Shown here in pieces: positions 1-64,000 of a DNA stretch of 64,000 bases (positions are counted from its first letter, which is position 1; the number at the start of each line of letters is the position of its first letter). Where the stretch lies: assembly GCA_964540065.1 (NCBI GenBank), contig CAZIKY010000004.1, positions 16,306 through 80,305 of the forward strand. Reading direction: 5' to 3'. This DNA comes from Candidatus Woesearchaeota archaeon (lineage in GTDB: Archaea; Nanobdellota; Nanobdellia; Pacearchaeales; JAHJTO01). A program made the translations under genes and the position numbers. The notes under the pieces were generated by a model. The model worked only from the letters and a program-made list of their open reading frames with translations. It made no database searches and was not told where the DNA came from.

Positions 1-1120
1 CATTTAATCCTGCTTCCAAAGCCGCTTTGTACCTTTCATTAGTTGCATCCCCCATCAGATCCAAAGGGTTTCTGATATTTACAGTGTTTGGGAGAGATTT
101 TTTTAGGAGTTTTTCTGATTGCGAGGACAACTTTGCCATTTCAAGGTTCTTAGATTTAGAGATATTATCTGCAGCGACGATCCCATAGCCCCCACCATTT
201 GTTATAATCTGGACCCTTCCGCCTTTAGGCTTCACATTTTTTTCAAATAGAGTAGCAATATGGAACATTTCTTCCAAAGATCCGGCATTTATCACTCCAG
301 TCTGATTGAAGATTCCAAAGAAAACTTCTTTTTTTCCAGCCAGTGCTCCTGTGTGCGATAACGCGGCCTTGCTTCCTTCCTCTGTCAGCCCGCCTTTCAA
401 TGCGATGATCGGTTTCCTCTTGGAAACCTCTTTTACTGTTTTGTAAAATTTCTCGCCATCTTTTATCCCTTCTACATAAAGGCATATGGCTTTAGTGTTT
501 TCATCTTTTCCCAGATATTCCAAAAGATCGGATTCATCGATGTCTGTTGCATTTCCATAACTTATGAATTTAGAAAATTTATGGCCTTGATCCGTTGCAA
601 TGTCAAGAATTGCAGAGCCTATAGCTCCGCTTTGGCATACGAAGCTTATTGCACCCGCAGCAGGTCTTTTTAGTCTGTATCTTGGCAGGAAAAGTGTGTC
701 TAAATTGTTATAGGCATCAAATATCCCGAGGCAATTAACCCCAATAGCCCGCATTTTATTTTTGTTTAAGAATTCCTTGAGTTGGCCTTCGAGTTTATTA
801 TTTCCGACCTCAGAGAATCCCGAGCTTATTATCAGCAAGTCGGATATTTTCTTTTCCTTGCATTCTTTCACTACTCCTAAAACTTTCCCTGCAGGGATAG
901 CAACTACAGCCAAGTCTATCTTTGCTTCAACTTTCTTTACGGATGGATAAGCTCTTTTCCCCAAGATAAGATCTGCATTCGGATTTATCGGGAAAACTTC
1001 GCCCTTGAATCCACCCTTTATGATATTCTTTAGGATTACACTTCCTACTTTGTTTTGATCTCTGGATGCGCCGATAACAGCAATGTTTTTTGGTTTGAAG
1101 AAATTTTCCAAGTTTACCAT
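1..1120 (-). CDS. acetyl-CoA synthetase (ADP-forming) alpha subunit / CoA-binding acyl-CoA synthetase domain protein; N-terminal ~373 codons only, gene runs off window start
   Basis: Reverse-strand frame is open from the ATG at 1120-1118 to position 1. It is absent from the ORF track because it has no stop inside the window. My manual translation starts MVNLENFFKPKNIAVIGASRDQNKVGSVILKNIIKGGFKGEVFPINP... with the CoA-binding Rossmann signature and a succinyl-CoA-synthetase-like flavodoxin region. The start lies 5 nt downstream of the E2 stop. Confidence 0.75.
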   Translation of the reverse strand, partial: MVNLENFFKPKNIAVIGASRDQNKVGSVILKNIIKGGFKGEVFPINPNADLILGKRAYPSVKKVEAKIDLAVVAIPAGKVLGVVKECKEKKISDLLIISSGFSEVGNNKLEGQLKEFLNKNKMRAIGVNCLGIFDAYNNLDTLFLPRYRLKRPAAGAISFVCQSGAIGSAILDIATDQGHKFSKFISYGNATDIDESDLLEYLGKDENTKAICLYVEGIKDGEKFYKTVKEVSKRKPIIALKGGLTEEGSKAALSHTGALAGKKEVFFGIFNQTGVINAGSLEEMFHIATLFEKNVKPKGGRVQIITNGGGYGIVAADNISKSKNLEMAKLSSQSEKLLKKSLPNTVNIRNPLDLMGDATNERYKAALEAGLN

Positions 1121-1125
1121 TCTTT

Positions 1126-2265
1126 TCACTTTTTAGGGATCTTTTCAGGATTTTCCAGCAGGGCTCTAAAGTCTAGTAAGAATCTTGCCAATTCTGCGCC
1201 GTCAAGAATGCGGTGGTCAAATGTTACAGACACTGGGAGGATTTTTCTGCTGGAAACCTTGCCCTTGTCATCTATGGCAAGTCTGTCGAAAATTCTTCCA
1301 GTTCCAAGAATCGCAGACTCTCCGGGATTGATTATGGGGGTTGCGTAATTTCCTATGACCGAGCCATAATTTGTTATCGTGAATGTGCTGCCTTTAAGCT
1401 CCTGAAGATCTATTTTTCTGCTTTTTGCCTTTTCTGAAATCTCTTGGATCTCTTTTGCGATCTGTTCGATGCTTTTATTTTCTGCGATCTTTATTACGGG
1501 GACCATTAATCCTGCATCTGTTTCTACCGCAATCCCCATGTTGTAATATTTCTTGAGGATTATTTCGTCCCCTTCGATTGAAGCATTAAGAAGCGGATGC
1601 TTCTTAAGAGATTCTATGCAAGCTTTTATAATATACGGGAGGAATGTGAGCTTTATCTTTTTCTTCTCGGCAGCTTTCTTTTCCTTTTCCCTCATTCCCC
1701 ATAATCTTGTAACATCGATATCGTCCATTGCAGTTACTTGTGCAGATTCTGTCAAAGATCTCACCATATTTTCTGCGATAGTTTTTCTTATTCCCTTAAG
1801 TGGCACTCTTTCGAGGTAGCCATACTGATCATATTTCTTTTTTACAACTGCTCCTGCTTTAGCTTCTGCCTGGGCTTTAGCCACCATAGGCTTAGCTTGT
1901 CTTATAGAAGGAAGGGTTTCGGTAGGAAATTCTCCTTCTCCGACTTCTATTTCTCCGACCACCGCAGCACCTTTTTCTTTAGGTTTTCCCTCTTTGCCTT
2001 TTTTAGGAGCTTTTTCTTCTTTACTGCCCTTGATTTCAATTAACACGAGGATTTCACCTACTTGAACTGTCTGGCCTTCTTTATATTTTATCTTTGAGAT
2101 CTTCCCAGATTTTGGAGAAGGAAGATCAACAATGGCTTTGTCGGTTTCTACTTGGACGATATTTTGATTTTCCTTAACAACTTCCCCTTCTTTAACTAAC
2201 CACTTGACAACTTCCCCTTCTTTTATTCCCTCTCCAACGTCGGGAAATTTAAATTCATGCATCAT
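1126..2265 (-). CDS. dihydrolipoamide acyltransferase (E2 component of pyruvate/2-oxoacid dehydrogenase complex)
   Basis: N-terminal lipoyl domain with the lipoyl-lysine motif (VQVETDKAIVDLPSPKSG). A Pro/Lys/Ala-rich linker and E3-binding region follow. The C-terminal catalytic domain carries DHRILDGAELARFL. Confidence 0.9.
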   Translation of the reverse strand: MMHEFKFPDVGEGIKEGEVVKWLVKEGEVVKENQNIVQVETDKAIVDLPSPKSGKISKIKYKEGQTVQVGEILVLIEIKGSKEEKAPKKGKEGKPKEKGAAVVGEIEVGEGEFPTETLPSIRQAKPMVAKAQAEAKAGAVVKKKYDQYGYLERVPLKGIRKTIAENMVRSLTESAQVTAMDDIDVTRLWGMREKEKKAAEKKKIKLTFLPYIIKACIESLKKHPLLNASIEGDEIILKKYYNMGIAVETDAGLMVPVIKIAENKSIEQIAKEIQEISEKAKSRKIDLQELKGSTFTITNYGSVIGNYATPIINPGESAILGTGRIFDRLAIDDKGKVSSRKILPVSVTFDHRILDGAELARFLLDFRALLENPEKIPKK

Positions 2266-2266
2266 T

Positions 2267-3247
2267 TTACTCTTTTTTATTTTTCATCACCTTTTTTATT
2301 CCATCCGCAATCTTTTGATGGCTTACAAAATCATAATGTTCATACTTCCTTAAGGGCATGACTATATCATATCCTGTTAATCTCAATGGGGGAGCCTTTA
2401 GAGAGTTAAATGCTTTTTCATTTATCCTTGCGATTATTTCAGATGCAACTCCCAGAGTTCTTGGAGCTTCATGGACAATAAGGGCTCTCCCAGTTTTTTT
2501 CACCGAGTCGATTATTGTTTCGGTATCCATCGGAGATATTGTCCTTAAGTCAATAAGTTCAACATCCACATCAGTAAGCTGAGAAACAACTTCGAGAGAG
2601 GACTTTACGAGAGACCCATAGGTTATTAGTGTTAAATCTGTTCCTTCTTTAACAACTCTCGCTTTTCCTATAGGGATAGTATACTCTTTTTCAGGAACTT
2701 CCTGTTTTATTGCCCGGTAAACTTTCTTAGGCTCAAAGAAGATTACCGGATCCGGATCCCTTATTGCTGAAACCATGAGCCCCTTTGCATCATAAGGATT
2801 GGATGGCATTACAACCTTCAATCCGGGCGTATGGACAAAATAACTTTCTGGAGAATCTGAATGGTGTTCCAAGGCCTTAATCCCCCCACCAATAGGACAC
2901 CTGATAACCATCGGAACCGTGAATCTGCCCCTTGTCCTATTTCTTATTCTTGAAGCGTGATTGGCTATCTGATCAAGCGCGGGAAGAATAAATCCTTCAA
3001 ACTGTATTTCTGCTACGGGCTTGAGACCACCCATGGCCATTCCAATCGAAGATCCAATAATTCCTACTTCGGCTAAGGGAGAATCAATTACACGATTATC
3101 TCCGTATTTTTTTGCGAGGCCGTCCGTAACTCTGAAAACCCCTCCATCCTCTCCAACATCCTCTCCGATTATAACGACACTTTTGTCCTTAGCCATCTCC
3201 TGCTTAAGTGCAAGATTAATTGCTTCAACCATTGTAATCTTAGGCAT
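2267..3247 (-). CDS. 2-oxoacid (pyruvate) dehydrogenase E1 component beta subunit
   Basis: 326 aa with transketolase-like pyrimidine-binding and C-terminal domains (VVIIGEDVGEDGGVFRVTDGL, FFEPKKVY). Sits in the operon between E2 and E1alpha. Confidence 0.9.
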   Translation of the reverse strand: MPKITMVEAINLALKQEMAKDKSVVIIGEDVGEDGGVFRVTDGLAKKYGDNRVIDSPLAEVGIIGSSIGMAMGGLKPVAEIQFEGFILPALDQIANHASRIRNRTRGRFTVPMVIRCPIGGGIKALEHHSDSPESYFVHTPGLKVVMPSNPYDAKGLMVSAIRDPDPVIFFEPKKVYRAIKQEVPEKEYTIPIGKARVVKEGTDLTLITYGSLVKSSLEVVSQLTDVDVELIDLRTISPMDTETIIDSVKKTGRALIVHEAPRTLGVASEIIARINEKAFNSLKAPPLRLTGYDIVMPLRKYEHYDFVSHQKIADGIKKVMKNKKE

Positions 3248-4133
3248 ATTTCACCTCTTCTTTAGGATGATGGAGATCAAAACTCATAACCCCGTTCTTG
3301 TAGATGAATACTTTGGATACAACTTTCAGTGCTTTTTCTTTTGCTTCTGCACGGCTTATCTCGCCATATCTCTTTCCTCTCCTCTCAAGAATTTCTTGGA
3401 TAGATATTACTTCCAAATCTTCCTTGCTGTATCCGCAGGCAGGAATAAATCTGAAGCCTTTGGTGGCTTCCCGATTAATGAATAATGAAAGTCCATTATA
3501 CATAAAGTCGAAGTTCGCGAATGCAGCCACTTTTGATCCCACTTTAAGCCCATATCTGCCTGCAATATCTGGGAAAGCCTCTCTTTCAAGATAGACATCT
3601 CTTTTGTCCTCTGTATCCTGCGGATTTTTGGCTTGTACATCTTCTACTCCGAGATTTTGAGAAAGATGTTTCATTACCAAATCAAGTCGGTGCTGGCCTT
3701 CTAAGGGATTTTTTATTCCTGCTTTTTTACAGTCTGCTACAAAGTGAATGATAAGCTGGCCGGGGCCAAGATATGCTGGTCCGCCAGGCCTTTCAGATAG
3801 TGAGAAATCCAAACCGTATTTTGATAAGTGCTCTTTTACTCTTTCTGGATTTTCATACGGTTTTAACACATTCAATGCTTTATCTAGGAAAAAATTATTC
3901 TTGGGTTTTCTTCCAAAATCTATTGTTGGCAGGTGCTCCATGAAAAGTATAAGATCTTTGTATCGGGGATTCTGTTTCCTTATTTCTACTATCTCTGCTT
4001 CGGCTCTTAATACCTCAGAATAATTTGTTTGCCCCAAGTCAATTGATATTGCATCTACCTCCAAATCTTTGGTAGACTCAAGAACATGAAGAAGTTTCTG
4101 ACTCATTTCTGATACTCTCTTTTCCAAGTTCAT
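3240..4133 (-). CDS. lipoate-protein ligase / octanoyltransferase family protein (BPL_LplA_LipB catalytic domain)
   Basis: 297 aa with RPGGPAYLGPGQL, close to the LipB/LplA RGGxxTYHGPGQ signature. Embedded between E1alpha and E1beta with 4- and 8-nt overlaps. Confidence 0.6.
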   Translation of the reverse strand: MNLEKRVSEMSQKLLHVLESTKDLEVDAISIDLGQTNYSEVLRAEAEIVEIRKQNPRYKDLILFMEHLPTIDFGRKPKNNFFLDKALNVLKPYENPERVKEHLSKYGLDFSLSERPGGPAYLGPGQLIIHFVADCKKAGIKNPLEGQHRLDLVMKHLSQNLGVEDVQAKNPQDTEDKRDVYLEREAFPDIAGRYGLKVGSKVAAFANFDFMYNGLSLFINREATKGFRFIPACGYSKEDLEVISIQEILERRGKRYGEISRAEAKEKALKVVSKVFIYKNGVMSFDLHHPKEEVKYA

Positions 4134-5197
4134 CTTGCCTCCTCTTTTGCTTCTTTTTTCTGCTCTTCAAGATAAGGCGGAAGAGCTTCGAAAGTGTAAT
4201 CGAAAATCTCGTCAACTTCCATCGGTTTAACAGATTCAGCTTTTTTCACTGCTTCACTGACAGTTTTTTCAGCCCACTTTTTTATTTTTGATTCATAAGC
4301 AGGAGTTAAAAGCTTTTTGCGGGCCATGTACTTTTTCAGACGATCAATCGGATCTTTCTTTTCCCATTCTCTCACTTCTTTCTCGCTTCGGTATTTTTTC
4401 CAGTCATCTGAAGTGGTGTGATGATCCCTTCTGTAGGTTAAACACTCGATAAATGTTGGACCTTTTCCAGACCTTGCCTTGTCCATCGCTTCCTTTGTTG
4501 CTTTGTAGACTGCAAAAACATCATTCCCATCCACTTTTATTCCTTCGAATCCATAGGCAAGCGCCTTTTGTGCGAGTGTTTCAGAGGCAGTCTGTTCACT
4601 TACCGGAACAGATATCGCCCATTGATTGTTCTGACAAATGAAAACTACTGGGGCTTTGAATGTTCCTGCGAAATTGAAAGATTCATGAAAATCTCCCTTT
4701 GATGTTGCACCATCTCCGAAGTAAGTTGCAACTGCCGCCTTCTTTTTTTGATGTTTAAATGCCATTGCCATTCCGATTGCATGCGGGATATGTGTGCCAA
4801 CCGGAATTGAAATGCTGAACATGTTTACATTTTTTGGAATCTGCATTCCCCTTTCATCTCCAATCCAGAAGAGCATCAGAGTTTCTGTGGGCATTCCCCT
4901 TGAAAGGTATACTCCCTGCTCTCTAAAGGAAGGGAAAACAAAATCCTCTTTTTTCATCGCCAGCGCGGAGCCTATTTGGGCAGCTTCCTGGCCAAGAGAA
5001 GAGGCGTAAGTCCCGCATCTTCCTTGCCTTTGAAGCTTAACCGCAAAATCATCAAATGTCCTGAGAAGAACCATCTGTTCATACATCTTTTTTATCTGTG
5101 AAGAAGAAAGCTTCGGCATAAGCTTAGAATCTATATTTCCCTCTTCATCAAGGATCTGCAAATACTTCACCTCAAATTTTTCTACTACTTTCTCCAT
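4130..5197 (-). CDS. 2-oxoacid (pyruvate) dehydrogenase E1 component alpha subunit (TPP-dependent)
   Basis: 355 aa with the TPP-binding region YFGDGATSKGDFHESFNFA and the YRRDHHTTSDD loop typical of E1alpha. First gene of the operon. Confidence 0.9.
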   Translation of the reverse strand: MEKVVEKFEVKYLQILDEEGNIDSKLMPKLSSSQIKKMYEQMVLLRTFDDFAVKLQRQGRCGTYASSLGQEAAQIGSALAMKKEDFVFPSFREQGVYLSRGMPTETLMLFWIGDERGMQIPKNVNMFSISIPVGTHIPHAIGMAMAFKHQKKKAAVATYFGDGATSKGDFHESFNFAGTFKAPVVFICQNNQWAISVPVSEQTASETLAQKALAYGFEGIKVDGNDVFAVYKATKEAMDKARSGKGPTFIECLTYRRDHHTTSDDWKKYRSEKEVREWEKKDPIDRLKKYMARKKLLTPAYESKIKKWAEKTVSEAVKKAESVKPMEVDEIFDYTFEALPPYLEEQKKEAKEEAR

Positions 5198-5207
5198 CTT
5201 TTATGAT

Positions 5208-5507
5208 CTATTTTCCAAGAGCCCACTCTTTCAATCGAGAATATGGAACTGCTCCGCAGATAGAATCTTTTGTTTTTTCATTGTAGAAGAATGGAACTCC
5301 CCCGCATAATCCGTCGTCGTATTTCTGCCTTAATGCATCATTCTTTGCATTATGCCAGCATTCTATCAGCTTGACCTTTACTTTTTCCTCTTTTTCCAGT
5401 TTTTTGACAAGCGGCATCATTGTGTGGCAATGGACACATTCCGTGCCGTAGAACATCAACAAACCTGACTCTTTAGATCCAGATTTTTTAGCTGCAGCCA
5501 TTTTCAC
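5208..5507 (-). CDS. thioredoxin/glutaredoxin-like small redox protein
   Basis: 99 aa with a CVHC dithiol motif near the N-terminus and a second Cys pair (thioredoxin-fold pattern). Confidence 0.55.
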   Translation of the reverse strand: MKMAAAKKSGSKESGLLMFYGTECVHCHTMMPLVKKLEKEEKVKVKLIECWHNAKNDALRQKYDDGLCGGVPFFYNEKTKDSICGAVPYSRLKEWALGK

Positions 5508-5591
5508 CCCATTTATGTTTATATTAAATCAAATTCATATATAAACTATTCGCTCAGATAGCAATTTAAACTCCAAATTCTTGTTTTTTGC

Positions 5592-5810
5592 ATGCCTTCC
5601 ATAGAATTTTGGGCCGCGACATTTGAACTTATTGGAACCTTGCTGATTGCTTTAAGTGCCTTGCTGGTCCATTTAAAGGTAAGCAAAGAGAAGGCTATTG
5701 ATAGAGGCGTTATACAAGAAATAAATCTTGAGAGGTATGCTGCTATCTTTGGGATAGTCTTTCTTTTAGTTGGTTATCTTTTTCATCTAAAGCTTTTTAA
5801 CACAGTATAA
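5592..5810 (+). CDS. small predicted 2-TM membrane protein (unknown)
   Basis: 72 aa with two hydrophobic helices. Resembles the 67-aa ORF at 6487-6690 (LVGYLFHLKLF vs LAGYLFYEAFQL). Confidence 0.3.
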   Translation: MPSIEFWAATFELIGTLLIALSALLVHLKVSKEKAIDRGVIQEINLERYAAIFGIVFLLVGYLFHLKLFNTV

Positions 5811-5849
5811 TTAAACAAAATATTTAAGCAATAAACTTATAGGATAAAT

Positions 5850-6470
5850 ATGGGAGAGGTGTATGATGCTCATAAGTCTGAGCAGTTTTTGGGAAAGTTT
5901 GTTCAAGTTGCGAAAGGGCAGCTTGTCAAGGAAGCAAGCGAGATCAAGATAAATGTTCCGCTTGTCTTAAAAATAGTCTCCCCAGATGCTATCCATAAGA
6001 GCGATGTTGGAGGGGTTGAGATTGTAAGATCTAAAGATGAGCTTGAAAGCTCATTTAATCGCTTGGTTTCAATTTCAAAGAAGAGAAAGCTTAAGCTTAG
6101 AGGAATCCTTGCCCAAAAATTCTATGAGGGGCAGGAAGTTATAATTGGGATCAAGAAAGATGAAACCTTCGGTCATGTTATACTTCTTGGCTTGGGAGGA
6201 ATTTTTACCGAGGTTCTTGAGGATACGAGCATCAGGAAATGCCCTATTTCAAAAGAAGATGCCGAAGAAATGATCTCTGAGCTTAAGGCTCACAAGGTTT
6301 TCGAGGGATTCAGGGGGAAGAAGCTCGATGCCGATTTACTTAAGAAAACACTTGTAAAAGTTTCTGAGATTCCTATTAAGTACAAGAAAATAAAGGAGCT
6401 GGACATCAATCCCTTTATTTTAGATGAAAAATCTGGGACTGCAGTTGATGCAAGAATAGTTTTTGATTGA
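5850..6470 (+). CDS. acetyl-CoA synthetase (ADP-forming) beta subunit (ATP-grasp domain)
   Basis: 206 aa with an ATP-grasp fold pattern (KIVSPDAIHKSDVGGVEI ... IILLGLGGIFTEVLED) typical of archaeal ACD beta. Partner alpha subunit is at 1-1120. Confidence 0.75.
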   Translation: MGEVYDAHKSEQFLGKFVQVAKGQLVKEASEIKINVPLVLKIVSPDAIHKSDVGGVEIVRSKDELESSFNRLVSISKKRKLKLRGILAQKFYEGQEVIIGIKKDETFGHVILLGLGGIFTEVLEDTSIRKCPISKEDAEEMISELKAHKVFEGFRGKKLDADLLKKTLVKVSEIPIKYKKIKELDINPFILDEKSGTAVDARIVFD

Positions 6471-6486
6471 TTTATTGATTCTCTCT

Positions 6487-6690
6487 TTATTTGTTTTTAA
6501 GCCCGCATGAAAGCTGGAAGGCCTCATAGAAAAGATATCCTGCAAGAATTAGGACAAACATTGAGAACCCTAAAGGGATATCCCATGTTCCAATTCTTGC
6601 TGGCCAGGCCATTATTAGCCTGGCAAGGTGAACAATAGAGATTAGCAAAAATAATATTCCGGTGGATACTACGTAAGTTTTCAACCTCAT
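6487..6690 (-). CDS. small predicted 2-TM membrane protein (unknown; paralog of 5592-5810)
   Basis: 67 aa, two hydrophobic helices. Confidence 0.3.
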   Translation of the reverse strand: MRLKTYVVSTGILFLLISIVHLARLIMAWPARIGTWDIPLGFSMFVLILAGYLFYEAFQLSCGLKNK

Positions 6691-6743
6691 TTTAATTTTT
6701 AATGTTTGATTAAGTATTTAAATCTTTAAGGAAATTCTGTAGT

Positions 6744-7220
6744 ATGGTTGAATTAAATGTAGGGCAGAAGGCTCCAGATTTTTCTTTAGTAAATCAAGAT
6801 GGCAAGAAAGCCGGTCTTTCTAATTTCAAAGGTAAATGGCTTGTCCTTTATTTCTATCCTAAAGACAGCACCCCGGGGTGTACAATTGAAGGGATAGAAT
6901 TCTCTTCTGTTCTAAAGGATCTTGAGAAAATGAATGCGGCTGTTGCAGGAGTCAGCAGAGATTCGGTTGAGAGCCATTGCAAATTCATTAAGGCTCAAAA
7001 TCTTAAAGTGATGCTTTTGAGCGATCCTGAAAAAGAAGCTATAGAAAAATATGGTGTTTGGCAGAAGAAAAAATTCATGGGCAGGGAGTTTATGGGAATT
7101 GTAAGGAGCACTTTCTTGATAGATCCCAAGGGAGAAATTGCGTATATTTGGCCGAAAGTTCAAGCTAAAGGACATGCTCTAGAGGTCAAGGAGAAGCTTG
7201 CTGAGCTTCAGGAGAAATAA
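6744..7220 (+). CDS. bcp: peroxiredoxin (Bcp-type thiol peroxidase)
   Basis: 158 aa with APDFSL...GKWLVLYFYPKDSTPGCT, the peroxidatic Cys in the PxxxTxxC motif. Confidence 0.85.
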   Translation: MVELNVGQKAPDFSLVNQDGKKAGLSNFKGKWLVLYFYPKDSTPGCTIEGIEFSSVLKDLEKMNAAVAGVSRDSVESHCKFIKAQNLKVMLLSDPEKEAIEKYGVWQKKKFMGREFMGIVRSTFLIDPKGEIAYIWPKVQAKGHALEVKEKLAELQEK

Positions 7221-7723
7221 TGGCGAAGATAGATATGAGGGGAAGAATAAGCGGCGGACTTTTGATGTACCGCGGAAAGGGGGATTCTATTGAAGTCTTT
7301 TTAGGGCATCCTGGAGGGCCTTTCTGGAGCAAGAAAGATGACGGGGCTTGGGACATTCCAAAAGGAGAAATTAGCGGCGAGGAAAATAAGCTTAACGCTG
7401 CGATAAGGGAATTTGAGGAAGAGACAGGAATTGATGTTAAAGATCATCAAGACAAATTTGTGGATCTTGGGGAGTTCAAAAGGAAAGACGGAAAACTGAT
7501 CCATGTCTGGGCTTTTGAAAATGGAAATATCGAGAAGTTTAACCCGCAGAGCTTTGTTGAGCTCGAATGGCCTCCTAAGAGCGGAAAAATGGTCAAATTC
7601 CCCGAGATAGATAAGGCCGAGTTTTTTACCTTAGAAGTCGCAGAGAAAAAAGGAAACACTGCAGCAAAAGAATTCGTCAAGAGGCTGAAAGAAAAGCTTG
7701 AAAGCTCTAAGAATAAAAATTAA
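7220..7723 (+). CDS. NUDIX hydrolase
   Basis: Nudix box GEISGEENKLNAAIREFEEETGI (GX5EX7REUXEEXGU). The start ATG overlaps the bcp stop. Confidence 0.8.
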   Translation: MAKIDMRGRISGGLLMYRGKGDSIEVFLGHPGGPFWSKKDDGAWDIPKGEISGEENKLNAAIREFEEETGIDVKDHQDKFVDLGEFKRKDGKLIHVWAFENGNIEKFNPQSFVELEWPPKSGKMVKFPEIDKAEFFTLEVAEKKGNTAAKEFVKRLKEKLESSKNKN

Positions 7724-7732
7724 AATTCTGTT

Positions 7733-8521
7733 TTATTTCAAACCCAAGGATCTTGCGCCGAAAGCGACGCATCTCATGCCTACTGAGCTGTAAACAACAT
7801 CTTCATTGAAGAACTGCGGGTTTTCGCCTTCTGCTGCACCAATTACATAAAGCAGCGGGAGATAATGATCATTTGTTGGATGGGCAAGTGTAGATTGGGG
7901 ATATTCTGTATAATTGATGAGTTTTTCATAATCTTTTTTGTCAAGATTATTCTTTACAATTTTGTCAAAATTTACTGCCCAGCTGAAGGGCTTGCCAGAA
8001 TAGTTCATCATCATTAAGTTATGCACTAGATTTCCACTCCCCACTATTAAAACCCCTTTCTTCCTGAGCTCACTGAGCTCTTTGCCTACTTTGAAAATTT
8101 TTTTGAGAGGAAGCTGATAATCTAAGCTTAATTGCAGAACTGGAATATCTGCTTTAGGATACATATGTACGAGGAAAGACCAAGTTCCATGATCCAACCC
8201 CCATTCATGATCTGAAGCAACTTCAACTGTTTTCACAGATTCTTTTATTTCTTTTGCGAGCTTTGTGGAGCCTTTCGCAGAATATTTCATCTTGTAAAGC
8301 GGCTCTGGAAAGCCATAGAAATCGTGGATCGTTTTTGGCTTAGGCATCGCAGTAACTGCCGTGCCCTCTTTTATCCAATGAGCTGAGATGCAGAGGATGG
8401 ATTTTGGTTTTGGAATTCTTTTTGCAGCTCTTTCCCAGTTAAGACTGAACTTGTTTTTTTCAAGGGCATTCATAGGAGATCCGTGCCCTATGAATAACGC
8501 CGGCATCTTTTGGTTGCTCAT
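7733..8521 (-). CDS. extradiol ring-cleavage dioxygenase, class III subunit B family (LigB/YgiD-like)
   Basis: 262 aa. N-terminus MPALFIGHGSPMNA and the His pattern are typical of the YgiD/4,5-DOPA dioxygenase family. Confidence 0.75.
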   Translation of the reverse strand: MSNQKMPALFIGHGSPMNALEKNKFSLNWERAAKRIPKPKSILCISAHWIKEGTAVTAMPKPKTIHDFYGFPEPLYKMKYSAKGSTKLAKEIKESVKTVEVASDHEWGLDHGTWSFLVHMYPKADIPVLQLSLDYQLPLKKIFKVGKELSELRKKGVLIVGSGNLVHNLMMMNYSGKPFSWAVNFDKIVKNNLDKKDYEKLINYTEYPQSTLAHPTNDHYLPLLYVIGAAEGENPQFFNEDVVYSSVGMRCVAFGARSLGLK

Positions 8522-8631
8522 CTTACCTCTTTTTTCTATAGCTTATTTTACTTCTCTTAGTAAACGCAGGTATTTATGCTTTCTTATTTTCAGATCTTAA
8601 AGTTTTTATACCTCATTTTCTTTTTCAGATT

Positions 8632-9201
8632 ATGGTTTTAACGCCATCGGCTAAAAAATTGAAAAATGGTGATCGTGCCCCAGAATTTTCATTAATGAAT
8701 GTAGATGGGAAAACTGTGAGCCTTAGCAACTTTAAGGATCATCCAGTTGTTGTAATTTTTATGTGCAATCACTGCCCATACGTCAAGGCAAAGATTGAGG
8801 AGATTGCAGATATACAGGATAATTATAGAAAACAGGGCGTTGTTGTTATTGGTATAAATTCTAATGATCCTACAGATTATCCTGAAGATGGTTTTGATAA
8901 CATGAAACTTTTTGCAGAGGAATGGGGGCTCAAGTATTACCTTGTGGATCCTACGCAGGAAGTTGCAAGGGCTTATGGCGCTTCATGCACCCCAGACCCC
9001 TTTGTTTTTAACTCTGCCCATAGGCTTGTTTATCATGGAAGGATAAATGACGCCATGGAGCCAGGCCAGAAACCAAAACATCACGATATTAAGCATGTTC
9101 TGGGCCACATTTTAGAGCATTCAGAAGATAAGATTGAAAAGTGGTTTGTTCCAAGTATCGGCTGCAGCATAAAATGGAAAGGCTCTTCTGAACAGACTTG
9201 A
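8632..9201 (+). CDS. thioredoxin-fold thiol-disulfide oxidoreductase (TlpA/redoxin-like)
   Basis: 189 aa with a CNHCP active-site motif in an AhpC/TSA-redoxin context (VVVIFMCNHCPYV). Confidence 0.7.
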   Translation: MVLTPSAKKLKNGDRAPEFSLMNVDGKTVSLSNFKDHPVVVIFMCNHCPYVKAKIEEIADIQDNYRKQGVVVIGINSNDPTDYPEDGFDNMKLFAEEWGLKYYLVDPTQEVARAYGASCTPDPFVFNSAHRLVYHGRINDAMEPGQKPKHHDIKHVLGHILEHSEDKIEKWFVPSIGCSIKWKGSSEQT

Positions 9202-9292
9202 TTTAAGTTTTGCGATCGCATATATGATTACCACTTCTGAACTGGAACTTTTTTTGATAAGGTTTAAATATGATATTTATGACTTTTAATAC

Positions 9293-10012
9293 ATGTTAAA
9301 AAAGATTGTGAGGAAGGTTTTTTCGAATAAGACTTTGTATTATCCCGGATGCCTTAACAAGAATGTCACTACAGACATAAATCAGAACTATCAGGAGATT
9401 TTGAAGAAGCTGGGATATGAGTTTATCATGATTGATGAGATGCTTTGTGCCGGGAATCCTGTTCTTAACGCTGGCTACAAGGATGATTTTGAAGCCTTGA
9501 AGAGCCATAATCTTGAGCTTTTGGATAAATATGGGATTTCAAGAATTATCACCGGTTGTGCTGGAAGCTTGAAGGCTTTCAAGCAGGATTATGGCTTGGA
9601 AAGCCATGGGATTGAAGTTCTTCATGTCTATGAAGCCATTGCAAAGAGGGTGGATAAAGTGATGGACAAGTTTAAGAAAGGAGGGGCTCCAAGAGTCACT
9701 TTTCATGATAACTGCTCTCTTGGAAGGTACTGCGGGGTTTATGATGAGCCAAGGAAACTTATCATCGCCGCGGGATATGGGCTCGAGGAGTTTGCAAGGA
9801 AAAGAGATAAAGCCGACTGCTGCGGAATTTGCGGAGGGGTTAAAGCTAATTTCCCGCAGGTCGCAAACGACATGGCAAAACAGCTTGTAAAGAAATGCAA
9901 GACAGGAACGATTGTGGCTGCTTCACCTTCATGCTATCTTCATCTTAAAGAAAATGCTCCAGATATTCAAGTGGTCGAAGTAAGCCAGCTGATAAGGGAT
10001 GCTATAATTTAG
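9293..10012 (+). CDS. cysteine-rich (CCG) domain Fe-S protein, GlcF/LutA/HdrD-like
   Basis: 239 aa with two CCG-type Cys clusters (YYPGC..., FHDNCS..., ADCCGICGG, ASPSC). Confidence 0.7.
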   Translation: MLKKIVRKVFSNKTLYYPGCLNKNVTTDINQNYQEILKKLGYEFIMIDEMLCAGNPVLNAGYKDDFEALKSHNLELLDKYGISRIITGCAGSLKAFKQDYGLESHGIEVLHVYEAIAKRVDKVMDKFKKGGAPRVTFHDNCSLGRYCGVYDEPRKLIIAAGYGLEEFARKRDKADCCGICGGVKANFPQVANDMAKQLVKKCKTGTIVAASPSCYLHLKENAPDIQVVEVSQLIRDAII

Positions 10013-10037
10013 GGGGTTAGGATAAAAGATAAAGAAC

Positions 10038-11198
10038 ATGACATTTGATCCGGAAATTTTCAGGAAAGTATGCCAAACAAGCATTTCTCTAGGGGAGAAA
10101 GCAGTTTATTCTACAGACTCGAGCGGGATTAAGGGAGAAGCTCTTGCAATTTTATGGCCTACAGATTATGAACAGCTTAAGCAAGTAATAAGGCTTGCTT
10201 CAAGAGATGGAATCCCGGTAGTTCCAAGAGGCGGAGGAACTTCGCTTGTCGGAGGGGCAGTTCCCAACAAAGGGGTAGTTCTTGATCTTTCCAGGCTTAA
10301 TAAAATAAAGAAACTTTATATGGGGGATAAGCTGGCTGTTGTTCAGAGTGGAGTAGTTTTGGATAAGCTCAATGAAGCCTTAGCTGAATTTAATCTTGAA
10401 TTTCCAGTGGTTCCTGATTCTCATACTTCATGCACTATCGGCGGAATGATTGCCACAAATGCCGCAGGATTGCTGCCTTCCAGAATGGCTTTCATAAAGG
10501 AATGGGTTAAGGACGTCACTTTCATGGATGGAACTGGAAAAGTCTATACCCTCGAAGGAAATGAGGCAAGGAGATTTATCGGGACTGAAGGATGCAGCGG
10601 AGTGATTATGGAAGCAACTCTTAAGCTTACCGACAGAAAGAACTATTCCACAGATCTTTTCAAATTTTCAGACCTTCATGCTTTGATGGCAAAAGTTCAG
10701 GAGCTTTCCAATGACAAGAATGTCGCAGCGGTAGAATATATCAATAAAGCCGCTTCAAGCCTCGTAGGGCTTGGGGGGAATGAGCACCTTCTTGTAAAAT
10801 ATTCGGATAACCGCGGAGCAATAGATCCGGCGGAGGCCGAAGATCTTTGGCAGATGCATGATAATTTTTACTCTATGCTTTCTGAAGCAGGATATCCCCG
10901 CGCAGAAGATGTTCTTTTTGAGAAAGATTCAGACAAGTTCATCGATTGGGTGAATAAGCAGGAAATTCCCTGCTACGGAAAGATCGCGATTGGATCTCTG
11001 CATCCGCATTTGAAAAATGCAGATGAGGTTGACAAGATTGCTTCCGTTGTTAATGAGCTTAAGGGCAAGATGGTTGGGATACATGGTGTTGGAATGCTGC
11101 GAAAGAAGTATACCCCTCTGGGAGCTTCCCAGAATCTTAAAGAGTTTAAAGCTAAGTATGATCCCAAAAATATATTAAATAGGGGGAAAGTGATATAA
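10038..11198 (+). CDS. FAD-linked oxidase (GlcD / D-lactate dehydrogenase-like)
   Basis: 386 aa with the PCMH-type FAD-binding signature [16 protein letters not shown]. Adjacent to the CCG protein and a ferredoxin. Confidence 0.8.
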
Positions 11199-11202
11199 TA
11201 AA

Positions 11203-11586
11203 ATGGAAGAAATGAACATAAAAGCATCAGATATTCCTGTGGCGAAGTTTGAAACTAAATGCACGACATGCGGGCTTTGCAAGCCGACTTGTCCTGCTTA
11301 CAATGTTCTTCTTGATGAAGCGGTAAGCCCAAGAGGCAAAGTTGTGTTAATGAAGGAGAATGTTCTTTCAAATCATCTTTATCTTTGCACGCTCTGCAAG
11401 GCATGTGAGGTTTTCTGCTCGGTTCCAGGAATAGATGTTGTAAACAACGTCAGGAAAGCAAGAGAAGAAATGGTAAGGGCAGGAAAAGAGACTGAGGCCG
11501 GAAAGAGAATGATTGATAATATAAGGAAATATGGTGTTGCAGTTTTGAGCCCTCAAAACGGAAGAACAGAAATTTTCTGCTGCTGA
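11203..11586 (+). CDS. 2x[4Fe-4S] ferredoxin-domain protein
   Basis: 127 aa with two Cys clusters: [12 protein letters not shown] and [11 protein letters not shown]. Confidence 0.65.
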
Positions 11587-11597
11587 TGCTTAGAATC

Positions 11598-12011
11598 TTA
11601 GTGATAATCTTTAACTAGGTCCATTACTTTTATAGAATATCCATTTGCTTTAAGCCCTTTATCCCAAACATCAAATTCTTTTAGAGTGTCTATAACGACT
11701 AAGGTGTCCAATGGGAGAAGTTGCTTGAATCTTTCCATATGGCCTTTATCGTGCCTTGTTCCAGAAACTCTTGGGAAGACCCCTGCCCAAAATACATCAT
11801 TCCTTCTTATTTCCAGATATTGCTTGTAACCTTCAGCAGAAAATATCAATCTTTCATAGCAGGGATCGTAGCCTCTTTCCTGCAGATTTTGCTGCAAGCT
11901 ATCTATTAATGATAAAATGCTCTTGTAACCTGTATGTATTGGATTGCCTTGTGCAGCCCTTGCAATATCGTGCTCAAAAGTTATTGTGGCTCTTCTAATC
12001 TTCGGCGCCAT
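11598..12011 (-). CDS. hypothetical protein
   Basis: 137-aa ORF in a compact minus-strand block; no recognised motif. Confidence 0.4.
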   Translation of the reverse strand: MAPKIRRATITFEHDIARAAQGNPIHTGYKSILSLIDSLQQNLQERGYDPCYERLIFSAEGYKQYLEIRRNDVFWAGVFPRVSGTRHDKGHMERFKQLLPLDTLVVIDTLKEFDVWDKGLKANGYSIKVMDLVKDYH

Positions 12012-12359
12012 CTATTCCTCTCCCAAGTTTAATGCCTGTTCAGGATCAAACTCGTCAAAAATAATTCTTTTCTTGAATCTGCCCCTCTGCTTTGCCTTAT
12101 CCTTTCTCATTTTTTCAAGCTCTCTTGCGCTTAATCCCTTGAATTCAGACATCGCGTGGCAAAGCTCTATTATATCTATGAGGTCTTCAGCCTTTATTCC
12201 CTTTTTTAGCTTGCCCACTTCAAGCTCTAGCTTTTTGACTAGCTCTTCAGAATATTCCTGGTCATCTGCGATATGCATCGGCCTGTGCTCATATATTTCG
12301 TGAATCTTATCACGAACAAGCTTTTTCTTTATCATTTGATCAGAATTATCTTGATTCAA
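12012..12359 (-). CDS. MazG-like nucleotide pyrophosphohydrolase (all-alpha NTP-PPase) candidate
   Basis: 115 aa. EELVKKLELEVGKLKK ... EDLIDIIELCHAMSE resembles the MazG/HisE EExxE...D motif. Confidence 0.45.
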   Translation of the reverse strand: MNQDNSDQMIKKKLVRDKIHEIYEHRPMHIADDQEYSEELVKKLELEVGKLKKGIKAEDLIDIIELCHAMSEFKGLSARELEKMRKDKAKQRGRFKKRIIFDEFDPEQALNLGEE

Positions 12360-12690
12360 GCGCTTTTTCCAAAGCGCTTAACATTGCCTTCCTATCTTTT
12401 TCTTTGAAATCATCACATGGCTGTGCATTAAGGATATCAGAATAATGATTCCTTAAAATGGGCAATACTATGCCGCTCATGCCCTGCTTTTTTCCCTCAT
12501 CTGTAAGGAACATAACTCCATAAGGCAAAGGCTCTTTGGATAGATCTACCCTCTTGCCGTTTTTGCTTTCATAAAACATGAATGTGTGTACAGGGCCTTT
12601 GTGGTAAGTCAAAGTGCCCGAACTTATCTCTAAATCGTAGTTGTCTCCATTGCTGGACTTCCAACCTGCTGCAATTTCAAGTAAAACCAT
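12346..12690 (-). CDS. hypothetical protein (paralog of 12738-13082)
   Basis: 114 aa. SGTLTYHKGPVHTFMFYESK aligns with GGTLTAFYHPVDSTYHLSFFHNQK of the neighbouring ORF. Confidence 0.4.
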   Translation of the reverse strand: MVLLEIAAGWKSSNGDNYDLEISSGTLTYHKGPVHTFMFYESKNGKRVDLSKEPLPYGVMFLTDEGKKQGMSGIVLPILRNHYSDILNAQPCDDFKEKDRKAMLSALEKALESR

Positions 12691-12737
12691 TTTAATATTA
12701 AGGGCTGTAAAAAGTCTTTTATAAATCTTTTGCCGAT

Positions 12738-13082
12738 TTATTCTGCAGCATTATTCAGCTGCTCGATTATTTTCTCCAAGCCGTCAGAAAGCTGGCTTGG
12801 GAAGTTTGGGAAGCTTTTTGCTTCCTTCAATAGTTCTGGAAGAACTTTTTTAGCCTCGCCATAAAAAGAGAATACACCATACTTGGAATATGTGGCCCCG
12901 CCGTATCCTCCATTGCTGTTTTCCCCAAGTTTTTGGTTATGGAAAAAGCTTAAGTGATAAGTGGAATCTACTGGATGATAGAAAGCAGTCAGTGTTCCAC
13001 CATCCATCCTTGCAGTATATGTGTCAAAGGTCCTTTTATTATTCTTAAGCCATATCCTTTCAGGTTTTTCGTGGTGGCCCAT
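12738..13082 (-). CDS. hypothetical protein (paralog of 12346-12690)
   Basis: 114-aa ORF, see previous entry. Confidence 0.4.
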   Translation of the reverse strand: MGHHEKPERIWLKNNKRTFDTYTARMDGGTLTAFYHPVDSTYHLSFFHNQKLGENSNGGYGGATYSKYGVFSFYGEAKKVLPELLKEAKSFPNFPSQLSDGLEKIIEQLNNAAE

Positions 13083-13154
13083 GCTTTTTTCCTCAATGAA
13101 AGGTTATTGGCAGGGTTTTTATCCTTTTGTAGAGTGGAATATATTATAATAAAA

Positions 13155-13565
13155 TTATAGAAGAACAAGCACAAAGATAGCTATTGTCACCGCTGCACTT
13201 GCGAGGCAATATTCGCATATTTTCTTTAAAACTCCAAGCTGGACGTAAACCAGGTAAACTGAGAAGATTGATGCTCCTCCGCTGGAAAGGACCTTAGCCC
13301 AGTAGACAAAAGCTTCCGGCCCAAAGTAGAAGCTTGGGTTTACCATAACAATTATTGAATAAATCGCTACGAAGCCGTAATAGATCAATCCCAGGATGGT
13401 ATTGTCAAATCCAAAGAGCTCTCCAAATTTGCTTGTGACAACTTCATTGCATTTGTTATCTCCAATCATGCAAACGAGGGGTTTCTTCTGCTTTTTCTTG
13501 AAAAGAATGTAGGCAGAGATAAGAATTCCTGCGATCGCAAGAATTAGAAGCCAAGGTTCATACAT
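13155..13565 (-). CDS. vitamin K epoxide reductase (VKOR) family membrane protein
   Basis: 136-aa polytopic membrane protein with a loop Cys pair (CMIGDNKC) and a C-terminal CEYC (CxxC) in a TM helix. Confidence 0.6.
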   Translation of the reverse strand: MYEPWLLILAIAGILISAYILFKKKQKKPLVCMIGDNKCNEVVTSKFGELFGFDNTILGLIYYGFVAIYSIIVMVNPSFYFGPEAFVYWAKVLSSGGASIFSVYLVYVQLGVLKKICEYCLASAAVTIAIFVLVLL

Positions 13566-13576
13566 TTTGTTTAAAT

Positions 13577-13951
13577 TTACCAGCCGAACAAAGCATCAAC
13601 TGAGAATGCTCCGCCGCCCAATGCTAAGAGGGCTAGAGCAGTTAAAAGCAAAGTAAGATCTAATTCCCATCCGGTGCCCTTATCTGTTGTGAAAGGAGCT
13701 TTCCACTGGAATTTCTTTTTGTAAGTTGCTCCAAGCATGATTACTGCAAGGCCTATTGCAGACAGCTGAGTCAAGAAACCGGAAAGCATAGATAATGCTC
13801 CCAGGGTTTCACATACTCCAAGGAATTTGAAGAATCCAGGCATTTTTTTCCAGTTCTTCAGTTTTGAAGAACCGTGAACAAAGAAAACTGAAGCTAATGC
13901 TAGCCTTAAAGCCAAAAGTCCCCAATTTTCCAATCCTAAATTAAGTAACAT
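13577..13951 (-). CDS. DoxX family membrane protein
   Basis: 124 aa, 4 TM. N-terminal LLALRLALASVFFVHGSSKL is typical of DoxX. Confidence 0.65.
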   Translation of the reverse strand: MLLNLGLENWGLLALRLALASVFFVHGSSKLKNWKKMPGFFKFLGVCETLGALSMLSGFLTQLSAIGLAVIMLGATYKKKFQWKAPFTTDKGTGWELDLTLLLTALALLALGGGAFSVDALFGW

Positions 13952-14016
13952 CTCTTCCCCTTTTACCTTTTTTATAGAGCAAAGAGATATTTAAACCTTG
14001 CTTCCCAAGTAGCTTT

Positions 14017-14379
14017 ATGAAAGCACTTTCATTGAAACAGCCTTTCGCAGAGCTTATCCTCCAAGGGAGGAAGAAGATTGAGCTGAGGAAGTGGAACACT
14101 AAATTCAGGGGAGAGTTTCTGATTCATTCTTCCAAAGTTCCCGATAAAAAAGCAATGAAAGAGTTTGGATTTTCTGATCTGCCTTGCGGATATATCCTGG
14201 GCAAGGCGAAACTTGTTGATGTTAAAAAGTATGGAAGTGAGGAAGAACATCAGAAAGACAGAAATCTTCATCTTGCTTCAAAGGCTTGGGGGAAATATGG
14301 TTTCGTTCTAGAAGAGGTCAAAAGATTAAAACCAGTCCTTGCAAAAGGAAAGCTCAACTTTTGGGAATTTGAGCTTTAG
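14017..14379 (+). CDS. ASCH domain protein (PUA-like fold)
   Basis: 120 aa with LSLKQPFAELILQGRKKIELRKW. Confidence 0.6.
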   Translation: MKALSLKQPFAELILQGRKKIELRKWNTKFRGEFLIHSSKVPDKKAMKEFGFSDLPCGYILGKAKLVDVKKYGSEEEHQKDRNLHLASKAWGKYGFVLEEVKRLKPVLAKGKLNFWEFEL

Positions 14380-14384
14380 ACTTC

Positions 14385-15032
14385 TTAGAGTTTCTTAGTA
14401 ACGCCCTGTTTGGGGCAGAATTTATTTACCGGACATTGGCTGCATGATGGAACTGGAGCTTTGCATATTGCTCTTCCATGCGCCTTAAGAAGCCAAGGAA
14501 GTTTTTTCCACTCAGACTTTGGAAGGATCTGCATGAGCTGCTTCTCAGATTTTTCGGCATTTTTGTCTGTGTCAGTCCATCCCAGTCTATAAGAAACCCT
14601 CAAGACATGAGTGTCAACAACTATTCCCTCTATGATGTCATAAGCATTCTGCATGATGACATTAGCCGTCTTCTTTCCTATTCCTGGGAGCTCGGTAAGC
14701 TCTTCTACGGTTCTCGGAATCTTTCCTTTGTGCTTTTCTGCCAGAATTTTACAAGCTTCCTTGATATGCTTGGCTTTGTTTCCCGCGAAAGTTATGTTCT
14801 TGATATACTCCAACAGATCATCAATTTCCGCTTTGGCATAATCTTCTGCAGTCTTGTATTTCTTGAACAAAGCAGGAGTTGAAGCATTAACGGCCTCGTC
14901 CCTTACTTGCGCAGAAAGAATTGCAGCCACAAGCAGCTCTAAGGGTGTGGAGTAATCTAGGTAATATTTGAGCTTGGGATATTTTGAATGGAGAATTTTT
15001 AGAACTTCTTTAATATTCTCCCCTTCTTTCAT
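14385..15032 (-). CDS. nth: endonuclease III (Nth), HhH-GPD DNA glycosylase with [4Fe-4S]
   Basis: 215 aa with the HhH-GPD motif (LTELPGIGKKTANVIM...D) and a C-terminal CxxxxxxCxxCxxxxxC cluster. Confidence 0.9.
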   Translation of the reverse strand: MKEGENIKEVLKILHSKYPKLKYYLDYSTPLELLVAAILSAQVRDEAVNASTPALFKKYKTAEDYAKAEIDDLLEYIKNITFAGNKAKHIKEACKILAEKHKGKIPRTVEELTELPGIGKKTANVIMQNAYDIIEGIVVDTHVLRVSYRLGWTDTDKNAEKSEKQLMQILPKSEWKKLPWLLKAHGRAICKAPVPSCSQCPVNKFCPKQGVTKKL

Positions 15033-15087
15033 ATCTTTTACAAGAAAAAGGCCTTAAAATTCCTTTCGGATACTACAGATTCAAGAA

Positions 15088-15354
15088 TCAGTAATTGAGG
15101 ATCTCAACAAATCCTGATTTAATCTTGCATTGGCATGCAAGTCTCTTTTTTGGATCATTTCCTGTGAGATCATGCTCATTGTTATTTTTCGGCATCAGAT
15201 TTTCTGAACCTTCTCCAATCTGAAGGCGGCATGTTCCGCAGTAGCCATCTTCGCACCCGAAAAGAACTCCTGTTTCTTCGCATACACCCTTTATGGGACT
15301 TCCATCTTCGACTTCCAATTCTTTGTCAGACTCTTTAAAGATCAATTTTGCCAT
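15088..15354 (-). CDS. [2Fe-2S] ferredoxin-like protein
   Basis: 88 aa with CxxGxCGTC plus a C-terminal CQC. Confidence 0.55.
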   Translation of the reverse strand: MAKLIFKESDKELEVEDGSPIKGVCEETGVLFGCEDGYCGTCRLQIGEGSENLMPKNNNEHDLTGNDPKKRLACQCKIKSGFVEILNY

Positions 15355-15386
15355 TTTTAATCAACTTTTAATCAACTAGAAGAAAC

Positions 15387-15983
15387 TTAAAAGCCAACCG
15401 AGTTTCCGCATCTGCAGCTTTTAACAACATTAGGGTTTTCTATCTTAAAACCTGCTCCCTGAAGGCCGTCTATATAATCCACTTCTGCGCCGTTAAGATT
15501 TTCCTGATCGTCTTTTGAATAGAATAGGTTTACCCCATTTGATTCTACCTTTACTTCTTCTTTTCCAGCTTCTTTCTGGAATCCAAGAGTGTATTGATAG
15601 CCGCTGCATCCTCCAGGAACCATTCCCACCTTAAGGCCCCATCCTTCTTTCTTTTCTTTTTTAAGAAGCTCCTTGATTTTTTCTGATGCAACCTTGGTAA
15701 CTGAAACTTCCTTTATCTTAACCTTTTCATTTACGATATGATTAAGATCTTTAAGGAGGCTTTCAAGTTCATCTTCAGTCATTCCATGCCCCAGCGTGCC
15801 TTGCTCAAGGGTTTCAAAGGTTGAAGCGTGGCATCCTATGCAGCTCAAACCCGCATTTGACATGATTTGGGCAAGTTTCTGGGCTTTATTTGGAAACTTA
15901 TCGAAGATGTCTTGAATAGTGTCATTTCTAGTTATGGCATCCTTTGCCTGCCCCTTAACTTTATCCATATAAGCTGCTTTCAT
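15387..15983 (-). CDS. DUF1858 (hybrid-cluster-protein-associated redox disulfide domain) fused to IscA/HesB-type Fe-S insertion domain
   Basis: N-terminus TIQDIFDKFPNKAQKLAQIMSNAGLSCIGCHASTFETLEQG matches DUF1858. C-terminus GGCSGYQY...SCRCGNSVGF matches the HesB/IscA signature. Confidence 0.7.
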   Translation of the reverse strand: MKAAYMDKVKGQAKDAITRNDTIQDIFDKFPNKAQKLAQIMSNAGLSCIGCHASTFETLEQGTLGHGMTEDELESLLKDLNHIVNEKVKIKEVSVTKVASEKIKELLKKEKKEGWGLKVGMVPGGCSGYQYTLGFQKEAGKEEVKVESNGVNLFYSKDDQENLNGAEVDYIDGLQGAGFKIENPNVVKSCRCGNSVGF

Positions 15984-16019
15984 GATCTTCCTCCGAAATC
16001 ACAGTTTTTAATGTTTTCG

Positions 16020-16352
16020 CTATCTCTTTTTTGAGGTTACTTTGGAGACTTTTCTTTCCAGCTCAGACATAAATTTAGAGAATATCTTGTCCGCGAAAAC
16101 TATTGTCTTGTAGCTTCCAGCACCATAAGCTTCTCTCAGATCCCATCCTCTTGATATAAGATTGTGCAAGCTGGCTATCTTCATAGCTCTGCGATAATCT
16201 TTAGAATCTCCATTTAAGTATGGGGTCAAGTCATTATAGGCTTTTATTGCCAACTCTGTGAAATTTTCAACCGGCTGCCTGGTCCGAACTAAACGCATAA
16301 GTGAAATATACCTGTCAAAAACCTCTTTTTCTTTCGGCGAATATGTAGACAT
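16020..16352 (-). CDS. hypothetical protein
   Basis: 110-aa ORF. Confidence 0.4.
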   Translation of the reverse strand: MSTYSPKEKEVFDRYISLMRLVRTRQPVENFTELAIKAYNDLTPYLNGDSKDYRRAMKIASLHNLISRGWDLREAYGAGSYKTIVFADKIFSKFMSELERKVSKVTSKKR

Positions 16353-16413
16353 TCCAATAGTTCCGATTTTATTTTATAGATTTTTTATTTATTTTCTATT
16401 TATAAAACTATCC

Positions 16414-17397
16414 CTAAATTTTTATTATTTCTGATGCAGCTTTTCTGAGGCGATTCATCACTGCAAGGCCGATTTCTTTTTCATTGACACCTTCGGCAAT
16501 GATGATTTCCACGCCATCATAATCTTTTTCCCTGAGCATCCTGAAAAGGTTTTTCGCAGAATTTTTTAGATCTTCCCGATTCAGATGAAGTGTTGAAACT
16601 TTTTTCCGCTCTTTTTTGTATCTTAAAACCAATTCTTCAATCTTTTTTCTTGCGCTTGCCATTTCTCCTTCAACTAAGATTAATTTCCCTCTTGGAGAAT
16701 AATGTCTGTATTTCATTCCCGGAGATTTCACTTTTTCTCCAGCTGAATGCGATGAAATTTTTACTTCTCCAAGAACTTCTTTGAGCTGCTCAAGAGTTAC
16801 GCTTCCTGGCCGAAGCAAGGTCGGAATTTCTTCAGTCAAATCTACGACTGTTGATTCTAAGCCAACATCACAGTCTCCTCCGTCTACAACCAAAGGTATT
16901 TTTCCTTCAAAATCTTCAAGCACGTGCTTCGCATCTGTTGAGCTTGGTCTTCCTGAAATATTTGCGCTTGGAGCTGCAATTGGGGTGCCTGATTCTCTGA
17001 TGAGGGCAAGAGCGATTTTGTTTGAGGGCATTCTTGCTGCGACAGTGTCAAGGCCAGCCGTTATTTCATCAGGGATGACTGGTTTCTTCTTGAAAACTAT
17101 CGTTAAAGGCCCTGGCCAGAACTTATCAATTAATCTTTTGGCGTTAAGCGGAATCTCGCTTACAAGACCTTTCAAATCGCCAGCTTCTGCGATATGCATT
17201 ATAAGGGGATTATCTGAAGGCCTTCCTTTTACTTCAAATATTTTCCTGATCGCCTTTGGATTCAAGGCGTCTGCTCCGAGGCCGTAGACAGTTTCTGTCG
17301 GGAAAGCAACCACCTCCCCTCTTTTGATTAGTTCCGCAGCTTGCTTTATTTTATCTGGCTCTGGATTTTTAGGACTTATACTAATTATTTTTGTCAT
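16414..17397 (-). CDS. sua5: L-threonylcarbamoyladenylate synthase (Sua5/YrdC family, with Sua5 C-terminal domain)
   Basis: 327 aa with the YrdC signature (GEVVAFPTETVYGLGADALNP) plus a C-terminal Sua5 domain. Confidence 0.9.
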   Translation of the reverse strand: MTKIISISPKNPEPDKIKQAAELIKRGEVVAFPTETVYGLGADALNPKAIRKIFEVKGRPSDNPLIMHIAEAGDLKGLVSEIPLNAKRLIDKFWPGPLTIVFKKKPVIPDEITAGLDTVAARMPSNKIALALIRESGTPIAAPSANISGRPSSTDAKHVLEDFEGKIPLVVDGGDCDVGLESTVVDLTEEIPTLLRPGSVTLEQLKEVLGEVKISSHSAGEKVKSPGMKYRHYSPRGKLILVEGEMASARKKIEELVLRYKKERKKVSTLHLNREDLKNSAKNLFRMLREKDYDGVEIIIAEGVNEKEIGLAVMNRLRKAASEIIKI

Positions 17398-17398
17398 A

Positions 17399-18028
17399 TC
17401 AAATTTTTCTTATATATCTTGCAGGTATAGGATAAGTTACTCTCCCTTTTGTTGTGACTCTAAGCTCCACATCAATATTAGCATCTTTGTCCTCACCAAT
17501 TTCAGACTTTAGATCCACCCTTAAGAATCCATATTTTCGGTCTGTCCTGAATAAGTCATCAACATAAACCTTCTCCGTGTACATGCCCTTCCTGCCAAAA
17601 TAAACTGTCGGAAGCTTCTTTTCTCTTTCATCATCGTGCATTACTTCCAGATAATCTCCTTGAGGCATTTGAAGAACCATTTCCCTGAGACTTTTTCTTC
17701 TTCCAGGATGGTATCCGTTGTTTCTTGCGGCATTTCTTCTATCTTCAAGAGTCTTTCTCCTGTCTATTATAACTACCTGCTCCCGAGGCACATCCAACTC
17801 TTTCAAACCTCCGACTGTCTGGAGCTGAACTGTTGAGAATCTTCTTCCTTCAACGTGCGCCTTTAGAACTATTGGAACCAATTCTTGATCATTATACGGA
17901 TAAACTTTGGATTTTTCAATAATCTCTGTAAGCCTATTTCCTTTTCCGAAGGATATTGCACTCTCCCTGCGGTTAAAACCTCTCTCTGAGCTTACCTTCA
18001 AGAAAATTCCGTATTGGGGCTTCTCCAT
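17399..18028 (-). CDS. hypothetical protein (basic, possibly RNA-associated)
   Basis: 209 aa. Its stop is 2 nt from the sua5 start. No motif recognised. Confidence 0.45.
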   Translation of the reverse strand: MEKPQYGIFLKVSSERGFNRRESAISFGKGNRLTEIIEKSKVYPYNDQELVPIVLKAHVEGRRFSTVQLQTVGGLKELDVPREQVVIIDRRKTLEDRRNAARNNGYHPGRRKSLREMVLQMPQGDYLEVMHDDEREKKLPTVYFGRKGMYTEKVYVDDLFRTDRKYGFLRVDLKSEIGEDKDANIDVELRVTTKGRVTYPIPARYIRKI

Positions 18029-18125
18029 TTTATTTTAATCTTAATTTTTACCCTATTTTAAAGTTTAGGTGCGCGCTTTTTAGGATAATGGGAAGATATT
18101 TAACCCCCGGTTTGGGGAATTATTT

Positions 18126-18446
18126 ATGACTGCAGATGATAAATGGGGGCATGTTTACCTTACATTAGATGGAAAGCTTCATGATTTTCATGGGATGTCG
18201 GATCCGGCCCCTCCCAAAAACTGGATGGTTCATTATTACTATCGTGAAAATGATGGCCCGACTTATATGAGAAAAGGCCCTCAAAGGAGGTTGTGCTTAG
18301 AGTTTAATGGAAGATTTAGTTTAGATGAGGCTTCAAGTGTGATGAATAAGTACGGGCATAGGATAAAAGATAGCACTATCAGAGATAATTTGTATGATCT
18401 TGTTGAAGATAGAGAATTTTCAAGAGAGCTTGCAGAATCTAAATAG
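18126..18446 (+). CDS. hypothetical protein
   Basis: 106-aa ORF. Confidence 0.35.
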   Translation: MTADDKWGHVYLTLDGKLHDFHGMSDPAPPKNWMVHYYYRENDGPTYMRKGPQRRLCLEFNGRFSLDEASSVMNKYGHRIKDSTIRDNLYDLVEDREFSRELAESK

Positions 18447-18583
18447 ATTTTCTTAAGGTTTTGCAGATGTTAATCCTTTAATCGCATCAGAGTTTTTAAT
18501 ATAGTCAAGAATAGGGTTAATTGATCGAGTAAACTTGACTAAATTATTCTTAGCCTAAATCTGCTTCCCTTAGAAATGGCAAA

Positions 18584-19015
18584 CTAAGAGCCTACATTTA
18601 CCCTTACTGGGACCTCAACGTATTCTCCAGGAGGGTCTGTTCTGAATCGGATGAAGCCATCATTTGGCTCTGGGATTTGATACCTATAAGTAATCGTAAC
18701 AGTTGTAGATCCGGCGGGTCCGGAAGCAGGAGATACTTCAAAACCTTCACGAAGGCTTCCAAATCCTGGGGGCGTAGAGGTCCAAGCTGTTGAAGAAGTT
18801 ATGACTATGTTCTGAAAAACTGTGCAGTACTCTGGATAGCAGTCACCGCTCGTCGTCATTATGACTGATTCTGGATTTGCTGTAATTTTTGGGGCAGCAG
18901 TTATTGTAACTTCCTCCGACCTTTCACCCACTACAACCTCTTGAGAACCGCATCCATTTATACCTGTTAAAAATATCAAAGATAAAACGACAAGGGCGAT
19001 CATCCACTTTTTCAT
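18584..19015 (-). CDS. secreted / lipobox-like small protein
   Basis: 143 aa with a signal peptide and lipobox-like LTGINGCGS. Confidence 0.45.
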   Translation of the reverse strand: MKKWMIALVVLSLIFLTGINGCGSQEVVVGERSEEVTITAAPKITANPESVIMTTSGDCYPEYCTVFQNIVITSSTAWTSTPPGFGSLREGFEVSPASGPAGSTTVTITYRYQIPEPNDGFIRFRTDPPGEYVEVPVRVNVGS

Positions 19016-19087
19016 AAATGATCAAACAAATCCTATAATTTAAACCTTTTTATTAAATAAAAAGGCTCAAATCGCATAAGGGCTACA

Positions 19088-19160
19088 TGCACCTGCCGGG
19101 ATTCGAACCCGGATACCGGCCTTGGCAAGGCCGAGTCATAAACCATTAGACCACAGGTGC
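19088..19160 (-). tRNA. tRNA-Gly (anticodon GCC)
   Basis: Reverse complement is GCACCTGTGGTCTAATGGTTTATGACTCGGCCTTGCCAAGGCCGGTATCCGGGTTCGAATCCCGGCAGGTGCA. It has a 7-bp acceptor stem, a GGTTCGAATCC T-arm and anticodon loop TTGCCAA. No encoded CCA. Confidence 0.85.
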
Positions 19161-19208
19161 TTGACAGAAATGATTAAAGAATCATATTTAAAAAGTTATG
19201 CAGAAGAA

Positions 19209-19865
19209 TTAATCCCTTCTTTGGCCGTATATTCTTCGGCCTGCTGCAGAAGCAGAATTAATCTGATAAAGATTAAAATCCTTTACAAAAGCATTGAATC
19301 TTCCTTCAACAAAATTCAGCAAATCCTTTGGAGCCCTTCTGTATATCCTTGAGCCAACCTTTACATGATCTTGTCTTGAAATATCAGTAGTGCTTGCGTG
19401 GAAAGTAAGTGCTTTCTCCGGTCTTGCTATCTCGCCTTCAGCAAAATAGAATATATCCACTCTGTTTATGGTCCTTCTTTCAGCAAAACCTGGAAGGAAC
19501 TCCCTAAATGCAGCATATTCTCCTCTTCTGACTTCTACATCAAATACTGGAGGAACATTTCTTTCCATACCGAAATATTTGATTGCAGTGCTAAAATCTA
19601 CTGTAGGTGTTGCACCTTCATCAAAGCGTATGGAGCTCTTTTTTCCGCGGGCAGCTCTTTTATATTCAAAGTCAAGCTCTGGGTGGACTGCTCTGAAATA
19701 AGCGCTCATTTCCCTCTGCGGGAGAATATTAGAATCCATTCTTTCTACTGCGCCAATAACAGACAATCCTGGAACAAAAGCAACAAGATCTTCTATCTTG
19801 GCTACACCGTGCTTTTCTTTGTAAGCCCCGGTAGATTCTCTTTCTTCAAATGCTAATGGTAACAT
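19209..19865 (-). CDS. hypothetical protein
   Basis: 218-aa ORF immediately downstream of tRNA-Gly; no recognised motif. Confidence 0.45.
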   Translation of the reverse strand: MLPLAFEERESTGAYKEKHGVAKIEDLVAFVPGLSVIGAVERMDSNILPQREMSAYFRAVHPELDFEYKRAARGKKSSIRFDEGATPTVDFSTAIKYFGMERNVPPVFDVEVRRGEYAAFREFLPGFAERRTINRVDIFYFAEGEIARPEKALTFHASTTDISRQDHVKVGSRIYRRAPKDLLNFVEGRFNAFVKDFNLYQINSASAAGRRIYGQRRD

Positions 19866-19954
19866 CTTTCCTCTTTCTACTTACACTCTTTTAATTTTGT
19901 GCGTAACTTGATAATTTTAGGGGTATTTAAAGGTTTGCACAAATTAATTTCAGT

Positions 19955-20215
19955 TCAGCGATGGGAGCAACCCGGCCAACAGCAAGGCCTTCGCTTTCCT
20001 TCAAGAAGTTCAGCGCATGCTCGCCTAATATGTTCTTTTCTTGTTTCGGGCTTTTTGAAAGAAGTAATCCAACAGATCCACTCGTTGCGCGCCAGAGGAG
20101 TAATGTTTTCCCAGGCTTTTAGTGCGGCAGGTTTAGAAGTAAGGGCTTTCTGTAAATCTGCAGGCATCTCATGTACAACTCCTGCAGAAATTTCTTTTTT
20201 TATTTTAGAAGTCAT
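19955..20215 (-). CDS. YdeI/OmpD-associated family protein
   Basis: 86 aa. WICWITSFKKPETRKEHIRRACAELLEGKRRPC matches the family's conserved core. Confidence 0.55.
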   Translation of the reverse strand: MTSKIKKEISAGVVHEMPADLQKALTSKPAALKAWENITPLARNEWICWITSFKKPETRKEHIRRACAELLEGKRRPCCWPGCSHR

Positions 20216-20245
20216 AACACTCCAATTAACCAGAAGTTTATAAAA

Positions 20246-20971
20246 TCAATCTTCCCCATACAAACTCATTCCATGAAATTTGAGCGCATCATGGATGGTA
20301 ATTCTTCCAGGAGTATATCCGCCGCCATTAGTATTCGTATGTGCGAGGCCGCTTCCCAAAATGCAGTCATCAATCTCGATGGAACCCTCTTTGAACTTTT
20401 CTAAAAGTTTCTGGACTTTTGCGTCTTTTGGGTGGATTTTTGCATTTACTAAAAATCCGTCCTCCAGATGGCTAAGATCTACATAAGAAGTAACATCTAA
20501 GGCTTTTGGATGATAAATCATTTCAGCTTTGATAACTGTATAACCTAATCCGAGTAAATCTTCTCTTTTTCCTCTTCTTAATGCTCTGAATTCTTCTTTG
20601 TTGAAAACTCCCTTAATTATGTTTTCCCTTCTATCTTTGAGTTCATTTAGTGAACCGATTAATCCTTCTTCTAATGGGTCTTCTGCAAGAGAACTTGCCA
20701 CCCATAGGACCCCGCTTGAATTGTATATGTGGGCTTTCATCTTGCCGAAATAAATTATGCTACTGTTTGGGCAAGGAGTGATATCTTTGAAGACATTGAC
20801 TAGCCTGTCATGCCTTCGCCTAAAACTGTAGGTTTTAAATTCGGCCTCTTCTTTTTCTTTTTTAAGCGGAGTTTCCAATTTAGGGTTAGCGTGAACTCCA
20901 TCGAGTTTCCCTTCTAAATTTGCTTTCTGTTGTGGTTCTTCAGCTACCATTATATTCGATTGATTTAACAT
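20246..20971 (-). CDS. hypothetical protein
   Basis: 241-aa ORF with conserved-looking C-terminus (LAHTNTNGGGYTPGRITIHDALKF); family not recognised. Confidence 0.45.
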   Translation of the reverse strand: MLNQSNIMVAEEPQQKANLEGKLDGVHANPKLETPLKKEKEEAEFKTYSFRRRHDRLVNVFKDITPCPNSSIIYFGKMKAHIYNSSGVLWVASSLAEDPLEEGLIGSLNELKDRRENIIKGVFNKEEFRALRRGKREDLLGLGYTVIKAEMIYHPKALDVTSYVDLSHLEDGFLVNAKIHPKDAKVQKLLEKFKEGSIEIDDCILGSGLAHTNTNGGGYTPGRITIHDALKFHGMSLYGED

Positions 20972-21059
20972 TTATCACCTTTTCAGTAAAAGTTCCTAAA
21001 AAACAGGCTATTTAAAACTTATTAAAATTAGAATTTAAAATTTAAATTAAAACTTAAAT

Positions 21060-22694
21060 TTAGTATTCAGGCATCCCGCCCATTCCGGGCATTCCCATTC
21101 CGCCTGCCGGTGCTGACGGGCTTTTTCCTGCCGCAACTACGTCATCTATCCTAAGAAGCATCATTGCAACTTCGCTTGCGCTTTTGATCGCCTGGGTTTT
21201 GATCTTTAAAGGTTCAACAACTCCGATTCTGAAGGTGTTTTCTATCTTTCCGTTGAAAAGGTTAAGGCCTGTTTCTCTTTCGCCATGGTCATGCCTTGCC
21301 TTGAGGGCCGTAAGCGTGTCTATCGGATCCATTCCGGCATTTTCTGCCAAGATCCTTGGGATGCTTTCAACTGCATCCGCGAACTGTTCTACTGCAAGCT
21401 GCTCTCTTCCCTGCGTGACAACTTCTTTTCTTAGTCTTCTTGCAAGCTCGATTTCAATTGCTCCGCCGCCCGCAACGACTTTTCCGTCTTGAAGTGTTGC
21501 TACAACATCTCCAAGGCTGTCTTTTATCGCGCGCTCGAATTCATCGATAACATGCTCTGTTCCGCCTCGGATTAGGATTGTCAATGCTTTTGGGTTCTTG
21601 CATTCTCTCACATAAGTCATTCCGGAATCTCCTTTTCTCACTTCTTCAACAGTCTTTGCATATCCCAAATCTTTGCTCTGGAGTTCCTGGATATTGCTTA
21701 CTATTCTTGCGCCGACTGCCTTTGCGAGCTTTTCCACATCGCTCTTGCTCACTCTTCTGAGCGCGTAGATTCTTTCTTTAGCTAAGTAATATTGCGCAAG
21801 ATCATCTATTCCTTTTTGGCAGATGAGGACATTTGCCCCGCTCTGCTTTATCTTGTTAACCATGTTCTTGAGAGTCCTTTCTTCCTGGTTTAAGAAAGCC
21901 TGGAACTGCTCTGGAGAGCTTATGCTTATCTTTGTGTCTGTCTCGGGAGACTTAATCTCCAAGGCAGCATCAACTATTGCGATTTTAGCATCTTTTACAA
22001 CCCAAGGCATGTCTGCGTGAACTCTTTCTTTGTCAAGAACGATTCCTGCAATGAGTTCCGTGTCTTCAACTCCTCCGCCTTTCTGTTTCTCTATCTTTAT
22101 ATCCCCCATATCTATTGAGACTTTTCCGTTATTGTCCTGCCTCATTATCTGCTTTACGGCCTTTAAGACAATGTTTGCAAATGAATCCTTTGCGGTTTCT
22201 GCAGACTTTCCAGTCATAGCAGTCATTGCAACATTTTTCAGGACCTGCTCATCTTTTATTGACACCGGCCTTGCGAGGCTATTTAGAATGCCTAAAGATC
22301 TTTCTGCAGCCAGCCTATAACCTCTTACAATTGCTGTAGGGTGTATTTTCTGATCCAGAAGCTTTTCTGCATTTTCTAAGAGCTTCCCTGCAAAGATGAC
22401 TGAAGTTGTTGTGCCATCTCCGACTTCGTCTTCCTGCGTCTTTGCGACTTCAACGAGCATCTTTGCTGCAGGGTGCTCTATTTCCATTTCCGATAGAATT
22501 GTTACGCCATCGTTTGTTATAGTTATGTCACCTATGCTATTCACCAGCATCTTGTCCATCCCTTTAGGCCCGAGAGTAGTTTTTACTGTGTCTGCCACCA
22601 TTCTAGCGGCTAGAATGTTATTTCTCTGTGCATCTCTTCCAATCATTCTTTGAATATTTTCAGGTAAAATGTAAATCGGTTGTTTTTCAGCCAT
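21060..22694 (-). CDS. thermosome subunit (group II chaperonin, Cpn60/TCP-1 family)
   Basis: 544 aa. N-terminus ([47 protein letters not shown]), the GDGTTT ATP-binding motif and the [12 protein letters not shown]-terminal tail are all present. Confidence 0.95.
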
Positions 22695-22712
22695 AGTCTT
22701 ATTCGTTTAGGG

Positions 22713-22724
22713 CTCTTTAAAAGT
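22713..22724 (-). promoter_or_regulatory. putative TATA-box-like element upstream of the thermosome gene
   Basis: Reverse complement CTTTTAAAGAG lies about 20 nt upstream of the thermosome ATG (leaderless-type spacing), preceded by an A-rich BRE-like stretch. Sequence resemblance only. Confidence 0.2.
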
Positions 22725-22832
22725 TTTATTGTAGTCATAAAATACTTATTCTTAGAATACTTTTTCTTTAATCTCCCATAAATTTCCCGGTAGTAACACA
22801 ATAAATAAAAAGGATTCTTGCTTACAAAAATC

Positions 22833-23417
22833 ATGAAAGTCGGAATCAAAGCCGGTGATGTGATGACAAGGACTTTTGTTTCGGTTTCTCCTGAGACTAG
22901 CGCGGCGCAATGCGCCAAAGAAATGATCCAGAAAAAAGTCGGATCCCTCATTGTCAAAGAAAACCAAAATCTTGTGGGGATTTTGACTGAAGGAGACATT
23001 ATCAGATCAATTGCTAAAAAGAAAGACCTTTCTAAAATAAAGGCTAAAGAGGTAATGACAAGAAAAGTTGTTACGATCAGCCCTAATGAGGACATATATC
23101 AGGCTCTTACAAAGATGAAGGGCAAGAAGATAAGGTGGCTGCCTGTTACTGTGCAGGGGAGAGTCATCGGAATGATTACGGTTAAGGATATCGTTGTCAT
23201 AGAGCCGGAGCTTTATGACATCGTTGCTGAGTTTACACCCATCAAAGAGGAGGAAAAGAAACTTAGGATGATAGAGATGAGAAAGAAGAAGAAAGCTCTT
23301 GAGATGGGAGAGGTCTGGGCCAAAGAAGGAGAGTGCCAGGAATGCGGGGCTTATGGGGTTTTATATAAGTTTGACGGGAGGCTTATCTGTGAAGACTGTA
23401 AAGATCTGCTTGAATAA
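22833..23417 (+). CDS. CBS-domain pair protein with C-terminal CxxC...CxxC zinc ribbon
   Basis: Two CBS motifs (VMTRTFVSVSPETS..., VMTRKVVTISPNED...) and a C-terminal EGECQECG...CEDC. Start taken at the ATG (MKVGIKAGDVMT) matching the paralog at 28773. The ORF track begins at an upstream TTG (22818). Confidence 0.8.
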   Translation: MKVGIKAGDVMTRTFVSVSPETSAAQCAKEMIQKKVGSLIVKENQNLVGILTEGDIIRSIAKKKDLSKIKAKEVMTRKVVTISPNEDIYQALTKMKGKKIRWLPVTVQGRVIGMITVKDIVVIEPELYDIVAEFTPIKEEEKKLRMIEMRKKKKALEMGEVWAKEGECQECGAYGVLYKFDGRLICEDCKDLLE

Positions 23418-23432
23418 TTTTCTGCTTAATAA

Positions 23433-24527
23433 TCAATAAAACCTTTTTCTTAGAATCTCTTCCTGCTCCTTTGCTGTTGCTAAAATATTTTTTATTTTTT
23501 TAACCTTCTTAGGGTTTCTTTTAGCTATGCCTGCTGCAACCCTGATATTTCCATATACTGCGCCCACATAAAATCCGCTTTCAATATCTAATTCTCGGGG
23601 TTTGTTCTCTATGGGGCTTTTCTTGCCGTACCAAAAATCGCCCAATCTTTCTCTAATGAAATATTCTCTTTTCTCTCTTAGTTCCTTGCCTAAAGAATCA
23701 AAAACTGTTTGAAATCCGGCTGTGCAACCCAATACTAAATTTAAAGAGGTATAATCTGTCGTTCCGAAGTCAAGCATAGAGGTTAAAGTAATATTACTCG
23801 GATAAACATCTGAGGGCATTATAACTGAATGATCTTTATTTGCAAGGAAAAAGTGGGCTAAAAGTGGAAAATTTTTTCTAAAACCCTCGAATTTTTCAAC
23901 GGGATAACCTCTTTTTCCAAGTATTTCAAAATAATTTTCTAAGCTTTCATGGTAATCCTTGCAGAGTTTTCGATTAAGCGTTACTTTTCCTCCAGAAGCC
24001 TCCAATAATCCTCTTTGGATATCTTCTTTCTTTTTGTTTGTTTCTAAAATTATTTCGGATAGCAGTTCAAGCGGGTGATTCAAGAGAATATAATGAGGGT
24101 ATTCCCCCAGAATACTTCTCATATTGACGCAATCTTCCAGTGTCGGAACATTTATTACCTTCATCAAAATTGCCTTTTCTTTGTCGAAGTTTTTTTCTTT
24201 AAAGGTAAGAATTTCCGGAACTGCTGGCTTTCCATCATGCATACAATTTTTTAAATTTTCCAGAAGAACCTTTTCTTTCACAAATTCTTCTAGAGAATTT
24301 GGCTTGCTGCTCAGGTCAATAGAATCATTGTAAACCTTTAGGATATAGAGGCGATCCTTAAGCATTTTTTCTTCATGAATGACCTCAACTCTTTGCCTGC
24401 AGAATACTTCTTTTACAGTAGACTTAACTCCTTCGTTTATGTATCGGGGCTTAAAAAGTTCTACCTCCTCTGGATTTAGCCTAAGGAAACCAGATACTAA
24501 TTTTTTGTAGAAAGATTCGCTTTTCAT
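23433..24527 (-). CDS. uncharacterized protein, member 1 of a three-paralog family (possible kinase-like fold)
   Basis: 364 aa. Shares the C-terminal motif FYVGAVYGNIRV and an internal LGCTAGF region with the ORFs at 25067 and 26356. No known family recognised. Confidence 0.5.
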   Translation of the reverse strand: MKSESFYKKLVSGFLRLNPEEVELFKPRYINEGVKSTVKEVFCRQRVEVIHEEKMLKDRLYILKVYNDSIDLSSKPNSLEEFVKEKVLLENLKNCMHDGKPAVPEILTFKEKNFDKEKAILMKVINVPTLEDCVNMRSILGEYPHYILLNHPLELLSEIILETNKKKEDIQRGLLEASGGKVTLNRKLCKDYHESLENYFEILGKRGYPVEKFEGFRKNFPLLAHFFLANKDHSVIMPSDVYPSNITLTSMLDFGTTDYTSLNLVLGCTAGFQTVFDSLGKELREKREYFIRERLGDFWYGKKSPIENKPRELDIESGFYVGAVYGNIRVAAGIAKRNPKKVKKIKNILATAKEQEEILRKRFY

Positions 24528-24536
24528 TTTGTCAAA

Positions 24537-25061
24537 TCAAGGCGCAAATTGGCTTGCCATTTTAAGAAGCTGATGTGCCTTTTTTATCGCCCTTTTTCTT
24601 TGCCGCCTTGAAGGCTCTTTTTGGTGCCCAAAGTAATCTTCAAGCATCTTTTTTTCATGACCATAGTTTCTTCCCCTAACTGCTCTCGAGGTAAGTTTGA
24701 TGGTGCATCCATTTGCTATCTGGTCTTTATCCAATCCAAGAGACTTCCCTATGCCATAAATGGGTTCGAGGAGTCGGTCGTCGTATCTTAAAGCATTTGT
24801 GATTAAATCTGCCAGCTCTCCCAGATAGCTTGCCAGGCCATTTCTGTGCCTTAGTTCAAATATGATTTCGCTTATTTCACCTTGCGGCTTGTCATTATAT
24901 CCATTAAATAAGCGCTTGTAAACATCTTCTCTTGTTCTTCCAAGATTTGGATCTCCCCTCTGCCTTTCATTAATCGCCCTGGCTAAATCGTGTCTTATAT
25001 ACTCCAGTTTGTCCCTAAGAGACATTTTAAGCACTTCATCTAGGGGTTTAAGCTCCGACAT
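24537..25061 (-). CDS. hypothetical protein (174 aa, basic C-terminus)
   Basis: ORF with 5- and 9-nt gaps to the flanking paralog genes, consistent with co-transcription; no recognised motif. Confidence 0.45.
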   Translation of the reverse strand: MSELKPLDEVLKMSLRDKLEYIRHDLARAINERQRGDPNLGRTREDVYKRLFNGYNDKPQGEISEIIFELRHRNGLASYLGELADLITNALRYDDRLLEPIYGIGKSLGLDKDQIANGCTIKLTSRAVRGRNYGHEKKMLEDYFGHQKEPSRRQRKRAIKKAHQLLKMASQFAP

Positions 25062-25066
25062 TTTTA

Positions 25067-26317
25067 TTAGGCTCCGAATAATTTTTCGATCCAGCTTTTC
25101 TGATGATAAATATCCCAGGTCTTTTTGCCCGAAATTATCTTGAGGGGCTCTTCTGCCTCATAATCTTTTTTGGAGAGGATTTCAAGCTGCTTGCTCACAG
25201 CCTTGATTACCCTCTCTGGCTCATCCTTGCCTAATTTATCTCCATATCTTGCGAGCAGATTGAAATTTGCACAGACTGCTCCGATGTAAAAGCTTTTTTC
25301 AAGGGCCTCGTAATCTATTTCTTTGAGGCCCATGTTAAACTGTGCTTCAAGGGTGTTTCTTCTAGTAGGATAAACTCTTGTTAAAGCCATCTCGATTTCC
25401 TTTTCAGGCTCGGCAAACTTGAGGAAAATGTCATAGAATCCGAAAAGATGCCCGAATGTAATCCCTCTTGATCCGATTGCGATGCCTTTATTGTCTAAGA
25501 TGTAAGATGCATTGTTATGCCAAGGCCATGCCTCCGCATGAATTACTGTTTGGGATTCTTTTTCTGCAAGATATTTTTTAGCCAAAGAATTCATTGCACC
25601 GATAAATGACTGCATTTCATTATCCGATAATCTTGAATTTTTGATGATATCCATCAGAGACTTAGTATAATCGCTTTTATACTGGCCTTTTCCCAGATCA
25701 TCATGCCTAAGTTCTTTAAGGCCGCCAAATTCTTTCCCCCATTGTGCAGCAATTTTCTCGAATCCATTGGTAAACTGCGGCACCCTGTCAAACAAAAGGG
25801 TGTAAAGATCTATTGTGGAATTTAATGTCTCGAAGCTTGGCTTTGGGATTTCGCTTATTCTTTCATCGAGAGGAGGCTTTGTGCTAAAGTAAGTAAGTGA
25901 AATTCCTTTCTCGGTTAGATTCTTATGATCGTGAGTTATGGGATATGAGAACAAGGGAATAGTCCTTCTTTGTTCTGGCATCTCGCTTGCGGTGTGCCAA
26001 TGATCTTTTATGTTCTTGCAGTCTGCCTCATGGCTTTTGTAGAGCACCAGATCCAAGGCAAGATCTTCAGAAATCTTTCTTGGGGAATTTGCTCTATATC
26101 CTCTCATGAATATCGGTTTTTCATCCCCTTCTCCTGCACGGTACCTGAATTTTATCTGGGTTCTTTCTCCTTCAGTATCCAGACGATATTTTCTTGTCAG
26201 GGGGTTTCCCCAAAGCAGTTCGGCGCTGAGAACATGTTTTCCCTGAGCGTCTGCTACTTCTCTCTCGAATTCTTCCTGGCTCATTCCGCGATCTTCAAAA
26301 ATATGTTTTGCAGGCAT
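25067..26317 (-). CDS. uncharacterized protein, member 2 of the three-paralog family
   Basis: 416 aa with HAEAWPWHNNASYILDNKGIAIGSRGITFGHLFGF and FYIGAVCANFNL motifs shared with 26356 and 23433. Confidence 0.5.
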   Translation of the reverse strand: MPAKHIFEDRGMSQEEFEREVADAQGKHVLSAELLWGNPLTRKYRLDTEGERTQIKFRYRAGEGDEKPIFMRGYRANSPRKISEDLALDLVLYKSHEADCKNIKDHWHTASEMPEQRRTIPLFSYPITHDHKNLTEKGISLTYFSTKPPLDERISEIPKPSFETLNSTIDLYTLLFDRVPQFTNGFEKIAAQWGKEFGGLKELRHDDLGKGQYKSDYTKSLMDIIKNSRLSDNEMQSFIGAMNSLAKKYLAEKESQTVIHAEAWPWHNNASYILDNKGIAIGSRGITFGHLFGFYDIFLKFAEPEKEIEMALTRVYPTRRNTLEAQFNMGLKEIDYEALEKSFYIGAVCANFNLLARYGDKLGKDEPERVIKAVSKQLEILSKKDYEAEEPLKIISGKKTWDIYHQKSWIEKLFGA

Positions 26318-26355
26318 TTTGTTTTGTTTTGAATTAATTTAAAATTGATTTAAAT

Positions 26356-27555
26356 TTAAATCGGCCAACCGAGCTCCCTGAATCCGCTTAGGAATTCTTT
26401 TGCAGAATTCTCTTTTTCAGAGAGTATTTCTAGGAGCTCTACAGAAGCTCTTCTGAGCCTTCGGACTTCTTCCCATTCCCCTTTGTTTTCAAATGGAGTT
26501 CCGTAGGTGAGTCTGAGATTTCCGTATATTGCTCCCACATAAACTGCATTCTCCATCCTTTCTTTGTCTATGTCCATTCTTAGAGCATAATGATGAGATA
26601 TCTTCTTGATGCTCTCAATTGTATTATATCTCTTATCGAATAGCTCTTCGAGGGACATTCCTTGGGTTTGAGGCATGTTTGCGGCATGAAGGAAAAGCTT
26701 GTTGAAAATGCTTTCATGGAACAGGCAACCAACTTGCATTCCTGGAGAACCAATCTTTAGATCGCCTGCATCAATAAGATAATCTCCTAAATGGTTCCAG
26801 GGATAGCCATCGTGCTGGATCAGGCGCATCAGATCTTCTGCGACAAGGTATTTCTCCGCAAGGTCCGCAAAGCTAGATTCTAGTTTTTCAGAAAGACGAT
26901 GGCTCATTCTTCTTTTGTGCCCTGCATAAATGAGCATGTTTGAAACATACCTCTGCAAATCCAACTGGTCTAATTTACCGTCTCCTTCATCAAATTTATC
27001 CCTTAGTTCTGCCAGCTTCCCATTTATAGATCTAACTTCTTTTGAATCTGGTTTGAATTTATTGAGGAAATAATCCTGATCTACTGCACGGATGAGGTCA
27101 TTGGGAGTAACAACTCTTCTCCCATCATATGTTTGATGAAGTGTTTCCTTTTGCGGCCTTTCGTTTACTAATATATAATGGCCTCCCTTTTTTACAAAGC
27201 CGACACATTGCGGAAATATTTTGCCGAGAACTTTTGGGGCGACAATTTCGTTCTGGGCATCGCTCGCATCATCCTCATGAATTATCTTTACGGCATACCC
27301 TATTATCCCTCCAGGGCCCTCGTAAGGGGTTTCAAAGCTGTAGGGTTTGACAAGCGAACGGGTTCCGCCCCTCCATCTGAACATGCTGTCATATATCTTT
27401 TCTACACCTTTGCTTTCTGAAGGATCTCTCTTTGAATCAAAGCCCTTTTCCCTTACGTCTTCTAGAATAATTCCTTTTATGTCTTTGCCATACTTCTCGA
27501 ACAAAGACCAGTCTAATTTTTTTACAGGTTTTAATTTAGGTTGTTTCTTTGCCAT
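26356..27555 (-). CDS. uncharacterized protein, member 3 of the three-paralog family
   Basis: 399 aa with HDGYPWNHLGDYLIDAGDLKIGSPGMQVGCLFHE and VYVGAIYGNLRL. The Dx4N...DxG pattern is loosely reminiscent of a protein-kinase-like catalytic core; this is speculative. Confidence 0.5.
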   Translation of the reverse strand: MAKKQPKLKPVKKLDWSLFEKYGKDIKGIILEDVREKGFDSKRDPSESKGVEKIYDSMFRWRGGTRSLVKPYSFETPYEGPGGIIGYAVKIIHEDDASDAQNEIVAPKVLGKIFPQCVGFVKKGGHYILVNERPQKETLHQTYDGRRVVTPNDLIRAVDQDYFLNKFKPDSKEVRSINGKLAELRDKFDEGDGKLDQLDLQRYVSNMLIYAGHKRRMSHRLSEKLESSFADLAEKYLVAEDLMRLIQHDGYPWNHLGDYLIDAGDLKIGSPGMQVGCLFHESIFNKLFLHAANMPQTQGMSLEELFDKRYNTIESIKKISHHYALRMDIDKERMENAVYVGAIYGNLRLTYGTPFENKGEWEEVRRLRRASVELLEILSEKENSAKEFLSGFRELGWPI

Positions 27556-27590
27556 GCTCTTTCTCCCAATTTGGGCTCTGGCTCAGCTAA

Positions 27591-28607
27591 CTAATATCCT
27601 ATGACCCTAGAGATATTATGTACATAGCCTGTGATGGATTTCAGCTTCTCTACCATGCTTTCAGTACCTCTTACAACCTCTTTTGATTTAGAAAAAAACA
27701 GTTTTTCGTAGAGATCCATCATGTTTTTCTTCTTGATTGCGATTCCTCTGGCAGTTTTAATGTCCCTGTTATAAAATGCGCTCATCATTGAGATGTATTC
27801 TTCATTTATTGCATTCAATGCCGTCATGAGCTCTTTTTGGTTTATTACTCCCCTGGAATGCAGGAGCTTAGACATTCTTTTAAGTTCGTCTCCGATATAT
27901 TCGAAGTGGAGAACTACCCATTGGGCGTCTGCGATGCTTCTTGGATCGAGCTTAAGTTTTTGGAGTGTTCTGGGATCCTCATTGCATTTCCTTACTATCT
28001 TCAGGCTGAGGAAGTAAAATTTGTTGATTGCCTTGTCGGCGTTGTAAATTTCATTCATAGTCCACTCTTTCAACTTCCCTGCAGTGATTCCTTCCCTAAG
28101 ATCGTCGAACATTGACCTGACAATGTTATCAAGCCTTCTGATGATTTTGTCCATGGAGATAGCTTCGAGGTCGAGGATGTCTCTTATCATCGCTTGATTA
28201 GCATCCTGCTCTGAAACTTCAAGCCCGATCTTGTCCTGCACCAGTTTTGAAATAAAATTCTGTTTCTTATTCAGGTCTTTTCCAGTGATTATTATTTCAT
28301 TGTAGTTGTTTATATATGCAGAATTGAACTCTCTTAGGAAAGAAGTGTCATCTTTTTCGTCGATCGTCAAGGAAATCGATTTGGTTTCCTTTGCCTTGTC
28401 TGATTTCGTCGAGAGAACAAGCTCATTATTCGCTGTTTCTTCAAGAAAAATAAGATCGCCTTTCTTAAGCTTGTTCTTATCTATCCAATTTTTCGGCAAT
28501 GCGATTATATAGGAAGAGTTTCCAAACCTTATGAGTTTCCTTTGTTCGGAATCAGACATTTTAAGATATGTTTTTTTACTATTTTCAAGGTATATACCTT
28601 TTGTCAC
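27591..28607 (-). CDS. AbrB/SpoVT-domain plus PhoU-domain regulator (archaeal phosphate-uptake-regulator type)
   Basis: The N-terminal swapped-hairpin domain (RKLIRFGNSSYIIALPKNWIDKNKLKKGDLIFLE) is followed by about 250 aa of helical PhoU-like repeats. First gene of the minus-strand operon. Confidence 0.7.
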   Translation of the reverse strand: MTKGIYLENSKKTYLKMSDSEQRKLIRFGNSSYIIALPKNWIDKNKLKKGDLIFLEETANNELVLSTKSDKAKETKSISLTIDEKDDTSFLREFNSAYINNYNEIIITGKDLNKKQNFISKLVQDKIGLEVSEQDANQAMIRDILDLEAISMDKIIRRLDNIVRSMFDDLREGITAGKLKEWTMNEIYNADKAINKFYFLSLKIVRKCNEDPRTLQKLKLDPRSIADAQWVVLHFEYIGDELKRMSKLLHSRGVINQKELMTALNAINEEYISMMSAFYNRDIKTARGIAIKKKNMMDLYEKLFFSKSKEVVRGTESMVEKLKSITGYVHNISRVIGY

Positions 28608-28772
28608 TAAAACTTTTAGGTATATATCTTATATATTCTATATTGACAACCCATTTATATACCTTTTCCTTTGCCATTCCAGGATAGAGAAAGAAATTGG
28701 GATTACTTGAAAAGGTGATCCAAAAATCCAAAAAAATCCAAGACAAAAAAAGATAAGGAGGCTAAAGGGAAA

Positions 28773-29342
28773 ATGAAAATCGGAATCAAAGTAGGAGATG
28801 TAATGACAAGACAGCTTATCTCGGTCAAGCCGAGCGAGGATGTCATAAACTGCGCTCGTGAGATGGCCGCGAAAGATGTTGGGCTTGTCATAGTTATGAG
28901 GGCTGGAAAGCTCTTGGGAGTTCTTACTGAGAGAGATGTTATATGGGCTTTGACAAAAAAAGGTGACTTGAGAAAAGTAAAAGCGAGTGATATAATGCTA
29001 AGAAAGATTACGACAATAAAGCCTTCAAGGGACATTTATGAGGCCCTTGTAAGGATGAAGAAACAAAACACAAGATGGCTGCCTATAACCGTAAACAAGA
29101 GGGTAATCGGGGTATTGACAATAAACGATATCCTGAGAATAGAGCCTGGCTTGTTTGAAATCGCTGCCGGAAACATGACTATTCGGGAAGCCGAAGAGAA
29201 AATGAGAAGGAAAAGCGATGCTCTCGAGGGGAAAACAAGATGGCTTGACGAAGGTGAATGCGAAAAATGCGAAACCTTTGGATTGCTTCATAACCTTGAC
29301 GGCAGCTTGATTTGCGAAGCCTGCAAAGACGAAGGCGAGTAA
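28773..29342 (+). CDS. CBS-domain pair protein with C-terminal zinc ribbon (paralog of 22833-23417)
   Basis: MKIGIKVGDVMTRQLISVKPSED... with two CBS motifs and EGECEKCE...CEAC. Clearly collinear with the first copy. Confidence 0.8.
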   Translation: MKIGIKVGDVMTRQLISVKPSEDVINCAREMAAKDVGLVIVMRAGKLLGVLTERDVIWALTKKGDLRKVKASDIMLRKITTIKPSRDIYEALVRMKKQNTRWLPITVNKRVIGVLTINDILRIEPGLFEIAAGNMTIREAEEKMRRKSDALEGKTRWLDEGECEKCETFGLLHNLDGSLICEACKDEGE

Positions 29343-29411
29343 ATCGGCGGTTAGAGATTATTGTTTTTATTTTAAAACAAAAAACAAAACAACGGAGGTA
29401 AAAAACAAAAA

Positions 29412-29549
29412 ATGAAAATGAGAAGAACACAGCAAATGCTGGAGATAAAGGAAGGAGAATGCCAGGAATGCGGCATGATCGGCCTTTTGATCACTCATGG
29501 GGGCACAGAAGTGTGCGAGCCGTGTGAGCAAGAGCTTTCTCTAGGGTAA
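29412..29549 (+). CDS. orphan mini zinc-ribbon ORF (45 aa) resembling the C-terminal tail of the CBS paralogs
   Basis: Translates to MKMRRTQQMLEIKEGECQECGMIGLLITHGGTEVCEPCEQELSLG. Compare the CBS-protein tails MIEMRKKKKALEMGEVWAKEGECQECGAYG...CEDC and MRRKSDALEGKTRWLDEGECEKCETFG...CEAC. Below the ORF-track size cutoff. Confidence 0.35.
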   Translation: MKMRRTQQMLEIKEGECQECGMIGLLITHGGTEVCEPCEQELSLG

Positions 29550-29573
29550 GAGAAAACTATCACGATCTTTTTA

Positions 29574-29633
29574 GACAGTGGTAGCTATGTCCGCGGTTCC
29601 TCTTTCTACTAGGCCATAGCTACCCATCCTGTC
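29574..29633 (+). terminator. GC-rich interrupted hairpin followed by oligo-T tract (terminator-like or small structured RNA)
   Basis: GACAG-TGGTAGCTATG-[25-nt loop]-CATAGCTACC-CATC-CTGTC followed by ATTTTTTATATTTTT. Sits between the mini zinc-ribbon ORF and the next gene. Confidence 0.35.
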
Positions 29634-29684
29634 ATTTTTTATATTTTTGAAAAAGTTTTAATATGGGTTCTGCTGCATCAAATT

Positions 29685-30086
29685 ATGGCTGGTGCTTCAA
29701 ATGGCTTGAAAGAGAAAGTCGATCTTCTTCTTGAGGGGTGCATGCCAGACACCGTCATGGGTCTCCAGTATATAGAATTAGATTTAGAAATCCCAAAAAA
29801 TGCCAAAATCCTCAAAATAGGAAGCCAACAATTCCCCCTCTATGCTAAAACTAGGGATTTTGATTCGATAGAATTAGAGAGATCATTAGGGTCTAAGGGT
29901 GGCTTTCCCTTGGAAGTCTTTGAACCGATGATCAATTGGGGATTTGATAATCCTCGATCTCTAATAACTCGCGATGGAAGGATATACCTTTCATCCGCTT
30001 ATTTTAAGGAAGGCTTTACTTGGTATCAGAAATTTATTCCGACAATATTAAAAGACTGCAAAGAAAGGTATTCGAGGGGTAGTTGA
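29685..30086 (+). CDS. hypothetical protein
   Basis: 133-aa ORF. Confidence 0.4.
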   Translation: MAGASNGLKEKVDLLLEGCMPDTVMGLQYIELDLEIPKNAKILKIGSQQFPLYAKTRDFDSIELERSLGSKGGFPLEVFEPMINWGFDNPRSLITRDGRIYLSSAYFKEGFTWYQKFIPTILKDCKERYSRGS

Positions 30087-30159
30087 TTTATATCTCATGG
30101 CCTTGATAAGATATTTAAATATGGTGTTCTTGGAAACAGTGTAAAAGAGTGATGATAAA

Positions 30160-30660
30160 ATGTCTGAAAAAAGCAAAGTAGCTGAAGAAAAGATCAAGTA
30201 TGACGGGATTTTTGATTTTAAGGAGACTTACAGCTTCATCTATACCATCCTTTCCGACTGGGAATACAGCATTGCTGAAAAAGAGTATTCTGAAAAAGCC
30301 AAGGGAGATTCCAAGGAAATAGAGATCAAATGGGAAGCGAGCAGGAAAGTTACCGATTATTTCAAGTATCAGATGAAGGTCGAATGGAGAATCCTGGGGA
30401 TGAAGGATGTTGAAGTCGTGAAAGACGGGAAGAAGTCCAAGAAAAACAGCGGAACTCTTGAGATAAAATTTGTTTCAGTATTGATTAAGGATTATCAGGA
30501 TAAATGGAGCGACACTCCTTTCCTTAAATTTTTAAGAGGAGTATATGACAAGTTTGTTATCTCTGATGCTATTGGTGAGCAGGAAGGAAAATTAGAGGGC
30601 GAGATGAGTGAAGCAGTCAATCAGACCAAGGCTTTCTTGGTATTAGAGTCAAGAAAGTGA
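30160..30660 (+). CDS. hypothetical protein
   Basis: 166-aa ORF, Lys/Glu-rich. Confidence 0.4.
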   Translation: MSEKSKVAEEKIKYDGIFDFKETYSFIYTILSDWEYSIAEKEYSEKAKGDSKEIEIKWEASRKVTDYFKYQMKVEWRILGMKDVEVVKDGKKSKKNSGTLEIKFVSVLIKDYQDKWSDTPFLKFLRGVYDKFVISDAIGEQEGKLEGEMSEAVNQTKAFLVLESRK

Positions 30661-30769
30661 TTGCCGACGGTGCAAAAGAATAAAACGTTAGGTTTAAATA
30701 TATCGTTAGGCGGATATTAAATAAATCAGGATAAATCGATTAAAATTGATAAAAGGGGTTAAATTGAGG

Positions 30770-32182
30770 ATGAAAAGTTTGAAGTTTTTTGCTTTGGCAA
30801 TCTTGCCTGTGCTATTATTATCTATTCCATCTGTTCTTGCTGAAACCGGATTAAGCGTTACTCCTATCAAAAGTTTTGTTTTCAAAGAATTGGAAGCTCC
30901 TGCAACTTATGAGCTTACAGTCAAAAACGGCGAAAATTTTGAAGATAATTTTTACATAGATACCCTATTGGATATAGAAATTTCCCCTAAAAGTTTAGGA
31001 TCAGTTGCTGCCGGCGGAACAAAAAGATTTACTATTTCTGTCAATCCAAGCCAAGACTTGAAGAGCAAGCAGGCTGGAAAGAATTTTGCATTTGAATACT
31101 TTGTAAGGGGTGATAGATCTAAGCTGGCCAAAGACAGCATTACTGTCGGAATATTCTCTTTCCCAGATGCCTTGGAAATAACTTTCCCCCCTTCAATAGA
31201 TCCTGAGCAGAAAGAAGTAACTGTAGGATTGAGATTCAGGCATGACATAACATTAAGCGCAAATGTTAAGGCAACTTCTGAGCTTCTTTCAGATACTTTC
31301 TCTGTTAAAGATCTCAGCATAGAGAAGCAGGAAGCGGTTTTGACACTCAATGATCTGAAGGGCAAGAATGCCGGAGTCTATAAAATAACTTTTGAGTTTG
31401 AGATAGATGGCGAGAAAGTAATTGCAGAGAAAGACATGGTTCTAAGCCCAGTAGTTACAGTAAAAACGGATGAAGAGACTACTGGAGGAATACTTTCAAG
31501 CGAGACAAAAGTCACTAAGACAAATAATGGGAATAGCGCTACGGATGTATCTATCCTGCTTAATCGATCGGTAGTTTCAAGCCTTTTCACCACATTCAGT
31601 GATGCTCCTAAAACAAGGAAAGATGGAAGATTTTATCTTTATGAATGGGAAAAGGAGCTTAATCCTGGAGAAAGCTACACTGTAAGCCTTAAGACCAATT
31701 ATTACGTTCCGTTCTTGGTATTTTTATTGTTGCTTCTTGCTCTTGTAGTTTTCAAGATAGTTACAAAGTCTCCTGTAGAGATAACTAAGAAAGTAGCAAG
31801 AGTAAGGACAAAATCCGGGGCTTTTGCAGCCAAGATAATAATTTCCGCCAAGAACACAGGTAAGCCAGTGAGCAATGTCAAGATAATTGACAGACTTCCA
31901 GCTTTCACAGAAATACTTTCAAATAAGTTCAGCGTGCTTACACCTTCTGAAATAAAGAAGAGGTCTGTTGTCTGGAGCATCCCTCAGATGTCCACAGGCG
32001 AGGAAATAATGTTCTCATATATCGTCTACAGCAAAGTAAACATCTTCGGAAGGCTTGAAGTGCCTCCTGCAGTTGTGACTTTCATAGACAGCAAGGACAA
32101 TTTCCTTGAATCCCAGAGCGATAAGATTTACATAATCTCTGAGGAAGAAAAGAAAGAAGAGGATCTTAATCCTCCTTTGTAA
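30770..32182 (+). CDS. secreted, C-terminally membrane-anchored cell-surface protein (unknown)
   Basis: N-terminal signal peptide (MKSLKFFALAILPVLLLSIPSVLA) and a TM helix near residue 320 (VPFLVFLLLLLALVVF). The ATG is at 30770; the ORF track uses an upstream TTG at 30746. Confidence 0.5.
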   Translation: MKSLKFFALAILPVLLLSIPSVLAETGLSVTPIKSFVFKELEAPATYELTVKNGENFEDNFYIDTLLDIEISPKSLGSVAAGGTKRFTISVNPSQDLKSKQAGKNFAFEYFVRGDRSKLAKDSITVGIFSFPDALEITFPPSIDPEQKEVTVGLRFRHDITLSANVKATSELLSDTFSVKDLSIEKQEAVLTLNDLKGKNAGVYKITFEFEIDGEKVIAEKDMVLSPVVTVKTDEETTGGILSSETKVTKTNNGNSATDVSILLNRSVVSSLFTTFSDAPKTRKDGRFYLYEWEKELNPGESYTVSLKTNYYVPFLVFLLLLLALVVFKIVTKSPVEITKKVARVRTKSGAFAAKIIISAKNTGKPVSNVKIIDRLPAFTEILSNKFSVLTPSEIKKRSVVWSIPQMSTGEEIMFSYIVYSKVNIFGRLEVPPAVVTFIDSKDNFLESQSDKIYIISEEEKKEEDLNPPL

Positions 32183-32280
32183 TTCGGTAAGCAAGTCAGC
32201 AAATTTCTTATCTCTCGTCGATAAAGACTGAAATCTCTCCAGGAAAGGTATTTAAACGATTTTTCTGTTACTTTCTAATC

Positions 32281-32413
32281 CCCTGTGTAGCTCAATGGTG
32301 GAGCTCTCGGCTGTAGCTCAAGCGTTAAGTTGACGTTCCTTTCAGGACGAGAATGATACTTAATCAGCCGAATGGAACCCGAGTGGTTGGCGGTTCGAGT
32401 CCGCCCGCAGGGA
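32281..32413 (+). tRNA. intron-containing tRNA, likely tRNA-Tyr (anticodon GTA) with ~61-nt intron at canonical 37/38
   Basis: Acceptor stem CCCTGTG/CGCAGGG with discriminator A. D-arm GCTC-AATGGTG-GAGC. Anticodon stem 5' half CTCGG plus loop CTGTAG are interrupted by about 61 nt (32317-32377) before the 3' half CCGAG. T-arm GGCGG-TTCGAGT-CCGCC. Confidence 0.7.
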
Positions 32414-32431
32414 TATTTTATTTAATTTAAA

Positions 32432-32731
32432 ATGGGTAAGATCTACTCTCTAGCTGAAACAAATGTGACAGCGGCTAGAAATCAAAATGATCAAAGAGAA
32501 TATCTCCCCGGTGATCCAGCGGTCTATATGGGGAGCAAGTTGGGAAAGGTTCTTGATGTTGGCCCTTTCTATGATTATGACGCACTTGTCGGATTAAAAA
32601 AGCCTTATGCTCTTGTGAGGTTTATTAATCATATTGATCGATGCATTAAAATTACCGATCAAAAACTGAGGCCTGCCAGGCCCAATGAAAGAGCAAATAT
32701 TGAAAAACGCCTGCTGGAGAGGGGAATATAA
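32432..32731 (+). CDS. hypothetical protein
   Basis: 99-aa ORF immediately after the tRNA. Confidence 0.4.
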   Translation: MGKIYSLAETNVTAARNQNDQREYLPGDPAVYMGSKLGKVLDVGPFYDYDALVGLKKPYALVRFINHIDRCIKITDQKLRPARPNERANIEKRLLERGI

Positions 32732-32883
32732 TGGGTGCAATTAGAAAGCTTTTATGCAAATTCGGATTTCATAAATGGAGCAGGGAGAAGAAGCTTATCC
32801 AGATGAGCTCCAATGTTATTGATCATTCCCAATACTGCACTGTCTGCATGAAGCAGAAAAGATGGACTACTCCTAGAGACTAA
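32731..32883 (+). CDS. small Cys/His-containing ORF (50 aa), possibly zinc-binding
   Basis: Translates to MGAIRKLLCKFGFHKWSREKKLIQMSSNVIDHSQYCTVCMKQKRWTTPRD. The TAATG overlap with the preceding stop suggests translational coupling. Below the ORF-track cutoff. Confidence 0.25.
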   Translation: MGAIRKLLCKFGFHKWSREKKLIQMSSNVIDHSQYCTVCMKQKRWTTPRD

Positions 32884-32904
32884 TGATTCCGATTTAACTA
32901 AGAA

Positions 32905-33942
32905 TTATCTGTAATGGATCATCGTTTTTACTTCTACAAGCCATTTCATTAATGCAGGGATTAATCCTGTGAAGGCGAAATTGCCGTAAGTCATTATTCC
33001 GTTATATTTTCCAAGGCTTATTACCATCAATCTTTTTCCAGGCCAGTATTTTTTAAGCGGTTTTCCTTTCTCTAAATTCTTTATGTTCTTGATGATAATC
33101 ATTGCGTGATGCTCCGAGCTATGGGCAGTTTTTTCCTCATCCACGCTTGTTACGTCCCCTGCTGCAAAAATATTTGGATAATCTTTAAGCTGAAGGAATT
33201 CATTTACAATTGCCTGGCCCCTTTCGTTGACTGCCTCCGGGATTCCTTCTTTAAGGGCTTCTCCATTGCTTATAATTCCGGTACAGCTGAATGCAAGATC
33301 TGCGTGGATCTCATTCCCTTTGTTTGTCGTGAATGTTTTTCCGTTCTTCTTTTCGACACGCTCGTTGAAAATTATTTTAACGCCTTTTTTTGTCAGAAAT
33401 TTCTCGGCGTACTTTGAAGCCTTTAATGAGCTTCTTTCCATGAGCCTTTCTTTTGAGTGGATTAATGTGACTTCTTTTTGAGGGTATTTTGTTATTATTT
33501 CCGCGGCAAGCTCAACTCCAACTATTCCGCCGCCGATAAGGAGCACTTTCGAAGCTTCTTCCAGGTCCTTGTGCTTTTGGACGAGCTCTCTGACTCTTAA
33601 TGGGAGGACCATTCCTTCCTCTTTGAATATTTCTTTGTACCTAGATCCCGTTGCGATTACAAGATACTTGTAAGGGACGTTAACCCCTTCTACTACGATC
33701 CACTTAGGAGTTATTTTTGTGACTTCTGAAGAAAGGAATTTGGCTTTCTTAAGGTACTTTTTGTGCAGAACCTGTATCTTTTCTGCATGCTTCGGGTCGA
33801 TTATTGTTCTAAGCACCGAAGGGGTAAATTCGAAATATTCTTTGTTGTCAATTAAGACAACATTGAAATCTTTTTCAAGGTGCCTTGCGATATACGCTCC
33901 GGAGAAGCCTCCGCCTACTATGATCACCCTCTTTTTATCCAT
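32905..33942 (-). CDS. FAD-dependent pyridine nucleotide-disulfide oxidoreductase (type II NADH dehydrogenase / AIF-like)
   Basis: 345 aa. An N-terminal FAD-binding GxGxxG (RVIIVGGGFSGAYIA) and a second NAD(P)-binding Rossmann motif (VLLIGGGIVGVELAAE) are present. There is no CxxxxC redox disulfide, so it is not lipoamide dehydrogenase. Confidence 0.75.
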   Translation of the reverse strand: MDKKRVIIVGGGFSGAYIARHLEKDFNVVLIDNKEYFEFTPSVLRTIIDPKHAEKIQVLHKKYLKKAKFLSSEVTKITPKWIVVEGVNVPYKYLVIATGSRYKEIFKEEGMVLPLRVRELVQKHKDLEEASKVLLIGGGIVGVELAAEIITKYPQKEVTLIHSKERLMERSSLKASKYAEKFLTKKGVKIIFNERVEKKNGKTFTTNKGNEIHADLAFSCTGIISNGEALKEGIPEAVNERGQAIVNEFLQLKDYPNIFAAGDVTSVDEEKTAHSSEHHAMIIIKNIKNLEKGKPLKKYWPGKRLMVISLGKYNGIMTYGNFAFTGLIPALMKWLVEVKTMIHYR

Positions 33943-34048
33943 GCAGATTTAAAGATTAAGGCCATTAAAAACATTTCTTATATCTTTAGACTATCGGGAA
34001 TAGCCCTCAATAAGTTTATATATCGAAAAACTGAAGCTTTATTGTAAA

Positions 34049-34936
34049 ATGACCCTTATTGATAGTTTAAAGAAGGTGACCTTCAAGCAGCTTTTGTGGG
34101 CATCCTTGGCATCTGTTTTAGTTCTTCTTTTTTTGTTCCTAAATCTTAATTCTATTGAAGCCTTTCTGGGAGTATCTGATGGGTCTTCAAGCATAGCATG
34201 GATCGCTTCAATGATCAGCGTCTTCCTTGTGAGCTTTGTTTCGCTTGTAGGGATTATTACTCTTGGACTCAATCTAGACTTTCTTAAGAAGATCATTATC
34301 TTTTTGGTAAGCCTGGCTGCCGGAACTTTGTTGGGAGATGTTATGATACATCTTCTTCCGGAGATTGTTGAAGAATCAGGGTTTGGATTGACCATCTCTT
34401 TGTATATCCTTCTTGGAATAATCGTCTTCTTTATTTTGGAGAAATTCATACATTGGCAGCATTGCCATCTACCCCAAGATAAGAAACATGTGCATAGCTT
34501 TGCTTGGGTTAATTTGTTCGGAGACAGTTTGCATAACTTTATAGACGGCCTGATAATCGGAGGAAGCTATTTAGTAAGCCTTCCTGTGGGTATTGCGACA
34601 ACAATCGCCGTAATAGTCCACGAAATACCTCAAGAGATAGGGGATTTCGGAGTTCTGATACATGGAGGATTTACCAAAGGAAAGGCCTTGGTTTTCAATT
34701 TCTTAACTGCGCTTACTGCAGTTCTTGGAACAATACTTGCCTTGGTTCTTGGATCTATTATCGAAGGGTTCTCAACTTTCATAATCCCGTTCACTGTCGG
34801 AGGTTTCATCTATATTGCGGTAGCAGACCTTATCCCAGAGCTGCATAAAGAAACTGATCCGAGGAAATCTTTGCTTCAGACTTTAGGAATTTTGATAGGA
34901 ATAGGAATAATGATCCTTCTTACGCTTCTTGAGTAG
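34049..34936 (+). CDS. ZIP family metal (zinc/iron) transporter
   Basis: 295-aa polytopic membrane protein with the ZIP signature HEIPQEIGDFGVLI and a His-rich loop. Confidence 0.8.
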   Translation: MTLIDSLKKVTFKQLLWASLASVLVLLFLFLNLNSIEAFLGVSDGSSSIAWIASMISVFLVSFVSLVGIITLGLNLDFLKKIIIFLVSLAAGTLLGDVMIHLLPEIVEESGFGLTISLYILLGIIVFFILEKFIHWQHCHLPQDKKHVHSFAWVNLFGDSLHNFIDGLIIGGSYLVSLPVGIATTIAVIVHEIPQEIGDFGVLIHGGFTKGKALVFNFLTALTAVLGTILALVLGSIIEGFSTFIIPFTVGGFIYIAVADLIPELHKETDPRKSLLQTLGILIGIGIMILLTLLE

Positions 34937-35348
34937 AAAGGCCGGAAGATTTTTTCTTATATTTTCCTGGAAAAGCCTCTTCCCTTATTGCTCTTCTTAA
35001 TTTTTGAATATTCTTTTCAGTCAATTCGTTGCTTTTCTCTTCCTCTGGAGAAAGCCTTTGTCCGGAGATGAAGTCCGGATTCTTATAGCCCTTAATGCCT
35101 TCGACCACCTTTGTAACTAGGTCTGAAGGGACTCGAACATGGTGATAGCTTCTCCAGTCGGAGCTTACAGAGTGGATTACCTGTTTTGTCGTGGGATAAA
35201 CTGCTTTTCCCGGCCTTAGGCTTATCCTTTCTGGAACCGGGCCGGAGACATAAATCTCTTCAGCAGGCTCTTTAGTTCCAACTCCTGGAATCATTTTTTT
35301 GACTTTGAATTCCCTGTAATAAACCTCTACTTTATCTTTTTCTCCCAT
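34920..35348 (-). CDS. hypothetical protein
   Basis: 142-aa ORF ending 0 nt from the GDPD gene start (possibly co-transcribed). Confidence 0.4.
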   Translation of the reverse strand: MGEKDKVEVYYREFKVKKMIPGVGTKEPAEEIYVSGPVPERISLRPGKAVYPTTKQVIHSVSSDWRSYHHVRVPSDLVTKVVEGIKGYKNPDFISGQRLSPEEEKSNELTEKNIQKLRRAIREEAFPGKYKKKSSGLSTQEA

Positions 35349-36022
35349 TATTTTCCCTCATTCTTTTTGAGAAGGCTGTTTGATGCTATCGCATCAACTC
35401 CTAGGTTATCCATCTTCTTGGCTATAAAAGGATTTTCGATAGTCCATGCCAATATTTTAATTCCGCGTTTATGGGCGGTTTCAACCATCTCTTTGTCTAT
35501 CAAAGTGTTAAGGGGAATTATCCAATCTGCCTTAACCCCCAAGGCTATTGGAAAGGGCCTTGGAGTCATCTTTGAAAAAATAAAACCTGTTTTGACGGTT
35601 TCAGGCTTGAAAAGCTGCTTTACTTTGTTTATTGCCGAAGAGTTAAATGAGACTATCATAACTTGCTTTGCAATTCCATTCTTCTTTACAAGATCAACTA
35701 TCTCTTTTTCGGTTCCGGGCTCTTTTATTTCTATGAGCATGAGCTGCTTTGGATGTTTTTTCTTGAGATCAATGACTTCCTGGAGCGTAGGTATTTTGTA
35801 TTTTGCTAATTGCTTTGCAGTAAGTTCATTTACTTGTTTAAGATCAGTCTTTCCACTCACTCTTTTGACATCAGCATCATGTATGACGACAAGTTTTTTG
35901 TCTTTGCTCATGCGGACATCGCATTCGAAGCCGTCTGCTCCGAGATCTAATGCTTTTTGAAAGGATTCTATAGTGTTTTCGGGGGCAAAAGCTGATGCTC
36001 CTCTGTGTCCTATGATAAGCAT
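35348..36022 (-). CDS. glycerophosphodiester phosphodiesterase (GDPD family)
   Basis: N-terminus MLIIGHRGASAFAPENTIESF...ECDVRMSKDKKLVVIHD matches the GDPD HR(G)...E.D...H motif. Confidence 0.85.
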   Translation of the reverse strand: MLIIGHRGASAFAPENTIESFQKALDLGADGFECDVRMSKDKKLVVIHDADVKRVSGKTDLKQVNELTAKQLAKYKIPTLQEVIDLKKKHPKQLMLIEIKEPGTEKEIVDLVKKNGIAKQVMIVSFNSSAINKVKQLFKPETVKTGFIFSKMTPRPFPIALGVKADWIIPLNTLIDKEMVETAHKRGIKILAWTIENPFIAKKMDNLGVDAIASNSLLKKNEGK

Positions 36023-36062
36023 ATGGAAATAAGAAAGTTTTTGCTTAAATATCTATTGAAGT

Positions 36063-36314
36063 TTATTGAAGGCCGATCTGCCTGAATGCGCCGGTTTTGC
36101 CCTCAATTTCAACTTCTTTTATGTTAGAGGTCTTGCCTTTCCTGATGTTTATTTGGCTCTTATTTACATGGAAATATTCTGACAATGCTTCGATCAAAGC
36201 TTCATTTGCCTTCCCCTTGATGGGCTTGGCCTTAAGCTTTACCTTTAGGAATTCTGCTTCCTGAGAAATTTCCTCTTTTTTCGCCCCGGCAATTACTTTG
36301 ACTTTTATTTTCAT
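36063..36314 (-). CDS. DUF167 (YggU/UPF0235) family protein
   Basis: 83 aa with KPIKGKANEALIEALSEYFHVNKSQINIRKGKTSNIKEVEI. Confidence 0.65.
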   Translation of the reverse strand: MKIKVKVIAGAKKEEISQEAEFLKVKLKAKPIKGKANEALIEALSEYFHVNKSQINIRKGKTSNIKEVEIEGKTGAFRQIGLQ

Positions 36315-36315
36315 T

Positions 36316-36639
36316 TTATCTCCATGTTAATTTATTTCCGACTTTTATCCTTCCAAGAATCTCGCTATTGGAAGGTATCTCAAGGACGTATCTTGCCCTG
36401 CCCGAGGCAAATGATGCGAAGGGATACATTGTCTTGACTTGTCTGACTTTCTTTTTGGAGTCAAGCCATACAACAACTAAAGGGAAAAATACGAAAAGCA
36501 TGTGGATGCCAACATGCCTTTCTTTATCAAAGATGAAAAGCTTTCCCTTGTCTCCTTTGGGCTGGAACATAAAGCCCAAAGCCTGTTTGAGCTTGGAATT
36601 TATCGCTTCTGTCTTGATGTTCAATGGTTTAATTATCAC
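36316..36639 (-). CDS. DUF192 family protein candidate
   Basis: 107 aa; GFMF...GIHMLFV motif pattern. Confidence 0.5.
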   Translation of the reverse strand: MIIKPLNIKTEAINSKLKQALGFMFQPKGDKGKLFIFDKERHVGIHMLFVFFPLVVVWLDSKKKVRQVKTMYPFASFASGRARYVLEIPSNSEILGRIKVGNKLTWR

Positions 36640-36720
36640 CTTATGCCTCTTTAATATATTCCTTGATATTCAACAATCTTTATAAAACATTTTGTTTAGG
36701 ATCAAGTAAAAAGGGGCAAG

Positions 36721-37977
36721 ATGTATTCCTTAAGTTCTGAAGACAAGCAGTTGGCTGAAAAAGTTCTTTATATGAGGAAAGAGGAGTCCAGCTCTGAACG
36801 CGAGATAAGAAGGGAGCTTGGAATAAGCGAAGTAAGGCATGCCAAGATAATGAAATATTTACTTAACTCTGGGCAGTTAAGCCGGAAGGAGAATGCCGAG
36901 ATAATTGCCCACAATGTTATTCTTGGGGATGCTTATACTCTTGAGAGGATTTATGCTGCGAGGAAAATCCATCGCTGTTCGGTTGATGCTGTCTGTATGG
37001 GATTGGGGATTTCCTACAGGACGTATCAGGACAGGATAGTCCATCTAGTTAGATATGGACTTATGACCCGAAAGGAAAATGATGAAATAAACTTAGAGAA
37101 TAAAGTCATAGATCGGATGGATTTCCTTGAGAAGGTCTATGCCGCTAAAGTCTCTGAAAGAATGACCAACAAAGATGCCATGAAAACCTTGGGCATCTCT
37201 ACAGCCAAGTATGATCGGGCTGTAAAAGATTTGATAAGATGGGGGTTTGTGAGCAAGGAAGAAATTGCTTCAATAAACCGGGAAAGCCATGCTTCCAGAT
37301 ACAGCAAGATGAAGGAGAGGCTTGGTGAAGAAAAAGCTGCCGAAATTTACCGGAATGGATGGAGAAAGGGGTATGGCAAAAATACTGCAGAGAATGCCGT
37401 CAAAGGAGGGCTTGCAGTCCAGAAAAAGGCAGCCCATGTAATTTCAAATCTTGACAAGGGCACAAGGTACGGCGCAGGGGCATATCGTTTTAGAAAGGCA
37501 TGGTTTGATTCCATTGGGGAAAGAAGGTTGGCCGCTTTACTTTATCATTTGGGGGTTCTTGGAGAACCGGTAGAAGGAAGGAATGTTCAAGTTGCTGCCT
37601 TGCCTTTGAACAAAAAGGCAAGACTTGATATGCTTGTTGAATTTGGGGGGAGAAAGATAGATGTTGAATGGCATCCGATTCCCCGGGAGAGACTTCTTTT
37701 CAAACACAGTGCACAGTCTTATTATGCTGGGAGAAAAGCTATGCTTGAGGAAAATGGCTTTGAAGGAGACCTCTTGGTCTTAACCAGGTGGGGAGAGGTG
37801 TATCCTAAATTGAGGCAGCTTGGAATAGTTTCAAGCTTTGGGCAGTATCACGAAGCCCTGATCAAGACCGATAAGGAGATCGGATCCAGGAGAAATAAAT
37901 GGGCTAAGAAATCTTTTTCCCCGCAAACTGCCGAAAACAACGGATTGGAAAAAGTCCTTGATGAAATTCCTTTCTGA
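36721..37977 (+). CDS. uncharacterized protein with three tandem ~45-aa HTH-like repeats and a C-terminal domain of unknown (possibly nuclease-like) function
   Basis: Three repeats: ELGISEVRHAKIMKYLLNSGQLSRKENAEI, GLGISYRTYQDRIVHLVRYGLMTRKENDEI and TLGISTAKYDRAVKDLIRWGFVSKEEIASI. The C-terminal half contains LDMLVEFGGRKIDVEWHP. Confidence 0.5.
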   Translation: MYSLSSEDKQLAEKVLYMRKEESSSEREIRRELGISEVRHAKIMKYLLNSGQLSRKENAEIIAHNVILGDAYTLERIYAARKIHRCSVDAVCMGLGISYRTYQDRIVHLVRYGLMTRKENDEINLENKVIDRMDFLEKVYAAKVSERMTNKDAMKTLGISTAKYDRAVKDLIRWGFVSKEEIASINRESHASRYSKMKERLGEEKAAEIYRNGWRKGYGKNTAENAVKGGLAVQKKAAHVISNLDKGTRYGAGAYRFRKAWFDSIGERRLAALLYHLGVLGEPVEGRNVQVAALPLNKKARLDMLVEFGGRKIDVEWHPIPRERLLFKHSAQSYYAGRKAMLEENGFEGDLLVLTRWGEVYPKLRQLGIVSSFGQYHEALIKTDKEIGSRRNKWAKKSFSPQTAENNGLEKVLDEIPF

Positions 37978-37986
37978 TCATTTCCT

Positions 37987-39117
37987 TTAAGAATAAACTT
38001 TCTGTATCAATTTCTTGAATTCTAAGAACTTACCTTTCTTGATTGCTTCTTTGGATTGTCTTATCAGGTTCTGCAAGTAGAATAGGTTGTGGTAAGTGGC
38101 TAATCTTAAACCCACGCTTTCCTGATTTCTCAATTGGTACCTCAGATAAGCCCGGCTGTAGTTTTTGCACACGAAGCAGCCGCAGTTTTCATCTATCGGC
38201 TTTTTGTCCATTTTGTATTGGGAATTTTTAATGCGCACTTTTCCTTTTGAAGTGAAAAGTGTTCCGTGCCTTGCATTTTGTGTGGGGAATCTTGAGTCGA
38301 ACATGTCTACTCCCAAAGAGATTGCTTCAACCACCTCTTCCGGGCTTCCTACCCCCATTAAATAGACCGGTTTGTTTTCAGGAATAAATGGCTGGGTGAA
38401 CTTGACGATTTTGTATTCGCTTTCCTTTGGTTCTCCGAGGGCTAGGCCGCCTATTGAATAGCCGTCAAAATCCATCTTAACCATTTCTTTGGCGCATTTC
38501 TTTCTTAAGTCTGTGTGAAGGCCTCCCTGAATTATTCCCCACAAAAGCTGCCTTTTGGCCTTTGGAAGGCTTTTCTGCATGGCATCGTGATGTTTCTTGC
38601 ATCTTTCCGCCCAAGAAACAGTTTTTTCTACAGCTTCGGCAACCTGCGCCTTTGTCTGATTCATCAAAGGCATACTGTCAAGGCACATTGCTATGTCTGA
38701 ATTAAGGTCGAGCTGTATCTCCATGTCCTTCTCGGGAGTCAGGAAGACTTCCTGGTTGCTGCTTGGATTTTTGAAGAAAACCCCTTTTGAGTTTGATCTT
38801 TTGTAGAGTCTGTCAGAATACATCTGGAATCCTCCGGAGTCTGTGACGCTTATCCCTTTGTAATTCATGAACTTGGAAATTCCGCCCATGTTCTTTACGA
38901 GCTTTTCTCCGGGAGAAAGGTGAAGGACCAATGTATTGGAAATGATGGCCTTGGCCCCAAGGCTTTCCAAATCCTCTGTTGAAAGATACTTGACAGACAT
39001 CTTTGTAGCTACGGGCATGAAGAACGGGGTTTCTATCGTTCCGCTTTTAGTCTTTAGCAAACCTATTCTTGCCTTGGTTTTCTTATCCCTCTTCTTTACT
39101 GTAAAAGTGTATGACAT
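37987..39117 (-). CDS. tgt: tRNA-guanine transglycosylase (archaeosine TGT catalytic core)
   Basis: 376 aa with a TIM-barrel TGT pattern (TPFFMPVAT, DSGGFQ) and the zinc subdomain CGCFVCKNYSRAYLRY...H. Confidence 0.85.
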   Translation of the reverse strand: MSYTFTVKKRDKKTKARIGLLKTKSGTIETPFFMPVATKMSVKYLSTEDLESLGAKAIISNTLVLHLSPGEKLVKNMGGISKFMNYKGISVTDSGGFQMYSDRLYKRSNSKGVFFKNPSSNQEVFLTPEKDMEIQLDLNSDIAMCLDSMPLMNQTKAQVAEAVEKTVSWAERCKKHHDAMQKSLPKAKRQLLWGIIQGGLHTDLRKKCAKEMVKMDFDGYSIGGLALGEPKESEYKIVKFTQPFIPENKPVYLMGVGSPEEVVEAISLGVDMFDSRFPTQNARHGTLFTSKGKVRIKNSQYKMDKKPIDENCGCFVCKNYSRAYLRYQLRNQESVGLRLATYHNLFYLQNLIRQSKEAIKKGKFLEFKKLIQKVYS

Positions 39118-39169
39118 GCACTTTTAGTAGGGGAGATAGCTTTAAAAATTTCTTCAATGTGGCTAATTA

Positions 39170-39784
39170 ATGCATGATAAAATAAAATATGTTGAAGATG
39201 TGAAGAATAACCCTAATGTTTCACAGCTTGTCAGTAAGAGGCTGGCAGAGTTTGCTTCATTTAAGGATAAGCCAAATGAAGAATGGTTTTCGGAATTGTG
39301 TTTTTGCCTTATGACTGCAAATGCTTCTGCAAGGGGAGGGATTGCCGCCCAGAAACATGTGGGTTCTAAAGGATTCCTCGAACTCTCGCAGGAAGACCTT
39401 GCCAAAAAATTGATTGAAGCAAGGTATCGCTTTCCAAATGTCCGCTCTAAATATATTGTCGATGCGAGAAAACATGCCGATGGATTTAAGGAGAGGATTC
39501 AGTCTCTCCAGTCGCTTCAGGCCAGGGAATGGCTTGTTGAGAATATAAAAGGGCTGGGAATGAAAGAGGCCAGCCATTTCCTTAGGAACGTCGGGAGAAC
39601 CGACCTTGCCATTCTTGATAAGCACATAATCCGTGCGCTAGGGCATGAATTGAAACCATTAAAGAAAGAGAGATATGTCGAGATTGAAAAGCAACTGGTA
39701 GAAATGGGGAAAAAGACTAACACAAATATGGCTGAGCTTGATCTTTATCTTTGGTACGGGCAGACTGGAGAAATTCTGAAGTAA
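39170..39784 (+). CDS. ogg: N-glycosylase/DNA lyase, Ogg2-type 8-oxoguanine DNA glycosylase (HhH-GPD)
   Basis: 204 aa, the size of archaeal Ogg2. HhH motif IKGLGMKEASHFLRNVG followed by the catalytic DLAILDKH. Confidence 0.6.
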   Translation: MHDKIKYVEDVKNNPNVSQLVSKRLAEFASFKDKPNEEWFSELCFCLMTANASARGGIAAQKHVGSKGFLELSQEDLAKKLIEARYRFPNVRSKYIVDARKHADGFKERIQSLQSLQAREWLVENIKGLGMKEASHFLRNVGRTDLAILDKHIIRALGHELKPLKKERYVEIEKQLVEMGKKTNTNMAELDLYLWYGQTGEILK

Positions 39785-39857
39785 TCTGATCTAAGGGTAC
39801 TATCCGATACTTAGTGGTATCAGAAAAGTTTAAATAGTACTCTTTGATACCACTATT

Positions 39858-40454
39858 ATGGCTGATAAACCTAGAACATTAAAGATCTTAGTCGGCAAGA
39901 CCGTTTCAGACCTAGAAAGGGCCTATGATAAACTGCATGCCTGGTTTTATGCCTATCCATCAAAAGAGTTTTCCTTGAATGAGCTTATTGATAATTTAGG
40001 GATGTCAAAAACTACTGCCGGAGTAGTTGTTTCCCGGCTCGCCAAAGAAGGCTTTATTTCAATATCCCAGATTGGAAAAACCTGGAGGATCAAAGCAAAT
40101 CTGAATCATCCGCATTTTACTACAAAAAAGATCCCTTTTAATCTGCAGGGAGTCTATGAAAGCGGGATAATTGGATGGGTAAGGGATAACATCCCCAATG
40201 CAAGAGCAATTATTCTCTTTGGAAGCTACAGGAAAGGAGATGATATTGAAGACAGCGACTTAGACATTGCAGTGGAAGTGATAAGCAACGAGCCTATAAA
40301 GATAATATCTGGACTGACCCTTAAGAATTTGGGGTACAGGAAAAATGTTAAGGTAAATCTACATGTATTTTCAAGGAACAATATAGACCTAAATGTTTTT
40401 GCCAATATTGCAAATGGATTTGTTCTTGATGGGTTCTTGGAGGCAAGGCCATGA
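39858..40454 (+). CDS. minimal nucleotidyltransferase (MNT) domain protein with N-terminal wHTH; antitoxin-like partner of HEPN
   Basis: The NTase motif (IILFGSYRKGDDIEDSDLDIAV) matches the GS...DxD signature. The stop overlaps the downstream HEPN ORF by 4 nt (ATGA). Confidence 0.65.
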   Translation: MADKPRTLKILVGKTVSDLERAYDKLHAWFYAYPSKEFSLNELIDNLGMSKTTAGVVVSRLAKEGFISISQIGKTWRIKANLNHPHFTTKKIPFNLQGVYESGIIGWVRDNIPNARAIILFGSYRKGDDIEDSDLDIAVEVISNEPIKIISGLTLKNLGYRKNVKVNLHVFSRNNIDLNVFANIANGFVLDGFLEARP

Positions 40455-40858
40455 TGAGGCAAAGGGTTCCCGATAAAATGAAGGCCAAAAGCATGATTGA
40501 AGCGGCTGCTTTGGAATTAAATTTTATAAAAACGCTAAAAGTCTCAAAGGGATCAGGAGCAACAATAATCAGGGGAGTTTATGAAAACTTCAGGATGCTT
40601 GGAGATGCCCTCCTCCTTATTCGTGGTAAAGAGGCTTTGGGTCTTGACCATCATAGCGAGATGATAAATGAGCTTCTTACTCTATCTGTAAAGACCAAAA
40701 GGCCGATTAATGTCTTAAACAACCTTAAGTCTTTAAGGAATAGCATTAACTATCGAGGCTACATCCCAACTGCCGGAGAGGTGCAAGACTCTTTATCAAT
40801 GGCGGAAGACTGTTTTGAGCCGATATTTAAAGAGATTAAGAAAGAACTCGGAAATTAA
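40451..40858 (+). CDS. HEPN domain protein (toxin-like partner of MNT)
   Basis: 135 aa, all-alpha. It has LRNSINYRGY where the HEPN Rx4-6H motif is expected. The expected His is absent, so the HEPN call rests mainly on its position and size. Confidence 0.5.
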   Translation: MMRQRVPDKMKAKSMIEAAALELNFIKTLKVSKGSGATIIRGVYENFRMLGDALLLIRGKEALGLDHHSEMINELLTLSVKTKRPINVLNNLKSLRNSINYRGYIPTAGEVQDSLSMAEDCFEPIFKEIKKELGN

Positions 40859-40887
40859 TTCTCTTGAGTTTTGATTTTTGTTTCCTA

Positions 40888-40910
40888 GTGTGTTGAAAAT
40901 CACAACACAC
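40888..40910 (+). terminator. perfect 8-bp hairpin (GTGTGTTG-7 nt-CAACACAC) downstream of the HEPN gene
   Basis: Inverted repeat 30 nt past the stop codon, followed by a T/A-rich stretch. Terminator-like, or an operator. Confidence 0.3.
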
Positions 40911-41048
40911 AATCTGTAGCGTTTTCAAAAAATAAAAATTTCTTCACTAGCAAGTTGCTCAACAATGTTTAAATATAAATCTGCGCAGATTAATTCACGA
41001 AAAAATCCAAGAAGGCAATGGGAAGACAGAAACAAAGAGGTGATTTAA

Positions 41049-41336
41049 ATGACAGAGTACGGAAACAAGCACAGAGAAGAGTCTTGGAGAGAGGTTATTG
41101 TTACCGGAGCATTGGCTTTGGTAGCAGTTTACGGCATCGCAAGCGGAGCATTTAACCCCGGAGTTTACGGTGAAAACAGAGACAGAAGCAAACCTTCTGC
41201 AGTTGATTTCGGCGCAAGCTACGGAGTGAAGGCTTTTTCTAGCGGCTCCAGCGAAGCAAGAAATTCTGGATTTGAGCTCGGAGATTTGGTGAGCGGACTT
41301 TCAGAAGATCTGGCTAAGCTCAAAGCTTCTAGATAA
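41049..41336 (+). CDS. hypothetical small protein with one TM segment
   Basis: 95-aa ORF with a Gly/Ser-rich tail. Confidence 0.35.
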   Translation: MTEYGNKHREESWREVIVTGALALVAVYGIASGAFNPGVYGENRDRSKPSAVDFGASYGVKAFSSGSSEARNSGFELGDLVSGLSEDLAKLKASR

Positions 41337-41355
41337 TTCTAAAAGTGTGGTTGCG

Positions 41356-41373
41356 GGGAGACGAAAGTCTCCC
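41356..41373. terminator. GGGAGAC-GAAA-GTCTCCC hairpin between convergent genes
   Basis: Perfect 7-bp stem with a GNRA (GAAA) tetraloop in the 58-nt gap between the + ORF ending at 41336 and the - ORF ending at 41395. Confidence 0.3.
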
Positions 41374-41394
41374 TACTTCCCGGCTTAGATATGG

Positions 41395-41973
41395 TTACTT
41401 TAATCTTTCTTTAATTCCGCACATTTCTAAGAAATTATTGATTATCTTATCTCCGTCAGATCCTGAAACTTCTGGATGCGACTGAAAGCCATAAATCTTT
41501 TTTGACTTATGCCTTATTGCTTCATATTTGCATACGTCTGAATGAGCAATTTTCTTGAAGCCTTTAGGAAGCCTTGAAACTTCATTGACATGCTTTTCTC
41601 TAAGATAGACCTTATTGCTTAACCCTCTGAAGATCGGATCATTTTTTGAGTCGATTATCACTTTTTGCATCTTGTATTGCTTTTTGGGAAGTTTTTCTAC
41701 AAATCCTCCAAAAGCAACGGCTATTACTTCATAACCCATGCAAAAACCCAGAATTGGAGCCTTAAAATTCATCAAGATAATGAAATCATTTGAGATGCTT
41801 TTATTGTAAATTCCCAATGAACCTCCCGAAAGTATTACTCCCTTGACTCCCCTAAAAGACCCTAAGTCGAGTCTCTGCCCGGCCCTTATTACTTTGTAAG
41901 AAATTCCGTTTCTGATGAACTTTTTTTCAAGCTCTTTTATATACCTGCTTTTATTGTCTATTATTAATATCAC
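41395..41973 (-). CDS. class I glutamine amidotransferase, GMP synthase subunit A-like
   Basis: 192 aa. The catalytic Cys (LGFCMGYEV) and GFQSHPEV His motif are typical of GuaA GATase subunits. Confidence 0.75.
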   Translation of the reverse strand: MILIIDNKSRYIKELEKKFIRNGISYKVIRAGQRLDLGSFRGVKGVILSGGSLGIYNKSISNDFIILMNFKAPILGFCMGYEVIAVAFGGFVEKLPKKQYKMQKVIIDSKNDPIFRGLSNKVYLREKHVNEVSRLPKGFKKIAHSDVCKYEAIRHKSKKIYGFQSHPEVSGSDGDKIINNFLEMCGIKERLK

Positions 41974-42065
41974 TGATTAAAGAATATGCCTTTTAATTTA
42001 AACATTCCCTTTTTCCCTACAGCATTAACAAGATTTAAAAATCTACTTTTTCTTTAAAAGTTTGT

Positions 42066-42137
42066 GCCTCAATGGTGTAACGGCTAGCACGCAACCCTGT
42101 CACGGTTGTAGTCCGGGTTCGAAACCCGGTTGGGGCG
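42066..42137 (+). tRNA. tRNA-Asp (anticodon GTC)
   Basis: GCCTCAATGGTGTAACGGCTAGCACGCAACCCTGTCACGGTTGTAGTCCGGGTTCGAAACCCGGTTGGGGCG. Acceptor GCCTCAA/TTGGGGC, anticodon stem CAACC/GGTTG with loop CTGTCAC, T-arm CCGGG-TTCGAAA-CCCGG. Confidence 0.85.
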
Positions 42138-42138
42138 T
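42127..42138 (+). repeat. 12-nt tRNA-Asp 3'-end sequence (CGGTTGGGGCGT), first copy of a direct repeat
   Basis: The identical 12-mer recurs at 42899-42910, about 770 bp downstream. A possible att-site duplication. Confidence 0.4.
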
Positions 42139-42246
42139 AGTACATTTTTGCATTTTTTATGGGCGTCGAAAGTATGTCATAAACAGTCCAAGATGTTTAT
42201 ATTAAACATAGGTTATATTGAGAAATATAAATTTAAAAAAGAATAT

Positions 42247-42657
42247 TTATTCTGCTATGGATATTCCCCTAACCTTACTTTTTAGATGAGGAAATTCTCT
42301 TAATAGTCTTCTTATACTATTATGAGTCTTAGACAATCCCGGATTAATCTTTAAGGCATCAGTGTAAGATTTTAATGCGTCTTCTGGATAACCAAATCCT
42401 CCTAATATCTCCCCCATATTATTATGAGCATAAGACAATCTCGGATTAATCTTTAAGGCATCAGTGTAAGATTTTAATGCACCTTCAAAATCGCCTTCCT
42501 TATGCAAATCATATCCCTGCGAAAAAATATCTATAGCGTAGTTTAGTGATATCTGTTCTAAAGGAGAGAGTTCAATATTTTTTGGATAACCAAATGACTC
42601 AGCTGTTTCTCTGCTAATAGAATTTCTTTTATTCCCCGCATTATATATTAGTTTCAT
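42247..42657 (-). CDS. TPR repeat protein
   Basis: 136 aa with two nearly identical 34-aa TPR units (ALKSYTDALKINPRLS / ALKSYTDALKINPGLS). Confidence 0.6.
   Translation of the reverse strand: MKLIYNAGNKRNSISRETAESFGYPKNIELSPLEQISLNYAIDIFSQGYDLHKEGDFEGALKSYTDALKINPRLSYAHNNMGEILGGFGYPEDALKSYTDALKINPGLSKTHNSIRRLLREFPHLKSKVRGISIAE
42319..42480. repeat. nucleotide-level tandem duplication (two ~60-nt copies, period 102 nt) inside the TPR gene
   Basis: Copy 1 is at 42319-42378 and copy 2 at 42421-42480. They are about 93% identical and correspond to one duplicated 34-aa TPR unit. Confidence 0.6.
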
Positions 42658-42898
42658 ATAGTATAGATAATCTCCACCTATTTAAATCTTTCTATTTGTT
42701 ACTACTCTCAAGAGATTATAAAACTAGCATGAAAGACTAATTAATTTTATTATCGACAAAAATAAAAAACAATTCTATTTCACCAGAAAATTTTATCTTC
42801 TCATTCTCGACAATTCTTAAAAACTCTGAGAGTATGTAATAATTATGACGTAATAAGAGCGTTTGACGCCCTTTGATTATGCAAAAAGCTCTTCCCTT

Positions 42899-42910
42899 CG
42901 GTTGGGGCGT
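42899..42910 (+). repeat. second copy of 12-nt tRNA-Asp 3'-end direct repeat, within a hairpin-capable element
   Basis: CGGTTGGGGCGT is embedded in GACGCCC...GGGGCGT. That element can form a 6-bp stem, ACGCCC pairing with GGGCGT. Confidence 0.4.
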
Positions 42911-43101
42911 TTCTGGAACTCGAAATTAAATCCGATGCCCATTTATTAAAATGAATCTTTCGGATTTACAAAAAATAAATTTTGATGATTTCCATAAATT
43001 TACTCTTTCTTCTTCCAAAGCAATTTTTATTACTTCTTCATTCTTGGGAAGTTATAGTTTGGTGACCTTCAAAGAACCAGCTATAAAAACTTTTTTAAGT
43101 T

Positions 43102-45117
43102 ATGAATTCTTATAAACGCATGTTAAAAAAGAGGTTTATAGGTCTGATATCTGCTTTTGTTTTTCTGCTTGCAATTTCGGGATTTGCAAATGCTGCAACA
43201 TTAAACGTTAAGCATGATATTACAGTAAATATTCATGAAGATTCATCTTATGATTATGATCATGCATTTACATACAATCCCCGTGAGTATTACAAAAGCT
43301 TTTACTATTTCTTTATACCTGGTAGTTTCAATGATGTTTCTATTACTGCTGACGGAAAGCCTGTGACTATATCTGAAATTACTCCTCCACGATTTAAGGG
43401 AGGATTATTTAGCTACAAAATAATTTCTCCAAACCCCGAAAAGAGCAGTATTTCGGTAAGATTAAAAGCTACTGGAAAATTGATAGAGCTTAACGAAGAA
43501 GGCATTTACAAATTGGAAAATGTTGCTTACCCTGCAACATTTAATCCCTCAACAACAGAAGTTATAGAAATTTTTAATTATCCGAGATCCTGGGATGCGG
43601 TTGCGTACAATAGAGACATACCTTCAATAAATGCAGATAAAGGCCACAATTCGTTGGTACTTAGGTCTAGCGGCTTAAACTCTTTTGTAGGAGTCACTTT
43701 AGTTAATGAGAATGTTTCTGCTGGAATTGAAACTATTCGGAAAGGAGGAGTCACTTTAAAAGTTCAGAACCATTCAAAGCTTAAAGAAGCGGTAAGAATC
43801 GCTTCAGAGAATCTTAATTATGTAAGAAAATTAACTAACGGTGAAATCTTTATCTATGTAGATACTAGGACAGAAGAAGAGTATGGGGGGGCACTGCCTT
43901 CAGCATTTTATTCTTTAGATTCAGCAAGTGGATATATTGAAAACTCATTAAATTATGTCTCTCCGGAAGAAGCTTCTGCAACAATAATCCACGAACTAAA
44001 CCATTTCTCAAATGATGTTAATGATGCCGGGCCATTCCCCGTGTGGCTGGAAGAAGGATTGGCAGAAAATCAAGAATTAAAATATAGTTCAGACAAGTAT
44101 CCCTCTTATGCCTTCAAATCGATACCCCAGAAATGGCAATTGGAAGCATGGTATGGTGATGGAAGTTATTTTGGAGAAAGCAGACTTATAGAACTCCAAC
44201 CTATAGAAGATTACTTCCTATATGCTTTTGTTATAAGGCATTTTGAAGAGAAATATGGAAATGCCGCTTTAGAATCTGCATTATTAGAAATAAATCGTAG
44301 AATGAAAACTGAGAAGCCCGACTTTGAAGGTTTCGTTACTGAAGACTATCAAGAATTTTATGATAGGATAGCAACCGAAGTCTTTGCATCGAGAGTTGGG
44401 GGCAATAAAGAAGATTTCTTCTTCCCAGAAAAAGACCTATTCATTTCAGACCCCCATGCTTTTGAAGAGAAATTATCAAAATTTTACCGGAAGGATTGGA
44501 CTGCCAGAGAGGTTATGTTTGAATGTTTGAGTAATGGACAAGATCCCTTCGAATGTGAAGACCGAGTTTATGGGTCAAAAGCATTGATCGAATCACTCAG
44601 GCCACAGGCGTATATCGCATTCATTGAAGATTATGGCTCTACAAGCGAGGCCATAGAAGCAGGGTTTTTAGAATGGGAAAATAGCCCTGAAAAAGCAGAA
44701 TTAGATGCCGCATTAGAAGCAGAATTGGAAGAGTTTTATCAAAGCGAAATAGAGTCTACTTTCGGAATCGGGATCTTGACAGCAATACTTGCAATATTAA
44801 CATTATTTTTCCCGCATAAAGGCTATCGTAAAGAAATCAAAGAGCTAAAACAAAAAGGCATAAAACTTAAAATAAGGGCTATGATGGGAATTTTATCTTC
44901 ATTCATAGCGTGGATAATACCCTTTATGATATTATTGATGGGAACTACGGCAACATTCAGAGATGGAAGAATATTCTCTGGGATACTGATCATGCTTATA
45001 GCAGTATTTTTGACCCCAACCTTTCAAAAATATTTGAAGAAACAAGATCTTCCTGTCTCCGGTTGGGTTAGGGTAGGATTAGTTGTTCTATCCTTTGTTA
45101 TATTTATATACCTCTAA
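43102..45117 (+). CDS. secreted zinc-metallopeptidase-like protein (HExxH...E, gluzincin-type) with C-terminal TM helices
   Basis: 671 aa with a signal peptide and an HExxH...E pattern (IIHELNHFSNDVNDAGPFPVWLEEGLAE). The last ~100 aa contain 3-4 hydrophobic helices. Confidence 0.5.
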   Translation: MNSYKRMLKKRFIGLISAFVFLLAISGFANAATLNVKHDITVNIHEDSSYDYDHAFTYNPREYYKSFYYFFIPGSFNDVSITADGKPVTISEITPPRFKGGLFSYKIISPNPEKSSISVRLKATGKLIELNEEGIYKLENVAYPATFNPSTTEVIEIFNYPRSWDAVAYNRDIPSINADKGHNSLVLRSSGLNSFVGVTLVNENVSAGIETIRKGGVTLKVQNHSKLKEAVRIASENLNYVRKLTNGEIFIYVDTRTEEEYGGALPSAFYSLDSASGYIENSLNYVSPEEASATIIHELNHFSNDVNDAGPFPVWLEEGLAENQELKYSSDKYPSYAFKSIPQKWQLEAWYGDGSYFGESRLIELQPIEDYFLYAFVIRHFEEKYGNAALESALLEINRRMKTEKPDFEGFVTEDYQEFYDRIATEVFASRVGGNKEDFFFPEKDLFISDPHAFEEKLSKFYRKDWTAREVMFECLSNGQDPFECEDRVYGSKALIESLRPQAYIAFIEDYGSTSEAIEAGFLEWENSPEKAELDAALEAELEEFYQSEIESTFGIGILTAILAILTLFFPHKGYRKEIKELKQKGIKLKIRAMMGILSSFIAWIIPFMILLMGTTATFRDGRIFSGILIMLIAVFLTPTFQKYLKKQDLPVSGWVRVGLVVLSFVIFIYL

Positions 45118-45796
45118 GAAAATTCAATAAGTTATTATAATCATCAACGAGGCGATTATAGTCTTTTCTCAAGTCATTATAATCCATGACTAAATTATTA
45201 TGCTTTGTACGCAATGATTCATATTGTGATAGGAGGAGAGTATACTCTTTTTCTGCAGCTTCAAGATCCGTCTTGGCTTCGGCTTCAGTTTCTTTGACTG
45301 CTTGGAATCCTTTCTTTTCTAGTTCTAAATACTTTTCATTAAGTGAAGTATAACTCGCTTCGGCGCTTCTTAGATCTTCATTCAAGTCAGAGATAATAAA
45401 CTCTAGATCTGAAATCTCTGTTAAAAGTTCGTTTTCTGCTTGATTTGCTAATACTGCGTTTGTAATTAATGCTATGGTGAGGAGGATTATTGTAAAAGTT
45501 GGCAGAACTCTTTTCCATTTTGACCATAAAGCTTTTGATTTTGACACCAATTTAGAATTTTTTTTGAATAAAGCTCTTCTAACAAGTCTTGATCTGCATT
45601 TGGGACATTTTTTTGCAAATAAAAGTTCTTTCCAAGATTTGGCTTTAAAATCCCACTGGTGACTGCACTTCATGCATTTTAGGTGCATTCCCTTTCTCTT
45701 ATCTCTCCACCTTAATAAAAGCGCGGCGATAAATAAGTAAATTATTATCCATCCGACTGTACTTATCTCAAAAATAAATCTAGGACTTTTTTTCAT
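45104..45796 (-). CDS. membrane protein with zinc ribbon (CxxC...CxxC) and C-terminal coiled coil
   Basis: 230 aa with TM - CMKCSHQ...CPKCRS - TM, then a heptad-rich acidic region. Confidence 0.4.
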   Translation of the reverse strand: MKKSPRFIFEISTVGWIIIYLFIAALLLRWRDKRKGMHLKCMKCSHQWDFKAKSWKELLFAKKCPKCRSRLVRRALFKKNSKLVSKSKALWSKWKRVLPTFTIILLTIALITNAVLANQAENELLTEISDLEFIISDLNEDLRSAEASYTSLNEKYLELEKKGFQAVKETEAEAKTDLEAAEKEYTLLLSQYESLRTKHNNLVMDYNDLRKDYNRLVDDYNNLLNFLRGI

Positions 45797-45901
45797 TAAA
45801 ATACCCCCAAGTTTTATGCTCTTTGGAAATTAGTGAAGTATATAATATTTTCGTAAAATGAATAAGAAAAATTTAAATAAATACTCTCCCTTAAAAATTT
45901 C

Positions 45902-46345
45902 ATGAAAAAGAGGAAGAGAAATAAAAAGGTCTTGATATTGTCATCAGCGATTGTTCTAATATTAATTATTTTAGGGATCTTCCTTGCGTTAAATAGCTTC
46001 CAAGAAAAATCTTGGCAAGACTTGATTTCATTCAAGGGAACTGGAAGCATTCAAACAGATCCCTTCAAGATTGAAGGAGATAGGATAAATATGACCTTCA
46101 CAATATATTGCGGGATAGAAAAGTGCCAGAATATCGGTTTTTCGTCATCCGAATTGTGGCAGTATGAAAAAAATCTAAGTATCGCCCCTTCAGACATCGA
46201 TATCAACTATTTCCAAGACCAAGGAGAAATTTCTAAGTCAAGAATTGTAGAATTCCTTGGAGACAGAGAAGCTTGGGGGGAAAATTTTTACTTGAAAATT
46301 AGGTCCGACGTTCCTTGGGAAGTTAAAATTTCTGAGTATGCCTAG
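45902..46345 (+). CDS. small secreted protein (signal peptide), unknown
   Basis: 147 aa with an N-terminal basic plus hydrophobic signal anchor. Confidence 0.4.
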   Translation: MKKRKRNKKVLILSSAIVLILIILGIFLALNSFQEKSWQDLISFKGTGSIQTDPFKIEGDRINMTFTIYCGIEKCQNIGFSSSELWQYEKNLSIAPSDIDINYFQDQGEISKSRIVEFLGDREAWGENFYLKIRSDVPWEVKISEYA

Positions 46346-46386
46346 AATAAATCAATAACTCGATTAATATTGGCCCCAGCATAAGC

Positions 46387-47808
46387 TTATGCGGGATCCA
46401 AATCCTCATATTTTGGGATTCCCATTGCCTTGTGAATACTATCGAGCTGTTTCTGCGTGATCTTTATTTGGGGGGAAGGTTTAGACTTCATCGCTCCGAC
46501 ATAAACTGAAGATCCTGTTTTCTTATCATGGTAGACCTGGGTTCTTCCGGTTTCCAAATGCCTTTCAAATATTGCATCTAAGTCTATACCCTCCGATTCT
46601 TTCTTCTTAACCCTGTAAGGCTCAAGTAATTGCTTGAGAGTCGGCTGTGAAAAGTCTCCTTCAGCCCTAAAAGTATCGAAAAGTACATTCAAAACGCTCA
46701 AGTCTATTTCATTGCTGTAAGGGCCTTTTGGCTCGGCAGAATATCCATTTTTGAATCCTTCAACAAATAATTGGGTCATCCAAGGAGACCTTATATGATC
46801 CTCCAAGAAAGGCTTCCCAGTCATCTCTCTTGGGCTGATTATTCTTGTGCTGCTTGAGATAAGGTCTTTGTACTCTCTCTTTTGCAAAGCTTCTATTTGA
46901 GATTTGGAAAGCTTGTCCACGCTTTCAGAAGAATCAAAGTCTACAAGACCTACTTTTAATTTGTCAGTTCCATTATACAAAACAATGTTTCCTATATGGG
47001 CATTTGTCTGCTCATCTTCTGAACTCCAAGTCTGGCCGCTTTTATCCATTAATCTCTTTAATCTTCCGGTAGTATATCCTACATTCTTCATCAAATCCTT
47101 CACTGCATGATAGAATACCTCGCCCAAATGAGTCCATTGCCCGATATGGACTAAATTCTTCTTCTTTGGATCCCTTATCTTGTGAACTCTTGAAATATAT
47201 AATCCGTCTATGACTCTTACCAACTCATCAAGCCTTGTATCCCCTTTAACTTCAAATAGAGTGGTTACCGGCCTTAAACCTTTGATGGTTAAAGGATATT
47301 TCCATATTCCTACAGTCTTCATTAAAGGCTCTATACCTACACTCTCCAAAACTTTGTTGAATCTATGAGTCATTTCCGCTTCATAGACTGCATTTGTAAA
47401 TTTCTGCCCGCCCCTTATCTCTTTGTAGCCCTCTCCGCTGAAGAGCTGCGGCTCTTTCAGGTCTAAAGAAACCCCTTTAAGCCTGTATAATCCGCGTCCA
47501 GAAAAAATTCTTCTCGGATCATTTACCAAAACAGACCTATGGCCGCTCCATAAGGCAGGAATTACGTCCAGCTTTTTCATATATCTGTATACTTTGAATT
47601 CGGGGTAGAAAAGGTTTCTAATCTCATCCCCATCCAAATAATGCCTAAGAAGCAAATCATCATTTTTGTCCCTTTCGTGTATCTTTGTAACCAAATAGCT
47701 CGGGACAACCCTTGGAGTCTTAAGAAATTCCGGAAGATCACTGTTTACAAAAGATTCCCCTTCAACCCTTTTCAAGAAGGTTTTGTCCCTCTTTATCAAA
47801 AGCTCCAT
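46387..47808 (-). CDS. uncharacterized protein with weak protein-kinase-like catalytic motifs
   Basis: 473 aa with NAHIGNIVLYNGTDKLKVGLVDFDSSE, resembling an Hx(D)xxxxN...DF(D/G) core. The assignment is tentative. Confidence 0.4.
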   Translation of the reverse strand: MELLIKRDKTFLKRVEGESFVNSDLPEFLKTPRVVPSYLVTKIHERDKNDDLLLRHYLDGDEIRNLFYPEFKVYRYMKKLDVIPALWSGHRSVLVNDPRRIFSGRGLYRLKGVSLDLKEPQLFSGEGYKEIRGGQKFTNAVYEAEMTHRFNKVLESVGIEPLMKTVGIWKYPLTIKGLRPVTTLFEVKGDTRLDELVRVIDGLYISRVHKIRDPKKKNLVHIGQWTHLGEVFYHAVKDLMKNVGYTTGRLKRLMDKSGQTWSSEDEQTNAHIGNIVLYNGTDKLKVGLVDFDSSESVDKLSKSQIEALQKREYKDLISSSTRIISPREMTGKPFLEDHIRSPWMTQLFVEGFKNGYSAEPKGPYSNEIDLSVLNVLFDTFRAEGDFSQPTLKQLLEPYRVKKKESEGIDLDAIFERHLETGRTQVYHDKKTGSSVYVGAMKSKPSPQIKITQKQLDSIHKAMGIPKYEDLDPA

Positions 47809-47887
47809 CGAAAGTTTTAGAATGAACCGCTTTTAAAGATTTATATTGTGGGTTTGCAATTTCAGCAATATACTTTAAATACTCTTT

Positions 47888-48838
47888 TTGCTTGCCTTTA
47901 AAATGAGGGATTTCAAAAGAGGGATCGTAGGGGTTTTGCTTTTCGCCGCAGGAATCCTGCTTATTAGCCTTTATCATACCGGAAGCATAAGCGGCTTTGC
48001 AGTTTTGGACAATGAATCTGCCGCTGAAATTCTGAAAAGCCCGATTGCCGCCTTCATTGTTTATGTTTCTGGGATCATTCTTATGCTTGCGGGCTCGGGA
48101 GTTGTAAGCGGCAAGCTAAAAGTTGCTGGCCTTGAATCAAAGCTTTTCTACAAAGATAATGAGGGAAATGTTCTGATAAATGATTTCAAGAATGAGCTCC
48201 AACAGGAAGGAATTCCAAGCGGAACTCCAGCAGAAGACGCCTTGAGAAGGATGCATAAATATGTAGAAAATGACCCGAAGCTTAAGGAAATGTTCCGGGA
48301 GATAATATTAAAGCCGTATATAGATGCGGCGAGAAGGCAGAGATATTCTCTTGCCGGAGACCATATTAAAGGCCATCCTGAGGAAGCCTTTGCGGACAGA
48401 TTCCTTAAAGAATGGGATCCAAGCTATAAGCCTCTTGTACATAAGGACGTTGTCCCGATAGAGCTAGACAAAGTAGATTCAGACCATATGATAGTCAGGC
48501 ACTACACAAACCCATCAAGGGCTCAAAAAATACTGCATACTTCCAAGTTCGGGGGAGCAACTGCCCCAAGAGATATGGATCAAGGGAAGGTTTTCATAGA
48601 ATTGGGGAGCAGCAGAATACTCTCTCCCCAAGAGTTTCTTAAAAGATATGCTATACCTCCGACCAAGAAGGATCTGGGCAAAGCATATATTGAATTTGCT
48701 GTTCCGAAAAAAGATGTGGGCTCTCAGATTAATCCGAGAAATGGGGAGAAAGAATATTTCTTAAATGCCACACATACTGAACATGGGAAGAAAGTTTATG
48801 AGATAAACAGTGAGATAAAGGTTGTTAAGAGAAAATAA
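47888..48838 (+). CDS. membrane-anchored hypothetical protein
   Basis: 316 aa with two N-terminal TM helices and a soluble C-terminal domain. Confidence 0.4.
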   Translation: MLAFKMRDFKRGIVGVLLFAAGILLISLYHTGSISGFAVLDNESAAEILKSPIAAFIVYVSGIILMLAGSGVVSGKLKVAGLESKLFYKDNEGNVLINDFKNELQQEGIPSGTPAEDALRRMHKYVENDPKLKEMFREIILKPYIDAARRQRYSLAGDHIKGHPEEAFADRFLKEWDPSYKPLVHKDVVPIELDKVDSDHMIVRHYTNPSRAQKILHTSKFGGATAPRDMDQGKVFIELGSSRILSPQEFLKRYAIPPTKKDLGKAYIEFAVPKKDVGSQINPRNGEKEYFLNATHTEHGKKVYEINSEIKVVKRK

Positions 48839-48839
48839 A

Positions 48840-49289
48840 TTACTTGGCTTCGTATTCCTCATAAACTTTGAACATTACAGGGGATTCTGAAAGCCTGTCT
48901 TTCATTATCTTTTTGACTTCATCCCACTGAAGTTTGCCATAACCGCATCCTATCTTCGGGATGGCGCATGTTTTAACGCCTTTCTTCTCTAAAAGGTTCC
49001 TGAGCTTTCTTAATGAACCGTTAACATAGCTAAGCTCGGCGTTGTATAGGTTTTCCTGAGTTCCCAAGTAAGCGATTTTTGGGGTATTTTCGGCATCTAG
49101 GATAACTCCTCCCAAATCAAAGCCGTTTCTCCTTAGCTTCTTGAATCTTGAGAATGTTTCGGGCCATTTTATTTTGATCTGTTTGGCTATACCTGTCCCC
49201 ATGTCTTCTACGTTTCCTGCGGCAACCCCATGGGCCAGGACTTCCGCATCGCTTTCAAGTGCGTCCCCCAAACAATATTCTATTGCCAT
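48840..49289 (-). CDS. macro domain protein (ADP-ribose / O-acetyl-ADP-ribose binding or hydrolysing)
   Basis: 149 aa with a Gly-rich phosphate-binding region (LAHGVAAGNVEDMGTGIAKQI) and CAIPKIGCGYGKL, typical of MacroD-like domains. Confidence 0.7.
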   Translation of the reverse strand: MAIEYCLGDALESDAEVLAHGVAAGNVEDMGTGIAKQIKIKWPETFSRFKKLRRNGFDLGGVILDAENTPKIAYLGTQENLYNAELSYVNGSLRKLRNLLEKKGVKTCAIPKIGCGYGKLQWDEVKKIMKDRLSESPVMFKVYEEYEAK

Positions 49290-49293
49290 AAAA

Positions 49294-49692
49294 TTAATCC
49301 TCCATTGCGATGTAAGGAGCGTAGAATTCTTTGTTGCTTCTCTTTATTACAAAGGCCGGATAAGAGGCCCTTGCGCATTTCATCTTTTCCCTTGCTTCAG
49401 AAAGATCCCTGGAAACACTTTCTTTTTCAAGGAAAGAAATCGGAAGCGGCTTGGCGAGAGAGTATCTTAAGACTATAATTCCATGGCCTGCATGTTCAGG
49501 AGACATGGAAGCAAATTCCCCCGCATGAGTTCTTATGTAATCTGAAAAATTAGACTCTAAATCGAAGATTACCATGTCTAATCTGTCTCTTGACCTAAGA
49601 TCTTCAAGGCTTTTTACTGCCCCAAGCATGTTGGGCATACTATAGCTTTCAAAGAAAACGCTTTTCGCTTTGGATAATTTAGCACTTTTCAT
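49294..49692 (-). CDS. hypothetical protein, co-operonic with macro domain gene
   Basis: 132-aa ORF ending 4 nt upstream of the macro gene start; no recognised motif. Confidence 0.4.
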   Translation of the reverse strand: MKSAKLSKAKSVFFESYSMPNMLGAVKSLEDLRSRDRLDMVIFDLESNFSDYIRTHAGEFASMSPEHAGHGIIVLRYSLAKPLPISFLEKESVSRDLSEAREKMKCARASYPAFVIKRSNKEFYAPYIAMED

Positions 49693-49998
49693 AAACTGTT
49701 AGCCATCCAGGATATTAGTATGTCTTAAGCTCGCTTGTTTATAAACTTTATTATTTTATCACTTTGAAATGACACTTTAAATTGGGAAAAAACTTTTACC
49801 AAAATCCATTTCAACAATCCTTTTATAGCCCCTTTATTCATTTGAATCATGATAATTAGGATTGTTTCCTACAATGTGCTTCTGATCATTTCCCGGTTTG
49901 GGCAGACCTCGAGATACCCAAAAGATGCTAATATTGGTCTAATTTTTCTTACCAAAACATTTAAATAATTGTTGTCACCTAAAAATGAATACGGCACG

Positions 49999-52095
49999 AT
50001 GGGAAAGAGCCTTTTATCTTTAATTTTGGGAGCAGCTATTCCTTTGGGATTTGCTGCAAATATCAGTGCTTCTGATAGTTCCGCTAGTAATTCTAAAGAA
50101 GACAGCTGCAAAACTGCAAGCTATCAAGAGTTTGAAGGGGAAAATGACAGAGTTTCCAAGTTTTTCCAGACTTTCTCTGAAAAACCCGATGAAAAAGTTG
50201 ACAAACTCCTTGAAAAAGGAGAGTATGCTCATGCTTTGAGCTACATTGATAAAGTCGAAGGTGAATTAAACGGCCTTTCTTCACAGCTCAGGCTTCTGAA
50301 AGAAAAATATCCGGCTTTAGAATCGCTTTTTAAGAAGACCCTTCCGAATAATTTTGCGTTCCAGAGATGCAAAATAAAGACAGACAATGAGACTTTTAAT
50401 AAAGGGCAGCTGCTTTTGGACAAATCTGCCCACATTCTTACAACTTCCGACTGGAGTTTATCCGGAGATTTGACTGCTTATGAAAATGCATTAAGCACTG
50501 TTTCTGAAGTTGCGAGCCAATATGCCGGAATTTCCAGCTTAACTTTGAACCAGCTTGATGACGGCGAATTCAAATCCTTGGAAAAAAGGATTTCTGAAAA
50601 AGAGTTAAGTTTGGCTTCTGAGAAAGACGGAAGGCTGAAGTTTATTGAATTCTTAGCAGACAGCGGAGATGCTGTCGTTGAGATGTACAGCGTAGATTTC
50701 TCAGATTTGGATAAAGCAAGAGAAGCTGTTGAAATTTCCTCGGGGGTAATCAATCGTGCTAAAGGCATAATCTCTGAGTATAACCTTCAGCATAAGGAGA
50801 CAATGACTTCTGTCTCTCTATGGGAAAGCCAAAGGGAGAATCTTGTTAAAGGAATAGCCCTGAAAGAAGAAGAACTTCGATTAGAAAGGGAAGCAGTCAA
50901 GAAAGCTGAAGAGGCCGTCTTTGGAAAGGATGAAGTAGAAAATGGCTTGAAGGAAGAGCCAAAGGAAATTCTTGGCGTAGAAGAAAGAATCAAGAGAAAA
51001 GAAGAAAACATGCCAAGCTATAATCAGGCTCTAGGGTATGTTAAAACAGCAGATATGCTCAATAAAGAAGGAAATTATATCGGGGCAAGAGTATTCTATT
51101 CTAAGGCAAGGGAATTGCTTAAGAATTCGCAATCTAGGGAAGATTGGGAAAATACCTTGAACGATCTTGAAGGCAAGATTCATTCTAATGAAACTCAAAA
51201 AAGATTAAGCGATAAGCTTGAAATTGCAAGAAGGCAGAAGTTAGGCAAAAACGGATGGTATAACTTCGAATCAGCATATCATTTTGAAAGCTCCAAAGGA
51301 GATACTCGAGCTGAATTGTCCGGATTTACCAATGTTTTGGATCTTAGGCCAGTTTTCGCCTTGCCCAAATCAAAAAGATTCAACTTGGCTCCGATATTCC
51401 GCGCTGAGCAGGAAGTATTGAGCGGCGAAGCAGAGAATACTGCAAAGATTAATGAACGTTCTGAAAGATCTCTTGAATTAGGTTTAGGGCTTGGATTTAA
51501 AGGGACATATCTTTCTGCAGGAGCAGTTTGGCAAAACGCAAGCAGAGAAGTTGCTCCATATAATATCCCATTCAATATAACTTCAAACGCCTCTGAAAGC
51601 TCATTGGGATTGGGATTAAGGGCATGGACAAATTTCCTGCTCAATTCAAGGCTTGAAGTAGCCTACAGGCAGGCATCTGGAAATCTTGATGAAGAGACAT
51701 ACAGAAATGGTACTTTAACTAAACAAACTTCATCCCCATTAGAGACCCAAAGATTCTCATTAAGCGGGCAGGTCAGCCCGGTTGAGAGCCTTACCTTGGG
51801 ATTAAATTATGATCATCTCTCCAAGGAAGTGAGAAGGGCAACTTCAAAATCAGATAGTAAGAGCGATATATTGAAATTTTCTGTTTACGCCACCCCATTC
51901 AACCTTATTCCTAAAGGTTATATCCCAAAATCAAGAGCAGGGAGAGGCTTCTTAAACGAGCTTAGGCAATTAGGCTTTGGAGGATCATATTCCAAGAACA
52001 GATTTACCGGGGGAGATTCTGAAAGATACTCTTTGGAGTTCAGATATCCTCTTAAGCAGCCGTTAAGAAGAGATAGTTCAAAAAATGAAAATTAA
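49999..52095 (+). CDS. secreted coiled-coil protein with beta-strand-rich C-terminal domain
   Basis: Signal peptide (MGKSLLSLILGAAIPLGFAANISA), a long Lys/Glu coiled-coil middle and a C-terminal ~300 aa with alternating hydrophobic and Gly patterns (LELGLGLGF, SLGLGLRAW, LTLGLNY). Overlaps the next gene by 11 nt. The ORF track begins at 49969; the ATG at 49999 is preferred because the signal peptide starts there. Confidence 0.5.
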   Translation: MGKSLLSLILGAAIPLGFAANISASDSSASNSKEDSCKTASYQEFEGENDRVSKFFQTFSEKPDEKVDKLLEKGEYAHALSYIDKVEGELNGLSSQLRLLKEKYPALESLFKKTLPNNFAFQRCKIKTDNETFNKGQLLLDKSAHILTTSDWSLSGDLTAYENALSTVSEVASQYAGISSLTLNQLDDGEFKSLEKRISEKELSLASEKDGRLKFIEFLADSGDAVVEMYSVDFSDLDKAREAVEISSGVINRAKGIISEYNLQHKETMTSVSLWESQRENLVKGIALKEEELRLEREAVKKAEEAVFGKDEVENGLKEEPKEILGVEERIKRKEENMPSYNQALGYVKTADMLNKEGNYIGARVFYSKARELLKNSQSREDWENTLNDLEGKIHSNETQKRLSDKLEIARRQKLGKNGWYNFESAYHFESSKGDTRAELSGFTNVLDLRPVFALPKSKRFNLAPIFRAEQEVLSGEAENTAKINERSERSLELGLGLGFKGTYLSAGAVWQNASREVAPYNIPFNITSNASESSLGLGLRAWTNFLLNSRLEVAYRQASGNLDEETYRNGTLTKQTSSPLETQRFSLSGQVSPVESLTLGLNYDHLSKEVRRATSKSDSKSDILKFSVYATPFNLIPKGYIPKSRAGRGFLNELRQLGFGGSYSKNRFTGGDSERYSLEFRYPLKQPLRRDSSKNEN

Positions 52096-55000
52096 GACCA
52101 ATAAAGGCGAATGGAAAACCTTGAAGGCTTTCGCATCAGTGTTAATCCTTTTAGCTGTAGTTCCTGGAGTTCTTGCAGCTTTGATAACTCCTTCAAATCC
52201 AGACACTACCGCCAATCTTGCATTTGATATTTCAAACCCTTCGCAATATGTCTATAAATGGTTTAGAGATGGGGTGGAACTTTCGGGAGAAACTGGCTCA
52301 ACTTTGAGCTCTTCATACACTTCTAGGGGGAATACCATCCTTGCAGAAGCTTACTTGAATATTTTAGGAGATTTGGTCTTCATCGATAATGCCCAAACAA
52401 CCATAGTCAATGCTGTTCCTTCAACCCCTACAGTTTATTTCTCTCAAAACAGTTATTTTGCGGATTCAAACATTACTGTTACTGCATCAAGCACCGATGC
52501 AGATAATGATGCCTTGACTTACACTTACACTTTCTATGTTAATGGGTCTTCTACTCCTTCCCAGAACTCCACTTCCAATGTCTTTAACTGTCTAGGGAGC
52601 TGCAATAAAGGCGGAACTGTAAGCGTTACAGTAGTTGCTAATGATGGTTTTACTAATTCCAATTCAGCAAGCAATCAGACTTCAATAGTTAATTCTCCCC
52701 CGGTTATTGGTTTAATTACGGTTTTGCCAAGCACGGTTTTGATCAATAGCACACTTAATGTTACGGCAAGCGTGCTTGATGTTGATGGAGATAACCTCAC
52801 AACAACTTTCCAGTTTTACAACTTGAATGATTCTTCAGTTTTGCAGAACTTCTCTAGCAATAATCTGCTTAATCTTTCGATAAATGATGCCCATAATACC
52901 ATAAGGGTTACAGTTAACTCCACTGATGGAGCCAATGTTACTTCAAGCTTCACAGATGTTGTAGTCTCTAACTCTTTGCCTCTTTGGAGCTTGGGAAATT
53001 TGAGCTTTAACCAAGATACAAATCTTTCAGTTAACTTTTCCGGAAATGTTTCTGATCTTGAGAATGATAGCCTTAATTTCAGCGCGGTTGGTTCCCAGAA
53101 TATTACTGCAAGTCTTAATGGAACTACTTTGACACTTGTTCCAGACAGCGGGTTTATCGGAACTCAGACAGTAAACTTGACTGCTGATGATGGGTTCGGG
53201 AACAGCACACAAGTTTTATCTATAACAGTTTTTGATACAACCCCTCCGGTGCTAAACATTACTGCCCCAACTAATGGACAGCTTTTCAACACTACAAATA
53301 ACGTGACTTTAACATTTACTGTTTCAGACAATGGGGTTCTAGATACTTGCAGATACACCTCTTCATTTGATTCCGGAGGTAATTTGAACTGCACCCTTGG
53401 AAGTTACAACTTTACGAATATGGTTAATGGGAATCATTCTGTGACTGTTTTTGCAAATGATTCAAGGGGAAACTCAGCCAATCAAACAGTTAACTTTACA
53501 GTTAACTTCAACTCCGCCCCTTCAATTGCTTCCTTGAATTTAACTCCAAGCTCTCCAACCACTGCCAACAACTTAAATGCCACATTCAACTTAACAGATG
53601 TTCAGCAGACTTCGCTTACTGCTTTCTATAATTGGTATAATAATGGAGTATTGAACCAAAGCGGAAGCACAAGTGCAACAAGCGGAGCCTTGGCTTCAGT
53701 AATTCTAAGCTCTGGAAATACATCTAAAGGCCAAAATTGGACCTTTGAACTGATCCCTTCAGATGGATTGCTAAATGGAACTGCTCAGAATGTTAGCCTT
53801 GTTGTTGTAAATACTGCCCCTACTTCTTCAAACATTTCCGCACAGACTTGGCAGGAAAATCAGAATTTGACTTTGAACTTGAGCTTATATTTCAGCGATG
53901 CTGATTCAGATGACCTAAGTTTCACAAGCACAAGCCCTGCAAACATCACTGTTTTGATAAACAACTCGACTAATACTTTAACTTTAGTCCCTGATGCTAA
54001 TTTTGTCGGAAAGAGAAACTTAACTATTACGGGATTTGACACTGAAAATGCAAATGTTACTAGCAATACATTCGATCTTTATGTCGGTTTCAGCGTGGTT
54101 ATCAATTCTTATGTAAATGGAACTTTTTATCCTACGGGAAACTATACAAATATCGCGGGATTGGAAACTTCCACTTTGAATGTTTCCAATATAACTGGCC
54201 CTACAATCAGTGTTTTGGATTCTACAATAACCAACTCCACAATAGTTGACTCATCTATGAATAACTGCACCGTTACAGACAGCACAGTTATTGGATCTCC
54301 TTGCTTGAATGCAGTTATTGATCCTTCTGATGTAAGATACAGCAATGCCACAGGAAGCACAGTTTTGGATTCCACAATACATTACAGCAATGCAACAAAT
54401 TCGTTTGTCAATCAGACTTCGATCTACAATTCAAGCATTGATGGCTCAAACATGACTCTTGCAACTTTGACAAATGTTACTATGACTGGATCAACCGTGT
54501 TGAACAGCACATTGAGCAATACAGTTATTGGAAGCGCAAACATAACAAATGGAGTGGTTTACAGCGGAACAATCTTGATGGCTAATGGTTCTACTTACAA
54601 TGCAACTTCTCAGGGCGCCTTGAATTTGACCTCTGCAGTCAATTATGCTCCGAATGCTGTGATAAGCTCCCCGATCTCCGGAAGCTTTAACACTGGAAGC
54701 GCGATTTCATTTGTTTCCGGAAGCACAGATTCAAATGTCGGAGGGTCATTGAATGATACATTGACTTTCTTCTGGAATTTCGGGGACGGAACAAATGCAA
54801 CCACTGAAAATGCCACACATACTTACTCGAGCGATGGAGTTTACACTGTCGTCTTGACAGTTACAGACAGATTTAATTCCACAGATAATGCTACGGTCAC
54901 CTTAACCTTATCCACGCCTTCTTCCGGAAGCGGAGGCAGCGGAGGCGGAGGCGGTGGAGGAGGCGGAAGCAGCACTCCCGCAGTATTTACAGTAACCCTT

Positions 55001-55507
55001 ACAGAACCGGTTTCAAAAGATCTGTCTGTTGGACAATCAATATCCTTCGACTTCTTGGGAGAGAAGCATTCAGTTACCTTAGAACAAGTAACTCAGACTA
55101 ATGTAAGAATTAAGGTACAATCTACTCCAGTATTTGCCACTTTGGCTGTGGGGGAGACGGGCAAGTTTGACCTGAATGGGGATGGAATTTATGATCTTGC
55201 AGTTACCTTAGAACAGAGGCTTTCCAGCCTTAAGGCTAAGCTTAAGTTTGCATTGATCTCTGAACCGATAGAAAAAGCCGAAGTAAAGGAAGAGCCTAAG
55301 GAAGAAGAGAAAGTGGAAGAGACTGAAGAAACAGAAGCCGAGGAAACCCAAACTGAAGAAGAAACTAAGTTCGATTTCAAGTCTTTGACTGGAAAGGTTA
55401 CAGAAACTTTATCAAAGGTCTCTAAGAATACTTGGATTTCAGTCGGGGCAGTTGTAGCCTTGTTAATACTTACATTTTTACTTTATAGAGTACTTTACTC
55501 TAATTAG
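52085..55507 (+). CDS. giant cell-surface protein (1140 aa): Asn/Ser/Thr-rich, Ig-like/beta-helix-like repeats, PKD domain, Gly linker, acidic stalk, C-terminal TM anchor
   Basis: Features, in order: a signal peptide; dense N-x-S/T sequons; a repeated LTLVPD(S/A)xF(I/V)G module (two copies); parallel beta-helix-like NxT/NxS repeats; a PKD signature (FWNFGDGTNATTENATHTYSSDGVYTVVLTVTD); a GSGGSGGGGGGGGG linker; an EEKVEETEETEAEE acidic stretch; and a C-terminal TM (ISVGAVVALLILTFLLY). Confidence 0.6.
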   Translation: MKIKTNKGEWKTLKAFASVLILLAVVPGVLAALITPSNPDTTANLAFDISNPSQYVYKWFRDGVELSGETGSTLSSSYTSRGNTILAEAYLNILGDLVFIDNAQTTIVNAVPSTPTVYFSQNSYFADSNITVTASSTDADNDALTYTYTFYVNGSSTPSQNSTSNVFNCLGSCNKGGTVSVTVVANDGFTNSNSASNQTSIVNSPPVIGLITVLPSTVLINSTLNVTASVLDVDGDNLTTTFQFYNLNDSSVLQNFSSNNLLNLSINDAHNTIRVTVNSTDGANVTSSFTDVVVSNSLPLWSLGNLSFNQDTNLSVNFSGNVSDLENDSLNFSAVGSQNITASLNGTTLTLVPDSGFIGTQTVNLTADDGFGNSTQVLSITVFDTTPPVLNITAPTNGQLFNTTNNVTLTFTVSDNGVLDTCRYTSSFDSGGNLNCTLGSYNFTNMVNGNHSVTVFANDSRGNSANQTVNFTVNFNSAPSIASLNLTPSSPTTANNLNATFNLTDVQQTSLTAFYNWYNNGVLNQSGSTSATSGALASVILSSGNTSKGQNWTFELIPSDGLLNGTAQNVSLVVVNTAPTSSNISAQTWQENQNLTLNLSLYFSDADSDDLSFTSTSPANITVLINNSTNTLTLVPDANFVGKRNLTITGFDTENANVTSNTFDLYVGFSVVINSYVNGTFYPTGNYTNIAGLETSTLNVSNITGPTISVLDSTITNSTIVDSSMNNCTVTDSTVIGSPCLNAVIDPSDVRYSNATGSTVLDSTIHYSNATNSFVNQTSIYNSSIDGSNMTLATLTNVTMTGSTVLNSTLSNTVIGSANITNGVVYSGTILMANGSTYNATSQGALNLTSAVNYAPNAVISSPISGSFNTGSAISFVSGSTDSNVGGSLNDTLTFFWNFGDGTNATTENATHTYSSDGVYTVVLTVTDRFNSTDNATVTLTLSTPSSGSGGSGGGGGGGGGSSTPAVFTVTLTEPVSKDLSVGQSISFDFLGEKHSVTLEQVTQTNVRIKVQSTPVFATLAVGETGKFDLNGDGIYDLAVTLEQRLSSLKAKLKFALISEPIEKAEVKEEPKEEEKVEETEETEAEETQTEEETKFDFKSLTGKVTETLSKVSKNTWISVGAVVALLILTFLLYRVLYSN

Positions 55508-55515
55508 GAGATAAA

Positions 55516-55809
55516 ATGGCGATAGATTTAGATCATTTGGCTTATGACGTTGCAAATTTTGCACATAGTTCTTGGGAGCCTACCAGCATAGATGCAATAA
55601 TTCGCGGCCCAAGACCGTATTATTACTGCTGGACTGAAAAGGAAGGAATGGATATCCTTACTTTTACTGATCCAAGCAAACCTGAAACAGCAAAACTTTT
55701 CAGATACAGCCATAGACAGATCAGAAAAGGAGCAGATTTGGCTAATGATAAGCCAAAGCTTACCGGAAAGGAGGTTGTAAGGTTCTTAAGAGAATACTTG
55801 AAGAAATAA
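55516..55809 (+). CDS. hypothetical protein (operon member 1 of 5)
   Basis: 97-aa ORF starting 9 nt after the giant surface-protein gene and abutting the next ORF. Confidence 0.4.
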   Translation: MAIDLDHLAYDVANFAHSSWEPTSIDAIIRGPRPYYYCWTEKEGMDILTFTDPSKPETAKLFRYSHRQIRKGADLANDKPKLTGKEVVRFLREYLKK

Positions 55810-56328
55810 ATGGGATTGGAAGGAAAAATGCGCGCAGATGAAATTGTGGAAAAAGCAAATATGTCATGTCGTCCGGAATATTACAGCGGCCGAGGTGCAA
55901 CATCAAGCGACCTTAACGATAGAATATTAGAAAATATCTATAAAGAGGTCGAAAAAGAGCATGGAGAAAAGGCTGCAGGACAATTTGCCCAGATGGTAGC
56001 AGATATTCCAAAATTATCTGCGACAGATTTCTTGCTTACACTATACAGATTAGAGGCCCATGATTGGAAATGGGATAAAATGTTATTGGGCAGAGAAAAA
56101 GGAGTTTATCTTGATGGAAAAGATATGGGTGCAAAGGTTGGTAGTGGTATTGGAACAATTGTAAGTGTTTTTGGCGGCCTTAATGACCGAGATGAAACCA
56201 GGTATATTCGCGGAAGATTTTTAGAAAGGCATGGAATCCGGCAGCCAGAGGATATAAACGGCCCTTATGGAAGTCAACCTTACCGAGACGTTCAAAGACA
56301 TAGATCAAAGAAAACTAGGAGAAGATAA
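55810..56328 (+). CDS. hypothetical protein (operon member 2 of 5)
   Basis: 172-aa ORF with a basic C-terminal tail. Confidence 0.4.
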   Translation: MGLEGKMRADEIVEKANMSCRPEYYSGRGATSSDLNDRILENIYKEVEKEHGEKAAGQFAQMVADIPKLSATDFLLTLYRLEAHDWKWDKMLLGREKGVYLDGKDMGAKVGSGIGTIVSVFGGLNDRDETRYIRGRFLERHGIRQPEDINGPYGSQPYRDVQRHRSKKTRRR

Positions 56329-56329
56329 A

Positions 56330-56758
56330 ATGGGAATAATGGATATGGGAGATGGAAGAATATATCAGACCGGCCCTGATGGAGAAATGAAACCTATTCA
56401 TCCCGAGAACTTTTCGCTTTCAATACAGGACAGAAAGATTGCAGAATATGACAAGAATAAAGGCCTTCTATCTTTAGATATGAGTGAGGGAGATTTAGAG
56501 AAACTTATTGCAATGTTAGGAATTACGCCTAAAGGAAAGGATATTTCTCTACCTCTGCCTCCATTCGGACATCAGCAGTATTTTGAGGGAGTCAGAGAGA
56601 TGAAATCCCTTTACAAAGAAGGCCCATATACAATAAAATTAGTTGATGGAGATGGACAAAATCCTTCTGATAATAAATCGAATTCAACTCCACAAACAGC
56701 TAGATATCAAGATAAGCCTAAAGGCTTATTTGATCGATTAAGAGACTATTTTAAGTAA
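56330..56758 (+). CDS. hypothetical protein (operon member 3 of 5)
   Basis: ATG at 56330, 2 nt after the previous stop (MGIMDMGDGRIYQ...). The ORF track begins at an upstream in-frame alternative start at 56267. Confidence 0.4.
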   Translation: MGIMDMGDGRIYQTGPDGEMKPIHPENFSLSIQDRKIAEYDKNKGLLSLDMSEGDLEKLIAMLGITPKGKDISLPLPPFGHQQYFEGVREMKSLYKEGPYTIKLVDGDGQNPSDNKSNSTPQTARYQDKPKGLFDRLRDYFK

Positions 56759-56759
56759 A

Positions 56760-57164
56760 ATGGTGCAAAGTTTAACATTAATGATTGAAGGGGAAATAAC
56801 CCAAAAAATATTAAATGAAATCAATTTGAAAGTAACTCCAGATTACATAAAGAAAAAACTAAAACCTCTAAAGAAGTTAGAAAAGGAATGTGATGGATGC
56901 AGGTTTACAATAAGAGATTGCGCAGATTCTTATGCTAGGGGGATCCCAACAGAAGATGATACCTTAAAAAGAACCCCTGAAGGATTTTACGGCCTGGCTT
57001 CTGGATGCCAAGTTTACAGTAAGATTGTAGTCAAAGCAATTGCGTTGAAGGGAATTCAGGAAGTTCTCAAGAGTAATGGGATAAAATCCAGAATGGGCTA
57101 TTGGGATATTGATGATTTCAGCCGAAAGTATCTTGTCCATCAGGGAGTCATAAGGGAAAGATAA
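56760..57164 (+). CDS. hypothetical protein with Cys cluster (operon member 4 of 5)
   Basis: 134 aa with CDGCRFTIRDC...C. Confidence 0.4.
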   Translation: MVQSLTLMIEGEITQKILNEINLKVTPDYIKKKLKPLKKLEKECDGCRFTIRDCADSYARGIPTEDDTLKRTPEGFYGLASGCQVYSKIVVKAIALKGIQEVLKSNGIKSRMGYWDIDDFSRKYLVHQGVIRER

Positions 57165-57165
57165 A

Positions 57166-57579
57166 ATGAGCAGATTGAAGGAATTGCTTGACTCAGAATT
57201 GAAGGACAAAAGCTCTTCGCATGTTCCTGTAGAGAGATTGGTCCAGACTGTTGGGGAGAAAGAGAGCTTCATCAGACTCGGAAGAGGGCTTTTTTATCCG
57301 GATGTCGGAGTTTATGGGGACTGGTCTGAAAAAGAGAAAGAAGTCGTCAGAAAAATTATGTTCGCCAGAGAGCAAGGGCATTCCCTGGGCCATGAATTTG
57401 GAAGGGCAATGACCGGATACGATGATCCTAATGTTGCCAAATATAAAGAAGCTTACTCTGCTATTGATTCTCTAAGTCCGGGAGATCTGGCTAAAGTCAA
57501 AGTTGAAGAAAAGGAATATTTTATTGCGGCTTTTCCTGCTGGAGGGCCCGCAACCGCTTTGGCGTTATTTGTAAAGTAA
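57166..57579 (+). CDS. hypothetical protein (operon member 5 of 5)
   Basis: 137-aa ORF, 1-nt spacing from the previous gene. Confidence 0.4.
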   Translation: MSRLKELLDSELKDKSSSHVPVERLVQTVGEKESFIRLGRGLFYPDVGVYGDWSEKEKEVVRKIMFAREQGHSLGHEFGRAMTGYDDPNVAKYKEAYSAIDSLSPGDLAKVKVEEKEYFIAAFPAGGPATALALFVK

Positions 57580-57600
57580 TCGCAGAAAAATCCAGTTTAG

Positions 57601-58566
57601 TCAGAACATCTCGATCTCGTTTCTTATGTGCACGATGTCATAGCTCCTTATGATATCTGAGAAATTTTCTTTCAAAGCGTGCATCAATTCCAAGATGTCA
57701 TTGTAATTATCAACGACTATGTCAAATTCAAGCATGTATCGGCTCATGACTTCGCTTATCTTTATGACTTTGACATGATCCAAGAGATGCTTCTTTAGCT
57801 CCTCAAACCTTTTTTTGTCGTAGATGAAAGGATCTAAAAGGATCTTATAATGGACCTTGCCTATCTTCCTCCAGTCAACTCTTACTCCGTATCCTTTTAT
57901 CAGCTGGGCCTGCTCCATCTTTTTCATCCTTCTTATGATTGTCTTTGGATCTGTGTTCAGCTTTGAGGCCAAAGTGACATAATTTACCTTGAAAGTCCCT
58001 TCTAATTCTCTAATTATCTTCCAATCTTTCTCATCCAAGGTTATCTTTTCCTGTTTGTTCTTCCATGAAATCTCTGTACTGCCTTTTTTGCCCCCAAAAA
58101 GGCTGTATGAAAGGTAATTCCTTTTGACTATTATGTCAAAATGATCTTCCAGTATGTACTTTCCGTATTTTTCCTCTAAAGATAGTACTAAATCATGCAG
58201 ATTGTTTATGTTATTGGTAGCAATTTCAATAACTAAGTCGAAATAGTTGTCCACTTGGTAAATTCTTTTGACATCTTCTTTCTTTTTTATGAAGTCGATT
58301 ATTTCTTGCTCCTTTTTTGGGCTTGCGTTGCTTAGTTTTATTAAAACTCTTATCCAATTGGAATATAGCTGGGTGTAATCGATTATTGGAACGAAGTTCT
58401 TGATTATCCCCTCTTTGATCAGCTTGTTTATGTTGTAGTGGATAACTTGCTTGCTCTTGTTAAGCATCTTTGACATCCGAGGATAGCTCATTCTGCTGTT
58501 TATGCTTAATAGGTGCAGGATATCCTGTTCAGTCTTGGTTAATGCCATATTGTAATAAAATGGCAT
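57601..58566 (-). CDS. tandem-duplicated Lrp/AsnC-type transcriptional regulator (two HTH + two effector-like domains)
   Basis: Two HTH_AsnC-like segments: DILHLLSINSRMSYPRMSKMLNKSKQVIHYNINKLIKEGII and DWKIIRELEGTFKVNYVTLASKLNTDPKTIIRRMKKMEQAQLI. Each is followed by a ~90-aa domain. Confidence 0.55.
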   Translation of the reverse strand: MPFYYNMALTKTEQDILHLLSINSRMSYPRMSKMLNKSKQVIHYNINKLIKEGIIKNFVPIIDYTQLYSNWIRVLIKLSNASPKKEQEIIDFIKKKEDVKRIYQVDNYFDLVIEIATNNINNLHDLVLSLEEKYGKYILEDHFDIIVKRNYLSYSLFGGKKGSTEISWKNKQEKITLDEKDWKIIRELEGTFKVNYVTLASKLNTDPKTIIRRMKKMEQAQLIKGYGVRVDWRKIGKVHYKILLDPFIYDKKRFEELKKHLLDHVKVIKISEVMSRYMLEFDIVVDNYNDILELMHALKENFSDIIRSYDIVHIRNEIEMF

Positions 58567-58662
58567 TATTTTATAAATCTTGCCTTTTTGTCAAAAATTG
58601 ACTTGGTAAATTTTTATATTCTTCCTATACTAGTGTAAATCAGGGAGTTAACAAATAACAAA

Positions 58663-58974
58663 ATGAAAATGATGAAAAAAATTGGACTAATCGGACTGCT
58701 TGGAGTAGCGGCAGTTTCTGGTTCCGGATGCACTAAGAATGATATATCTAAGATTGGGGAAGATGTTAAAATTACTCGACCAGAAAACTGTGCAACTGTG
58801 CAGGATCTCAGATATGAATTCGGTTACGCGAATAGAGATTATCAAATTCTATGCAAAGATAAAAGCGGCAATCTAGCACTCTATAGGAGAGATAGAAGTG
58901 AAGACTCCTGGACTAAGATTTATGTAGCTGATGCAGAATACGGAGCTGCAAAATGCCAGGAGGATGGGAGATAA
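58663..58974 (+). CDS. small lipobox-containing secreted protein
   Basis: 103 aa with a signal peptide ending AAVSGSGC (lipobox-like) and four further Cys. Confidence 0.45.
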   Translation: MKMMKKIGLIGLLGVAAVSGSGCTKNDISKIGEDVKITRPENCATVQDLRYEFGYANRDYQILCKDKSGNLALYRRDRSEDSWTKIYVADAEYGAAKCQEDGR

Positions 58975-58975
58975 A

Positions 58976-60085
58976 ATGGCAAGCAAAAAACAAAGTCACG
59001 AATTTGAAGGAAATGAAAGTGGAGATGCTCCCTTAAAGAAGAGCCTCTTGGAGAAAGTTCTTACTTATACTGGCGGAGCGATCTTAGGAGGAACAATTTT
59101 CCTTGGAACTTGTGTCAGCTACGTCAAGCCGGATCACTTTGGAATAAAACAGGTGGAGATGTCTCCATTTGGATTGCTCGGAGGCAAGGGAATCCATAGT
59201 GAAGTTTATGACACTGGATATCATGTAGTCCTGCCTTTGTTTGAAAAAATGCATATGCTTCCAAAAGATAAGCAAGTGCTTTACTTGAACCGAGAAAAAG
59301 GATTGACTGCTGAGGAGCAGAAGTATTCCACTGAAGTGGCTCCTGCAAACATTCAGACTTCTGATGGGTTCTACATTACATTAGATGCTTCCATCATTTA
59401 CAAGATAAAAGATCCTTACAAGGTTATCACGACTCTTGGAGCTGGAAGGCTATTTGAGCAGAATGGAATAATTCCAAAAGCAGAGCCTGCTTTAAAGGAA
59501 GCTTTGGGAATAATGAATCCCGAAGATTTTTACAACAGCCCGCTTAGGGTCGAGAAGCAGGAGACTGCTAAAGACTTGCTTAATCGGCTGCTTGAACCAA
59601 AAGGTGTGCATGTGGAACATGTCTTGATAAGATACCCCGAATACCATAAAGAAGTTCAGGCTAGAATTGAAGGAAGGAAACTTCAAGACCAGCTAGTCTA
59701 CACTAACCAGTCAAAGGCAAAGGAAAGATCTGCGCAGGCGCAGTTCCAGAAAATGACTGAAGAAGGTCTTGCTGATAAAAAAGTCAAGGAAGAAGAAGGA
59801 AAAGCTTACATTACAATGAAAAACGCAAGCCGAGACCTTTACACCAGAAAGAAAAAGGCGGAAGCCGACAAGCTCGTTAAGTTAGCTGAAGCTAAGAGAA
59901 CCGAGCTCGTGAATGAAGCTTACAGAGGAGAAGGTTCAGAGAAGCTTCTTGGTATGGAAATGGCTGAAGTGCTTAAGGGAGTAGATAATGTCATCATAAC
60001 TACTGGAAAAGAGCAGGGATTCAACCCTCTCGATCTTGAGAGTTTGATGAAGATGTGGAATATCAAAGATGGAGGAAAAAAGTAA
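58976..60085 (+). CDS. SPFH/band-7 domain protein (HflK/stomatin-prohibitin-like)
   Basis: Start taken at the ATG (MASKKQ...) preceded by GGAGG. The ORF track begins upstream at 58931. It has a TM helix, then an SPFH core (FGIKQVEMSPFGLLGGKGIHSEVYDTGYHVVLP...ITLDASIIYKI) and a coiled-coil tail. Confidence 0.7.
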   Translation: MASKKQSHEFEGNESGDAPLKKSLLEKVLTYTGGAILGGTIFLGTCVSYVKPDHFGIKQVEMSPFGLLGGKGIHSEVYDTGYHVVLPLFEKMHMLPKDKQVLYLNREKGLTAEEQKYSTEVAPANIQTSDGFYITLDASIIYKIKDPYKVITTLGAGRLFEQNGIIPKAEPALKEALGIMNPEDFYNSPLRVEKQETAKDLLNRLLEPKGVHVEHVLIRYPEYHKEVQARIEGRKLQDQLVYTNQSKAKERSAQAQFQKMTEEGLADKKVKEEEGKAYITMKNASRDLYTRKKKAEADKLVKLAEAKRTELVNEAYRGEGSEKLLGMEMAEVLKGVDNVIITTGKEQGFNPLDLESLMKMWNIKDGGKK

Positions 60086-61214
60086 AATGAATAAAGAATC
60101 AATTAAGGAATATGTAATAAATGCTTTTGAGAGGGTTATGAAAAATCCTAAAGCAGTCATTGGGGGAGCAATAACTGCTCTTTCTCTGGCATACTTTGTT
60201 GCGGGTTCGATACACAAAACAGGAACCACAGAAATAGGTGTCAGGACTAGGAAAGTAAGCTTGTTCAACAAGAAAGGAGTAGAACAGAGAATCTACCAGC
60301 CCGGATCGACATACTTCTTCCCGCCATTGATAAATGACTGGACTACTTATGACACCAAATTAGTCAATGTAGAGATGAATGCAGACACTAATGAGGGAAA
60401 TGTTGGAGTTTCAGATGACCTGGCTTTTAAGACAAGAGATGGAAATGATATCAATCTGGATGTTGTCTTCTCTTACAGGATAGATCCTGAGAAAGCTCCG
60501 CAGATACTTCAATATGTTGCTTCCTCTTCGGACGAACTTGAAAATAAGATCTTCTGGGCAGTTGCAAGGAGCAAGCCTAGAGATATCTTTGGGGAACTTT
60601 CTTCTGAGGAATTCTATCAGGCAGAGAAAAGAAATGAGTCTGCCGAGAAGGCGAAGAAAGAGCTTGAGAAAATCCTTCAGCCTTATGGGGTTATAATTGA
60701 GAAGGTTGCACCTAAAGATTACAGGTTCAATCCAAGGTATGCTGAAGCTATCAAAGACAAGAAACTTGCTGATGCAAAGACTCTGGAGTATCTTTCTCAG
60801 ACAAATGCGCAGAAAGAAGAGAATGTAAGGCTTTTGAGAGAAGCGGAAGGTTCGGTGAATGAGATGATTGCGAAGGTAGATGGAGCTTACAAGCAGGCAG
60901 TGCTTGAAGCAGATGCTTACTATAATCAGCAGCAGAAAATTGCGGAAGCGATAATTGCTGAAGGGCAGGCTGAAGCGAAAGCAATAAAGGCCGCGAGAGA
61001 AGCGATGACCAGCACTGGGGGAAGCACTTTAGTCAAAATGAAGATTGCTGAAAATCTTAAGGGAAAGAAAATCATAATGGTTCCAACAGGATCCCAATCT
61101 GGTGGAGGAATAAACTTCCAGACTTTGAATGTGAATGATTTCCTTAAGACTTACGGGGCGAAAACCCTTGCAGATGAAGCTGAGCAGTCAACTGCTACGC
61201 ACAAGAACAAGTAA
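60069..61214 (+). CDS. SPFH/band-7 domain protein (HflC-like partner)
   Basis: 381 aa with TM - SPFH core (TEIGVRTRKVSLFNKKG...LDVVFSYRI) - coiled coil. Overlaps the previous gene; an alternative start is the ATG at 60087. Confidence 0.7.
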   Translation: MEEKSKMNKESIKEYVINAFERVMKNPKAVIGGAITALSLAYFVAGSIHKTGTTEIGVRTRKVSLFNKKGVEQRIYQPGSTYFFPPLINDWTTYDTKLVNVEMNADTNEGNVGVSDDLAFKTRDGNDINLDVVFSYRIDPEKAPQILQYVASSSDELENKIFWAVARSKPRDIFGELSSEEFYQAEKRNESAEKAKKELEKILQPYGVIIEKVAPKDYRFNPRYAEAIKDKKLADAKTLEYLSQTNAQKEENVRLLREAEGSVNEMIAKVDGAYKQAVLEADAYYNQQQKIAEAIIAEGQAEAKAIKAAREAMTSTGGSTLVKMKIAENLKGKKIIMVPTGSQSGGGINFQTLNVNDFLKTYGAKTLADEAEQSTATHKNK

Positions 61215-61234
61215 GGAGATAGGAGAAGAAGAAA

Positions 61235-61516
61235 ATGGAAATGAAAAGAACTATTAGAAATATGGGGCTGACAGGTTTGGCAGCAATTGCTTTTTCAGGA
61301 TGCGGACTTGTTGAGAAATATTATGAAGAAGTTAATTACGAAACTTTGACAAATGCTAAAGGCCGAATTGAGCTTTATTCCGGCGGGAAGCTTGTCAAGG
61401 AATTCAAAGACAGCAAGATTATTTACTCTAATTCTGACAGCGAAGCGCTGTATTTTAAAGACTCAGCTGGGAAGACGCATTATTGGCAAGGCGAGGCTTA
61501 CATAGAGTTAGAATAA
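61235..61516 (+). CDS. small lipobox-containing secreted protein
   Basis: 93 aa with signal peptide ...AAIAFSGCGL. Confidence 0.4.
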   Translation: MEMKRTIRNMGLTGLAAIAFSGCGLVEKYYEEVNYETLTNAKGRIELYSGGKLVKEFKDSKIIYSNSDSEALYFKDSAGKTHYWQGEAYIELE

Positions 61517-61586
61517 ATGATAAAGATATTATTCTTAAGTAGTAACAAATAGCAAGGTTTAAATAGGTTATAAATTTTGAGATAAA

Positions 61587-63101
61587 ATGGCAAGATATGA
61601 AAAAGAAGAGAAGGGGCAACTTTGGGAAAGCGGCACTTTCAGAGTAGATGAAGTTCAAAGAAAGAAAACTCTTGAAGCCCAGATGGAAGCTATCCAAAAA
61701 TATGGAATGAAAGTGCATGAAGGCTTTCAAAAGATTTTAACTAATTCTCAAACAAGACTTCGAAGAACATCTGTTGAGGTCTTCTTGGGGGCTTTAATGC
61801 TTGGCTCTCTCGGAGGATATTTGGGACACAGGGCTGAATCTGCAAGGGATAAACTCCTGCCTGTAGCTTTTTCCGAGATAAGCCAAATAAAAGATATCTC
61901 TGCCCAGAAAGGCGAAACTGTCGATCCATTCACTAACTATTATGCTGGCTTGAATGATATGACTATGAAAGTATTCGAATCATGGAATGACTCTTGGAGA
62001 TCAAGCAAGAGCGATAAAGACGCTTATAATAAATTTGCAGAGAGGCTTAATGAAAGTTTGATGGAGCACAAGTACAAAAACAACTTGACAGACTTTCTTG
62101 ATTCTGTACCTAAAGATGCGGATCTTGCATTAAGAAGCCTGTCGGGATTTATCCGTTCTGGCGATAGAATGCGCACAGTTAATGGACATTTTTCAAGTGC
62201 TTGGAAAGAGCACCATAAAGATAACTACCATACAGAGTTAAGAACAAGATTAGTTACAACTACTGATGCGGATGGAAACATCTCTATGGATACAGAGACT
62301 TATCTGGAATCGGTTTATGATGATACAACCCACACTTATACTTACAACAAAAACGAAGGTGAAGCTGCTTCGGTTACTTTGGATAAAGTTCTTTTAGATT
62401 TTCAGGGCTTGTCCAGTAAGATGGGTAAAATGGAGGCATTAAAAGTTCAGGAGCCAAATAGGAATGCGATCAGATCCAGCAGGAAATTAAAGAAAGGGAA
62501 AGATTTAACCAAGGGAGAATATTTTTCTATAGCAAGCACTTGGAGAACAGGGTCTAATTTTTACTCAAATAGGTCTACTTTTTCTGACCCTTGGAGCCAT
62601 CTTAGCTCAGATGCCTCAAACTGGAGAAGAGCTAAAAAAACTTCCAGAAACCACCAATATAAGACCACTAGCTCTCGGGATGCCGGACCGGAAGAATTCA
62701 GAATTGCAAGATCAGCATTGTCTCATGGGCAGAATTTTGTGAACAAAGTTGATGAAGTAGTCAATGGCATGGGGCATGCTATGCAGCAAACTCCCGTGCT
62801 TAGGCAGAAAATACATGATTTTGTCGGGAAAACATTTTCCCCCAGCGATTATAAAAATGGAAAATTCGATCCTAAGAAAGAAGCTTATGCGATAAAAGAT
62901 TTGGCAAGCGACCTTTATCAGAAAAACTTCAAGGGAGGCTTTGATGTTAAAGGCTATCGTGTGGGTGCTGCTATGCTTTACGGATTATTTGGACTGCTTG
63001 CAGGAATTGGATTGGGGGCTGCAGTTGATTCTCTTGCAGATAAATATCAATTATGGGGAAAAAGAACTGCAGGAGATTACTTCGGCTCGGGCAATTATTA
63101 A
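61587..63101 (+). CDS. hypothetical protein with C-terminal TM anchor
   Basis: 504-aa ORF ending with a Gly-rich hydrophobic helix (AAMLYGLFGLLAGIGLGAAV). Confidence 0.45.
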   Translation: MARYEKEEKGQLWESGTFRVDEVQRKKTLEAQMEAIQKYGMKVHEGFQKILTNSQTRLRRTSVEVFLGALMLGSLGGYLGHRAESARDKLLPVAFSEISQIKDISAQKGETVDPFTNYYAGLNDMTMKVFESWNDSWRSSKSDKDAYNKFAERLNESLMEHKYKNNLTDFLDSVPKDADLALRSLSGFIRSGDRMRTVNGHFSSAWKEHHKDNYHTELRTRLVTTTDADGNISMDTETYLESVYDDTTHTYTYNKNEGEAASVTLDKVLLDFQGLSSKMGKMEALKVQEPNRNAIRSSRKLKKGKDLTKGEYFSIASTWRTGSNFYSNRSTFSDPWSHLSSDASNWRRAKKTSRNHQYKTTSSRDAGPEEFRIARSALSHGQNFVNKVDEVVNGMGHAMQQTPVLRQKIHDFVGKTFSPSDYKNGKFDPKKEAYAIKDLASDLYQKNFKGGFDVKGYRVGAAMLYGLFGLLAGIGLGAAVDSLADKYQLWGKRTAGDYFGSGNY

Positions 63102-63148
63102 TCTTGATCCGACCTTAAGCTTTTAAACCCTAAACCGCATATAATATT

Positions 63149-63376
63149 ATGGCTGTAAAGAAAAAAGATGGAAAGAAAAAGAGCAGCAAAAAGAAACCTA
63201 AGATTGTCAAGAATCATAGATCTGAAGTCAGCTACAAAGAGCTTTCTGACAAAAAATCTGATGAACCCAGCTGGAGGGAAGGAAAACTTTCTTCTGAATT
63301 GGGCAATGAAAGCGATATAGAAGAGGAAGAAGACGCTGAAGAAAAGGATTTCTACGGAAAGCCTTTAGAAGAATAA
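63149..63376 (+). CDS. small highly charged protein (Lys-rich N-terminus, acidic C-terminus)
   Basis: 75 aa: MAVKKKDGKKKSSKKKPKIVK...DIEEEEDAEEKDF. Its 3' end overlaps the convergent ORF 63352-63993 by 25 nt. Confidence 0.3.
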   Translation: MAVKKKDGKKKSSKKKPKIVKNHRSEVSYKELSDKKSDEPSWREGKLSSELGNESDIEEEEDAEEKDFYGKPLEE

Positions 63377-63993
63377 GAAGCTTCTGTAGGCGAGGAGTCT
63401 TCTCTTTTAGGATAAGGGCTCATGAAAGGCATGAAGCCTAAAAGAGTCATTGCCGAACCGGCTGCGAATGAAAGAAGTGCTTTTGTCTTGAGCGAATAAA
63501 CTTTTTTTGTAGCTTCTTCTGGAACCAAAGATTCTAAGGAAGAAGCCTTCTTTTCAACTTTTTCCCTTATATTCTTAACCTTATTCTGATAAGCGTGGTA
63601 AGCTGGCTTCCTGTCCTTCTCCTGATCTTCTGCTATTCCATGTTCTATCTGCATTATTCCCTTATCTATCTCTTTTATTCCGTATTTCTCCTCAAAACGG
63701 CCTTCGACGAACTTTGTTCTTGCCTTGTTAAGGGCCTGCCTAGATTTCATGATCGGAGAATTATAATATGGCTGTGAGCCTTCGCTTCTGAGATTGCTTC
63801 CCATAAGCTGGTCTTTCTGCTCCAAAAACTGAAGGTAGGATTCAGATTCTTTAAGATCTGCAGCCATTCCCCTTAGAAGTTCGGCTTGTTTTGTTGGGTA
63901 CTTGCTGTTTATTTCCGCCAAATAACTGCGGTAGTCTTCGGAGAATTTTGATGATCCGAATAGGAGGAACCCCCCTAAAGCCATGCTTGTCAA
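63352..63993 (-). CDS. hypothetical protein with predicted TM segment
   Basis: 213-aa ORF with its ATG at 63993 near the window end. Confidence 0.4.
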   Translation of the reverse strand: MTSMALGGFLLFGSSKFSEDYRSYLAEINSKYPTKQAELLRGMAADLKESESYLQFLEQKDQLMGSNLRSEGSQPYYNSPIMKSRQALNKARTKFVEGRFEEKYGIKEIDKGIMQIEHGIAEDQEKDRKPAYHAYQNKVKNIREKVEKKASSLESLVPEEATKKVYSLKTKALLSFAAGSAMTLLGFMPFMSPYPKREDSSPTEASYSSKGFP

Positions 63994-64000
63994 AGAATAT

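Follow-up and report, generated by a model that had tools for sequence, protein, structure and literature searches.

A tightly packed seven-gene string in a DPANN archaeon, likely combining a putative exported protein pair with five independent small-protein genes

Surface proteins with Ig/PKD modules and a beta-helix have already been described as typical of DPANN archaea, where they were predicted in Nanobdella aerobiophila and proposed to mediate surface interactions (bioRxiv 10.1101/2023.10.27.564410). The second protein of the gene string analyzed here, O2, resembles them in size, predicted export and Ig-like/PKD modules, as well as in its possible beta-solenoid stretch, its richness in sequons and its origin in a small-genome archaeon. 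This likeness to the DPANN proteins is one of type, with no sequence relationship detected to any particular characterised protein and with a beta-helix part that stays below threshold. The closest solved relatives of the PKD domain of O2 are the PKD domains of the clostridial collagenase ColH and the Methanosarcina mazei surface-layer protein 1L0Q, to which residues 850-945 of O2 align with E = 1e-9 to 2e-6. Only this one module of ~90 residues is shared; O2 has neither a collagenase nor a beta-propeller part, and adds a C-terminal TM anchor.

As regards gene arrangement, the nearest parallel is found in the "superoperons" of archaea, in which many genes without a functional relation follow one another in one direction; the exosome-proteasome-RNase P string is an example. 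Like these, the genes O1-O7 are tightly packed, probably co-transcribed and apparently without a common function. Superoperons of the exosome-proteasome-RNase P type are, however, conserved across archaea, whereas the order O1-O7 was found in no other genome examined.

The features of the locus, with their coordinates in the window (the whole 64-kb stretch of DNA that was analyzed), are as follows:

49960..49967, + strand: TATA-box-like sequence TTTAAATA, 39 nt from its start to the ATG of O1
49999..52095, + strand: O1, 698 aa, ORF from the ATG at 49999
52085..55507, + strand: O2, 1140 aa, uninterrupted ORF overlapping O1 by 11 nt
54692..54904, + strand: PKD domain of O2, residues 870-940 (PKD_4, E = 1.4e-17)
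55424..55504, + strand: predicted TM anchor of O2, residues 1114-1140 (Kyte-Doolittle window 2.29)
55516..55809, + strand: O3, 97 aa, predicted soluble; AGGAG ahead of it, overlapping the O2 stop codon
55810..56328, + strand: O4, 172 aa, predicted soluble and helical; begins directly after the O3 stop codon
56330..56758, + strand: O5, 142 aa, predicted soluble; corrected start, AGGAG 9 nt upstream
56760..57164, + strand: O6, 134 aa, predicted soluble; 1 nt past the O5 stop
57166..57579, + strand: O7, 137 aa, predicted soluble; 1 nt past the O6 stop

The locus is likely to be a compaction-driven, lineage-specific string, in which O1 and O2 constitute an exported pair and O3-O7 are independent genes sharing their promoter. 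Genome compaction in this DPANN (Woesearchaeota/Nanoarchaeota-like) archaeon would have packed unrelated genes into one string, and transcription would proceed from the TATA-like box at 49960 through all seven cistrons. The first two would yield the putatively exported O1 and O2, whose most likely place of action is the cell surface, where contact with other cells or substrates is plausible. The remaining five would yield soluble cytoplasmic proteins, mutually unrelated and presumably functionally independent.

The initial annotation described seven tightly spaced plus-strand genes with an 11-nt overlap of O1 and O2, and both points were borne out by the ORF list of the window: all seven ORFs are on the + strand within 49999-57579, and O1 ends at 52095 while O2 starts at 52085. 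Its spacers of 0-9 nt were right as to tightness; the measured range is 0-8 nt, the successive spacers downstream of O2 being 8, 0, 1, 1 and 1 nt when the corrected start of O5 is used. Based on a motif scan for TTTAWATA, the copy at 49960, ahead of O1, is the only one that the + strand contains from 49.9 to 57.6 kb. The window holds 25 copies of this motif (12.5 expected), and comparison with the annotations placed several of them ~30-40 nt 5' of gene starts or a tRNA. The start of each of the internal genes O2-O7 is preceded by a Shine-Dalgarno-like motif or a stop-start junction, and the start context AGGAG..ATAAAATG recurs at O3, O5 and O7 (repeat families D7 and D12). None of the terminator-like sites sought on the + strand between 49.3 and 58.7 kb were found, with bacterial models that are not meaningful for an archaeon; the archaeal host is recognizable by a thermosome gene and by a tRNA gene with an intron. 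The locus thus presents a common strand, short or overlapping junctions, a single promoter-like site and no detected internal terminator, as an operon does. These motif scans suggest that O1-O7 are probably read as one transcript from the TATA-like box at 49960, in agreement with the single transcript that had been proposed. Downstream, O7 is followed at 21 nt by a convergent gene for an AsnC-type regulator. Since 21 of the 45 same-strand neighbour pairs in the 64-kb window (47%) are spaced by <=10 nt, the tight packing of O1-O7 is not exceptional within it.

For O1, the previously given start at 49999 was retained and the length of 708 aa was not, because the ORF from the ATG at 49999 encodes 698 aa. 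The NCBI product (P0197) has the same 698 aa. The longer figure results from counting from a TTG at 49969, a position immediately downstream of the TATA-like box (49960-49967) but still ahead of where transcription is likely to start. A hydrophobic, signal-like segment at residues 4-24 is consistent with the earlier proposal that O1 is secreted, and the protein has no C-terminal anchor. A helical region rich in Glu, Lys and Leu is followed by a C-terminal third richer in Gly, Ser, Asn and aromatic residues. Protein searches and a metagenome scan returned no homologue but O1 itself, the PDB gave no match, and Pfam gave sub-threshold matches only. In its putative signal peptide, its long helical region and a C-terminal part with short alternating stretches containing Gly and aromatics, O1 recalls the coiled-coil plus beta-barrel anchors of diderms (trimeric autotransporters, OmpM/SlpA type). 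However, homology to these was not detected, the C-terminal residue of O1 is not aromatic, and the strand alternation of the C-terminal part, as scored by a heuristic, was not above that of shuffles. The single-sequence AlphaFold (AF2) model had a pLDDT of 35.8, which is too low to inform on the fold. To our knowledge, neither an outer membrane nor BAM machinery is to be expected in the archaeon that encodes O1.

The gene for O2 is intact and not pseudogenised, its 1140-aa ORF being uninterrupted. Besides a hydrophobic N-terminus and the C-terminal TM anchor, the encoded protein has Ig-like domains, a stretch that may be a beta-solenoid, the PKD domain, a linker rich in Gly, one further domain and an acidic stalk. 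In the PKD class (Pfam PF18911 / PF00801), PKD_4 reached 63.9 bits (cut-off 27) and PKD 33.4 bits (cut-off 23.5) at residues 870-940; Big_9 reached 42.3 bits (cut-off 23.6), while Big_7 and Cadherin_4 scored just under their cut-offs. The search for a beta-helix gave only sub-threshold pentapeptide and CfAFP matches. Based on Kyte-Doolittle windows, the N-terminal hydrophobic segment spans residues 11-39. Beyond the hydrophobic core of the TM anchor only ~7 residues remain, which leaves little for cytoplasmic proteins to contact; the C-terminus, inspected by eye, reads ...LLYRVLYSN and contains no PGF-CTERM-type motif. O2 therefore combines the marks of a PKD surface protein, namely a PKD domain above the curated threshold and, as judged by hydrophobicity, an export signal and an anchor. 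The PKD domain, Ig-like domains and C-terminal TM segment proposed earlier were all recovered in this way, the first two by Pfam scores above cut-off. The protein was also correctly described as rich in sequons, since it contains 69 N-X-S/T sites compared with 34 +/- 4.6 in shuffles, i.e. twice the number expected by chance. O2 is probably a type-I-anchored adhesin-like protein, and the sequon excess suggests that it is heavily N-glycosylated. Its earlier designation as a candidate for host attachment can be kept, as it belongs to a class for which this role is commonly proposed in DPANN archaea (bioRxiv 10.1101/2023.10.27.564410). It is one more anchored, sequon-rich host-contact candidate of the Ig/PKD type, and not a new kind of protein.

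The five small ORFs, which might have proved unconserved or non-coding, each have homologues of their own and are conserved coding genes. The start of O5 is most likely the ATG at 56330 rather than 56267, because the homologues all align only from residue 22 and AGGAG precedes that ATG. For O6 the start was placed at 56760, the N-terminal MVQSL being conserved in its homologues; the deposited annotation begins seven codons later. The O3 family comprises ~29 cluster representatives with 28-58% identity, the O5 family ~14, the O6 family ~7 and the O7 family ~19, the last with a conserved C-terminal LVLFVK. The O4 family is strongly conserved and carries the motifs RPEFYSGRGA and IPKLSATDFL. The nearest database relatives show <=64% identity to O4 and <=58% to O3, O5, O6 and O7. 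In keeping with the initial annotation, in which these proteins fitted no recognised family, no match for O3-O7 was obtained in Pfam, NCBIfam, PHROG, PADLOC or the PDB. Hydrophobicity windows revealed no signal peptide or TM-like segment, and family searches no glycosyltransferase, peptidase, sortase, chaperone or ATPase signature. The five families are unrelated to one another (hhalign probability <=3%), and all of them occur in DPANN-type archaeal contigs.

Relatives of O4 occur in three archaeal groups (Nanoarchaeota, Woesearchaeota, Pacearchaeota) and also in some MAGs of Clostridia and on IMG/VR viral contigs. One of the latter also carries a T4-type capsid scaffold gene and is clearly phage; GenBank phages gave no match to O4. 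The Clostridia and phage-like contigs that bear O4 have no surface protein of the O2 kind next to it. The bacterial contexts are housekeeping genes in a Clostridia MAG and methylase/ParB genes in a Pyrinomonadaceae MAG, and neither these nor the phage contexts gave any hint of function; no structural relative was detectable in the PDB. On safer ground than the lineage-specific recruitment considered below, O4 can be said to define an undescribed small helical family that DPANN archaea have in common with some Clostridia and with large phages not yet cultivated.

Linkage among the small families was examined with profile HMMs of all five and tblastn over ~50 related loci, a sample in which O3, O5, O6 and O7 are represented by 2-3 loci each, several of them on contigs of <=2.5 kb. 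Within these ~50 loci, the family HMMs at no point placed members of two families 10 kb or less apart, and no relative of O1 or O2, nor any large surface protein, adjoined a small-family gene. Conserved synteny across related archaeal bins, which had been put forward as a check, was accordingly not obtained, each family being found alone and never with an O2 relative. No recurrent neighbour was seen for O4 in 37 non-redundant loci. Homologues were encountered in unrelated contexts: in an exosome/proteasome string, next to NucS, next to RNase J and next to DegT. Those of O5 and O7 occur among housekeeping genes, and one O5 homologue (locus L049) ends the string Rpp14, proteasome alpha, SBDS, Rrp4, Rrp41/42, RpoK. 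Beside the closest homologue of O7 (56% identity), the place of O6 is taken by a divergent metallophosphoesterase-like gene, as read from its translation.

The initial annotation suggested that O3-O7 could serve to assemble, secrete or modify O2, which would make O1-O7 a functional seven-gene operon. Such an operon would agree with the common strand, the 0-8 nt spacers, the stop-start junctions and Shine-Dalgarno-like motifs, the single TATA-like box upstream and the small genes being real and conserved. Moreover, co-transcription of O1-O7, if real, would amount to co-expression, which is expected of a functional module and counts against independence. The proteins themselves, however, have neither TM segment nor signal peptide nor any of the enzymatic or chaperone signatures sought, O2 offers almost no cytoplasmic tail, O4 also occurs in Clostridia and phage-like contigs, and spacing equally tight is found in nearly half of the same-strand neighbours in the window. 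Because the small families are never linked to each other or to surface proteins in the related loci examined, the accessory-factor idea is not supported; an operon of O2 helpers is judged quite unlikely, and O3-O7 should not be annotated as such. Alternatively, O3-O7 might make up a separate functional unit, such as a small complex or pathway in the cytoplasm that merely shares the promoter of O1 and O2; this would suit five contiguous genes with 0-1 nt junctions whose families all occur in DPANN-type contigs. This too is unlikely, given that no two of them come within 10 kb in the other loci examined and that the families are unequal in size, O4 having 187 clusters (90% identity) and O6 ~7 representatives (50%), counted in different databases. 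Recruitment in this lineage only, by which five dispersed DPANN-wide small proteins together with O1 and O2 would have become a co-expressed host-interaction operon, is regarded as very unlikely; the small proteins could then serve, for example, as cargo or regulators when cells touch, while the envelope of the partner could be the place where the C-terminal domain of O1 acts.

A viral origin was also considered, as O4 relatives lie on IMG/VR contigs, one of them the contig with the capsid scaffold gene, many genes at 43-57.6 kb have no annotation, and a tRNA-Asp gene and a low-GC stretch are located at 42-46 kb. On the other hand, O1, O3-O7 and three upstream ORFs gave no significant PHROG match, O2 matched a single PHROG family, marginally and of unknown function, and Pfam scans of the ORFs tested revealed no integrase or other mobile-element family. 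The tRNA end is not directly repeated, no att-like repeat was found, and the GC content at 50-57.6 kb (0.37-0.42) is like that of the rest of the window and matches that of the genome. Furthermore, viral contigs yielded no relative of O3, O5 or O7 at the sensitivity of the scan, O4 has none in GenBank phages, and homologues of O5 and O7 are situated among housekeeping genes. A prophage or island was rejected for want of an att repeat, a GC shift and any PHROG or PADLOC match, and it is highly improbable that the region, or its small-gene part, is what remains of a virus or mobile element that had integrated.

With their families lying apart from one another and from surface-protein genes elsewhere, O3-O7 are best read as independent genes within a compaction-driven string; this distribution argues for their functional independence. 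Where DPANN genomes are compact, a shared function does not follow from tight co-directional spacing, nor even from probable co-transcription. As by-products, the analysis yielded five conserved small-protein families that lack a Pfam model, revised starts for O5 and O6, and the occurrence of the O4 family in DPANN archaea as well as in Clostridia and on viral contigs of IMG/VR. The metagenome scan for O7 gave two loci, and the only duplication seen was a pair of tandem O7 paralogues (locus L037).

Seven plus-strand open reading frames, designated O1 to O7, were found between 49969/49999 and 57579 in the ORF listing of the window:

49999-52095, plus strand: O1, predicted exported protein, 698 aa from ATG 49999; overlaps O2 by 11 nt
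52085-55507, plus strand: O2, putative Ig/PKD-type surface protein, 1140 aa
55516-55809, plus strand: O3, small protein; 8 nt precede its start, and an AGGAG motif overlaps the O2 stop codon
55810-56328, plus strand: O4, small protein; starts at the base directly after the O3 stop codon
56330-56758, plus strand: O5, small protein (corrected start); 1 nt after O4
56760-57164, plus strand: O6, small protein; 1 nt after O5
57166-57579, plus strand: O7, small protein; 1 nt after O6

All seven products are present in the public protein collection, each as a singleton at 90% identity. The initial annotation described O1 as a secreted protein of 708 aa; the ORF is retained at 698 aa, which is also the length of the deposited product. 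An alternative start, TTG 49969, lies immediately 3' of a TTTAAATA box. The previously noted 11-nt overlap with the giant surface-protein gene agrees with the ORF listing, as does the tight packing of the five small genes; their spacers, given as 0-9 nt, are 8, 0, 1, 1 and 1 nt with the corrected O5 start. The deposited start codons of O5 and O6 look wrong. Translation of O5 should begin at ATG 56330 (142 aa rather than 163 aa from 56267), since the alignment with each of the 14 family representatives runs from this point onward and AGGAG lies 9 nt upstream. That of O6 should begin at 56760 (134 aa) because its homologues keep the MVQSL N-terminus; the deposited annotation (127 aa) begins seven codons later.

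The motif TTTAWATA was found 25 times in the window versus 12.5 +/- 4.1 times in shuffled sequences, twice the expected frequency. Example sites from the motif scan are:

9263, 39829, 45872, 49960 and 61558, plus strand: TTTAWATA
13988, 19185 and 42679, minus strand: TTTAWATA

Based on comparison with ORF and tRNA coordinates, several sit roughly 30-40 nt before a gene start or tRNA, which suggests that they are TATA boxes and that first cistrons carry a short leader or none. The sole plus-strand copy within the gene-string interval (49960-49967) is 39 nt upstream of the O1 ATG. An AGGAG/AGGGA...ATAAAATG context is common to the starts of O3, O5 and O7 and was likewise detected as a short direct repeat (families D7 and D12). 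Together with the stop-start junctions, these contexts fit a polycistronic mRNA whose first cistron would have a short leader or none. AGGAG-like motifs were also noted at internal cistrons of the string. The earlier proposal of one transcript is thus retained as an operon-like structure seen in junctions and motifs, from which a continuous transcript would be predicted. Tight spacing by itself is weak evidence in this genome: of the 45 pairs of same-strand neighbours that a crude gene set gives for the window, 21 are no more than 10 nt apart.

The product of O2 matched PKD_4 (E = 1.4e-17) and Big_9 above the Pfam cut-off and Big_7 and Cadherin_4 just under it; NCBIfam gave sub-threshold adhesin-repeat matches only. 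Its PKD module aligns with the ColH PKD domains and with that of the Methanosarcina surface-layer protein 1L0Q. A hydrophobic N-terminus (residues 11-39) and a C-terminal transmembrane segment (1114-1140), followed by about seven residues, were predicted, and 69 N-X-S/T sequons were counted versus 34 +/- 4.6 in composition-matched shuffles. The PKD and Ig-like domains, C-terminal anchor and sequon richness of the initial annotation were therefore all recovered. The beta-helix repeats that it also listed are plausible at residues 640-870, where pentapeptide and antifreeze beta-solenoid matches stayed below threshold. The reading frame is uninterrupted, so O2 is not a pseudogene. Proteins of this Ig/PKD-type build have been described as typical DPANN surface proteins and candidates for surface interaction (bioRxiv 10.1101/2023.10.27.564410). 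Based on domains, anchors and sequons, assignment of O2 as a surface protein is reasonable.

The product of O1 carries a signal-like N-terminus (residues 4-24) followed by a Glu/Lys/Leu-rich region, and shows more Gly, Ser, Asn and aromatic residues in its C-terminal third. No homologue was present among the up to 8000 candidates compared in a word-indexed protein search, and no relative was found in JGI metagenome contigs, in the PDB or in Pfam above threshold. A single-sequence AlphaFold model was mostly helical to about residue 414 (overall pLDDT 35.8), with no usable information in the C-terminal part, and by a simple strand-alternation score the protein did not exceed shuffles. O1 remains a predicted exported orphan, for which a coiled-coil description is plausible and a beta-rich part is putative.

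Conservation indicates that O3 to O7 are real genes, each having its own homologue set. O4 gave 187 cluster hits with 50-64% identity and invariant motifs. Homologues of O3, O5, O6 and O7 were collected by an exhaustive HMMER search with the four proteins concatenated as query and clustered at 50% identity, giving separate representative sets of about 29, 14, about 7 and about 19 clusters, respectively (26-58% identity to the query). The five families are mutually unrelated (hhalign probability at most 3% for every pair). Neither a transmembrane-like segment nor a signal-like N-terminus was found in any of them, and searches of Pfam, NCBIfam, PHROGs, PADLOC and PDB sequences, profile queries included, returned no match, in agreement with their earlier description as lacking a recognisable family.

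Gene context was investigated at 34 genome or metagenome loci and nine viral-contig loci for O4, and at fewer loci for O7 (L037/L054, L035, L053), O6 (L036, L038), O5 (L049, L051/L052) and O3 (L039, L050), by searching for the window proteins with tblastn and running the five family profiles with hmmsearch against the ORFs of all six frames. Each family stands alone: no collected locus held two of the five, tblastn found no O1 relative, and for O2 there were just weak matches to Ig domains, encoded on the opposite strand at a distance of several kb. The synteny that might have been expected among relatives was thus not observed. Immediate neighbours are unrelated genes, such as RNase J, a DegT aminotransferase and NucS; the O5 homologue in L049 is beside the end of an exosome/proteasome string and an acetyltransferase, and the closest O7 homologue (56% identity) adjoins a divergent gene which reads as a metallophosphoesterase (GDIHGD...GNHE in translation). 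In L037 (182-3934 of a marine metagenome contig) the neighbour is a second O7 paralogue, the tandem pair (625-1092 and 1102-1569) sitting within a run of small genes without family match. Across 37 non-redundant loci no recurrent O4 neighbour was found, closely related Clostridia genomes excepted, and the genes flanking the nearest relative (64% identity, L001) differ.

The O4 family, which carries the motifs RPEFYSGRGA and IPKLSATDFL (window 55810-56328; loci L025-L032 and L040-L048) and for which no Pfam model or structural neighbour was found, is by sequence not confined to DPANN archaea. Members at about 40% identity occur in gut Clostridia MAGs and in one Pyrinomonadaceae and one Muribaculaceae MAG; the context in one Clostridia locus (L025) is ordinary chromosomal (Peptidase_C26, a uridine-kinase-family protein, PheRS). 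The family is also present on nine IMG/VR viral contigs, of which six measure 178-405 kb, and GenBank phages gave no match. On the 405 kb contig (L041) a T4-type capsid-assembly scaffold gene lies 6 kb from the homologue.

The surface protein and the operon-like structure hold; the proposal that O3 to O7 serve O2 as assembly, secretion or modification factors does not stand on these comparisons, because the five proteins look cytoplasmic, have no relevant domain signature and at other loci are linked neither with one another nor with surface proteins, and because bacteria and viral contigs carry the O4 family too. The predicted cytoplasmic tail of O2 is almost absent and would offer little for cytoplasmic proteins to bind. 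The simplest account is that compaction of the genome in this lineage has brought five independent genes to lie downstream of O1 and O2, with one promoter for the whole string. Functional recruitment of the small genes specific to this lineage is very unlikely, a judgement made from thinly sampled contexts of O3, O5, O6 and O7 and from distant relatives. That the five genes form a self-contained module is contradicted by the collected loci, in which the families do not occur together. Origin of the region from a mobile element is not supported, there being no significant PHROG or PADLOC match for O1 or O3 to O7, no att-like repeat of the tRNA-Asp close by (42065-42138) and no GC shift (about 0.40 across the whole window, 50-57.6 kb included).

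The window also encodes a full-length group II chaperonin (Cpn60_TCP1) and a presumably intron-containing tRNA, and O4, the most conserved protein of the region, has its best matches in entries labelled Nanoarchaeota, Woesearchaeota or Pacearchaeota, which together indicate that the source is an archaeon of DPANN type. The tRNA at 32281-32413, about 133 nt long, was found by Rfam and missed by ARAGORN, hence the presumed intron.

Other features near the string are:

42065-42138: tRNA-Asp, then a low-GC stretch (0.32-0.34) to about 46000
48840-49289, minus strand: stand-alone Macro-domain protein, 149 aa, just upstream of the string beside several ORFs without family match
57601-58566, minus strand: 321-aa protein with two AsnC-type wHTH modules, converging on the O7 end
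58663-58974: small lipoprotein-like ORF preceding the SPFH/Band 7 pair
58931-61214: SPFH/Band 7 paralogue pair, in tandem and overlapping (384 and 381 aa), just downstream

The low-GC region holds several large ORFs without family match (e.g. 43102-45117 and 46387-47808) and two copies of a 102-nt tandem repeat (42280-42483) inside a minus-strand ORF (42247-42657). A 319-aa protein of the same double AsnC-type architecture is encoded in another locus (L003 1-37), roughly 10 kb away from the O4 homologue there, which is probably a coincidence.

Follow-up and report, generated by a model that had tools for sequence, protein, structure and literature searches.

Five abutting genes for small proteins of unrelated families behind a PKD surface-protein gene in Candidatus Woesearchaeota: a probable lineage-specific juxtaposition

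Introduction

Bacterial and archaeal operons in which stop and start codons overlap or abut are translated by termination-reinitiation. In classic coupled operons the partners belong to one complex or pathway and are kept together across genomes. Five co-oriented open reading frames of a Candidatus Woesearchaeota contig, at 55516-57579 on the + strand of the window (the whole 64-kb stretch of DNA analysed here), resemble such operons in their TAA|ATG and TAA-A-ATG junctions, in running in one direction and in having no promoters between the genes. They differ in that the partners show no co-occurrence elsewhere, and in that 27% of co-directional gene pairs in the window are equally tight. The sequence and the ORF list together confirmed the following layout.

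55516-55809, + strand: ORF1, 97 aa, soluble, pI 8.7
55810-56328, + strand: ORF2, 172 aa, of an all-helical family of ~150-aa proteins, with C-terminal RHRSKKTRRR
56330-56758, + strand: ORF3, 142 aa, acidic, soluble, without cysteine
56760-57164, + strand: ORF4, 134 aa, basic, with cysteines at residues 44, 47, 54 and 83
57166-57579, + strand: ORF5, 137 aa, predicted compact alpha/beta

At the protein level, the nearest described relatives of ORF2 are DPANN proteins deposited as 'hypothetical protein', for example from Nanoarchaeota (Q8N63_06075 and Q8O84_01625, NCBI), Woesearchaeota (WC916_04230, J4464_02410) and Pacearchaeota (J4477_01115), a family for which Pfam, NCBIfam and PHROGs offer no model. 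ORF2 aligns with it full-length, at 50-64% identity, and the RPEYYSGRGA, LSATDFL and RDETxxIRxxF motifs are all present; it differs from the family in its added tail and in its place within a coupled string, the gene standing alone elsewhere. Zinc-ribbon and other four-cysteine small proteins share a CxxC knuckle with ORF4, whose family, unlike them, has no second ligand pair; ORF4 itself matches no zinc-ribbon model of Pfam. A further likeness is to the HD_4 or RelA-SpoT-type metal-dependent phosphohydrolases, since the fusion of such a domain to an ORF2-family protein (P0040) hints at a nucleotide-related role for the ORF2 domain; the window ORF2 itself, however, has no HD domain, and only one fusion of this kind was seen, in a protein whose source is G+C-rich and probably a bacterium or phage.

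Results

Coding signal and start sites

Codon usage was scored against a reference of 29 long genes from the window. The annotated frames of ORF1-ORF5 gave per-codon log-likelihoods of +0.22 to +0.42, compared with 0.34 ± 0.06 for the training genes, and the other five frames were negative for every ORF. Because codon usage is frame-specific in this way, all five ORFs are genuine protein-coding genes. Coding signal, whose lack the earlier note had named as grounds for dropping its proposal, is thus host-like and confined to the annotated frame in 5/5 ORFs. In comparisons with homologs of ORF1, ORF2, ORF4 and ORF5, identity by codon position followed the order second > first >> third, as in ORF1 against its homolog on contig L012 (0.68/0.76/0.37).

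ORF3 is, by its matches, the least conserved of the five. A chance find on contig L035 (L035:36-386) provided its one homolog, with 32% identity over 117 aa and a pairwise E-value of 1e-12. In the alignment, the first residues of this homolog fall on the Met codon at 56330, which an AGGAG motif precedes by 9-13 nt. The public gene call starts instead at an in-frame ATG further upstream, at 56267, which would lengthen ORF3 to 163 aa; we prefer 56330 as the likely start. For ORF4, the conserved N-terminus of the family supports the ATG at 56760 over the start at Met-8 that the public call (P0006) uses.

It is extremely improbable that some of the ORFs, above all ORF3, are chance open frames in an A+T-rich spacer. 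The public gene call of ORF3 itself is the sole ORF3 match among the 150 matches listed in an exhaustive HMMER search (below), and the C-terminal third of the protein is low-complexity and probably disordered, as such a reading would have it. Against this, ORF3 scores +0.31 per codon in its own frame and negative in every other, it has the L035 homolog described above, with 32% identity over 117 aa, both of its ends show the same TAA-A-ATG junction, and conserved homologs of the other four ORFs are numerous.

Junctions, packing and expression

The close stop-to-start spacing described in the earlier note was confirmed, with gaps of 0-1 nt at all four junctions: the first is TAA|ATG (0 nt), the other three are TAA-A-ATG (1 nt). 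Co-directional neighbours lie ≤2 nt apart in 13/48 pairs of the window (27%) and ≤10 nt apart in 20/48, so that one tight junction is ordinary here. Four consecutive tight junctions are unusual (roughly 0.27^4); a row of four at ≤1 nt is rarer than this background predicts and fits selection for co-expression.

Tight packing extends upstream to give seven co-directional genes, at 49969-57579, with gaps of ≤8 nt. The upstream features are as follows.

49969-55507, + strand: gene for a 708-aa secreted or coiled-coil protein and PKD gene, upstream of ORF1
55482-55487, + strand: TTTATA hexamer within the 3' end of the PKD gene, ~30 nt upstream of the ORF1 start

The 708-aa gene and the PKD gene overlap by 11 nt, and the PKD stop codon lies 8 nt upstream of ORF1. 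The PKD gene encodes a 1140-aa PKD/Big_9 surface protein (Pfam PKD_4, Big_9 and PKD) with a C-terminal membrane anchor. The true start of the 708-aa gene is probably the ATG at 49999, ~30 nt downstream of a TATA-like TTTAAATAA at about 49961-49969 that we infer to be its promoter. The two upstream genes and ORF1-ORF5 probably form one transcription unit, in which case the five ORFs would lie at the end of a seven-gene transcript that starts at the 708-aa gene. Alternatively, transcription could arise from the TATA-like element in the PKD gene end, the TTTATA hexamer being, more speculatively, an internal archaeal promoter of the five small genes; at 60% A+T, this genome contains many such hexamers, and a promoter at that position can only be inferred. 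At the TAA-ATG and TAA-A-ATG junctions, ribosomes would terminate and reinitiate, helped by the purine-rich GGAG-like motifs that precede ORF1, ORF3 and ORF5.

Five mutually unrelated families

The earlier note had recognised no similarity to anything. This impression was overturned by an exhaustive HMMER search with all five ORFs, which returned 492 related cluster representatives, mostly of ORF2. An empty word-index search of the concatenated 682-aa query, which might have marked the five as orphans, is an artefact of the method, since the same query gave the 492 matches in the exhaustive search. Among the 150 best clusters (50% identity), about 130 are ORF2 relatives; ORF1, ORF4 and ORF5 have a few homologs (36-58% identity) and ORF3 has one. 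Paralogy among the five was rejected, as every hhalign pair had a probability of ≤1.2%, and profile comparison indicates that ORF1-ORF5 come from five mutually unrelated, uncharacterised families.

The description of the five as being of unknown function was borne out, in that no curated library names any of them. Searches of Pfam-A, NCBIfam and PHROGs found nothing above threshold for ORF1-ORF5 (best E-values 0.02 or worse), and the PADLOC-DB anti-phage defence models yielded zero families for the five proteins at E ≤1. ORF2, ORF4 and the profiles A1, A3 (the ORF4 family) and A4, used as queries against PDB sequences, gave chance-level matches only, and we found no literature specific to these families. 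The structure screen proposed in the earlier note was worthwhile for ORF2 and ORF5: the ORF2 model is a confidently predicted helical bundle on which the N-terminal loop packs, the ORF5 model is a high-confidence, compact alpha/beta structure, and neither has a relative in the PDB.

The ORF1 family is small and uncharacterised, with conserved motifs GPRPFYYRW and TAKLFRY; the exhaustive search and alignment placed its homologs in six clusters at 46-57% identity. The ORF5 family is also small, with motifs GDWSxxEK, GHEF and PGD(I/L)A(K/R)V and the C-terminal end LVLFVK. Its GHEF motif was considered as a zincin-type metalloprotease site and rejected, as it does not provide the HExxH with a conserved second His that define this class.

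The ORF4 family is rare (three homolog clusters, 38-42% identity) and has an invariant N-terminus, MVQSLTL, an invariant CxxC (C44 and C47) and a conserved KLVVKAIALRGIQEVL segment. The CxxC...C...C cluster to which the earlier note drew attention is present in the window copy as four cysteines, but only C44 and C47, invariant in 4/4 family members, are conserved; the homologs have Thr or Leu at position 54 and Ala or Glu at position 83, and C54 and C83 are found in the window copy only. A four-ligand zinc-ribbon or zinc-finger was rejected for ORF4, with only two of the four cysteines conserved in the family.

The ORF2 family is of a different size, with at least 250 clusters (50% identity) at E ≤1e-10, and those homologs that carry names are mostly from Nanoarchaeota, Woesearchaeota and Pacearchaeota MAGs. 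Its motifs are M-S-x-R-P-E-Y-Y-S-G-R-G-A...D-L, L-S-A-T-D-F-L and R-D-E-T-x-x-I-R-x-x-F. Membership was defined by full-length alignment with the N-terminal R-P-E-[FY]-Y-S-G-R-G-A loop together with the other motifs; ORF2 is recognised by the family HMM at E 4.7e-68 (positions 1-153) and carries all of the invariant or near-invariant residues P22, S26, G27, R28, G29, D34, T72 and F137. Its strongly basic tail, also pointed out in the earlier note, is real, but is absent from the homologs and specific to this copy. Scanned one by one, 58 family members showed no consistent curated family, and the phage-encoded members had no PHROG match. A 39-residue ORF2 match in an Arachnia MAG (L001), the sole match with ORF2 alone in the contig scan, had no support from the family HMM and was set aside as spurious.

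Some hints of function come from the ORF2 loop and its surroundings. In the SGRG loop the Ser is invariant and the Gly, Arg and Gly are near-invariant. The C-terminal HD_4 domain of P0040 is well supported (Pfam E 3.5e-11; phrog_990 E 5.9e-36), and on the phage locus L016 a MazG-cytidylyltransferase gene lies directly upstream of the ORF2 homolog; the fusion and the neighbour are weak hints of a nucleotide link. Tentatively, the loop may bind an anionic ligand (a nucleotide, a phosphate group or nucleic acid), an idea drawn from the character of the motif, one fusion and one neighbour, with no fold match. It can be taken further, to a scheme in which ORF2 and ORF5 are new folds, ORF2 is a nucleotide- or nucleic-acid-binding module in virus-host or symbiont-host conflict, and ORF3 and the others were recruited into a complex coupled to the host-contact surface protein, but in this extended form we regard it as a long shot.

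Genomic linkage of the families

To see how the families are arranged elsewhere, about 110 homolog loci were fetched and the family HMMs were run over six-frame ORFs of every locus. The set held 72 non-redundant ORF2 loci, nine ORF5-family loci in five distinct genomic contexts, and one locus each for ORF1 and ORF4, the sampling of these last two being one short contig each. Every window protein present in the collection is a singleton at 90% identity, so that a module kept only among close relatives would escape this survey. No two of the five families occurred together at any other of the roughly 110 loci, with the sole exception of L035, where 145 nt separate the ORF3-like gene from an ORF2-family gene downstream of it, in the order opposite to that in the window. 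The compact module proposed in the earlier note is accordingly not supported by co-occurrence outside this one contig. On the single contigs sampled, no ORF2 relative lies downstream of the ORF1 homolog (L012), and the ORF4 homolog (L011) has no ORF5 relative beside it, the next gene being convergent and unrelated.

Co-occurrence with PKD surface proteins, which the earlier note had suggested as a check, was negative in all homolog loci by both approaches used. A tblastn search with the 1140-aa, 708-aa and Lrp-like proteins of the window against all homolog loci found nothing at E ≤1e-4, and in a Pfam census of 118 flanking proteins from the 72 non-redundant ORF2 loci no family appeared more than twice and PKD did not recur.

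With each family solo in other genomes, the juxtaposition is probably lineage-specific and not a conserved functional module. This is the reading that we favour, with reasonable though by no means full confidence: five genuine small, soluble, cytoplasmic proteins from five unrelated families, brought side by side in this lineage on the chromosome of a DPANN-type archaeon, probably of the Woesearchaeota/Pacearchaeota/Nanoarchaeota group. A thermosome gene and an intron-containing tRNA in the window, together with the sources of most named ORF2 homologs, speak for such an archaeal host. That the five, possibly with the two surface proteins, instead constitute a true lineage-specific functional module seems to us unlikely. 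One possible form of it would be a cytoplasmic complex for the biogenesis, anchoring or signalling of the PKD host-contact protein, with coupling to set the stoichiometry. The run of seven co-directional genes with gaps of ≤8 nt speaks for it, as do the four successive junctions of ≤1 nt set against 13/48 pairs at ≤2 nt and the adjacent ORF3-like and ORF2-like genes on L035. Because the only known ORF3 homolog adjoins an ORF2 homolog, at least one pair is perhaps functionally tied, and ORF3 may be loosely tied to ORF2. Opposed to a module are the lack of any other pairing among the roughly 110 loci, the lack of PKD or 708-aa relatives near any homolog, the unrelated housekeeping genes that adjoin ORF2-family genes, and the ORF5 homologs with 54-58% identity, which stand alone, the closest of them with upstream gaps of their own of 163-206 nt.

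Relation to viruses and mobile elements

Members of the ORF2 family were found on viral contigs at eight IMG/VR loci, from huge phages; one such contig (L014) is T4-like, with genes for Gp23 and a T4 scaffold protein. ORF2 gave no tblastn match to GenBank phages. These observations bear on whether a virus or another mobile element once integrated behind the surface-protein gene and left the string there as a remnant or as cargo, with small ORFs that resemble early genes, some of them having roles in virus-host conflict. Besides the phage contigs, such an origin would suit the archaeal ORF2-family loci that sometimes lie near ParE, PIN, Bro-N, Fic or HNH genes, and small, tight, unannotated ORFs are typical of viral gene blocks. 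We nevertheless judge it quite improbable. At 0.39-0.41, the G+C content of the block is the same as elsewhere in the window, host genes and block cannot be told apart by codon usage, and PADLOC and PHROG matches are lacking. The neighbours, which encode surface, Lrp-like, SPFH and Macro proteins, include no integrase, and neither a flanking tRNA nor any other sign of a mobile element was found among them. Relatives of ORF1 and of ORF5 (the latter scanned as a single protein) were absent from the viral contigs scanned, and those of ORF4 from both the viral contigs and the JGI metagenome loci scanned. ORF5 homologs, moreover, sit between core genes, for example PolB and ribosomal protein S10.

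Discussion

What was suspected to be a new system is, on the reading that we favour, a genome-specific operon of independent conserved-hypothetical genes. Much of a DPANN genome is normally in this state, and ORF1-ORF5 indicate no specific new mechanism. The ORF2 family is large and common to DPANN archaea and huge phages, yet is absent from Pfam, NCBIfam and PHROGs; it and ORF5 could reasonably be taken up for family curation and for structural or biochemical study.

Layout of the gene block

Five small ORFs (ORF1-ORF5) follow a gene for a PKD surface protein. The coordinates and spacing in the earlier note are right, with ORF list and sequence in agreement.

Genes of the block and its immediate neighbours
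52085-55507, + strand, PKD/Big_9 surface-protein gene (Pfam), 1140 aa
55516-55809, + strand, ORF1, 97 aa
55810-56328, + strand, ORF2, 172 aa
56330-56758, + strand, ORF3, 142 aa
56760-57164, + strand, ORF4, 134 aa
57166-57579, + strand, ORF5, 137 aa
57601-58566, - strand, Lrp/AsnC-type regulator gene, 321 aa

The junctions between ORF1 and ORF5, read from the sequence, comprise one TAA directly followed by ATG and three of the form TAA-A-ATG. The PKD gene stops 8 nt short of ORF1 and shares 11 nt with the upstream gene for a 708-aa protein, so that seven co-directional genes are packed into 49969-57579. This string terminates at a convergent double Lrp/AsnC-type regulator gene (57601-58566), whose stop codon is just 21 nt from that of ORF5. 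The regulator has two winged-HTH units, at residues 9-56 and 177-218 (HTH_24 and HTH_AsnC); residues 74-129 weakly match one AsnC ligand-binding domain.

Abutting stop and start codons are a general feature of this compact genome; 13 of the 48 co-directional neighbour pairs in the window lie no more than 2 nt apart, and 20 no more than 10 nt. A run of four such junctions is nevertheless unusual and makes it reasonable to infer that ORF1-ORF5 are co-transcribed and translationally coupled. As a sign of shared function the tight junctions are weak. The 708-aa gene is listed from TTG 49969; ATG 49999 (MGKSLLSLILG..., signal-peptide-like) is the more likely start. Within 49958-49999, the TATA-like TTTAAATAA about 30 nt ahead of this ATG suggests a leaderless or short-leader transcript. 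Speculatively, this element could be the operon promoter, and a TTTATA hexamer at 55482-55487 could serve as an internal promoter for the small genes.

Coding status and start codons

A codon-usage model built from 29 long window ORFs gave each of the five ORFs a score between +0.22 and +0.42 bits per codon in its annotated frame, against 0.34 +/- 0.06 for the training genes, and scores below zero in the other five frames. Comparison of ORF1, ORF2, ORF4 and ORF5 with homologous DNA gave the classic codon-position pattern of purifying selection, nucleotide identity between ORF5 and its homolog at locus L025 being 0.67, 0.81 and 0.37 at positions 1, 2 and 3. ORF1-ORF5 are real genes and look expressed. 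Their products are all soluble, with no signal peptide or membrane segment predicted in any of the five.

Alignments with homologs support the coupled starts of ORF3 and ORF4 over the public gene calls. The N-terminus of ORF4 relatives is always MVQSLTL or MVQNLRL, matching ATG 56760, while the public call (P0006, 127 aa) begins at Met-8 (56781). The single relative of ORF3 has its N-terminus aligned with ATG 56330; the public call (P0005, 163 aa) starts at 56267 and overlaps ORF2 by 62 nt. The repeated GATAAAATG junction motif also backs the starts at 56330 and 56760.

Five unrelated families in an archaeal genome

No Pfam, PHROG, NCBIfam or PADLOC model matched any of ORF1-ORF5. A word-index search with the five proteins concatenated returned zero matches, but an exhaustive HMMER search of 1.84 billion representatives with the same query gave 492 at E <= 1e-3 and 258 at E <= 1e-10. 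The orphan status suggested by the first result was thus a method artefact; an empty word-index result does not show orphan status when the query is a long composite. Among the 150 matches listed, approximately 131 belonged to ORF2, 6 to ORF1, 3 to ORF4 and 7 to ORF5; for ORF3 there was none except its own public gene call. In the word-index search, ORF2 queried by itself matched 187 proteins, every one labelled 'hypothetical' and lacking a Pfam domain, and an ORF5 profile search found five further, closer relatives (54-58% identity). In profile-profile comparison of the five families every probability was 1.2% or less, indicating that they are unrelated to one another.

The window is archaeal, as judged from a thermosome gene (21060-22694) and a tRNA of 133 nt at 32281-32413 (+), presumably an intron-containing archaeal tRNA. 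The latter is an Rfam match (50.8 bits) missed by ARAGORN. Named ORF2 relatives come mainly from Nanoarchaeota, Woesearchaeota and Pacearchaeota MAGs, and the host is therefore likely to be a DPANN archaeon.

The ORF2 family

An alignment of 58 members defines an N-terminal loop, M-S-x-R-P-E-[FY]-Y-S-G-R-G-A-x-x-x-D-L, with S26 invariant and conservation of 90% or more at P22, G27, R28, G29 and D34; L-S-A-T-D-F-L and then R-D-E-T-x-x-I-R-x-x-F follow. The Ser-Gly-Arg-Gly loop may tentatively be assigned to ligand binding, with a nucleotide, phosphate group or nucleic acid as candidate ligand. The strongly basic tail remarked on in the earlier note is present in the window copy, but is not conserved across the 58 members. 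The AlphaFold model is all-helical (mean pLDDT 82.9, above 92 over residues 11-90); Foldseek against BFVD gave no match, and profile searches of PDB sequences stayed at chance level.

Some members carry additional domains. P0040 (311 aa) has a C-terminal HD_4 phosphohydrolase domain and P0049 a C-terminal helix-turn-helix-like region, while P0025, P0056, P0089 and L020 (9254-10462) are extended at the N-terminus by about 220 aa that contain CxxC...CxxC and matched no Pfam family.

Eight IMG/VR contigs also carry a member of the family; five of these measure 225-405 kb. The 405,631-bp contig L014 (IMGVR_UViG_3300050821_002957) has the ORF2 homolog at 10001-10474 and capsid genes at 14721-17633; its products include the major capsid protein Gp23 and a scaffold protein of T4 type, which mark it as a genuine, T4-like huge phage. 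Four of the other seven contigs are 225-365 kb. DPANN archaea and huge phages thus share the family. Its presence in huge phages would fit a mobilome origin of the block, as would the ParE, PIN, Bro-N, Fic and HNH genes found now and then near archaeal ORF2 loci. The window block itself does not support such an origin: its G+C and codon usage are host-like, no integrase or other hallmark lies nearby, and scans of viral contigs found no relatives of ORF1, ORF4 or ORF5.

The remaining families

ORF4 has just three relatives. The earlier note had drawn attention to its CxxC...C...C cluster; C44 and C47 of the CxxC pair are invariant, but C54 and C83 occur in the window copy alone, which rules out a four-ligand metal site as a conserved feature. 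ORF1 relatives keep GPRPFYYRW and TAKLFRY. The one ORF3 relative detected, on L035, is 32% identical over 117 residues. Locus L024 has two tandem, diverged ORF5 paralogs (625-1092 and 1102-1569; 40% and 31% identical to the window copy) in a run of small unannotated genes, and on a longer contig of the same sequence NrdR and ribonucleotide-reductase genes adjoin them.

Other features of the window

Directly after tRNA-Asp (42065-42138), G+C falls to 0.33-0.35 over 42000-46000, against about 0.40 elsewhere. This region, which may be an island inserted at tRNA-Asp, contains a 671-aa ORF (43102-45117) with no Pfam match. A second co-directional string occupies 58663-63101 (+), led by a lipoprotein-like 103-aa ORF and including a 504-aa ORF (+) without Pfam matches and the following genes:

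58931-60085, + strand, SPFH/Band 7 gene
60069-61214, + strand, SPFH/Band 7 gene, overlapping the preceding one by 17 nt
61235-61516, + strand, second lipoprotein-like ORF, 93 aa

Co-occurrence of the families

Gene contexts were compared for ORF2 (L003-L009, the eight viral loci L013-L020 and 80 metagenome loci, L029-L108), ORF5 (L010 and L021-L028), ORF4 (L011) and ORF1 (L012). Six-frame ORFs of all loci were searched with HMMs of these four families, and for ORF3 with phmmer and jackhmmer. No fetched locus carried two of the five families except L035, a 1-kb metagenome contig on which an ORF3-like gene (36-386) precedes an ORF2-like gene (531-959) by 145 nt. This sole two-family neighbour case outside the window has the opposite gene order. 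The nearest ORF5 relatives (57-58% identity) sit behind unrelated genes with gaps of 163-206 nt, and a 54% relative lies on a 459-kb archaeal contig with PolB on one side and other core genes on the other. Among the flanking proteins of 72 non-redundant ORF2-family genes, 118 in all, no Pfam family appeared more than twice, and the neighbours span ribosomal protein L11, EF-Tu, TFIIB and FtsZ to glycosyltransferases. The co-occurrence with PKD surface proteins proposed in the earlier note was not borne out, as no fetched homolog locus carried a relative of the PKD protein, nor of the 708-aa protein or the Lrp-like regulator.

The proposed compact module of uncharacterised genes therefore holds in so far as the ORFs are real and tightly spaced, but, L035 excepted, its families are not paired elsewhere, and these comparisons largely argue against a conserved module. 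The block is best described as a lineage-specific operon of five independent uncharacterised families, the genomes compared including no close relatives. Such operons are of the kind that fills DPANN genomes. What is of use from this one is the ORF2 family, which is large, without a curated model and also present in huge phages, together with the confident predicted structures of ORF2 and ORF5, which lack PDB relatives.
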